A DNA stretch of 36,148 bases from an uncultured Bacilli bacterium (lineage in GTDB: Bacteria > Bacillota_I > Bacilli_A > RF39 > UBA660): contig CANRIE010000108.1 of NCBI GenBank assembly GCA_947630585.1, positions 1 to 36,148 on the forward strand. The letters are read 5' to 3'. The position numbers and the translations under genes were made by a program. A model generated the notes under the pieces. The model did no database searches. It saw only the letters and a program-made list of their open reading frames with translations, and had not been told where the DNA came from. Below are positions 1 to 36,148 of this stretch, one piece after another; the first letter of the stretch is position 1; each line of letters begins with the position of its first letter.

Positions 1-67
1 TTGGTATTTAAAAGGATTAAAAAATGCTAATCAAATTAAAGAAATGGTCTATCAAACAACCAAATTG

Positions 68-78
68 TGTGATATAAT
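68..78 (+). promoter_or_regulatory. Extended -10 promoter element for the RDD gene
   Basis: TGTGATATAAT (TGnTATAAT) about 35 nt upstream of ATG 112; SD GGGAGG nearby. Confidence 0.5.
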
Positions 79-111
79 AGACTTGTTAAATAATTTTAGG
101 GAGGAATTTAA

Positions 112-951
112 ATGAAACCAGTAAGTTATAAAAGAATATTTGCTTATTTAATTGATGTAATTATTATTGCTTTTGTAGGTGTTTTAATTGGATATATTGT
201 ACCTGTTTCTGATAAATATGAAGAATCAAGTGATGAATTAATGGAAGTAATTTCTGATTACACAGATAAAAAAATTGAAGAAGATGAATATATAAATAAA
301 GTAAATGATATTAGTTATACTCTTAATAAAGAAAGTGTACCTTTAAGTATTATTTCGGTTGTTTTATATACAATTTATTTTGTAGTAATACCATATTATA
401 ATAATGGTCAAACGTTTGGTAAAAAAATAATGAAATTAAAGATAGTTTCAAATAAAGGTAAAAAATTAAGTATGAATAATTATTTAATTAGAGCTTTAAT
501 TGTTGATTCAATTTTATCAAGTATAATTGGAGTAATAACAATTTTAGTTTTATCAAAAGCGAGTTATATAGAGACATATAATATAGTATCTTACGCATTT
601 ACGTGTTTATATATTATAACATTTGCAATGATATTATTTAGTAAAGATGGTAGAGGATTACATGATTATTTAGCTAGAACGAAAGTAGTCGTGGTTGATG
701 ATTTAGGTAATCCAGTACAAGAAGAAAAAGTAAAAGAAGAAAGTAAAGATGAAGAAGTTGAAGATGCTGATATTGTAGAAACTAAAGAAGTAGAAGAAAA
801 AGAAGAAACTAAGAAAGAAGTTAAGGAAGAAAGAGAAGAAAAAAAAGTAACTAAAAAAGAAACTCCAAAAAAAGTCCAAAATAAAAATACTAAGAAAAAA
901 AGTGAAACTACTAAAAAAAGTTCAACTAAAAAAACTACTAAAAAGAACTAA
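112..951 (+). CDS. RDD family membrane protein with a Lys/Glu-rich C-terminal tail
   Basis: KRIFAYLID, GQTFGKKIMKLKIV and RGLHDYLARTKVV are RDD hallmarks; hydrophobic helices; low-complexity K/E/T tail. Confidence 0.85.
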   Translation: MKPVSYKRIFAYLIDVIIIAFVGVLIGYIVPVSDKYEESSDELMEVISDYTDKKIEEDEYINKVNDISYTLNKESVPLSIISVVLYTIYFVVIPYYNNGQTFGKKIMKLKIVSNKGKKLSMNNYLIRALIVDSILSSIIGVITILVLSKASYIETYNIVSYAFTCLYIITFAMILFSKDGRGLHDYLARTKVVVVDDLGNPVQEEKVKEESKDEEVEDADIVETKEVEEKEETKKEVKEEREEKKVTKKETPKKVQNKNTKKKSETTKKSSTKKTTKKN

Positions 952-976
952 TTAGCCTTGAAGTTAATTAGTTCTT
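943..976 (+). terminator. Hairpin at the end of the RDD gene
   Basis: AAGAACTAATTA...TAATTAGTTCTT 12-bp inverted repeat. Confidence 0.55.
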
Positions 977-998
977 CTAATAAGAAAGGATTGATATT

Positions 999-2100
999 AT
1001 GGAATTAAATGAATTAAAAATTGAAATTAAAAAGTTACAAGACCAACAAGAAGAATTATGGGGGTTACTTTGACATTCAAAAGAAAGAGATTAGAATTAA
1101 GGAATTAGAAGATATTACTAAACAAGCAACTTTTTGGCAAGATAAAAAGAAAGTTGATGAAATTATGCTTGAATTAAATAATTTAAAAGATATTGTTTAT
1201 AATAATATTGAATTAAGAAATAAAATTCAAGATGATTTAGAACTTATAGATATATTAGAACTTGAAAGTGATAATAATGTTCAGACTAAGATTGAAAGTG
1301 ATGTTGAAAGTATTAAGGAAGAACTTAATAGTTTGAGGATGTTTACTTTGTTAAATTCTGAGTATGACAAAAATAATTGTATCTTAGAAATTCATGCGGG
1401 AGCAGGTGGGACAGAAGCTTGTGATTGGGCTAATATGTTATATAGAATGTATCAAAGATATTTAGAAAGAAAAAAATTTAAATATGAGGTTATTTCTTAT
1501 TTAGAAGGTGAAGAAGTTGGCATTAAAAGTGTTGCTTTAAAAGTAGAAGGATTATATGCTTATGGCTATTTAAAATGCGAAAAAGGAGTTCATAGATTAG
1601 TTAGATTATCGCCATTTGATGCCAATAATAAACGTCATACCTCATTTGCATCTATTGATGTAACGCCAGAATTTAATGAAGTATCAGATATTGAAATTCT
1701 TGATAAAGATTTAAAAATAGATGTTTATAGAAGTAGTGGAGCCGGAGGACAACATATAAATACAACTGATAGTGCAGTTCGAATAACCCATTTGCCAACT
1801 AAAATTGTTGTCTCATGTCAAAATCAGAGAAGTCAAATTCAAAATCGGGAAGAAGCTATGAATATGCTTAAAAGCAAACTAAAACAATTAAGTCTTGAAG
1901 AGCAAGCTAAAACTTTAAATGGAGTTAAAGGCGAAAGTTTAAATATTGAATTTGGTTCTCAGATAAGAAGCTATGTCATGCATCCTTATTCCATGGTAAA
2001 AGATCATCGAACAGGGTGTGAAACGGGAAATGTTAGTAAAATTTTAGATGGATACTTAGATGAATTTATCGAAAGTGAATTAAAAAATAATGTTAAGTAG
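999..2100 (+). CDS. prfB: Peptide chain release factor 2, with programmed +1 frameshift; join(999..1070,1072..2100)
   Basis: SD AGAAAGGA then ATG 999 gives MELNELKIEIKKLQDQQEELWGLL, ending at CTT TGA C. The +1 frame continues DIQKKE and contains the SPF (RLSPFD) and GGQ motifs. Confidence 0.97.
1060..1074 (+). promoter_or_regulatory. prfB autoregulatory +1 frameshift cassette
   Basis: GGGGG (internal SD-like) TTA CTT TGA C. Confidence 0.95.
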
Positions 2101-2123
2101 TATTTAGGTACTACTTTTTCTTT
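2095..2123 (+). terminator. Intrinsic terminator after prfB
   Basis: AAGTAGTA-tttagg-TACTACTT followed by a T tract. Confidence 0.75.
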
Positions 2124-2135
2124 GGTGGTGATAAA

Positions 2136-2726
2136 TTGAAAATTCGAAAATATATTTATTTAGTAATAGCTTTATTTTTTGCAGCTTTAAACTTTAATAT
2201 AATATTAAAGCCTTTAAAATTAGTAGTAGGAGGAACCCAAGGTGTTGCACTTATTATAAATCATTTAATAAATATTAGACCATCCTTAATAATTTTAATA
2301 ATTAATATTATAATGCTAATTTTAAGTTTTATCTTTTTGCGTCATGAAACAACTTATGGAACAATTATAGCAACATTTATATATCCATTGTTAGTTAGAT
2401 TAACTAGTAATATTCCTTCTTTAAATTTTAATAATACATTTAACATTATTTTAGTTATTATAGCTGGAATTGTCTGTGGAATTACAGGAGGGATAATATA
2501 TAAATTGGGATTTTCTAATGGAGGAATTAGTATTATACCTTTATTAACTAATAAATATTTCCATATAAAAATTTATATTACAACATTTATTATGAATTTA
2601 ATAATAGTTATACTTGGATGTTTCTATTTTGGTATTATAAAAACAATTTATTCTATTATAGTTATTATATTACAAAGTTTTTTGATAAAAAAGGTGTTAA
2701 AAATTAGTAAAAAAATACATAATTAA
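2136..2726 (+). CDS. YitT/DUF161 family membrane protein
   Basis: VVGGTQGVALII and GFSNGGISII repeated YitT motifs; multiple TM helices; TTG start with SD GGTGGTG. Confidence 0.8.
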   Translation: MKIRKYIYLVIALFFAALNFNIILKPLKLVVGGTQGVALIINHLINIRPSLIILIINIIMLILSFIFLRHETTYGTIIATFIYPLLVRLTSNIPSLNFNNTFNIILVIIAGIVCGITGGIIYKLGFSNGGISIIPLLTNKYFHIKIYITTFIMNLIIVILGCFYFGIIKTIYSIIVIILQSFLIKKVLKISKKIHN

Positions 2727-2830
2727 AATTATGAATAATAGAATTAATATGGAGAATAAATGAAAAAAAAGAATTTGTGTGAGCAAATTAATACAAAGTG
2801 TAAAAATGTTATAAAAAATGCAAATAATTC

Positions 2831-2859
2831 TTGCTTTTTAGAATGTAATACGTTATAAT
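2831..2859 (+). promoter_or_regulatory. Sigma-A type promoter of the sortase operon
   Basis: TTGCTT-N17-TATAAT. Confidence 0.6.
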
Positions 2860-2881
2860 TTAAGTCGAGAGGAGAAATAGT

Positions 2882-3412
2882 ATGAAAAAAATAGTAATGA
2901 TGTTATTAGCTGTTGCATTAGTTTTTTCTGGTGTAAGACCTGTTAGTGCTTTAACTGAAAGAGAAGTACTAGACAAATTAGAAAAATCTTATACAATCAA
3001 TGGACAAGTATTTCAAATTTCACCAGCATTAAAGAAAATTGCTGAAGATTATGCAGCAAAATATGTTATTTCTGATGATGATTTAAAAGTTCTTGATGAA
3101 AAAATTGATGAAGCAATTAAAATCGTTAAAGATGCAAAAGTAACTAAAATCGAAGATTTATCTGCAGCTGCAAAGAAAGAATTAAAAGATTTAGTTGCTG
3201 ATGTAAAAGCAAATACATCTATTAATGTTACATATGAAGATGGTACATTAGTTGTTTATACTCCTGAAGGAGAAGTATTTGAAAAAGTTACTAGTCTTGT
3301 TAAACAAACTGGAACTGAATCAAATACAATTGCTATTCTTGCTGGTGTATCATTTGTAGTTATGTTAGCAGGTGCATTTGTAGTAGTTAGAAAAGTTAGA
3401 ACTACTGACTAA
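2882..3412 (+). CDS. Secreted protein with a C-terminal sorting signal (VKQTG); putative sortase substrate
   Basis: Signal peptide ending VSA; C-terminal VKQTG, hydrophobic stretch and RKVR tail; stop overlaps the sortase start. Confidence 0.7.
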   Translation: MKKIVMMLLAVALVFSGVRPVSALTEREVLDKLEKSYTINGQVFQISPALKKIAEDYAAKYVISDDDLKVLDEKIDEAIKIVKDAKVTKIEDLSAAAKKELKDLVADVKANTSINVTYEDGTLVVYTPEGEVFEKVTSLVKQTGTESNTIAILAGVSFVVMLAGAFVVVRKVRTTD

Positions 3413-4044
3413 TGAAAAAAATAAAAATTATAAAGACATTTGCTACTAACGTAGCAATTTCTTTTTTCTTTGCAGCAATTTTTGTTTTTACAACTTATAT
3501 GTTGTTTGACAAAAAGATTAATCATTATGCATCTTTAGTTAATTCTTTTGCTATTAAACAAAGTAGTAGTAAAGAAAAAAAAACAACTTATGATTTAGCA
3601 AGTAAATCGTTAATAAATAGACCATTATATGGAAAGAAATTTGCAACTTTAAAAATACCTGAAATTAATATGAGTTTATCAGTTTATCATGGAGATACCT
3701 TAGATATAATGCGTTATGGAGTTGGACATTATGGTGGTTCCTACTTTCCTGGAGAGACAGGAACAATTATATTAGCAGCTCATAATGATGTTGGATTCTT
3801 TCATGAAATTGATAGATTAGTAGAGGGAAGTAAAATAACAATTGAAGCTGACTATGGAACTTTTGAATATGAAGTCGATAGTTATAAAGTTGTTAAAGAA
3901 ACGGACCTTGATGCGTTTACAATTCAAGAAGATGAAGAAAAATTAATTATGTATACATGTTACCCAATTAGACATGGTGTTGTTGGAAGAAGAACTGAAA
4001 GATATGTTGTCTATGCTCATAGAGTAGGTGATACTAATGAGTAG
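3412..4044 (+). CDS. Sortase (class D-like)
   Basis: N-terminal TM; GVGHYGGSYFPGETGTIILAAH (His), MYTCYP (Cys), ERYVV (Arg). Confidence 0.9.
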   Translation: MKKIKIIKTFATNVAISFFFAAIFVFTTYMLFDKKINHYASLVNSFAIKQSSSKEKKTTYDLASKSLINRPLYGKKFATLKIPEINMSLSVYHGDTLDIMRYGVGHYGGSYFPGETGTIILAAHNDVGFFHEIDRLVEGSKITIEADYGTFEYEVDSYKVVKETDLDAFTIQEDEEKLIMYTCYPIRHGVVGRRTERYVVYAHRVGDTNE

Positions 4045-4870
4045 AAAAACTAAAAAAATAATCGGATACATATTAGGGTTTATTTTAACAATCTTATTAG
4101 TTGCTTTTATTACTCTAGCAATTATTAAAGTTAATGTTTTTAATGTTAAGAATATTAAAAAAGATTTTGAAAAGAATAATTATTATTCACTTGTTTATAC
4201 AAAAGTTTTAGAAAATATGCAAGATTATATGAGATCATCTGGTTTAGATAAAGAAATACTAGATGGATTATTTACAGAAGATGATATAAGAAGAGATGTT
4301 AATAAATATCTTGATAAATTATATCTTGATAGTGCTATTGAATTTGATGAAAATTCTTTAAAAGAAAAACTAGCTAAGAATATTGAAGATTCTCTTGCTA
4401 AACAAAACTTACAAGTTACAGATAAAAATGCCATTGATGAGTTTGTTACAGAAATGGTAAAAATATACAAAGTCGAAACTAATCTATATAATATAGTTGA
4501 TAATTTTACTAATTATGTTCAAAAAGGTGATAATGTTATCAATATGGCTTTAATTGGATTAATGATTGTATGTATAGTACTTTTAATAACAATAATTCTA
4601 ATGAAAGTTCATTGTCTTGGAACAATTACTTTTGGAGTTGGATTAATATTAGCATTTATTAGATTTGTAATATATGAGAAGATTGATTTTAAAAATATAC
4701 TTATTTTATCAAAAGAGTTTTCAAAAGTATTAACTAGTATCTTAACTAATATTGCTAATAATCTAGCCATCTTTGCAATTTTATTTTTGGTAGTAGGATT
4801 AATAATAGCAATTATAGAAGCAATTATGAGAGCTAAAAGGCATGCACGGTATAAAAAAGTTCATGAATAG
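4037..4870 (+). CDS. Hypothetical membrane protein (TM, extracellular helical domain, 3 TM)
   Basis: ATG 4037 with SD AGGTG overlaps the sortase stop; hydrophobicity pattern. Confidence 0.7.
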   Translation: MSRKTKKIIGYILGFILTILLVAFITLAIIKVNVFNVKNIKKDFEKNNYYSLVYTKVLENMQDYMRSSGLDKEILDGLFTEDDIRRDVNKYLDKLYLDSAIEFDENSLKEKLAKNIEDSLAKQNLQVTDKNAIDEFVTEMVKIYKVETNLYNIVDNFTNYVQKGDNVINMALIGLMIVCIVLLITIILMKVHCLGTITFGVGLILAFIRFVIYEKIDFKNILILSKEFSKVLTSILTNIANNLAIFAILFLVVGLIIAIIEAIMRAKRHARYKKVHE

Positions 4871-4902
4871 AAAGGGAAAAATGTTAAATTCCTTTTTTTT
4901 TC
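4870..4902 (+). terminator. Probable terminator
   Basis: AAAGGGAA...TTCCTTT stem followed by a long T run. Confidence 0.5.
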
Positions 4903-4959
4903 TATGTAAAAAATATTATTTTTGTGCTATAATAGTTTAGATTTTTAAAGAGGTGGAGT

Positions 4960-7770
4960 ATGGATAAAATTGTGATTAAAGGGGCTCGCGAAAACAATTT
5001 AAAAAATATTGATTTAGAGTTACCTAAAAATAAATTAATAGTTATGACAGGATTATCAGGAAGTGGAAAAAGTAGTTTAGCTTTTGATACTATTTATGCC
5101 GAAGGAGAAAGACGTTATGTTGAAAGTTTGTCAGCTTATGCTAGACAATTTTTAGGAGGTTCTGAAAAACCTGATGTTGATAGTATTGAAGGATTATCAC
5201 CAAGTATTTCAATTGACCAAAAAACAACAAGTAAGAATCCTCGGTCAACTGTTGGGACTGTTACGGAGATTTATGATTATTTAAGACTTATGTTTGCAAG
5301 AATTGGAGTTCCATATTGTCCTAATCATCATATTCCAATTACTAGTCAATCAGTTGAAGAAATTGTAAATAAAGTTGAAGAGTTTCAAGAAGGCACGAAA
5401 ATAATTATATTAGCTCCCGTTGTTGATAGTGAAAAAGGAACGCATAAAGATACCTTAGAAAATTTAAGACGAGAAGGATACATTAGGGTTCGTATTAATG
5501 GTGAAATGTATGATTTATCAGAAGAAATTAATCTTGAAAAAAATAAAAAAGATAAAATTGATGTTGTTGTAGATAGAATTGTTATTAAAGATGGAGTTAG
5601 AAGTCGTCTTTATGAATCAATTGAAACAGCAACTAATCTTGCAAATGGTAAAGTCTTAATTAATATTGTTGGTGGGGAAGAAATATTATTTTCAACAACT
5701 TATGCTTGTCCTTATTGTAATTATTCAATTCCAACTTTAGAACCAAGAATGTTTAGTTTCAATGCCCCATTTGGAGCTTGTCCCGAATGTAAAGGGTTAG
5801 GAGTAAAATTAAAAATAGATGAGGCGTTAGTAATTCCTGATGCTACTTTAAGTTTAAATAATAAATGTATTAAGACTTTGAATGATGACCAAGATTCAAT
5901 TGAATATAAAAGATTAAAAGCTGTCTGTGATTATTATAAAATTGATATGGATAAACCATTTAATAAATTAAGCAAGAAAAATCAAGATATTATTCTTTAT
6001 GGTTCACCTGATATTTTAACTTTTAATATTACAAGTAGAAGTGGCAATGTAACTAAAAATAAAGATTATTTTGAAGGAGTTATCAATAATCTTGAAAGAC
6101 GTTATATGGAAACATCAAGTGAATGGATCAGAGATTGGCTAGAGCAATACATGATTGAACTTCCTTGTGAAGTTTGTCATGGGGCAAGACTTAATGATAG
6201 TGTTTTAAATGTAAAAGTTCAAGATAAAAATATCTATGAAGTTACTTGCATGTCAATTAAAGAAGCCATAAATTGGTTTAATAATTTAAAATTAAGTGAA
6301 GAACAAAAGAAAATTTCTGAGTTAATTATTAAAGAAATAATAAATAGACTTACGTTTTTAAAAAATGTTGGACTTGAATATTTGACAATGTCTAGAATGA
6401 GTGGAACTTTATCAGGAGGAGAAGCTCAAAGAATTAGATTAGCAACCCAAATTGGATCAAGATTAACGGGAGTTTTATATGTCTTAGATGAACCTAGTAT
6501 TGGACTTCATCAAAAGGATAATGAGAAATTAATAAACTCTTTACTTGAAATGCGTGATTTAGGAAATACTTTAATTGTTGTTGAACATGATACAGATACA
6601 ATGCTTGCAAGTGATTACTTAGTTGATATTGGGCCTGGGGCTGGAGAAGCCGGAGGGTATGTTGTTGCAGCAGGAACTCCAGAAGAAGTTATGAAAAATG
6701 AAAAAAGTATTACAGGTCGTTATTTAAGTGGCAAAGAATGTATCGAGGTTCCTAAAAAGAGACGAAAAGGAAATAGTAAGTTCATTGAAATAAAGGGAGC
6801 TTGTGAAAATAATTTACAAAATATTGATGTTAAAATTCCCCTTGGAACATTTACTTGTGTAACAGGAGTATCAGGAAGTGGCAAGAGTAGTTTAGTAATG
6901 CAAATTTTAGCTAATGCTTGTATGAGTTATATTTATAAATCTAAAGTTAAACCTGGTCGTCATCAAAAAATAGTAGGACTTAATAATTTAGATAAAGTCG
7001 TTATTATAACTCAGAATCCAATTGGAAGAACTCCAAGAAGTAATCCAGCAACTTACACCGGAGTCTTTGACGATATAAGAGATTTATTTACGAATACCAA
7101 GGAAGCCAAGATGCTAGGGTATGGCAAGAATAGATTTTCCTTTAATGTTAAAGGTGGAAGATGCGAGGCTTGCAGGGGAGACGGAGTTAAGAAAATTGAA
7201 ATGCATTTTTTACCAGACGTGTATATTCCTTGTGAAGTATGTCATGGAACACGTTACAATAGTGAAACGTTATCAATCAAATACAAAGATAAAAACATTG
7301 CAGAAGTTCTTGATATGCGAGTAACAGAAGCCTTAGAATTCTTTGAGAATTTTCCAAAGATTAAAAATAAACTTCAAGTTATGGAAGATGTTGGGCTTGG
7401 TTATGTTAAATTAGGTCAAAGTGCAACAACCTTATCTGGAGGAGAGGCAGGCCGAGTTAAACTTTCTAAAGAACTTCAAAAGAAAGCAACTGGTAAAACT
7501 TTATTTATCCTTGATGAACCAACAACAGGACTTCATATGGCAGATATTAAAAGATTACTAGCTATTTTAAATCGGATTGTTGAAAATGGAGATACCGTTT
7601 TAGTAATTGAACATAATCTTGATGTTATAAAATCAGCTGATTATATAATTGATTTAGGACCTGATGGAGGAGAAGGAGGAGGAACAGTTGTTGCAACGGG
7701 AACTCCAGAAGAAGTAGCTCAAGTTAAAGAAAGTTATACAGGAGAATTCTTAAAAAAAATCTTGAATTAA
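4960..7770 (+). CDS. uvrA: Excinuclease ABC subunit A
   Basis: Two Walker A motifs (GLSGSGKSS, GVSGSGKSS), two LSGGE signatures, zinc fingers; TGCTATAAT extended -10 upstream. Confidence 0.99.
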   Translation: MDKIVIKGARENNLKNIDLELPKNKLIVMTGLSGSGKSSLAFDTIYAEGERRYVESLSAYARQFLGGSEKPDVDSIEGLSPSISIDQKTTSKNPRSTVGTVTEIYDYLRLMFARIGVPYCPNHHIPITSQSVEEIVNKVEEFQEGTKIIILAPVVDSEKGTHKDTLENLRREGYIRVRINGEMYDLSEEINLEKNKKDKIDVVVDRIVIKDGVRSRLYESIETATNLANGKVLINIVGGEEILFSTTYACPYCNYSIPTLEPRMFSFNAPFGACPECKGLGVKLKIDEALVIPDATLSLNNKCIKTLNDDQDSIEYKRLKAVCDYYKIDMDKPFNKLSKKNQDIILYGSPDILTFNITSRSGNVTKNKDYFEGVINNLERRYMETSSEWIRDWLEQYMIELPCEVCHGARLNDSVLNVKVQDKNIYEVTCMSIKEAINWFNNLKLSEEQKKISELIIKEIINRLTFLKNVGLEYLTMSRMSGTLSGGEAQRIRLATQIGSRLTGVLYVLDEPSIGLHQKDNEKLINSLLEMRDLGNTLIVVEHDTDTMLASDYLVDIGPGAGEAGGYVVAAGTPEEVMKNEKSITGRYLSGKECIEVPKKRRKGNSKFIEIKGACENNLQNIDVKIPLGTFTCVTGVSGSGKSSLVMQILANACMSYIYKSKVKPGRHQKIVGLNNLDKVVIITQNPIGRTPRSNPATYTGVFDDIRDLFTNTKEAKMLGYGKNRFSFNVKGGRCEACRGDGVKKIEMHFLPDVYIPCEVCHGTRYNSETLSIKYKDKNIAEVLDMRVTEALEFFENFPKIKNKLQVMEDVGLGYVKLGQSATTLSGGEAGRVKLSKELQKKATGKTLFILDEPTTGLHMADIKRLLAILNRIVENGDTVLVIEHNLDVIKSADYIIDLGPDGGEGGGTVVATGTPEEVAQVKESYTGEFLKKILN

Positions 7771-7802
7771 AAAAAAGTATCCACCAACTTGGTGGATATT
7801 TT
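7771..7802. terminator. Bidirectional terminator or palindrome between convergent genes
   Basis: Perfect 10-1-10 palindrome TATCCACCAA-C-TTGGTGGATA (7778-7798) flanked by A and T tracts. Confidence 0.75.
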
Positions 7803-9423
7803 AGCGATGATAACCATCTTTCTTTAAAGCTGATATTAATAATCTAAGTTTTTCGTTTTCGGCTGTTAATCTTTTAATTTCTGCCATTGCTTCTTTGATA
7901 TCTGAGAAAAAAGCTTTATCTGTTTGCTGTTTTGAAGAACGCTTTTTAATTTCTTGCAAATGAGCAATATAACCACCTTCTCCATTTGTTCCAAAGACTA
8001 TATTTTCAAGAACTGAATCATAACTTGCAGGGGCATTTAAATCAAAGAAACTCTCAGGAGTTATATTTTGAACTCTATTAGCCATTTCTGTGCAAAAACT
8101 TTCAACATCTTCTGTTGGAGTGTAATCACAAATAGCTTTATAAACTTTTCTAATTGCATTAGCATCAAAATAATTTTTGGTTATATACAATTCAGATAAG
8201 AAACGTTTAGAAGTTATATCATAGATTGCCTGATTAGAAAGTGGTGGATCAAAATATTTAAATACTTTTAATATTTCATCAGATGTTAACTCTGAAAATA
8301 AAGTATGACCACTTTCATCAGGAGTTATCATGTTTAAACCTAATTTAGGAAGAAGTGTAATACGAGGATTATTATCATCAAATTTACATTTAATTATTTT
8401 TTTCAATAATTTTCTACTTGGTTCTCTATGCCTTAATTCTTGTTTTAAAATCTCTTCGTAATTATCACCAAATTTAGCTCTTAAAATACTGCTTGGTTTA
8501 TCAATATAATTATAAATAGTATCATCAGCATTAAATAAGAATAAATCATGATATTTTCTTATAAATTCTCTACCTTTTAAACTTTCATTATTATTAGAAT
8601 TAAATAGTTTAGTATTATTTAATATTGCTAAATCAGATTGAGAAACATAAATATTTCTATGTAACAAACTTTCTTGAATATTTAAAAGTTTATTTGCTTG
8701 CTCTTTAGTTAAATTACTGCAAAAAGTGGTTGGATTTTTAGAATTATAGCAAATATCCATAATTACATTCCATAATTCACTTGCTTTTTCATCGGTTATT
8801 TTATTTAAAATAATATTTACAAATTTAGTTATTAATTCATTATCTGATAAAATATAATTGGAAAATAACCATGAACTACTAGTTCGATCAAGAGTATTTA
8901 AAATATGAGTTGGTTCACTTATTATATTATGAATAGCAAGATTTAATTCATTATTTTGTTGATTAGTCATAAAAGTTCTAAATAAATAATTAAGAAGTGT
9001 TAAATTATGACCTTTAGTTGGAGAATCAAAGACAATACTATATATTCTTCTATCTCTACTATTATTTAGTAGTTTGTAAAAGGCCTCTTTATTATACATA
9101 AGAGCATAATCAATTGCACAATAACCTTCTTTAGAAGGTTTGAATAAATCAAATTTACTTAATAATTCAATATGTTTTAAAGTCTTTTTTCTAGTTGGAG
9201 GTTGAACTTTAAAATCAATTACCATTTCTTCAGTATAAATACCATTAATAAGTTGATCTACTAAATAATTATAATTATTTTTAATTGCAATCTGTAATAA
9301 ATTAAGTCCATAATAATCTTCAATTTTGGCAATATCATCAAAAGAGACTTTTAAATATCTCAAAGCATCTTTTAATTCAATTTCTCCAGTTTCAATTTTT
9401 TTAGCCAAATCATTTATATCCAT
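7801..9423 (-). CDS. Hypothetical protein with degenerate ankyrin-like repeats and a C-terminal coiled coil
   Basis: DYYGLNLLQIAIKNN, KEGYCAIDYALMYN and DESGHTLFSEL resemble ankyrin G-x-T/A-P/L-L-H starts; SD GAGGG favours ATG 9423. Confidence 0.55.
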   Translation of the reverse strand: MDINDLAKKIETGEIELKDALRYLKVSFDDIAKIEDYYGLNLLQIAIKNNYNYLVDQLINGIYTEEMVIDFKVQPPTRKKTLKHIELLSKFDLFKPSKEGYCAIDYALMYNKEAFYKLLNNSRDRRIYSIVFDSPTKGHNLTLLNYLFRTFMTNQQNNELNLAIHNIISEPTHILNTLDRTSSSWLFSNYILSDNELITKFVNIILNKITDEKASELWNVIMDICYNSKNPTTFCSNLTKEQANKLLNIQESLLHRNIYVSQSDLAILNNTKLFNSNNNESLKGREFIRKYHDLFLFNADDTIYNYIDKPSSILRAKFGDNYEEILKQELRHREPSRKLLKKIIKCKFDDNNPRITLLPKLGLNMITPDESGHTLFSELTSDEILKVFKYFDPPLSNQAIYDITSKRFLSELYITKNYFDANAIRKVYKAICDYTPTEDVESFCTEMANRVQNITPESFFDLNAPASYDSVLENIVFGTNGEGGYIAHLQEIKKRSSKQQTDKAFFSDIKEAMAEIKRLTAENEKLRLLISALKKDGYHR

Positions 9424-9581
9424 ATTATCCCTCACTTACTTTAGTTTAATATTATCACAATTAATAAATATTAGCAATAATATTTAAAAAAATTTAATAC
9501 TAAAAATGTAAAGTAAATTTATGAAAATTACTTTCTTTTTGAAATAAGATTTGCTATACTTCTAAAGAGGAAGTGGTTTGA

Positions 9582-10205
9582 TTGGAAAAACTTAAAGTGG
9601 CTATATTTTTATTGGTTATTTCTATTTTAGCAGCAATTTCCTTATTTGAATCTTATTTCGAAAGAGGATATATAGGTGCTTTAATAGCAGCTTTGTTTAT
9701 TTTATTATTAGTTTTTATCGTAATATATATATTATTAGATGATATACAATTTAAGAAATTTAATTTAAAAAAAGAGAGAAAAATTAAAAAATATGGTGTT
9801 ATTAAAGATGTTTTAAAAAATAATACAGTTGGAGGATATAACGTTGTTGTTAGTTATACAATAAAAAATAAAAATTATCAAACTAAAAGTGAAAGTTTAT
9901 TTTTTAATCCTCTACCACTTATTAAAGAATTTAATATAAAAGAAATACCTATTTATATTTTAGTAAATTCTAATAAAGTTTTAATTGATATTGATTATTT
10001 TAGTTACTATATGGAAGAAAAAAATAATCAAGCTAAATATTTATTTAATATATCAAATAAAAATAAAATTTATATGGGAAAAAGTATACCTATTTATTTT
10101 GAAACTCTAAATGATTTAGAATTTATACCAGTTTATATTTTACCCAATAATCCTAAAAAGTGTTATGTAGATGTTTCAGTTTTAAATAATGAAGGGGGAA
10201 TTTAA
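9582..10205 (+). CDS. Hypothetical membrane protein (2 TM plus two DUF3592-like beta modules)
   Basis: Two N-terminal TMs; IPIYILVNSNKVLIDI and IPVYILPNNPKKCYVDV internal repeat. Confidence 0.55.
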   Translation: MEKLKVAIFLLVISILAAISLFESYFERGYIGALIAALFILLLVFIVIYILLDDIQFKKFNLKKERKIKKYGVIKDVLKNNTVGGYNVVVSYTIKNKNYQTKSESLFFNPLPLIKEFNIKEIPIYILVNSNKVLIDIDYFSYYMEEKNNQAKYLFNISNKNKIYMGKSIPIYFETLNDLEFIPVYILPNNPKKCYVDVSVLNNEGGI

Positions 10206-10207
10206 TT

Positions 10208-11011
10208 ATGAATCGGGTTGCAATTGATTTAGGTTTTATTCAAATTTATTGGTATTCTATAACTATGTTATGTGGAGTAATATTTGGAGGAAGCCTTGCG
10301 TATTTAGAACTTAAAAGAAACAAAAGAGATACTAAGTTTTATTTAGATATGATTTTTTATGTTATAGTATTTGGTTTTTTAGGAGCAAGACTTTATTATG
10401 TTTTATTTAACTTAGATTATTATTTAGAAAATGTGGGTGAGATACTTGCTATTTGGAATGGGGGATTAGCAATTCATGGAGCAATTATAGCAGGTATTAT
10501 AACCATATTTATTTATAGTAAAATTCATAATAAGAAAAAAAGTGAAGTTATAGGTTATTTAGATGCTACAACATTAGGCTTAATTTTAGGTCAAATAATT
10601 GGAAGATGGGGAAATTTCTTCAATAGTGAGGCTCATGGTGGGGAAACAACAAGAGCATTTTTAGAAAGTATCCATATCCCAGACTTTATAATTAAAGGAA
10701 TGACAATTGATGGAGTAGTATATCATCCAACGTTTCTTTATGAATCATTTTTAAATTTAATTGGTTTAATAATATTACTTATAGTGTGCCGAATTAAAAA
10801 AGTTAAAGTTGGAATGCCACTTGCTGTTTACTTAATGTGGTATGCAGTAGTCAGATTCTTCATTGAAAGTATGCGAACTGATAGTTTAATGTTAGGTTCC
10901 TTAAAAATGGCTCAAGTAATTTCCATTTTCTTCTTTATAATTGGTATAATAATCTTTATAATTTCTAAAAAATATGGTATAAATTATAATAAGGAGAGTG
11001 ATAAAAAATGA
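10208..11011 (+). CDS. lgt: Prolipoprotein diacylglyceryl transferase
   Basis: IYWYS, GARLYYV, GGLAIHG, GRWGNFFNSEAHG, HPTFLYES. Confidence 0.97.
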   Translation: MNRVAIDLGFIQIYWYSITMLCGVIFGGSLAYLELKRNKRDTKFYLDMIFYVIVFGFLGARLYYVLFNLDYYLENVGEILAIWNGGLAIHGAIIAGIITIFIYSKIHNKKKSEVIGYLDATTLGLILGQIIGRWGNFFNSEAHGGETTRAFLESIHIPDFIIKGMTIDGVVYHPTFLYESFLNLIGLIILLIVCRIKKVKVGMPLAVYLMWYAVVRFFIESMRTDSLMLGSLKMAQVISIFFFIIGIIIFIISKKYGINYNKESDKK

Positions 11012-11910
11012 ATTACGATTGTATAATTGTTGGAGGAGGAATTGCTGGAATAACAGCTAGTATTTATTTAAAAAATGCTAATAAAAAAGTTCTATTAATT
11101 GAAAAAGGAACGATGGGAGGAATATTAAACAAGGTAAGTACTATTAAAAACTATCCTGGTTTTAAAGAAATAGCAGGACCTGACTTAGCTTTTAATCTAT
11201 ATGAACAAGCCAAAGTTAATGAGATTGAAATTGTTCTTGATACTGTAATTGATATTGAAAATAAAGATAATCTTAATAAAGTTATTTTAAAAGATAAAGA
11301 ATATACTTGTAAATATCTAATTTTGGCAACGGGGAAGGAAGCTCGGAAATTAGGACTTCCTAACGAAGATAAATTAGTAGGCCATGGTGTTAGTTACTGC
11401 GCTTTATGTGATGCAAATTTTTATAAAGGCAAAGATGTATGCGTGATTGGAGCCGGGGACTCTGCCTTACTTGAATCTTTATATCTTGCTAATATTTGTC
11501 GAAGTGTAACTATTTTAAATAAATATCCTAAATTTAAAGGACAAGAGGGAATGCTTAAAGATTTATTAAAACATGATAATGTTAAAATTCTTTATAATAG
11601 TTTAACAACATCCTTAAAAGAAGAAGATGAGAGATTAGTTGGCATTACTTATCAACAAGATTCTAAAGACAAGGAACTTAAAACAGATGCTATATTTGTC
11701 TATATTGGAAGTACACCTAATATCTTATCAGGGTTAGATTTAGAACTTGATGGTAAATACTTAAAAGTTGATGAAAATAAAAAAACGAACCTTGATAATA
11801 TCTATGCAGTAGGTGACGTTATTAGTAAAGATTTATATCAATTAGTTGGAGCAGCAAATGACGGCATGATTGCAGCAACCTCAATTATTAAACGTTTAAA
11901 TAAGGAGTAA
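11008..11910 (+). CDS. trxB: Thioredoxin-disulfide reductase
   Basis: GGGIAG FAD motif, NYPG, GVSYCALCD redox CxxC, GAGDSA, YAVGD. Confidence 0.9.
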   Translation: MNYDCIIVGGGIAGITASIYLKNANKKVLLIEKGTMGGILNKVSTIKNYPGFKEIAGPDLAFNLYEQAKVNEIEIVLDTVIDIENKDNLNKVILKDKEYTCKYLILATGKEARKLGLPNEDKLVGHGVSYCALCDANFYKGKDVCVIGAGDSALLESLYLANICRSVTILNKYPKFKGQEGMLKDLLKHDNVKILYNSLTTSLKEEDERLVGITYQQDSKDKELKTDAIFVYIGSTPNILSGLDLELDGKYLKVDENKKTNLDNIYAVGDVISKDLYQLVGAANDGMIAATSIIKRLNKE

Positions 11911-11912
11911 CT

Positions 11913-12836
11913 ATGTCTTTTACAACCAGAGTTAAAAATGAAATAAGTAATAATTATAGTAATAAAAATGCCAATATAGCTGAGTTATCAGCCATAGTTA
12001 GAAATTCTTATCATCTTGAAAATGGTTTAGAATTAATAACAGAGAATTCAACAATCTGTAAGCATTTATATAATTTATTTAAAGAAACTTATAATATAAA
12101 TGTTAAAACAGAGATTATAAATAATAAAACAAAACGGGTATATTGGGTTTTTATTCCTGATAAATTAGATATTATTTTAAAAGATTTAGGAGTTTTAGAT
12201 AACAACCATGAATATTTAAAAACACCACCTACTTATATATTAGAATCAGAAGATGAAAAACGAGCTTATTTAAAAGGAATTTTTCTAGCAACGGGAAGTT
12301 GTAATGATCCCAAAACCTCAATGTATCATTTAGAATTTAAAATAGATTATTTAGAAGAAGCAAATTTTGTTTCAAATTTACTTAATGAATTTTATTTAAA
12401 TAGTAAAGTTATTAATCGTGATAAAGGTTATATGGTATATGTTAAAGAAGCTGAGAAAATTGGGGATTTTTTAAGAATAATTGAAGCAAGTCTTGCCGTT
12501 ATGTATTATGAAGATATTAGAATTTATAGAGATCACAAGAATATGACTAATCGGCTTAATAACTGTGAACAAGCTAATTTTGAAAAAAGTATGTTAACAT
12601 CAAGTAAGCAAGTTGAAGATATTAATTTAATTAAAGATGTAATAGGGATTGAGGCTTTAGATACGAAAATCGAGGAAGCAGCTAGGTACCGGTTAAAATA
12701 TCCTGAATCATCATTAGAAGAATTAAGTCAAATTATGACTCTTGAAACCGGTGTTCCTATTACTAAGTCAGGTTTAAATCATCGTTTTCGTAAGATTAAA
12801 GAGATAGCAAACAGGATAAGAGAAAATCAAAAATAA
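11913..12836 (+). CDS. whiA: DNA-binding protein WhiA
   Basis: MSFTTRVKNE, AYLKGIFLATGS..DP, NRLNNCEQAN, ITKSGLNHRFRK. Confidence 0.96.
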   Translation: MSFTTRVKNEISNNYSNKNANIAELSAIVRNSYHLENGLELITENSTICKHLYNLFKETYNINVKTEIINNKTKRVYWVFIPDKLDIILKDLGVLDNNHEYLKTPPTYILESEDEKRAYLKGIFLATGSCNDPKTSMYHLEFKIDYLEEANFVSNLLNEFYLNSKVINRDKGYMVYVKEAEKIGDFLRIIEASLAVMYYEDIRIYRDHKNMTNRLNNCEQANFEKSMLTSSKQVEDINLIKDVIGIEALDTKIEEAARYRLKYPESSLEELSQIMTLETGVPITKSGLNHRFRKIKEIANRIRENQK

Positions 12837-12839
12837 TGC

Positions 12840-12868
12840 TTGCTTAGAAGGAGTAAAAATAGTATAAT
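12840..12868 (+). promoter_or_regulatory. Sigma-A type promoter of the lemA-DUF2207 operon
   Basis: TTGCTT-N17-TATAAT. Confidence 0.6.
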
Positions 12869-12891
12869 GATTATAGTTAGGAGGAAAAAAT

Positions 12892-13440
12892 ATGTGGCTA
12901 TGGATTATTTTAGGAATCGTAGTAGTTATTCTAGTTTATGTATTTGCAACTTATAATAGTTTAGTAGGACTAAGAAATCGGGTTGAAGAAGCTTTTTCAA
13001 CAATGGATGTTTATTTAAAGAAAAGATGGGATTTAATTCCTAATATTGTTGAAACTGTTAAAGGTTATGCTAAACATGAAAAAGAGACTTTAAGTGATAT
13101 AATGTCTTTAAGAAATAGTGCTTATGATAAGATGTCAGTTAATGATAAAGTTGATGTTAACAATAAATTATCACAAGGAATAACCAAGTTAATGGCAATA
13201 GCTGAAGCGTATCCTGATTTAAAGGCAAATGAAAACTTTAAAGATTTAAGTGGACAACTTGCTAAAGTAGAAGAAGATATTGCTAATGCTAGAAAATATT
13301 ATAATGGAGCTGTTCGAATCATGAATGATAAAGTTGCAATGTTCCCAAGTAATATAATTGCTAGTATGTTCGGTTTCAAAAAACAAAAAATGTTTGAAGC
13401 TAACGAAACTGAAAGAGAAAACGTTAAAGTTAAATTTTAG
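12892..13440 (+). CDS. lemA: LemA family protein
   Basis: N-terminal TM, YNSLV.LRN.VEEA, KKRWDLIPN, AEAYPDLKAN, FPSN. Confidence 0.95.
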   Translation: MWLWIILGIVVVILVYVFATYNSLVGLRNRVEEAFSTMDVYLKKRWDLIPNIVETVKGYAKHEKETLSDIMSLRNSAYDKMSVNDKVDVNNKLSQGITKLMAIAEAYPDLKANENFKDLSGQLAKVEEDIANARKYYNGAVRIMNDKVAMFPSNIIASMFGFKKQKMFEANETERENVKVKF

Positions 13441-13457
13441 AAAAGGAGGGATTTATT

Positions 13458-14657
13458 ATGAATAAGTTAATTAATAAATCTCTTGTTTTCTTTTTATTAT
13501 TGTTTTCATGTTTAAATGTTAAAGCTTTAGAAATAGATCAAGGTTTTAATAATATCTTTATTCCAACAATTTATTATGCTATTCCAATTATCTGTTTAAT
13601 TATATCTTTAATAATACTTGGTATATGTAAAATTAAAAGTCGAAAAAATATTGGTAAGGAAATAATACCACTTGAGTTTTATCAACCAGATAGTTTAAAC
13701 AGTTTAGATGTTGGAAGATTATATAAAGGTGAAGCAAACGAAAAAGATGTTATTTCATTACTTATATATTTAGCAAATAAAGGCTATCTTAAAATATCAG
13801 ATAAGGATAGTAAAGAGAATTTTAAAATAATAAAAATTAAAGATTATGATGGTAATAACAATGAAGAAAAATTATTTTTAGATGGTTTATTTAAAAATGC
13901 TATAAAAAATGAAGAAGGGGAGGAATTTATTACTGTAACTAAATTAAAATATAGGTTTTATAGTACAATTCATAATATCTTAATTAATGTAAATAACGTT
14001 TTTAATGTTCAAAAACTAATTAAAAAAGATTATTCTAAACAAGAATTAAATTTAAAGAAAGTTATTCTTTATTTAATAATTATAGTAATATTATCTTTGA
14101 TATTAATACCAATTTTAAATGGAGGTATAGTAATAATTATAAAAAATATTAGTTATTTAATAGGATTAATTCTTGGAATAACAATAGTTATTTTGATGAT
14201 ATATATAAGAAAAATTATTAAAATTGAGCCTAAACGAACTGATTATGGTAGGAAAATGTTTGCTAAAATAAATGGATTTAAAATGTTTTTAGAAACTGCT
14301 GGGAAGGATAAATTAGAAAAACTAGTTAGTGAAAATCCAAGGTATTTCTATGATATATTACCATTTGTTTATGTTCTTGGAGTATCAAATAAATGGATAA
14401 AGAATTTTGAATACTTAAAATTACAAAGTCCAACTTGGTATTTAGGATTATCTGATTTTAAAGATAAAATTAATAGTACTTTTGAAATTAGTACGAAATA
14501 TATGACATTTAAGTCTAATCTTTATTGCGACAGTTTATCAAGTCTTGAAACAAGTTCTTCTGGTTCAAGTGATTCCGGTGGTGGAATATCAGGAGGAGGC
14601 TCCGGAGGTGGGGTGGAGGCTCATGGTAGAAAGAGGTTTTATGAAAAAATTAATTAA
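13458..14657 (+). CDS. DUF2207 family membrane protein lacking the extracellular domain; 1-nt frameshift in the Gly-rich tail (ancestral stop probably at 14627-14629)
   Basis: EFYQP, SLLIYLANKGY and YFYDILPFVYVLGVS shared with the downstream paralogues; out-of-frame GGA GGC TCA TGG TAG at 14615-14629. Confidence 0.8.
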   Translation: MNKLINKSLVFFLLLFSCLNVKALEIDQGFNNIFIPTIYYAIPIICLIISLIILGICKIKSRKNIGKEIIPLEFYQPDSLNSLDVGRLYKGEANEKDVISLLIYLANKGYLKISDKDSKENFKIIKIKDYDGNNNEEKLFLDGLFKNAIKNEEGEEFITVTKLKYRFYSTIHNILINVNNVFNVQKLIKKDYSKQELNLKKVILYLIIIVILSLILIPILNGGIVIIIKNISYLIGLILGITIVILMIYIRKIIKIEPKRTDYGRKMFAKINGFKMFLETAGKDKLEKLVSENPRYFYDILPFVYVLGVSNKWIKNFEYLKLQSPTWYLGLSDFKDKINSTFEISTKYMTFKSNLYCDSLSSLETSSSGSSDSGGGISGGGSGGGVEAHGRKRFYEKIN

Positions 14658-17145
14658 TAGATTGATTGCTATAGCAGTTATTATAGCAAGCCTTCTAGTT
14701 TTAAATGTTAAAGCTTATGAATATGATTATGAGATAACGAAATTTGATATAGAAATGATAGTAAACTCTGATAACTCATTTGATATTAAAGAAACAATAG
14801 GAGTATATTACAATGTACCAAAGCATGGTATTTATAGAACAATTCCTTTAGAAAATAATATTAAAAGAGCAGATAATACTACTTCTAAAACTTATGCTAT
14901 GGTTGAAAATGTAAGTGTTAATCAAAAATATACAGCAAATAAAGAAGGAAATTATGAGTATGTAATTAGAATTGGATCTGAAGATGAAACTTTAACTGGT
15001 AGTCAAGAATATGTAATTAATTATAAATATGTTTTAAATTATGCTAATGAAGAAGGTTTTGATGAGTTATATTATAATATAATCGGAACTGATTGGGATA
15101 CAACGATAAAAAATGTAACTTTTAAAATCACGATGCCAAAAGATTTTGATAAAAGTAAATTAGGATTTTCTAAAGGAAAATCTGGTTCAACTAATAGTAC
15201 AGGAATTACTTATCAAGTAGATGGAAATATTATAACAGGAAGTTTTGATGGAACATTAAAACCCTCAGAAGGCTTAACAGTAAGGTTAGAATTACCTAAA
15301 GGTTATTTTGAATCTAATAATGATTATATAAATGATAGTAGATATGAATATGTAATAAATAACTATGATATAGAAATGAAAGTAAATCTTGATAATACAT
15401 TTGATATTAAAGAAACAATTGATACCTATTTCAATCAAGAAAAACATGGTATCTATAGAAAACTACCTTTAAGAAATGAAGTTGAAAGATTAGATGGTTC
15501 TAAAACTATAAATCGAGCTAAAGTAACGAATTTAAAAGTTAATCAGGAATATACAACTAGTAAAAAAGACAATTATTTTAGAATTCAAATAGGAAATCCT
15601 AATAAAGTAATTAAAGGAGAAAATAAATATATAATTAATTATAAATATAATTTAGGAAGTGATAAAAATAATAAATATGATGAGTTATATTATAATATAA
15701 TTGGAACCGAATGGGATACAAAAATAAAGAATGTAACTTTTAAAATAACAATGCCTAAAAGCTTTGATGAAAGTAAATTAGGTTTTGCTAAAGGGGAAGA
15801 TGGTTCAACCGATAGTAGAGGCATAACTTATCAAGTAGATGGAAATGTTATAACAGGGAGTTACAATAAATCTTTAGCACCATATGAAGGATTAACAATT
15901 AGATTAGAGTTACCTGAAGGATATTTTGAAGGAGTTGACTTAATTGTTGATTTAAATATTTTACTAATGTTTATTATTCCAATTGCTAGCCTAGTTATTT
16001 CAATCTTTTTATGGTATAAATTTGGAATAGATGATAAAGTAATTGAAACAATTGAATTTTATCCACCTAAAGGCTATAATAGTTTAGAAGTTGGATATTT
16101 ATATAAAGGTATTGCTGAAAATGAAGATGTAATCTCTTTGCTAATATATCTTGCTAATAAAGGGTATATTAAAATAGCAGAAACTGAAGCAAAATCATTA
16201 TTTACATCAGTAAAAAGTTTTGAAATAACTAAATTAAAAGAATATGATGGTGATAATATAAATGAAAAATTATTTTTTAAAGGATTATTTAAAACCGGTG
16301 ATAAAGTAACAGAAAGTGATTTAAGGAATAGTTTTTATGTTACAATGAATGAGATATTAGGAAATATTAATACAAGTGTAAATAATAACCAAATTTTTGA
16401 TAAGGAAACATCTAAAAAAACAATTATTATAGTAATTCTAATGATTATTACCTTTATAACGATGATATTAGTACCAAGTATGGATTATTCATCAGGTATT
16501 ATTAGTATAATAATGACTATATTTACATGTTTATTCCTTTTACCTTTTTATGCTATTGGGTTATTTGCTAAATTACCTTTACTATTTAGAATTGTTTGGT
16601 TAGGGTTTATGATATTCTTGTCCTCATTTTTCGTTTTTGAGACAACAATTTGGCAAGCAATTCAAAATGATTATATATATTTATTTGCAGTAATAGTAGA
16701 TTTATTAAGTTTAATAGGTATGGGAGTAGCTTGTAAATTAATGGCTAAACGGACTAAATATGGACTAGAAATGTTAGGGAAAATAAAAGGATTTAAAACA
16801 TTTTTAGAAACGGCAGAAAAAGAAAAATTAGAGGCTTTAGTCTTAGAAAATCCAACTTATTTTTATGATATCTTGCCTTACACATATGTTCTTGATGTAT
16901 CTAATAAATGGATGGAAAAATTTGAAAGTATTGCCGTTGAACCTCCAACTTGGTATGATAGTTCTGATACTTTTGATATAGTAACGTTCTCTTCATTTGT
17001 AAGTACAACTATTGCATCAGCTACATCTAGTATGTCATCTAGTCCTTCATCATCAAGTGATAGTGATTCTGGAGGCGGTGGTGGCTCATCTGGTGGAGGT
17101 TCATCAGGAGGCGGCTCCGGAGGCGGAGGCGGTGGCTCATGGTAG
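14641..17145 (+). CDS. DUF2207 family membrane protein with two tandem extracellular domains
   Basis: ATG 14641 with SD AAAGAGG; signal peptide ending LNVKA; KHGIYR, DELYYNIIGT.WD and EGLT.RLELP.GYF each occur twice; GGGGGGSW C-terminus. Confidence 0.9.
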   Translation: MKKLINRLIAIAVIIASLLVLNVKAYEYDYEITKFDIEMIVNSDNSFDIKETIGVYYNVPKHGIYRTIPLENNIKRADNTTSKTYAMVENVSVNQKYTANKEGNYEYVIRIGSEDETLTGSQEYVINYKYVLNYANEEGFDELYYNIIGTDWDTTIKNVTFKITMPKDFDKSKLGFSKGKSGSTNSTGITYQVDGNIITGSFDGTLKPSEGLTVRLELPKGYFESNNDYINDSRYEYVINNYDIEMKVNLDNTFDIKETIDTYFNQEKHGIYRKLPLRNEVERLDGSKTINRAKVTNLKVNQEYTTSKKDNYFRIQIGNPNKVIKGENKYIINYKYNLGSDKNNKYDELYYNIIGTEWDTKIKNVTFKITMPKSFDESKLGFAKGEDGSTDSRGITYQVDGNVITGSYNKSLAPYEGLTIRLELPEGYFEGVDLIVDLNILLMFIIPIASLVISIFLWYKFGIDDKVIETIEFYPPKGYNSLEVGYLYKGIAENEDVISLLIYLANKGYIKIAETEAKSLFTSVKSFEITKLKEYDGDNINEKLFFKGLFKTGDKVTESDLRNSFYVTMNEILGNINTSVNNNQIFDKETSKKTIIIVILMIITFITMILVPSMDYSSGIISIIMTIFTCLFLLPFYAIGLFAKLPLLFRIVWLGFMIFLSSFFVFETTIWQAIQNDYIYLFAVIVDLLSLIGMGVACKLMAKRTKYGLEMLGKIKGFKTFLETAEKEKLEALVLENPTYFYDILPYTYVLDVSNKWMEKFESIAVEPPTWYDSSDTFDIVTFSSFVSTTIASATSSMSSSPSSSSDSDSGGGGGSSGGGSSGGGSGGGGGGSW
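14722..15930 (+). repeat. Internal tandem domain duplication (about 14722-15312 and 15343-15930)
   Basis: Near-identical peptides such as NVTFKITMPK.FD.SKLGF.KG..GST.S.GITYQVDGN.ITGS in both copies. Confidence 0.9.
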
Positions 17146-17157
17146 AAAGGAGTTAAA

Positions 17158-19002
17158 ATGAAAAAAATAAAAAATATAATATTAATACTTGTAATAATGC
17201 TATTACCAAGTTTAAATGTTAAAGCCTATGATTATGAAATAACAAAATTTGATATTGAAATGGTTGTTAACCCTGATAATTCTTTTGATATAAAAGAAAC
17301 TATTGATACCTATTTTTATATAAAAAAACATGGTATTTATAGAATATTACCTTTAAAAAATGAAGTTAAAAGATTAGATGGGACAACTTCTACTAATCGA
17401 GCCAAAATAACTAATATAAATGTTAATAATCAGTATACAACTTATAAAACAGGTAATGACTTTGAAATTAGAATTGGAAATCCTGATTATGAGTATACTG
17501 GATCATCACAATATGTAATTAGTTATCGATATAATATAGGAAATGATAAAAATAAGTATTTTGATGAATTATATTACAATTTAGTTGGTACAAGATGGGA
17601 TGATACAACGATTTCTAATGTAACTTTTAAAATAACAATGCCTAAAAGTTTTGATAAAAGTAAATTAGGATTTTCAGCAGGTTCTTATGGGACGATAGGA
17701 ACAAGAAAAGTTAACTATCAAGTAAATGGAAATGTTATAACAGGAAGTTATAATGGTACTTTAAATCCTCGTGAAGGATTAACAATAAGATTGGAACTAC
17801 CTGATGGTTATTTTATCAAGCAAAACACTGATATAAAATATTTAATATGTTTTATATTTCCTATTATTATGTTAATAATATCAGGATTTATTTGGTATAT
17901 ATATGGTCGTGATGATAAGGTAGTTGAAACTATAGAATTTTATCCACCAGAAGGTAGAAATAGTTTAGAAATAGGTTTTCTTTATAAAGGAAAAGCTAAC
18001 AAAATTGATGTGATTTCTTTATTAATATATCTTGCTAATAAGGGTTATATCAAAATTCAAGAATATCAAGAAAAGAAAATGTTTTTTAAAGTAGATACTT
18101 TTAAAATTATTAAATTAAAAGAGTATAATGGCAATAATAAGGAAGAAAAATTATTCTTAGAAGGTCTATTTAAAAAATCTAAAACTGAAAATGGAATTCA
18201 ATATGTAACAAAAGATGATTTATATAATAAGTTTTATAAAACAATAACTAAGATTTTAAATAACGTTAATTCAAAAGAAAATAAAAATTTAATTTATGAA
18301 AAGAAAACTAAATTGTCATTTATAATAATTTTATTTTATATTATATCTATATTATTATCTTTTATTCCGTTTATAGATACTTATACGTTAGAAATTGAAT
18401 TTATATGTTCGGCACTGCCTATGGGAGCGGGAATGTATTGTTTAGCATTTGTAATAACTAAAGATAATATAAGAATAAGGGCTAAGATTAATGCAAGTTG
18501 TATATATATTTCTGAAATATTAGCAGGATTATCACTTGCAGTAATGCACTTAGGTGAATTGCCCGAATTTATTTTTATATTTATAATTGGTCATCTTTCA
18601 GCATTTGGTATAATTATATTTTATACTTTATTAGATAAAAGAAATAAATATGGAACTGAAATATTAGGAAAAATAAAAGGATTTAAGACTTTCTTAGAAA
18701 CAGCTGAAAAAGACAAATTAGAATCATTAGTATTAGAAAATCCAACTTATTTTTATGATATTTTACCATTTACTTATGTTCTTAGAGTATCAGATAAATG
18801 GATAAAGAAATTTGAAAGTATTTCAATGGAAGCTCCTAATTGGTATGATAGTAATAGTGCTTTTGATATAATAAGATTTAATACTTTCATCCATACTACT
18901 ATGATTGTTGCTTCAAGTACAATATCTTCAAGTTCTGGTGGCTCATCAGGAGGAGGATCATCAGGAGGTGGCTCTGGAGGTGGAGGCGGCGGCTCATGGT
19001 AA
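17158..19002 (+). CDS. DUF2207 family membrane protein with one extracellular domain
   Basis: Same motifs as the upstream paralogue; signal peptide ending LNVKA; GGGGGGSW end. Confidence 0.9.
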   Translation: MKKIKNIILILVIMLLPSLNVKAYDYEITKFDIEMVVNPDNSFDIKETIDTYFYIKKHGIYRILPLKNEVKRLDGTTSTNRAKITNINVNNQYTTYKTGNDFEIRIGNPDYEYTGSSQYVISYRYNIGNDKNKYFDELYYNLVGTRWDDTTISNVTFKITMPKSFDKSKLGFSAGSYGTIGTRKVNYQVNGNVITGSYNGTLNPREGLTIRLELPDGYFIKQNTDIKYLICFIFPIIMLIISGFIWYIYGRDDKVVETIEFYPPEGRNSLEIGFLYKGKANKIDVISLLIYLANKGYIKIQEYQEKKMFFKVDTFKIIKLKEYNGNNKEEKLFLEGLFKKSKTENGIQYVTKDDLYNKFYKTITKILNNVNSKENKNLIYEKKTKLSFIIILFYIISILLSFIPFIDTYTLEIEFICSALPMGAGMYCLAFVITKDNIRIRAKINASCIYISEILAGLSLAVMHLGELPEFIFIFIIGHLSAFGIIIFYTLLDKRNKYGTEILGKIKGFKTFLETAEKDKLESLVLENPTYFYDILPFTYVLRVSDKWIKKFESISMEAPNWYDSNSAFDIIRFNTFIHTTMIVASSTISSSSGGSSGGGSSGGGSGGGGGGSW

Positions 19003-19073
19003 CTTTTAAAAGGAAAATTGTAATTTGTTGTTTTAACTTTAAGGTCGAATCCTCATTTAAGAGATAAAACATA

Positions 19074-19109
19074 AAAGAGAAAGTTCCAATTTAGCTTTCT
19101 CTTTATTTT
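19074..19109. terminator. Bidirectional terminator
   Basis: AAAGAGAAAG-loop-CTTTCTCTTT between convergent genes. Confidence 0.65.
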
Positions 19110-19321
19110 ACTCGTCTTTTATTTAAGTCTAAACCTAATAATTCTAACTTTATAATAACTTGTTTAATTTCAGAATCAATAAGTCCAATTGATTTTAAAT
19201 TCTTACGATTTAAAACCCATAAATCATTAATTTTTAATATATTATTTTCTTTAAATAAATTAGTAATTTTATCATTTAAGTTTAAATAACTAATATCTTC
19301 ATCCAAATATTTACTACGCAT
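19103..19321 (-). CDS. Stand-alone RNA polymerase alpha C-terminal domain-like protein (72 aa)
   Basis: LDEDISYLNLNDKITNLFKENNILKINDL...KLELLGLDL follows the hydrophobic pattern of the RpoA CTD (I..L.L..R..N.LK...I.....L...KLEELGL.L); SD AAGAGGG; starts 1 nt after the carD stop. Confidence 0.7.
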   Translation of the reverse strand: MRSKYLDEDISYLNLNDKITNLFKENNILKINDLWVLNRKNLKSIGLIDSEIKQVIIKLELLGLDLNKRRVK

Positions 19322-19322
19322 T

Positions 19323-19805
19323 TTAAAGACCCTCTTGAAGTTTATTAAAAACATATTCTTCCATTTCTGAGTAACTCATTGAAAGAACAACTGATAACTC
19401 TGGAAATAAATATTTTTCAGCTAGTTCCATATAATTCTTATCTTTATCACTTATTTTCCGTTTATGATCAACACGATTTTTATTTCTTAAATAAGTAGTT
19501 TTAATAACTTTAAGTAAATCTTCGTGAGTACCTTCAGCTAATAATCTCTTATATTCACTTTCAATTAACTTATCATCAATTGCGATAATATCTAAACTAT
19601 TAATACTATCAACAATTTTTCGTCCTTCATCTAAACTTATTAAACTTCTAATGGAAGGATTATTAACTGGAATACTTAACTTTAAAGAATTATCATTAAT
19701 TGGTACTAATATATAATAATCAGTATCATTCATATATTTTTCTTTAATGTTTTCAACTTGACAGACATCCTTTAAATATATTACATAATCTCCAACATTA
19801 TACAT
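19323..19805 (-). CDS. carD: CarD family transcriptional regulator
   Basis: MYNVGDYVIY..DVCQVENI...YYILVP...IPV RID-like N-domain; AEKYLFPELSVVL C-terminus; SD AGGAGG; TGtTATAAT extended -10 at about 19853-19861. Confidence 0.85.
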   Translation of the reverse strand: MYNVGDYVIYLKDVCQVENIKEKYMNDTDYYILVPINDNSLKLSIPVNNPSIRSLISLDEGRKIVDSINSLDIIAIDDKLIESEYKRLLAEGTHEDLLKVIKTTYLRNKNRVDHKRKISDKDKNYMELAEKYLFPELSVVLSMSYSEMEEYVFNKLQEGL

Positions 19806-19920
19806 TGTTAACCTCCTAAATAAGACTATCACTAGTGCTTTTTAACAACCTTATTATAACACTTTTTAAGAAAAAATGTAAGTAAAAATTTGAAAAAGTG
19901 ACTAAAAAAACTATTATTTC

Positions 19921-20119
19921 AATAGTTATTTTCTCTTATCAAAAAGTTTATCAATTAATCCATATTCTAAAGCTTCTTTACTATCTAAGAAATAATCACG
20001 TTTGGTGTCTTTAGTTATTTCTTTAATACTTTTTCTGGTGTTTAGAGATAGAATTGTATTTAGTTTTTCTTTCAATTTCAAAATTCTTTCAGCAACAATC
20101 TTAATCCACGTTGCTTGAC
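19921..20119 (-). pseudogene. clpP: Duplicated 3' fragment of clpP; direct repeat of 21004-21202
   Basis: Ungapped 199-bp alignment at offset 1083 with 15 mismatches counted by hand; encodes [20 protein letters not shown]...[11 protein letters not shown]; no in-frame ATG at its 5' edge; own AACTATT/AATAGTT hairpin at 19909-19927. Confidence 0.93.
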
Positions 20120-20211
20120 ATTGCTTATGTAAAAAAACATTTTTTTTCTTTTTAAGTAGTAGTAAAACTAATAAAAAAATGTTAAAATAGCATCGAAAGG
20201 AGATAGATTAA

Positions 20212-20961
20212 ATGAAAAAAAATAAAATAATAAGAGTTTTAGGTATAATAGTTATGGTTTTATTGGTTGGAGTTGGCTGCGATAAAAACGATATAAACGA
20301 TATACTTAATAATATATATGATTCAGATAATAGTAATAGTGATTCAAATACGCAAAATACTAGTAATGATTTAGAAAAATTAAAAGAAATTTTGAAACAA
20401 GATGCCTTTGGAAATTTTGATCAAAGTGTTGAAAATTATTTTGAAGGATATTTGGGACCTATTGTTGACGTAATGGTAAAAAATAATTTTACAACTATAG
20501 AAACTTTAAAAGTTGAAGATTTAACTGAAGAAGATATTGCAGAAATAATTTGTTTAACTGTTGATTATAAAATGACAAGTATATATCCACATTATGAAGG
20601 GCAAGAAAAAATTAATTATCCAAAAAGTGATGTAGCTGAAATTGTTAAAAAATATTTTAATATTGATGATTATAGTTTTTCTAAATTTACAAATTCCAAA
20701 GAGTATGAATGGTCAGATAGTAGTATTAATTTAGAAACAGATGGAACACTTGTATGCACGAAAAGATATGCTTCTCAGACAATTGAAGTAACAGATGTTA
20801 CTTATAATCAAGATACTCAAAAAGTATTGGTAGATATTGATGCAATCAATCCTGGGCAAGCTGGTGCTTCTAATATAGATTTTGCTGGAACTATTGAATT
20901 AAAGTATAATGATGGTAACTTTAATGTTATTAGTTTAAATTTTGAAAATGTCACAAATTAA
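20212..20961 (+). CDS. Hypothetical lipoprotein
   Basis: MKKNK, hydrophobic stretch, then lipobox VGVG-C; N/S/D-rich linker; SD GAAAGGAG. Confidence 0.8.
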   Translation: MKKNKIIRVLGIIVMVLLVGVGCDKNDINDILNNIYDSDNSNSDSNTQNTSNDLEKLKEILKQDAFGNFDQSVENYFEGYLGPIVDVMVKNNFTTIETLKVEDLTEEDIAEIICLTVDYKMTSIYPHYEGQEKINYPKSDVAEIVKKYFNIDDYSFSKFTNSKEYEWSDSSINLETDGTLVCTKRYASQTIEVTDVTYNQDTQKVLVDIDAINPGQAGASNIDFAGTIELKYNDGNFNVISLNFENVTN

Positions 20962-20975
20962 AAATTTAATAATAT

Positions 20976-21015
20976 AAAAAAAATAACTATTGGATTAGTT
21001 TCTAATAGTTATTTT
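20976..21015. terminator. Bidirectional terminator between the lipoprotein gene and clpP
   Basis: AAAATAACTATTGGA...TCTAATAGTTATTTT. Confidence 0.75.
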
Positions 21016-21590
21016 CTTTTATCAAGGATTTTATCAATTAATCCATATTCTAAAGCTTCTTTACTATCCAAGAAATAATCACGTTCGGTGTCTTTAGTTA
21101 TTTCTTTAATACTTTTTCCGGTGTTTTCTGATAGAATGGTATTTAGTTTTTCTTTCAATTTCAAAATTCTTTCAGCGACAATCTTAATCTCGGTTGCTTG
21201 ACCTTGAACACCACCTAGGGGTTGATGAATCATAACTTCTGCATTCGGCAAGATATAACGTTTACCTTTTTTACCACAAGAAAGCAGGAAAGCTCCCATT
21301 GAGGCTGCCATTCCAATACAAATTGTTGAAACATCACTTTTAATAAAATTCATGGTATCCATAATAGCCATTCCTGCTGTAATCGAGCCACCTGGTGAAT
21401 TAATATATAAACTAATATCATCATGATTAATTGAATCTAAATACAAAAGTTCGGATACAATTATATTAGATAAATTATCATCAATTTCTCCACTTAATAA
21501 AATAATTCTATCTTTAAGTAATCTTGAAAAAATATCATAACTACGTTCTCCGTTAGTTTCTTTATCGACAATCACTGGTACTAAACTCAT
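21009..21590 (-). CDS. clpP: ATP-dependent Clp protease proteolytic subunit
   Basis: [25 protein letters not shown] (Ser), MIHQP (His), ERDYF (Asp). Confidence 0.98.
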
Positions 21591-21806
21591 TTTATCACCT
21601 ATAACTAGGTTATGTAAGAAAGATAATTTTATACCTAAAAATGTAAATAGTATTGTATAAAAAAATTAAATAATTTATAATATTAAAACATTGTTAAAGA
21701 AGTAGTTAGTTGACATTATAGATAACAAATTTAATAAATCTAATTGATTTTTAATTTACTTCTTAAAAATTACATGATATACTTATAGTATGGTTGGAGG
21801 ATAGAT

Positions 21807-23462
21807 ATGTTAGAAAGTATAAAAGTGTGGGTATTTGATAAGGAAACAATAGTTAAGAAAGGAATAACTTTACTTGAACTTAGTAAAATGTATGATGAAT
21901 TATTTTTACATAAGATTATTGTTGCTAAGGTAGATTCTGAATATCATGAATTAAATGATACAATTAATAAGCCATGTCATATTGAGTTTTATGATTTATC
22001 ATCTAGTTTTGCTAATCGAGTTTATTTAAATGGATTAGTTTTCTTAGTTAATTATTGTTTTCAAGAATTATTTAAAAAGAAAGGTTACTTATTAACAAGA
22101 CATTCAGCTGATAAAGGATTGTATATTGAAGCAACTTGCAATTTAACAAGAGAAATGGTATATGATTTAGAGAATAAAATGAATGAAGTAGTTAGAGATA
22201 ATTTAAAAATTCATAAAGTAACAATTTTAAGAGATGATGCCATTGCTTATTTTAATGAAATAGGTGATTATAAAAAATCAGGATTACTTGGTTATATGAC
22301 TAATACGTATGTTAATTTATACAGAATGGGAAATAGTTACAACTATATGTTTAGTTTAATGCCAAGTGAGACATCATCTTTGAATGAATTTAAATTAACT
22401 TATTTAAATGAAGAGGGATTTATTTTAAGATATCCAACTCCTTATAGTGGGGCTGAAATACCAAGATATAAACATCATGCTAAGTTATTTGAAGTATTTA
22501 ATGATTCTAAAGATATGTGTCGTCTTATGAATTTAGAAACATCAGTTGATTTAAATAATATTATAACAACTGGGAAAATTGGTGATTTAATTAAAATAAC
22601 TGAAACTTTATATAGTAACCGACTTTTAAATATAGCTAAGAAGATTGCTAGTGATAAAAAAGTAAAAATTGTTCTAATAGCAGGACCATCTTCAAGTGGT
22701 AAAACAACAACAACTAAGAAATTATCAATGTATTTAAGAAGTTTTGGATTAAAACCAGAAGTAATTTCCATGGATGATTTCTTTGTCGAAAGAGATGATA
22801 CTCCAAAAAAAGCAAATGGAGAATACGACTTTGAATGTTTAGAAGCTGTTGATATTAAGTTATTTAATAATACAATGGATAAGTTGTTGAAGGGTGAAAG
22901 TGTTGTATTACCAGTATTTAATTTTGTAACTGGGAAAAAAGAATTTGATAAAGCTAATGAAATGCAACTTGATAAAAATGAAATTTTGTTAATTGAAGGT
23001 ATTCATTGTTTAAATCCAACAATTTTAGCAAATATTGATTCAGGAAGAAAGATGAAGATTTATTTATCGGCTTTAACGGAGATTAATATTGATAAGGATA
23101 ATCGGATTCCAACAACAGATAATAGATTAATTAGAAGAATTGTAAGAGATTATTATACAAGAGGTTATACACCTGAAGAGACTTTAGGATTATGGAGTAG
23201 TGTTCGCGAAGGGGAAGAAAAACATATATTCCCATTCCAAGATGAAGCAGATATTACTTTAAATACGGGGTTAGTTTATGAATTACCAGTTTTAAAAGTA
23301 TATGCTATGCCACTTCTTTATACTGTAAAACCCGATAGTCCTTATTATGAAGATGCTAAAAGACTTATTAGACTTTTAGATTTATTCTTGCCAGTTCCAA
23401 GTGAAGAAGTTCCTAACGATTCAATTTTAAGAGAATTTATTAGACATAGTTACTTTGATTAA
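21807..23462 (+). CDS. Nucleoside (uridine-type) kinase with N-terminal TGS/ThrRS-like domains
   Basis: IAGPSSSGKTT Walker A, SMDDFF, IEGIH, RLIRRIVRD..TRG, GEEKHIFPFQ. Confidence 0.85.
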   Translation: MLESIKVWVFDKETIVKKGITLLELSKMYDELFLHKIIVAKVDSEYHELNDTINKPCHIEFYDLSSSFANRVYLNGLVFLVNYCFQELFKKKGYLLTRHSADKGLYIEATCNLTREMVYDLENKMNEVVRDNLKIHKVTILRDDAIAYFNEIGDYKKSGLLGYMTNTYVNLYRMGNSYNYMFSLMPSETSSLNEFKLTYLNEEGFILRYPTPYSGAEIPRYKHHAKLFEVFNDSKDMCRLMNLETSVDLNNIITTGKIGDLIKITETLYSNRLLNIAKKIASDKKVKIVLIAGPSSSGKTTTTKKLSMYLRSFGLKPEVISMDDFFVERDDTPKKANGEYDFECLEAVDIKLFNNTMDKLLKGESVVLPVFNFVTGKKEFDKANEMQLDKNEILLIEGIHCLNPTILANIDSGRKMKIYLSALTEINIDKDNRIPTTDNRLIRRIVRDYYTRGYTPEETLGLWSSVREGEEKHIFPFQDEADITLNTGLVYELPVLKVYAMPLLYTVKPDSPYYEDAKRLIRLLDLFLPVPSEEVPNDSILREFIRHSYFD

Positions 23463-23506
23463 AATAAAAAATAATGGAGAAATTAATAAAGAAAGGAATG
23501 ATAAAA

Positions 23507-24514
23507 ATGAAAGTAGCCATTAATGGATTTGGTCGAATTGGTCGACTAGTTTATAGAATTATGAATGAGGAGTATCCTAATTTGGAGGTTGTTGCAATCA
23601 ATGATTTAACTGATGCAGAACAACTTGCTTATTTGTTAAAGTATGATACGAATCATAGAAATTACAGGATAAATGATATTTCATTTGATGATGAGAATAT
23701 TATTGTTGGAGATAAGAAGGTTCGAGTTTTAGCAGAGAAAGACCCTAGTTTATTACCTTGGAAAGATATGGGAGTTGATTTAGTATTTGAATGTACTGGT
23801 CATTTTACAAGTTATGATAAAGCTGTTGCTCATATTAAGGCAGGAGCAAAACATGTAATTGTATCAGCTCCATGTAAGGGCGATGTTAAAACTATCGTTT
23901 ATAATGTTAATAATGAAATTTTAACAGGAGATGAAGATGTTATATCAGCTGCAAGTTGTACAACTAATTGTCTTGCCCCAGTTTTAGATATTATAGAACG
24001 TGAATATGGAATAGAGTCTGGTTATATGACAACAGTTCATGCTTATACTAATGACCAAGTAACACTTGATGTTGCTCATAAAAAAGGAATTAATGCAAGA
24101 CGTGGTAGAGCTTGTGCAGCAAATATTGTCCCAACATCAACTGGGGCTGCATCAGCAATTGGCAATGTTATTCCAAGTTTGAAAGGAAAAATGCAAGGTA
24201 TTGCTTTAAGAGTACCAGTTCCAACTGGATCTGTTGTTGACTTAGTTTTAAAATTAAAGAAGAAAGTAAGTGTTGATGAAATAAATAAAACATTTGAGAG
24301 ACATCAAAATGAAACTATTAGAATTACTTCTGATCCAATTGTTTCAAGTGATGTTATTGGAAGTAGTTATGGAAGTGTCGTTGATGCTTTATCAACAGAT
24401 GTTTTAGAAACTGAAGATGGTGATTTGGTTAAAATTCTTGCTTGGTATGATAATGAAATGGGTTATTCATATCAAATGGTAAGAACTGCTAATTATTTTG
24501 CTAATAAAGATTAA
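23507..24514 (+). CDS. gap: Type I glyceraldehyde-3-phosphate dehydrogenase
   Basis: MKVAINGFGRIGR, ASCTTNCL, WYDNEMGY; SD GAAAGGA favours ATG 23507. Confidence 0.98.
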   Translation: MKVAINGFGRIGRLVYRIMNEEYPNLEVVAINDLTDAEQLAYLLKYDTNHRNYRINDISFDDENIIVGDKKVRVLAEKDPSLLPWKDMGVDLVFECTGHFTSYDKAVAHIKAGAKHVIVSAPCKGDVKTIVYNVNNEILTGDEDVISAASCTTNCLAPVLDIIEREYGIESGYMTTVHAYTNDQVTLDVAHKKGINARRGRACAANIVPTSTGAASAIGNVIPSLKGKMQGIALRVPVPTGSVVDLVLKLKKKVSVDEINKTFERHQNETIRITSDPIVSSDVIGSSYGSVVDALSTDVLETEDGDLVKILAWYDNEMGYSYQMVRTANYFANKD

Positions 24515-24535
24515 TGAAGAAAGGGTGTAGATAAA

Positions 24536-24970
24536 ATGGAGGGAATTTTGTATTTCATTAGAGACAAAATAAGTGGAACTCATTATTTTATCTATGCCTT
24601 TATTTGTTTTCTTTTCTTATTTGCAATTGTTGGATATTTATTTAAACAAAAATATGCTAAGATTGAGTTTAAATTAGGAACGGGTGGGCAACAAGCAGCT
24701 CCACCTACTAAAAAAGATTTAAAGAAAGCTTCCAAAAATGCTAAAAAGAAGGGGAAAAGCAAAGGTGGTACACCAGCTAATGCTCTACCAGTTAATAATC
24801 AACAACCTGTAGCATTACAGCCTCAAGTTAGTCAAACTCAGACTATTCAACAACCTCAAACGGGTGGTTTACAACAACCAACATCTTTACCTAATTTAAA
24901 TCAAACTACACCGAGCGTCCAAACCTCACCAACCCAAGCAAGTAATGGAATACCAGAAATTATTAAATAA
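24536..24970 (+). CDS. Hypothetical single-TM protein with a Lys-rich then Gln/Pro-rich tail
   Basis: Hydrophobic N-terminal helix; low-complexity tail; SD GAAAGGGTG. Confidence 0.7.
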   Translation: MEGILYFIRDKISGTHYFIYAFICFLFLFAIVGYLFKQKYAKIEFKLGTGGQQAAPPTKKDLKKASKNAKKKGKSKGGTPANALPVNNQQPVALQPQVSQTQTIQQPQTGGLQQPTSLPNLNQTTPSVQTSPTQASNGIPEIIK

Positions 24971-24973
24971 TTG

Positions 24974-24993
24974 AAGAGTCAATGACTCTTTTT
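24974..24993 (+). terminator. Intrinsic terminator of the kinase-gap-ORF unit
   Basis: AAGAGTC-AAT-GACTCTT followed by TTT. Confidence 0.75.
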
Positions 24994-24998
24994 AATTT

Positions 24999-25059
24999 TA
25001 TCCATCGTTATAGTGGATAAAAATTAAATTAAAAAAAATATCCCCAATTTTAGTGGATA
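24999..25059. repeat. Two 21-bp TATCC-N9-GTGGATA palindromes with starts 40 bp apart, related to 7778-7798
   Basis: TATCCATCGTTATAGTGGATA (24999-25019) and TATCCCCAATTTTAGTGGATA (25039-25059). Confidence 0.6.
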
Positions 25060-25140
25060 TTTATTATGAAATAAGTCAAAATATATTATTTAATTTCCTA
25101 TTGTCATAAGTAAATAATATTTTGCAATTTCGAATATAAT

Positions 25141-25719
25141 TTATCTAATTCTTCTTGATTGACTATCAGTTATTTCATCATTAGCATTAGCTTTAACTTG
25201 AGTTTGGCGTTTTTCAAGTTTTTCTCTCATTTCCTTTAATCTTTTTTCTACTTGTTCAAACGCTGCTAATTCCCTTTTTCTTGCTATTTCTTCTCGTTTA
25301 GCATCTTCTTTACATTTTTCATTATATTTTTCTTCAATTTGGTCTAAAATTTCTTGAACTCTAGGTGTAATTATTTCGCCATCATCCATTTTTATCTGTC
25401 TTTCGGCACCCTCTTCTAAAGCGGTTGTCATTTGAGCATCAGTTGCTTCAAGAAATTCCCCATTACCTATTTTCTTTTCAATTTCCCGTTTTCTTTCTAG
25501 TTCCTGTTCTAATTCCCGTTCTCTTAATTTTCTTTCTCTCCATATTTCAATAGCCGTTAAAGTATCTTGATCATAACTTAAAGAATAATTATCCATAAAA
25601 TCTCTTGGATTTGCAATTCCTAATTCGCGATAGCGTCTTTCAAATTCGTTTTCATACTTTGTATCTTGCTCAATATTTTTAGGACGTTCATAGTTTCCCA
25701 TTCTTTCAAATCTACTCAT
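25141..25719 (-). CDS. Hypothetical Glu/Arg/Lys-rich coiled-coil protein
   Basis: 192-aa ORF with highly charged helical composition; SD GAGGTG upstream. Confidence 0.7.
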   Translation of the reverse strand: MSRFERMGNYERPKNIEQDTKYENEFERRYRELGIANPRDFMDNYSLSYDQDTLTAIEIWRERKLRERELEQELERKREIEKKIGNGEFLEATDAQMTTALEEGAERQIKMDDGEIITPRVQEILDQIEEKYNEKCKEDAKREEIARKRELAAFEQVEKRLKEMREKLEKRQTQVKANANDEITDSQSRRIR

Positions 25720-25883
25720 AATTATTTATCGAGACATATCTCGATTTTCACCTCTTTCTCTAACTTATTAGTTTATATAAATATTGTAACATATATTCAA
25801 GAAAAATAAATTTGTTTTAAATAAATTTACATTATTTCTATACTAATTGACATAATTATTGTATAATTTAATTGGTGTTAGAT

Positions 25884-26261
25884 ATGAGTAATAAAAATTT
25901 TACGATTTTAAAAATCAGTTTTAACTACCTAGTTTTAGCTTTAATATTTAAGTTTATTGATTACTTATTAGGGATAAGTTTTAATACGTTAGCATCTTTT
26001 CTAATTGTTTCAATTATTATTGCTTATTTTGTTATTAAGTATTTAGTTTATGTTGAAATTGAAAAAGGTAATATAACAAGGAAGGATATTTTAATTTACT
26101 TTATGATCTATGCTACTATAATTAATTTTTTATTAGGACTTCATATCTTTTATACTATATCCTTAATAATATTTTTGTTCTTATTTAAAGATAAGAAAAC
26201 GAAAAAAGAAGATATAATTAAGAAAAATATAGAAGAGTATAGGAATAGGGAAATAAAATGA
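25884..26261 (+). CDS. Hypothetical membrane protein
   Basis: 3-4 hydrophobic segments; ATGA overlap with the next gene. Confidence 0.6.
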   Translation: MSNKNFTILKISFNYLVLALIFKFIDYLLGISFNTLASFLIVSIIIAYFVIKYLVYVEIEKGNITRKDILIYFMIYATIINFLLGLHIFYTISLIIFLFLFKDKKTKKEDIIKKNIEEYRNREIK

Positions 26262-26905
26262 AAAAGAAATATTTATTGTTAATAGGAATTATTTTAGTTA
26301 TTGGACTAATAATTTATTTATTGTTATATAGTTTAAATTATATCCCCCATAAAATGTATAGTAATAACGATTTTAATATTAAAACATATAAAAGTTTAGT
26401 TGATAAAGATTTAGATTCTATTGATGACCAAACTGATATTTTAAATAATGTTCGAGAATATATAAAAAAGAGACCTAAATATAAAAGTAAATATTATAGT
26501 ACAGGTTATCCCAATGATAATTATGGTGTATGTACTGATGTTGTTGCTTTTTCATTACTTGATGCTGGCTATGATTTAAGAGAATTAGTTAATCAAGATA
26601 TTCTTAATAATAGAGAAATGTATGATATAGATAAAGTTGATAAAAATATTGATTTTAGAAGAGTTAGAAATTTAAAAGTTTATTTTAAAAATAATGCTCT
26701 TAGTTTAACTAAGGATTTATCTAAAATAGAAGAATGGCAAGGTGGAGATATAGTGATATTTGAAAATCATATTGGAATAGTTTCCGATAAAAGAAATAAA
26801 GAGGGGATTCCATTTTTAATTCATCATGCCAATATTTATCAAAAGTATTATGAAGAAGATATTTTAAAAAGATATAAGATTGTTGGACATTACAGAATGA
26901 GTTAG
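26258..26905 (+). CDS. DUF1287 (YijF-like) protein
   Basis: GVCTDVV, DKNIDFRRVRNL, WQGGDIVIF..HIGIVSD, LIHH; N-terminal TM anchor. Confidence 0.85.
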   Translation: MKKKYLLLIGIILVIGLIIYLLLYSLNYIPHKMYSNNDFNIKTYKSLVDKDLDSIDDQTDILNNVREYIKKRPKYKSKYYSTGYPNDNYGVCTDVVAFSLLDAGYDLRELVNQDILNNREMYDIDKVDKNIDFRRVRNLKVYFKNNALSLTKDLSKIEEWQGGDIVIFENHIGIVSDKRNKEGIPFLIHHANIYQKYYEEDILKRYKIVGHYRMS

Positions 26906-27010
26906 AAAAGTGCACAACAATAACACAAAAAATTGCACAATAGAGTTGTAAAATCTGATAATTTATGGTATTTATATTGATGGTTATAATTTTAAAAGAA
27001 AGGGTAATTT

Positions 27011-27220
27011 ATGACTAAAAAAAATATATCGAAGTTTTTAAAAATATTAGCAATTATATTATTAATAGGTTTTATAGTATTTCTTATTTTTGATTATTTA
27101 AATTATAATCCTAATGAAACTTCATTTCCATTTTATACTTTTATAATTGCTAGAAGTTTAGAGTTTATATTGCCAAGTATTATCTTATTTATAGTAGCAA
27201 TAGTTTTAAAAAGGAAGTGA
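27011..27220 (+). CDS. Small two-TM hypothetical protein
   Basis: SD GAAAGGG; two hydrophobic helices. Confidence 0.65.
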   Translation: MTKKNISKFLKILAIILLIGFIVFLIFDYLNYNPNETSFPFYTFIIARSLEFILPSIILFIVAIVLKRK

Positions 27221-27224
27221 AAAT

Positions 27225-28379
27225 ATGGATTTTTGCTTAAGCAATGAGCATAGAAAATATATGGGATTAAAACCATTAAGTGAGAATAGTGAATTAGTTG
27301 TTGTAAAAAGTTCAAGGTCAGATGAAAAAGTATTTGTTTTTATGGAAGACAATAAGATTATAAAAATAATTAAACAAGGTATATCTTATGATTCTTTTCT
27401 TTATCAAGAAAGTGATTGTTCTTATGAAACAGACCCTGAAAGAACAATTATTTATCCTAAAACAAATCGAGGTAAACCTAAAAAGTTTAATTATTCAACT
27501 TTATATTATATTGATTGTGAAAATAATTATTTTTTCATGTATCAACATGATAAATTTAAAAGAGGGTATGTTATAATTGGTAATTATACTAATCAAAGAA
27601 CTTATTATGAAGATAATTTATTATCAGGAATTAATACAATAGAAAAGTTTTATGTTTGGTGTGATAATTTTGTTAAAGAATCAACTAATGAAGATTTAGA
27701 AGAAGTTCAAAAATTTGCTATTGAACCTCGACGTCATGTTAATTACAAAGAAGGAGATTATTTTAGAATTAAAATCGGAAGAAGATTATATACTTATGGT
27801 AGAATTTTGATGGATACTTATAAGAGAGTAAAAAAAGGTATGAAATATATGGGAGGTGGTATTGGAAGATGTTTAATTATTGAAACTTTTCATATTTTAA
27901 CATCAAGATGCGATGTAACTGTTGAAGAATTAAAAAAGTTAAAAGTTTTCCCATCTCAACATATATTTGATAATAATCTTTATTACGGAAGTTATGAAAT
28001 AATAGGCCACGAAGATTTAGAAGGAGACGTGAATTATCCAATTATGTATGGAACTTCATGTCGAGAAAAAATATATTTTCAACGAGGAGATCTTTATAAG
28101 GAAATAGATTATGAACCAGGAAAAGTTATTAAGAGGCCAATAAATGATAAATATTTTGCTTGTTTTGAAAATGGCGGAGTAGGTTTTAAATTAAATAATG
28201 ACCAAGAAACTATTAAGAAATGTATTGAAGAAAACTCTAATAAAAGTTATTGGGAAAAATATTATGGTATTGCATCGGGGGATTTACGTTCTCAAGAAAA
28301 TATTCCGTATTTAAAAGAAATATTGAAACAATTTGATTTAGAGTATTTATTAGATAATATTTCTAAATACAATTATTAA
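27225..28379 (+). CDS. Immunity 26 (Imm26)-type domain protein with an N-terminal extension
   Basis: LSNEHRKYMGL N-terminus; YKEGDYFRIKIGRRLYTYGRILMD and IFDNNLYYGSYEIIGH match the remembered family pattern. Confidence 0.6.
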   Translation: MDFCLSNEHRKYMGLKPLSENSELVVVKSSRSDEKVFVFMEDNKIIKIIKQGISYDSFLYQESDCSYETDPERTIIYPKTNRGKPKKFNYSTLYYIDCENNYFFMYQHDKFKRGYVIIGNYTNQRTYYEDNLLSGINTIEKFYVWCDNFVKESTNEDLEEVQKFAIEPRRHVNYKEGDYFRIKIGRRLYTYGRILMDTYKRVKKGMKYMGGGIGRCLIIETFHILTSRCDVTVEELKKLKVFPSQHIFDNNLYYGSYEIIGHEDLEGDVNYPIMYGTSCREKIYFQRGDLYKEIDYEPGKVIKRPINDKYFACFENGGVGFKLNNDQETIKKCIEENSNKSYWEKYYGIASGDLRSQENIPYLKEILKQFDLEYLLDNISKYNY

Positions 28380-28392
28380 GTTGAGTGATTTT

Positions 28393-29268
28393 ATGGTATT
28401 AATGGTAAGTGGTAGAACGGATATTGTTGCTTTTTATACGGAATGGTTCATGAATCGTTATAAAGAAGGATATGTCGATGTTAGAAATCCTTTTAATCCA
28501 AAACTTGTAAGTAGGATTAATTTTAGTAATGTTGATTTAATTATGTTTTGTACTAAAAATCCTTATCCGATTCTTAAATATTTAAAAGAGATTACTATAC
28601 CTATCTTATTTCATGTAACTTTAACTCCTTATAAAAAAGATATTGAACCGAATGTTATCGATAAAAGTAAAATAATTGAAGGTATAAAAGGATTATCTAA
28701 GATAGTTGGAATTGATAACTTATATATAAGATATGATCCTATTTTTATAAGTCCTAAATATAATCTTGATTATCATAAAAGGGCATTTAGTAAAATGTGT
28801 TCTTTATTAGATGGATATGTGAAACACATAATTGTTTCATTCCTAGATGATTATAAAAATGTAAGGAAAAATAAAAATATTTTAAATTATCAAGAATTGA
28901 GTGAATCCGATTACAAAGAAATAGGAGTTAGTTTTAGCAAGATAGCAAGGGATCATGGAATGACTATTCAAACTTGTTTTGAAGATAATAATTTAGCCCA
29001 ATATGGATTTATTAAGGGAGAATGTTTATCAAAAGAACTTGCTTATAAGTTAACGGGGAAAGTATTTAAAAAATGGAAAGCTAGAAATTGTGGTTGTGTT
29101 GAGATGGTTGATATAGGTGTATATAATTCTTGCAATCATTTATGTAAATATTGCTATGCTAATTATGATGAGGCGAAAGTTAAAAATAATATATTAAATC
29201 ATGACCCAAATTCATCTTTATTAGTTGGAAAATTAGAAAATGATGATATAATAAAAGAAAGAGTTTAA
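28393..29268 (+). CDS. DUF1848 domain protein (Fe-S, radical SAM-related)
   Basis: VSGRTDIVAFY, TKNP, RYDPI, CGC...DIG.YNSCNHLCKYCYAN. Confidence 0.9.
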   Translation: MVLMVSGRTDIVAFYTEWFMNRYKEGYVDVRNPFNPKLVSRINFSNVDLIMFCTKNPYPILKYLKEITIPILFHVTLTPYKKDIEPNVIDKSKIIEGIKGLSKIVGIDNLYIRYDPIFISPKYNLDYHKRAFSKMCSLLDGYVKHIIVSFLDDYKNVRKNKNILNYQELSESDYKEIGVSFSKIARDHGMTIQTCFEDNNLAQYGFIKGECLSKELAYKLTGKVFKKWKARNCGCVEMVDIGVYNSCNHLCKYCYANYDEAKVKNNILNHDPNSSLLVGKLENDDIIKERV

Positions 29269-29283
29269 ATGAAAGGATTAAAT

Positions 29284-29640
29284 ATGAATGAAATTAAATT
29301 GATTGTTAATAATCATGAATTAAAAGTTAAATTAGAAGACAATAAGGCAAGTAGGGAGTTTTATAAGATACTTGAAAATAGAGAGATTGAAGTGCATGCT
29401 CATGATTATGGAAAGTTCGAGAAAGTTGGGGATTTAGGTTTTACTCTACCAACAAGTGATACTAAAATTACTACGAAGCCAGGTGACATAATTCTTTATC
29501 ATGGAAATGAGATTACAGTTTATTATGATGAAAATACGTGGGAATTTACAAAACTTGGGGAAATAGAGGATATAACCCAAGATAAATTAAAAAGAATATT
29601 AGGGTGCGATGATGTTATGCTAACATTTAAAGGTAAATAA
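29284..29640 (+). CDS. Cyclophilin-like fold protein
   Basis: LEDNKASREF, DYGKFEKVGDLGFTLP, PGDIILYHGNEITVYY, FTKLG. Confidence 0.8.
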   Translation: MNEIKLIVNNHELKVKLEDNKASREFYKILENREIEVHAHDYGKFEKVGDLGFTLPTSDTKITTKPGDIILYHGNEITVYYDENTWEFTKLGEIEDITQDKLKRILGCDDVMLTFKGK

Positions 29641-29641
29641 T

Positions 29642-30313
29642 ATGAAAAAGAAGTATTATTTATTTGAAATGAAGGGGGCGTTTCTCCAAATACTATCTAT
29701 AGTTATTTTAATTATAATGGGACTCTTAACATTTCTAATTTATAAACCAATTAATGTAAGTGATATTGATTTTATTATTATCTTTTTAATAATGATACCA
29801 TATTTAGTTGTTCATGAAATATTACATAGTATCTCGTATGTTTTAAATGGTGCTAAGTTTAAAAATGTAACTTATGGTGTTCATCTTGAAAAAGGAGTTT
29901 TATGTTGTTTATGTAAACAAAATATTAGTAAAAGAAATATTTTAATATCTTTAATAACACCTTTTGTCGTAATTGGAGTTATTACTTATATAATTGGATT
30001 AATTACTAGTAACTTTGTTTTAATAGTTTTATCAGTTATAAATATAGCTGGTTGTAGTGGTGATTTAGTTATGTTTTTCGATTTTTTAAGGCTTAAAGAT
30101 TTTGAATACTCTGAGTATGATAATCCAATGGCTTTTGGTATATATTCGAAAAAAGATTTAAGTAAGAAAAAGATGTTAGGACTTAAGTTTATTGAAACTA
30201 AAGATAAATTAGAAATTAAAGATTTAAAGAAAGTTACCGTTAGTAAATTTAGTATTATCGTTTTAATTATGTATTTTGTGCTTGGAATAATTAATATAGT
30301 TTTATATATATAA
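29642..30313 (+). CDS. DUF3267 family membrane metalloprotease-like protein
   Basis: HEILH (HExxH), LITPFVV, NIAGCSGD. Confidence 0.8.
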   Translation: MKKKYYLFEMKGAFLQILSIVILIIMGLLTFLIYKPINVSDIDFIIIFLIMIPYLVVHEILHSISYVLNGAKFKNVTYGVHLEKGVLCCLCKQNISKRNILISLITPFVVIGVITYIIGLITSNFVLIVLSVINIAGCSGDLVMFFDFLRLKDFEYSEYDNPMAFGIYSKKDLSKKKMLGLKFIETKDKLEIKDLKKVTVSKFSIIVLIMYFVLGIINIVLYI

Positions 30314-30378
30314 ACCCTTGAGATATTTCCTGTTAAAAATTTAAAAATATAGTATAGTGGTATCCGAAGGGAGAGATT

Positions 30379-31233
30379 ATGAAGCAAGATAAAATTGGAA
30401 AATTTATAGCTGATGCAAGAAAAAAGAAAAAAATGACGCAGGCAATGTTAGCTGAAAAATTAGGAGTATCAGATAGGACAATTGGAAATTGGGAGAATGG
30501 CAGGAATATGCCTGATTTATCATTATTTAAGCCACTATGTGAATGTTTAGATATTTCAATTTATGAATTATTAAATGGAGAAAAAATATCTGATGATAAT
30601 GATATTAAGAAAGAAGAAGCTATTTACAAAACAATTGACTATACTAAAAAGACAATAACTCATGAAAAACGAATTTTTAAAACAATTTTAGTAACAATAA
30701 TTATTCTTGTAGGAACATTAATAACCTTATTTCTAATTGACATTAATAGAATGAGAAATAATAAACCTGTTTTCTTTAGTACTTGGGGTTATTTATACAC
30801 ACCAGCTATAAATTTAGATAGTGCAAAAATTGAAAATACAATTAAAAATTACTTAATTGAAGAAGCTGAAGAAGGTAAGCACCATGATAATGAAAAAGCT
30901 TTTGTTAGTATGAAAACTTATTTAATAAGGGAACAAAAAGATAAATATTATCTTTATACTTGGGTTTTAGAAAATAGTTATTACGTGGAAAACTCGGAAA
31001 TTAAATTAGATTCAGGATATTCAATGCCATTTAAGTTTGAGGTTATGAAAAAAGATGATGAATTTATAGTAACTAATAAATTGTTTCCAAGAGATGGTAG
31101 TTATTATAAAACTGATATGAAAAAAATATTTCCAAATGATGTTTTAAAAGAGATGGATAATTTTTATTATGATGGTACAGAAGAGGAATTAAAGACTGAT
31201 ATTGATAATCAAATTAAGTTATATTTTCATTAA
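30379..31233 (+). CDS. XRE-family HTH protein with a TM helix and an extracellular domain
   Basis: IGKFIADARKKKKMTQAMLAEKLGVSDRTIGNWENGRNMPD; TM ILVTIIILVGTLITLFLI. Confidence 0.85.
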   Translation: MKQDKIGKFIADARKKKKMTQAMLAEKLGVSDRTIGNWENGRNMPDLSLFKPLCECLDISIYELLNGEKISDDNDIKKEEAIYKTIDYTKKTITHEKRIFKTILVTIIILVGTLITLFLIDINRMRNNKPVFFSTWGYLYTPAINLDSAKIENTIKNYLIEEAEEGKHHDNEKAFVSMKTYLIREQKDKYYLYTWVLENSYYVENSEIKLDSGYSMPFKFEVMKKDDEFIVTNKLFPRDGSYYKTDMKKIFPNDVLKEMDNFYYDGTEEELKTDIDNQIKLYFH

Positions 31234-31312
31234 AAATTGAAGATAAAAAAATAAATAAAAAGTAATTAGAAAAGAAAGAAAAATTAAAAAAATAAAAATA
31301 AATGTCAATTAC

Positions 31313-31359
31313 AACTTTGCTACGAATATTATTAAATATAAAGAGTATTCGAGCAAAGT
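31313..31359 (+). terminator. Long hairpin with T tract upstream of the nrdD promoter
   Basis: AACTTTGCT-A-CGAATATT ... AGTATTCG-AGCAAAGTT followed by TCTTTTTTT. Confidence 0.65.
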
Positions 31360-31439
31360 TTCTTTTTTTGAACGAAAATAAATGATACAAAAATAATGGT
31401 CAAAAAAAGGGTAAAAAATTAATTTGTAAATATTTTTAA

Positions 31440-31485
31440 ATTGTTGCAATTGCAACAATACAATCGACTTTTAATTTGCTATAAT
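31440..31485 (+). promoter_or_regulatory. nrdD promoter with a perfect 20-bp palindromic operator candidate
   Basis: ATTGTTGCAATTGCAACAAT (31440-31459); TGCTATAAT extended -10 ending at 31485. Confidence 0.6.
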
Positions 31486-31515
31486 GGACTTACTTAGTAG
31501 GAAGGAGTAGATAGA

Positions 31516-33708
31516 ATGAAAATAATTAAACGTGATGGAACATTCGTAGATTTTGAACCTGAAAAAATCGAGAATGCTATCCAAAAAGCTAATGCGGAGG
31601 TTGAGGAAGAAGAGAGAGTTTCGGATATTCAAATTAGGAATATCGTTAAATATATTGAAAAATTAAATAAGAAAAGGATTTTGGTTGAGGATGTTCAAGA
31701 TATAATTGAAAAGAGAATTATGGCTCTTGGAAAATATGAACTTGCTAAAAAATATATAACTTATCGTTATACAAGAGAGTTAGTAAGAAAGAGTAATACA
31801 ACAGATAAAACTATTAAAGAGTTAATAGATGGAGAATCTGAATATTGGAATACGGAAAATTCTAATAAGAATGCTAAAATAGTTACAGTTCAAAGAGATT
31901 ATTTAGCAGGAATTACAAGTTCTGATATTACCAGAAGATTCTTATTACCAGAAGATATCGTGGCAGCTCATGATTCTGGAATTATTCATTTCCATGATGC
32001 TGATTACTTTGCTCAAAATGCACTTCATAATTGTGATTTAATTAATCTTGAAGATATGCTTCAAAATGGAACTACTATTAATGGAGTTATGATTGAAAAA
32101 CCACATAGATTTTTAACGGCTATGACAATTGCAACCCAATTAATTACAGCCGTTTCATCTAGTCAATATGGAGGATGTACAATTTCTCTAACCCATTTAG
32201 CACCATTTGTAAGAGATAGTTATAAATTTTACTTAGAAAAATACAAGAAACGGAAATTTAAAAAAGAAGAATGTGAAAAATATGCTAAAGAAGATTTAAA
32301 GAAAGAAATAATTGATGGAGTTCAAACTTTCCAATATCAAATTAATTCCATGACAACAACTAATGGTCAAGCACCATTCTTAAGTGTTAATATGTATCTT
32401 GGAGAAACTTCGGAATATAAAGAAGAACTTGCTATGATTATTGAAGAAGTGTTAAATCAAAGAATTCTAGGTATGAAGAATGAAAAAGGTGTTTATATAA
32501 CTCCAGCATTCCCTAAACTTTTATATGTTCTTGAAGAAGATAACATTCATAAAGATAGTAAATATTACTATTTAACTGAACTTGCTGCTAAATGTACAGC
32601 TAAGAGAATGGTACCAGATTATATATCTGAAAAAGTAATGAAAGAATTAAAGAAAAATGAATATGGAGAAGGAGAATGTTATCCTTGTATGGGATGCCGT
32701 AGTTTCTTAACTCCTGATAGATCTATTTCATTAGGTAATATTGCTCATGCAAAAAATTATGTTGAAGGAAAAGGAAAATACTATGGTAGATTTAATCAAG
32801 GTGTTGTAACAATTAATCTTCCTGATGTTGCTTTATCATCTGAAAAAGATATGGATAGATTCTATGAAATATTAGAAGAAAGATTAGAACTTTGCCATAG
32901 GGCTTTAAAAATTAGACATGAAAGACTAAGCCATGCTTTAAGTGATGTTGCACCTATCCTTTGGCAACATGGAGCTTTAGCAAGACTTGAAAAGGGTGAG
33001 TCTATTCATGAATTATTACATCATGGTTACTCAACCATTTCCCTTGGATACGCTGGATTATACGAATGTGTTAAATATATGACAGGACACTCTCATACAG
33101 ATGGTGGCAAAGGCCATGACTTTGCAATTGATGTTATGGAAAGATTAAATGCAGCTTGTAAGAAATGGAAAGAAGCCGAAGATATTGATTACTCAGTTTA
33201 TGGAACTCCAATTGAATCAACAACTTATAAGTTTGCTAAAAAATTAAAAGAAAGATTTGGAATAATTAAAGGTATTACTGATAGAGATTATATAACTAAT
33301 TCTTATCATGTACCTGTATTTGAAGAAATAGATGCTTTTGAGAAATTAAGACTTGAAAGTGAATTTCAAAAGTTATCACCAGGTGGAGCCATTTCTTATG
33401 TTGAAACTCCTAATCTTCAAAATAATATTCCAGCTGTTCTTGAAATAATTAACTTTATTTATGACAATATCATGTATGCAGAACTTAATACTAAGAGTGA
33501 TTATTGTCAAGAGTGTGGCTATGACGGAGAAATTTTACTTGATGATAATTTAGAATGGTATTGTCCAAATTGTGGCAATAGAAATCATGATACTTTAAAT
33601 GTTGCAAGAAGAACATGTGGTTATATTGGAACTAACTTCTGGAATAAAGGAAGAACTCAAGAAATTAAAGAAAGAGTTTTACATGTTGATAATAAAGCCG
33701 ACGAATAG
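31516..33708 (+). CDS. nrdD: Anaerobic (class III) ribonucleoside-triphosphate reductase
   Basis: ATP-cone MKIIKRDG, IIHFHD, CMGCRS, CxxC...CxxC, RRTCGYI glycyl radical motif. Confidence 0.98.
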   Translation: MKIIKRDGTFVDFEPEKIENAIQKANAEVEEEERVSDIQIRNIVKYIEKLNKKRILVEDVQDIIEKRIMALGKYELAKKYITYRYTRELVRKSNTTDKTIKELIDGESEYWNTENSNKNAKIVTVQRDYLAGITSSDITRRFLLPEDIVAAHDSGIIHFHDADYFAQNALHNCDLINLEDMLQNGTTINGVMIEKPHRFLTAMTIATQLITAVSSSQYGGCTISLTHLAPFVRDSYKFYLEKYKKRKFKKEECEKYAKEDLKKEIIDGVQTFQYQINSMTTTNGQAPFLSVNMYLGETSEYKEELAMIIEEVLNQRILGMKNEKGVYITPAFPKLLYVLEEDNIHKDSKYYYLTELAAKCTAKRMVPDYISEKVMKELKKNEYGEGECYPCMGCRSFLTPDRSISLGNIAHAKNYVEGKGKYYGRFNQGVVTINLPDVALSSEKDMDRFYEILEERLELCHRALKIRHERLSHALSDVAPILWQHGALARLEKGESIHELLHHGYSTISLGYAGLYECVKYMTGHSHTDGGKGHDFAIDVMERLNAACKKWKEAEDIDYSVYGTPIESTTYKFAKKLKERFGIIKGITDRDYITNSYHVPVFEEIDAFEKLRLESEFQKLSPGGAISYVETPNLQNNIPAVLEIINFIYDNIMYAELNTKSDYCQECGYDGEILLDDNLEWYCPNCGNRNHDTLNVARRTCGYIGTNFWNKGRTQEIKERVLHVDNKADE

Positions 33709-33717
33709 GATTTTGAT

Positions 33718-34224
33718 ATGCGTTATAATATAATCAGAAAAATGGATATTGCTGATGGTCCAGGGGTTCGGGTATCAATATTCCTTCAAGGATGTGAATT
33801 TCATTGTAAAAATTGTTTTAATCAAGAAACTTGGGACTTTTCTAAAGGTAAAGAGTTTACTGACGAAGTCATTGAAAGAGTTATAGAACTTGCTAATAAA
33901 GAATATATTCAAGGCCTATCAATTCTAGGTGGAGAACCACTTCATCCTAAAAATATAGATGGATCAATTAAACTAGCTCGTGCTTTCAAAGAAAAGTATC
34001 CCGAGAAAGATATTTGGATATGGACAGGTTTCTTGTATGATGATATAGTAAATAAAGATATCTTAAACTATGTTGATGTTATAGTTGATGGAAGATATCA
34101 AGATGAATTACATGACTTTAGATTAAAATATCGTGGTTCATCTAATCAAAGAGTAATTGATGTTAAAAAAAGTCTTAAGAAAAAAGAAATTTGCTTACTT
34201 GATGAAGCAATGCAACTTACTTAA
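33718..34224 (+). CDS. nrdG: Anaerobic RNR activating enzyme
   Basis: DGPGVRVSIFLQGCEFHCKNCFN, GGEPL, RGSSNQR. Confidence 0.97.
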   Translation: MRYNIIRKMDIADGPGVRVSIFLQGCEFHCKNCFNQETWDFSKGKEFTDEVIERVIELANKEYIQGLSILGGEPLHPKNIDGSIKLARAFKEKYPEKDIWIWTGFLYDDIVNKDILNYVDVIVDGRYQDELHDFRLKYRGSSNQRVIDVKKSLKKKEICLLDEAMQLT

Positions 34225-34233
34225 TAGTTAATT

Positions 34234-34263
34234 AGATTAGTGTAGAAATATGCTAATCTTTTT
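34234..34263 (+). terminator. Terminator after nrdG
   Basis: AGATTAGTGT...ATGCTAATCT followed by TTTT. Confidence 0.75.
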
Positions 34264-34280
34264 CTGATTTAAATAAACAT

Positions 34281-34343
34281 TTAATCAAAACCTTAATCAA
34301 ATTTAATCAAATAGTTTCAAAATTTTTACTTTGGTAGTATAAT
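34281..34343 (+). promoter_or_regulatory. Promoter with three TTAATCAAA direct repeats
   Basis: TTAATCAAA at 34281, 34293 and 34303; weak -35 TTTCAA (34315)-N17-TATAAT (34338). Confidence 0.5.
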
Positions 34344-34380
34344 AATTAATGAAACAAAACATGTGAAAGTGGGTGAAATA

Positions 34381-35460
34381 ATGAAAATTAATTGTGATGG
34401 TATTATTCATAATCCACTTGGAGGAGCCTCATATATGTTTGAAAAAGAAATAATACCATATATTTTAAGGCAATATACAAAAAATATAATAAAAATTAGT
34501 GTTGGTGCTCAACCTAATTCTTCACCACATTTTGGTACCTTAGAAACAATAGCACTATCCTTTGGATTAGCATCAAATATTATGAAATATGATAAAAACA
34601 AGAAAGTTATAATTTTATATGAGGTAATTGATTCAGCACCAAGTGAAACAACAATAATAAATGGAATAAAATACCAAAAAAGTTTAAAATATACTGGAAA
34701 AATAAATGAATTTTTTAATGAATATTTAGAAATTTTAAATTATTATAAAAGTTTAACTGGTATTGATTATGAGATAAGGTATCAAAAGGAGTTTAATAGT
34801 CAACCTGAAATATCTAATATTATTAAAAAAATCATTAAAAATAAAGAATATATTAGTCCACGACTTGATCCGAAATATAATAAAATAAGAATTAGAATGC
34901 CTTGCCCAAAATGTGGACTAACTGATAAAAATAGTATTTTAAACAAATATGAAAATAATAGGATAATATTTAATTGTCCTATACATGGCGAGTATTATGC
35001 AAATTTGGATAAAGACACATCTATGCTAGAATATAATTCTCCATACCGAAATTTAATTAGATGTATATATTATACATTAGTTAACAATAATTCCAATTAC
35101 AATTATCAAATTCTTAGAGTAACAGGAAGTGATTATGCAGGATTTTATCAAGAGGAAATGAGATATAAATTGGCTTCTTATTTAGGATATCCTGCACATA
35201 CATTATCAATGATATTTTATGCACCACTTGTATTAGACTGGTCAGGAGCAAAAATGTCAAAATCTTTGTATGTTAAGGAAGGAGCTTATTCAGATATTCC
35301 AGCTGCTTTTATTAATTATAAATATTTAAAAAAAGCATATGGATTAGAAGGTTTAAAAAAATTGTATGATATTATTTGTAATTGGTTTGAAAAACCTTAT
35401 ATGCTTTTTAGACATTATACAATTTATTATTTTATAAAGGAGTTTGAAGAAAATGAATAA
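34381..35460 (+). CDS. Class I lysyl-tRNA synthetase-like protein, catalytic domain only
   Basis: HIGH-like PNSSPHFGT, Zn-ribbon CPKCG...CPIHG, GSDY, KMSKS; ends about 60 aa after KMSKS with no room for a full anticodon-binding domain. Confidence 0.7.
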   Translation: MKINCDGIIHNPLGGASYMFEKEIIPYILRQYTKNIIKISVGAQPNSSPHFGTLETIALSFGLASNIMKYDKNKKVIILYEVIDSAPSETTIINGIKYQKSLKYTGKINEFFNEYLEILNYYKSLTGIDYEIRYQKEFNSQPEISNIIKKIIKNKEYISPRLDPKYNKIRIRMPCPKCGLTDKNSILNKYENNRIIFNCPIHGEYYANLDKDTSMLEYNSPYRNLIRCIYYTLVNNNSNYNYQILRVTGSDYAGFYQEEMRYKLASYLGYPAHTLSMIFYAPLVLDWSGAKMSKSLYVKEGAYSDIPAAFINYKYLKKAYGLEGLKKLYDIICNWFEKPYMLFRHYTIYYFIKEFEENE

Positions 35461-35872
35461 TGCAATTTTTGTTAGTATTAATCCTATATCAATAGATAAG
35501 ATTGAAAAGAAAATTAAAACATATGAATTTAGAAATTATATTCCTAAAAAAAAATTTAATAAACTTTATGTGTATGTTACTTCTCCAATTTGTGAATTAA
35601 AATACATAATACAAATAGCAAATATAATTAGTACACCTCAAAAAATAGAAATTGGAGGAGATGGGAATGAATTGTTCAATGATGGAAAGAAATCAAAATA
35701 CGCATATCAAATTAGTAAAGTTTATAAATTAACTATTCCAATTAAATTATCTTCTTTAAAAGAAAAATTTAATTTTACTCCTCCACAAAGTTATGCATAC
35801 GATGAAAAATATCATGATCTTTCAATTTTTTTGGCTAAGAGTGAAAAAAAATTAATATGGGAAAGACAATAA
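35453..35872 (+). CDS. ASCH (PUA-like) domain protein
   Basis: SINPISIDKIEKKIKTYEFR (K..E.R), YVYVTSP, PPQSY; SD AAGGAG; 8-nt overlap (ATGAATAA) with the upstream gene. Confidence 0.8.
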   Translation: MNNAIFVSINPISIDKIEKKIKTYEFRNYIPKKKFNKLYVYVTSPICELKYIIQIANIISTPQKIEIGGDGNELFNDGKKSKYAYQISKVYKLTIPIKLSSLKEKFNFTPPQSYAYDEKYHDLSIFLAKSEKKLIWERQ

Positions 35873-36148
35873 TTTATAATTAAAATTATTATAATAATAA
35901 AATATACTTTTTTTTAGAAAAGCTGAATAATTCAATTCAATCTAAAATAATTGCTATTGGAAAAAGATGATGTTGCAAGTAATAGTATGAGTGATGCTAT
36001 GCTTCTGATGTAAATGAGGAATTTTGAAAAATTAGTCGGGTAATAATCCTGACAGCGAAAATATGCTAAAATTTTAACAAATCAGATTAGTAATAAGCGT
36101 GTTAATACGCTAATTTAGCCATTTTTTGCAAAAAAAATAAATACATAT

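Follow-up and report, generated by a model that had tools for sequence, protein, structure and literature searches.

A lysyl-tRNA synthetase-like core and its ASCH partner: a possible two-subunit aminoacyl ligase in an uncultured Bacilli bacterium

There is a pair of overlapping genes near the end of a contig (CANRIE010000108.1, assembly GCA_947630585.1) from an uncultured Bacilli bacterium. The first gene encodes a protein that resembles the catalytic part of a class I lysyl-tRNA synthetase (LysRS), and the second encodes a small ASCH protein, designated here as ASCH-A. The question raised by this locus is what such a synthetase-like protein would ligate and what the ASCH protein would contribute. 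The window that was analyzed is the whole stretch of 36,148 nucleotides, positions 1 to 36,148 of the forward strand. The pair belongs to a family for which no family model passes its cut-off, and no published description of it was found in the literature.

Organization of the gene pair

The two genes and the features recognized in and around them are given in Table 1. The longest open reading frame of the ligase begins with GTG (34363..35460, +, 365 aa) and has the ATG at 34381 in frame. That of ASCH-A begins with TTG (35444..35872, +, 142 aa) and has the ATG at 35453 inside it. Both of these ATG codons are the start points in homologues as well. Each gene ends with TAA, at 35458-35460 for the ligase and at 35870-35872 for ASCH-A. 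Since translation of ASCH-A starts ahead of the ligase stop codon, the genes overlap by 8 nt, and the ends of the reading frames together with the starts in homologues bear out the overlap that had been proposed for the 359-aa and 139-aa genes.

Table 1. Features of the ligase-ASCH-A locus (positions within the window).
Feature	Position	Strand	Remarks
Promoter-like site TTCAAA-16-TATAAT	34316..34343	+	In the gap after nrdG; 10/12 positions match
LysRS-I-like ligase gene, 359 aa	34381..35460	+	ATG start; class I aaRS catalytic core without anticodon-binding domain
PHFGT, HIGH-type nucleotide-binding motif	34525..34539	+	Residues 49-53; H50, G52, and T53 invariant in 22 homologues
CPKCG...CPIHG, Cys3His zinc knuckle (putative) in Rossmann fold	34903..34989	+	C175, C178, and C199 invariant in 22 homologues
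KMSKS	35251..35265	+	Residues 291-295; K291, S293, and K294 invariant in 22 homologues
ASCH-A gene, 139 aa, ZmASCH subtype	35453..35872	+	ATG start; 8-nt overlap with ligase gene
ASCH octapeptide KIKTYEFR (family consensus GxKNYEFR)	35510..35533	+	K22, E25, and R27 invariant in 25 homologues
PPQSYAY motif	35780..35800	+	Opposite the PPQS of ZmASCH in HMMER alignment
Contig tail after ASCH-A	35873..36148	.	Without the B1-B2 fusion ASCH gene of closest relatives

The pair was originally predicted to have its own promoter after an nrdG terminator. The gap between nrdG and the ligase gene is 156 nt, or 138 nt if counted to the GTG at 34363, and the promoter-like site within it is a possible promoter of the pair. 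Such sites were no more frequent in the scan than in shuffled sequences (16 versus 19.5 +/- 4.8), and the scan found no terminator-like site. A functional link to nrdDG was rejected. Among 59 related loci, nrdD, nrdG, and the HTH gene are near the pair in none, and the neighborhood in the window is incidental.

Downstream, the sequence departs from that of three related loci (L001, L002, and L025) exactly at the ASCH-A stop codon. The tail that follows had no blastn match among the 59 loci, and no Rfam family was found across the whole window, tail included. In the window, the pair stands alone.

The ligase and ASCH-A proteins

An AF2 model of the ligase (pLDDT 85.7) confirms, at the level of the predicted structure, a LysRS-I-like catalytic core that lacks an anticodon-binding domain. 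Class I LysRS is its best structural match (Foldseek E 6.7e-9). Residues 19-359 of the model align to residues 3-331 of the 508-residue 1irx_B, with a Z of 18.7, an rmsd of 3.8, and 279 residues aligned. The model thus ends opposite residue 331, in agreement with the predicted truncation after the catalytic fold. The three motifs on which the prediction was based were located, with their key residues invariant, and the HIGH-type and KMSKS motifs are shared with class I LysRS. The knuckle, which probably binds zinc judging from its residues, is formed by CPKCG (residues 175-179, 34903-34917) and CPIHG (residues 199-203, 34975-34989). The KMSKS loop is modeled at low confidence (residues 292-299, pLDDT <50).

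The ligase is nevertheless distinct from class I LysRS. It is 13% identical to 1irx, and its match to PF01921 (E 0.061, 12.7 bits) is below the cut-off of 27; 15 of 22 family members match PF01921 weakly, with a best E of 3.6e-6. The ASCH partner is specific to the ligase family. When the ligase profile was compared with the PDB by sequence, only two chance coiled-coil matches were returned. The family comprises 476 representatives at 50% identity with E 0.001 or better, and no forms of at least 630 aa were found. In longer family members, ASCH, AdoMet_dc, or a second copy of the ligase is present in place of the anticodon-binding domain, and the AdoMet-decarboxylase-type domain is fused to one family member. 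Fungal arginine-cyclodipeptide synthases were considered as kin of the long forms and were set aside, as their key residues (PMC11610942) were not seen by eye in the family sequences inspected.

It can be ruled out that the ligase is the LysRS of the cell. A separate class II lysS was confirmed elsewhere in the genome (contig C2, 532 bits versus a cut-off of 427.6), a PF01921 scan of the same genome gave nothing over the cut-off, and of 151 genomes from the order, only 7 have the ligase. Roles as a substitute for TilS or TmcAL were likewise rejected, since both are already in the genome, tilS elsewhere and a separate TmcAL on contig C89 (382 bits).

Other synthetase-like enzymes provide further comparisons. 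After LysRS-I, the structural ranking is BshC (4wbd, Z 17.0), MshC (3c8z, Z 12.5), and GluQRS (YadB, 4a91, Z 11.6), with LysRS-I and BshC about 4 Z above other class I synthetases, MshC, and GluQRS. BshC and MshC have class I aaRS-like cores, and their acceptor for cysteine is an amino sugar instead of tRNA. Their fold match to the ligase supports a ligase for small molecules, and the amino-sugar chemistry would fit the DegT and glycosyltransferase neighbors of the pair that are described below. BshC differs in having 540 residues with extra domains. The likeness of BshC and MshC to the ligase is at the level of the fold only, and neither family was among the NCBIfam/Pfam matches of the ligase. 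Neither enzyme is known to have an ASCH partner. GluQRS, like the ligase, is a shortened class I synthetase that lacks the anticodon-binding domain. It aminoacylates a modified base, the queuosine of tRNA-Asp, and is the classic precedent for such an architecture. However, GluQRS is derived from GluRS rather than LysRS-I and acts alone, without an ASCH subunit. Its Z is below those of LysRS-I and BshC, and the ligase has no NCBIfam match, GluQRS included.

TmcAL is described as an aaRS-like enzyme that acylates the N4 of cytidine by way of an acyl-adenylate, and ASCH proteins such as YqfB are described as stripping N4-acyl groups from cytidine (10.64898/2026.02.27.708502). Taken together, TmcAL and the ASCH deacetylases set a precedent in chemistry for the joint work of an aaRS-like core and an ASCH domain at the N4 of cytosine. 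The ligase had no match to PF05636 (TmcAL) at E up to 1, and TmcAL and YqfB are apparently neither paired nor fused. AcmF and SbzA are synthetase-derived proteins that load an amino acid onto a nucleoside-type natural product (PMC12945691). They are AlaRS-like (class II) and IleRS-like, respectively, and both use ready-made aminoacyl-tRNA, unlike a LysRS-I-type ligase. An ASCH partner is absent from both.

As had been proposed, the 139-aa protein has an ASCH fold, and within that fold it is of the ZmASCH type. Its AF2 model (pLDDT 95.7) has ZmASCH 5y6b/5guq as best Foldseek matches (E ~2e-7, TM 0.65), followed by the TRIP4 ASCH, and its sequence profile matches ZmASCH in the PDB (E 2e-7). The assignment was made by fold, motif, and PDB profile because the Pfam gathering threshold is not reached; Pfam gave no match for ASCH-A of the window, and 5 of 25 homologues match PF04266 weakly (best E 0.0044). 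ZmASCH (5guq, 5gus, and 5y6b) is the closest solved relative, with the GKER-type octapeptide and the PPQS motif in common. It differs in being a stand-alone protein without a ligase partner, at ~20-23% identity.

In the octapeptide (GxKxxExR), ASCH-A of the window has K in the first position where the consensus has G. The octapeptide Lys and Glu are given as the catalytic dyad of GKER-type ASCH deacetylases, and N4-acetylcytidine is reported to be acted on by all 19 ASCH proteins tested (10.64898/2026.02.27.708502). Both residues are invariant in ASCH-A. The Ser of PPQSYAY probably corresponds to Ser128 of ZmASCH, by residue count in the HMMER alignment. In ZmASCH, Ser128 is a cleft residue whose mutation reduces nucleic-acid binding, and the protein binds single-stranded RNA and DNA, cleaves RNA, and is described as an ssRNA RNase (PMC5615036). 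It is reported as inactive on the free ac4C nucleoside (10.64898/2026.02.27.708502). ASCH-A is a basic protein, with a pI of 9.5 in the window and a median of 9.1 in 48 homologues, and in this it resembles nucleic-acid-binding ASCH proteins.

The pair could be an RNA-directed enzyme of a GluQRS- or TmcAL-like kind, which would (amino)acylate cytidine or another nucleoside in tRNA or rRNA with ASCH-A as its RNA-binding subunit. This is considered unlikely. The ZmASCH subtype, the basic pI, and GluQRS as a structural neighbor all point toward RNA, and TmcAL offers the precedent of an aaRS-like acetylation of the N4 of tRNA C34 (10.64898/2026.02.27.708502). The second-best structural match, BshC, is a small-molecule ligase, and the presence of both tilS and tmcAL in the genome also speaks against it.

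Pairing, distribution and genomic neighborhoods

ASCH-A was found in 53 of the 59 loci and lies directly downstream of the ligase in 49. In L022, the two are fused into a single ORF of 501 aa, and four further fusions (P0064, P0067, P0070, and P0073) are among the 120 clusters listed. In its C-terminal part, P0067 shares 54% identity with ASCH-A. The distance matrices of ligase and ASCH-A from 37 loci are correlated (Mantel r 0.91; 0 of 999 permutations as high), which shared descent alone could explain. The pairing is therefore conserved well beyond this genome, as was expected of it. The fusions and the gene overlap suggest that the separately encoded proteins associate physically as well. 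In the fusions, ASCH-A is at the C-terminus of the ligase. Because this is where an anticodon-binding domain would be, ASCH-A is better read as a recognition subunit, although the same position would also suit binding of RNA.

One or two further ASCH genes (B1 and B2) are nearby in 38 of the 59 loci, and the window is without them. In a profile comparison of ASCH-A with B1-B2, the octapeptide region alone aligned (probability 3.7%), and the two are separate ASCH subfamilies. If there is any "eraser" in this system, B1 and B2 are better candidates than ASCH-A.

The pair is accessory and mobile in its distribution. The flanks are different in every one of the seven genomes of the order that have the ligase, and even a locus whose protein is 94% identical has unrelated ones. 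None of three other genomes of the genus has the ligase. Taxon labels are mixed in a gene tree of 37 ligases, with bin labels being unreliable. This patchy and mobile distribution, mobilizable plasmids included, is a further point against an RNA-directed enzyme.

Of the two functions that had been proposed originally, ASCH-A acting as the recognition subunit fits the data better, and a writer-eraser pair in a toxin-antitoxin or anti-phage role is unsupported and appears very improbable. In the latter, a nucleobase of host or phage nucleic acid would be the target that the ligase acylates, and an ASCH protein would serve to undo or detect the mark. Such a role would be consistent with the overlapping genes, the mobile and variable location, and the possible erasers B1 and B2, as well as with the HicB, HipA, Abi_2, and integrase genes that adjoin the pair in some loci. 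In addition, ASCH-A matches the PADLOC candidate PDC-M11B (E 1.3e-11; 4.5e-15 for the fused form). However, no PADLOC model matches the ligase, and PDC-M11 is an untested candidate that appears in lists in the papers found. Searches of IMG/VR viral contigs, with the patterns used, and of 50,697 phage records gave no match. A toxin that is stably fused to its own eraser would be futile, and the ligase is intact in the window despite the absence of B1 and B2.

The informative contexts of the pair elsewhere are biosynthetic. Four of the 59 loci (L030, L033, L037, and L027) have the pair in biosynthetic operons. One operon gene has its best PDB matches to CMP N-glycosidase 4jen (3e-11), BlsM (2e-6), and MilB (3e-6). 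An operon protein matches TIGR04467, cytosylglucuronate (CGA) synthase, with E 1.4e-48, although its 166 bits fall short of the cut-off of 300. The same four operons encode DegT aminotransferases, a MazG-like pyrophosphatase, and FemAB-like proteins, the last identified by a weak Pfam match. FemAB-like proteins use aminoacyl-tRNA. These operons also encode an ABC-F protein of the ribosomal-protection type (435 bits versus a cut-off of 380), and in L030, L033, and L037 its gene sits between the ligase and ASCH-A genes. This last position is in keeping with an RNA-directed enzyme, which could confer resistance to ribosome-targeting nucleoside antibiotics by modification of the target.

Plasmids provide other contexts. 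On two mobilizable plasmids of Macrococcus/Macrococcoides, the gene order is ATP-grasp, ATP-grasp, ligase, and ASCH-A. The pair there is 40% identical to that of the window and has the same 8-nt overlap, and a divergent MFS transporter and a regulator accompany it. A homologue on a Pantoea plasmid (28.5% identity) sits between a SAM methyltransferase and genes for a LOG-family protein, an EamA exporter, and a Ham1 NTP pyrophosphatase. A distant ligase homologue is accompanied by DegT and radical-SAM genes and a CysRS-core-like gene. The recurring neighbors are thus of a small-molecule type (CMP N-glycosidase-like, glycosyltransferase, ATP-grasp ligases, and exporters), which argues against RNA as the acceptor.

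Some neighbors are of a resistance type. They include an APH(3')-like kinase, GNAT acetyltransferases (L031, L041, L054, and L056), and a glyoxalase/bleomycin-resistance-type protein (L041). These genes and the carriage of the pair on mobilizable plasmids would suit a resistance enzyme, as would the presence of the pair beside an ABC-F gene in producer-like operons, yet alone in many non-producers. The stand-alone pair would then aminoacylate and inactivate an imported cytosine-nucleoside antibiotic, by the same chemistry as proposed below, after having spread from producer clusters as a self-resistance cassette. Leucyl-blasticidin S is a known case of aminoacylation as self-protection. This role is judged to be improbable. 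The resistance-type neighbors are few and different in each locus, and the Macrococcus operon, with its two ATP-grasp ligases and exporter, resembles synthesis, not inactivation.

Possible functions of the pair

The reading that is preferred, tentatively and at somewhat less than even confidence, is a two-subunit aminoacyl ligase in which a cytosine base or nucleoside is bound by the ASCH subunit. Both genes would encode parts of one accessory enzyme. PHFGT and KMSKS would give the ligase its ATP site, and a carboxylate, most likely that of an amino acid, would be activated there as an acyl-adenylate. ASCH-A would replace the lost anticodon-binding domain and hold the acceptor, which is most likely a small molecule, a cytosine base or a cytosine nucleoside, and not tRNA. 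The product would be an aminoacyl-cytosine or aminoacyl-cytosine-nucleoside conjugate, possibly N4-linked, N4 being the atom that ASCH proteins are known to recognize. Some genomes place the pair in operons resembling peptidyl-nucleoside antibiotic pathways. A pair on its own, like that of the window, may form a simple conjugate with the cell's own cytosine or cytidine, or it may alter a nucleoside antibiotic that has been imported.

Cytosine as the acceptor is supported by the CMP N-glycosidase-like and CGA-synthase-like genes in the four operons. It is also supported by the action of ASCH proteins on N4-acetylcytidine and by the invariance in ASCH-A of the Lys and Glu that they require. Other observations run against cytosine. 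ZmASCH, the closest solved relative, binds ssRNA and DNA and cleaves RNA, and ASCH-A is basic. Biosynthetic neighbors are limited to 4 of 59 loci and three plasmids. The CGA match is below the NCBIfam cut-off, and no CGA-synthase or CMP-glycosidase-like gene was found in the host genome, which is 83% complete. The FemAB-like neighbors leave room for a link to tRNA.

A more specific form of the two-subunit ligase is doubtful at present. Here, the pair would be a nucleobase aminoacyl-transferase of an undescribed type, in which the aaRS core makes an aminoacyl-adenylate and the ASCH "eraser" fold, working in reverse, accommodates the acceptor, so that N4-aminoacyl-cytosine is formed. A hitherto unrecognized family of cytosine-derived natural products would start from this step, in gut Firmicutes, in CPR and DPANN organisms, and on Macrococcus plasmids. 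The matching hydrolases, for immunity or recycling, would be B1 and B2.

Truncated synthetase paralogues have led to new chemistry in each of several cases, such as GluQRS, MshC, BshC, EpmA, and TmcAL. The family described here is a well-conserved ligase family with an obligate partner of a fold that is now tied to N4-acylcytidine. If the two-subunit aminoacyl ligase is correct, the pair would provide a new route to amino-acid-nucleobase conjugates, and it would mark hidden nucleoside-antibiotic clusters in uncultured gut bacteria. It would also be directly testable, as the same operon is present on small plasmids of cultured Macrococcus strains.

Gene layout and predicted folds of the ligase and ASCH-A

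The window spans the whole of contig C108, and two overlapping genes on the plus strand occupy its final 1.8 kb, 3' of nrdD and nrdG. The first encodes a protein resembling class I lysyl-tRNA synthetase (LysRS), here called the ligase, and the second a small ASCH-fold protein, ASCH-A. An in-frame GTG lies upstream of the ligase ATG, at 34363; homologues begin at the ATG instead. The key residues of the ligase motifs are invariant in 22 homologues. Every sequence feature described in the original prediction was found to be present, but its claim of an own promoter and terminator is not supported by the sequence, as promoter-like sites are no more frequent than in shuffles and a scan found no terminator. 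In one subgroup (L016, L020, L024, L014 and other loci) the ligase reading frame extends about 50 nt deeper into the ASCH-A gene, in another frame, yielding a protein of 374 aa and extending the overlap beyond the 8 nt of the window.

Features of the window and of related loci
Feature	Location	Strand	Remarks
Mixed gene set 5' of nrdD	window 27225-31233		Imm26-domain protein, DUF1848, cyclophilin-like, DUF3267 putative zincin peptidase, XRE-type HTH
Promoter-like site	window 34316-34343		at shuffled-sequence frequency
Ligase gene	window 34381-35460	+	359 aa; ATG matches homologue starts
PHFGT	ligase residues 49-53
CPKCG ... CPIHG	ligase residues 175-203
KMSKS	ligase residues 291-295
ASCH-A gene	window 35453-35872	+	139 aa; ATG overlaps ligase gene end by 8 nt
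Stand-alone B2-type ASCH	same genome, contig C94 (L071) 5264-5647	-	127 aa; PF04266 49 bits; away from ligase
Putative cytosine-type operon	L030:3489-11524; L027:3324-9483		L033 and L037 like L030
Macrococcus sp. CCM 2573 mobilizable plasmid	L072 (CP124599.1) 1837-8048
Macrococcoides bohemicum mobilizable plasmid	L073 (NZ_CP079986.1) 4266-10477
Pantoea plasmid operon	L074 (NZ_CP045242.1) 5174-8954		SAM methyltransferase, distant ligase homologue, LOG-family (PF03641), EamA exporter, Ham1 NTP pyrophosphatase
PF02675-family gene	L055:9483-9803		Patescibacteria; 3' of ASCH-A-like gene
Woesearchaeota bin locus	L057:6812-12172		distant homologue, two radical-SAM/SPASM genes, DegT aminotransferase

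PF01921 matches the ligase below its cut-off (12.7 bits against 27; E 0.061), and a weak match was also seen in 15 of 22 homologues. A profile of the ligase family found no real match among PDB sequences. The AF2 model (pLDDT 85.7), however, placed class I LysRS (1irx) at the top in Foldseek (E 6.7e-9). Against PDB representatives, residues 19-359 aligned with residues 3-331 of the 508 in 1irx_B (Z 18.7). BshC was next (Z 17.0), followed by ArgRS, GluRS and CysRS (about 13), MshC (12.5) and GluQRS (11.6). Because the model aligns to this part of 1irx_B, the gene encodes a LysRS-I-like catalytic core that ends before the anticodon-binding domain, in agreement with the truncation originally proposed. 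It differs from class I LysRS in lacking that domain, as well as in falling below the PF01921 cut-off. The ligase may be likened in mode of action to the truncated synthetase paralogues GluQRS, MshC, BshC and TmcAL, but it matches no NCBIfam model, nor the PF05636 of TmcAL. According to a review (PMC12945691), the aaRS-like enzymes AcmF and SbzA, which belong to nucleoside natural-product synthesis, represent different synthetase types and draw on aminoacyl-tRNA.

Some family members have two ligase copies in tandem or long Ser/Pro-rich N-terminal extensions (P0173, P0175 and P0178, 861-981 aa; P0177, P0200, P0204 and P0213). These long proteins look eukaryotic by composition and are perhaps fungal. 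Another homologue, P0258 (489 aa), carries a C-terminal AdoMet-decarboxylase-type domain (PF02675), a family also found as a separate gene in a Patescibacteria locus.

The ASCH-A of the window has no match in Pfam. Its AF2 model (pLDDT 95.7) matches ZmASCH (E about 2e-7, TM 0.65) and the ASCH domain of TRIP4, and an ASCH-A profile found ZmASCH among PDB sequences (E 2e-7). All 25 homologues compared keep the Lys, Glu and Arg of the ASCH octapeptide.

Pairing and distribution of the family

The pairing noted in the original prediction is conserved. When sought by tblastn at 59 ligase loci of species-representative genomes, ASCH-A was found in 53. In 49 of these it immediately follows the ligase gene on the same strand; in three (L030, L033 and L037) it follows at a distance of about 2 kb, and in one (L039) it comes immediately before. 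Six loci are without it: L049 stops at a contig edge, L059 is a 38-residue fragment, and ASCH-A is apparently absent by tblastn from L018, L044, L048 and L057. Fusions also exist. The two proteins form one 501-aa ORF in L022, at least four proteins of fusion length (500-510 aa) are among the 120 clusters listed, and P0067 has a C-terminal region with 54% identity to ASCH-A. The ligase and ASCH-A are inherited together, as their pairwise distances correlate across 37 loci (r 0.91; none of 999 permutations as high); shared descent alone could yield such a correlation.

Clustering of the pair's neighbour genes revealed two further small ASCH genes, B1 (about 118 aa) and B2 (about 115 aa). B1 is near the pair in 26 loci, B2 in 20 and both in eight, so that 38 of the 59 loci have one or the other. 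The B2 proteins score above the PF04266 cut-off, as does the B2 portion of a B1-B2 fusion, and the stand-alone B1 of L016, L020, L024 and L014 has no Pfam match. In the closest relatives (L001, L002 and L025) a B1-B2 fusion begins at the ASCH-A stop codon, exactly where the window diverges from them and lacks this gene. The genome does possess a stand-alone B2-type ASCH, which shares 44% identity with the B2 portion of the L001 fusion.

The ligase is not a housekeeping gene. A separate lysS, which the original prediction proposed to confirm, is present elsewhere in the genome (1.25 Mb, 83% complete); it is of class II (532 bits, cut-off 427.6). tilS and tmcAL are also found elsewhere. Of 151 genomes from the order, seven were found to carry the ligase, and it was not found in the three other genomes of the genus. 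nrdD and nrdG are near the ligase in none of the 59 loci, and the sequence on either side of the window's pair has no match in any of them, including L001, whose ligase is 94% identical. The family has 476 representatives (E 0.001 or better). Its known range takes in uncultured gut Bacilli and Clostridia, candidate-phyla bacteria (WWE3, Saccharibacteria and Peribacteria) and DPANN-type archaea. It is accessory and mobile, being carried on mobilizable plasmids, whereas viral contigs and phage records yielded no member. The remaining neighbour genes differ between loci and include GNATs, HicB, HipA, Abi_2 and integrases. A toxin-antitoxin or defence module is a quite improbable explanation of the pair.

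Genomic contexts and proposed function

In four of the 59 loci the pair lies within a putative cytosine-type operon (L030, L033 and L037, from uncultured gut Bacilli and Erysipelotrichaceae bins; L027, from an uncultured gut Clostridia bin). The best PDB matches of a small protein encoded there are the CMP N-glycosidase 4jen (E 3e-11), BlsM and MilB. The C-terminal half of a 699-aa protein in the L030-type operons matches cytosylglucuronate synthase (TIGR04467, E 1.4e-48; 166 bits, under the cut-off of 300). DegT aminotransferases, a MazG-like pyrophosphatase (in five loci), an APH(3')-like kinase and a FemAB-like protein (an Atlas lead) are also encoded; in L027 there is a PHP-domain protein, and the glycosyltransferase is shorter. 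These operons resemble a cluster for a cytosyl-hexuronate peptidyl-nucleoside antibiotic. The blasticidin, mildiomycin and gougerotin pathways open with hydrolysis of CMP to cytosine, which is then coupled to UDP-glucuronate. Three of the four loci also encode an ABC-F ribosomal-protection protein that scores above its cut-off. A resistance role for the pair, with the same chemistry as the favoured reading given below, is rather unlikely.

An operon of two ATP-grasp genes, the ligase and ASCH-A is carried by two plasmids from cultured strains of Macrococcus and Macrococcoides, where annotation of the products goes no further than ATP-grasp or hypothetical protein. Their pair shares 40% identity and the 8-nt overlap with that of the window. 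An MFS transporter and an HTH regulator are divergent, and an integrase follows. The Pantoea plasmid has a distant ligase homologue (28.5% identity) and no ASCH in its operon, and on a Streptomyces plasmid a distant homologue adjoins two genes, one for an AAA_28 NTPase and one for a PF04266 ASCH protein. The plasmid and fusion contexts point the same way as the cytosine-type operons. An NTP pyrophosphatase and a nucleotide N-glycosidase-type protein recur with the ligase, drawn from different families. At the Woesearchaeota locus, where no ASCH was found, the homologue is 25% identical, and a further gene encodes a CysRS catalytic domain within a protein of 412 aa.

A cytosine base or nucleoside is tentatively favoured as the acceptor because the partners that recur liberate and process cytosine, because, synthetases apart, the closest folds are those of BshC and MshC-type ligases, and because ASCH proteins are reported in a preprint (10.64898/2026.02.27.708502) to act on N4-acylcytidine through a Lys-Glu dyad that ASCH-A retains. 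Against this, the same preprint gives ZmASCH, the nearest solved relative, as inactive on free ac4C, and ZmASCH binds and cuts single-stranded RNA (PMC5615036). ASCH-A is also basic, and the informative contexts are a minority, with none in the window. An RNA acceptor is a less probable possibility. No published description of the pair was found in the openly accessible literature. We infer that the core of the ligase would activate an acid, most likely an amino acid, as its acyl-adenylate, and that ASCH-A would occupy the place of the former anticodon-binding domain and present the acceptor.
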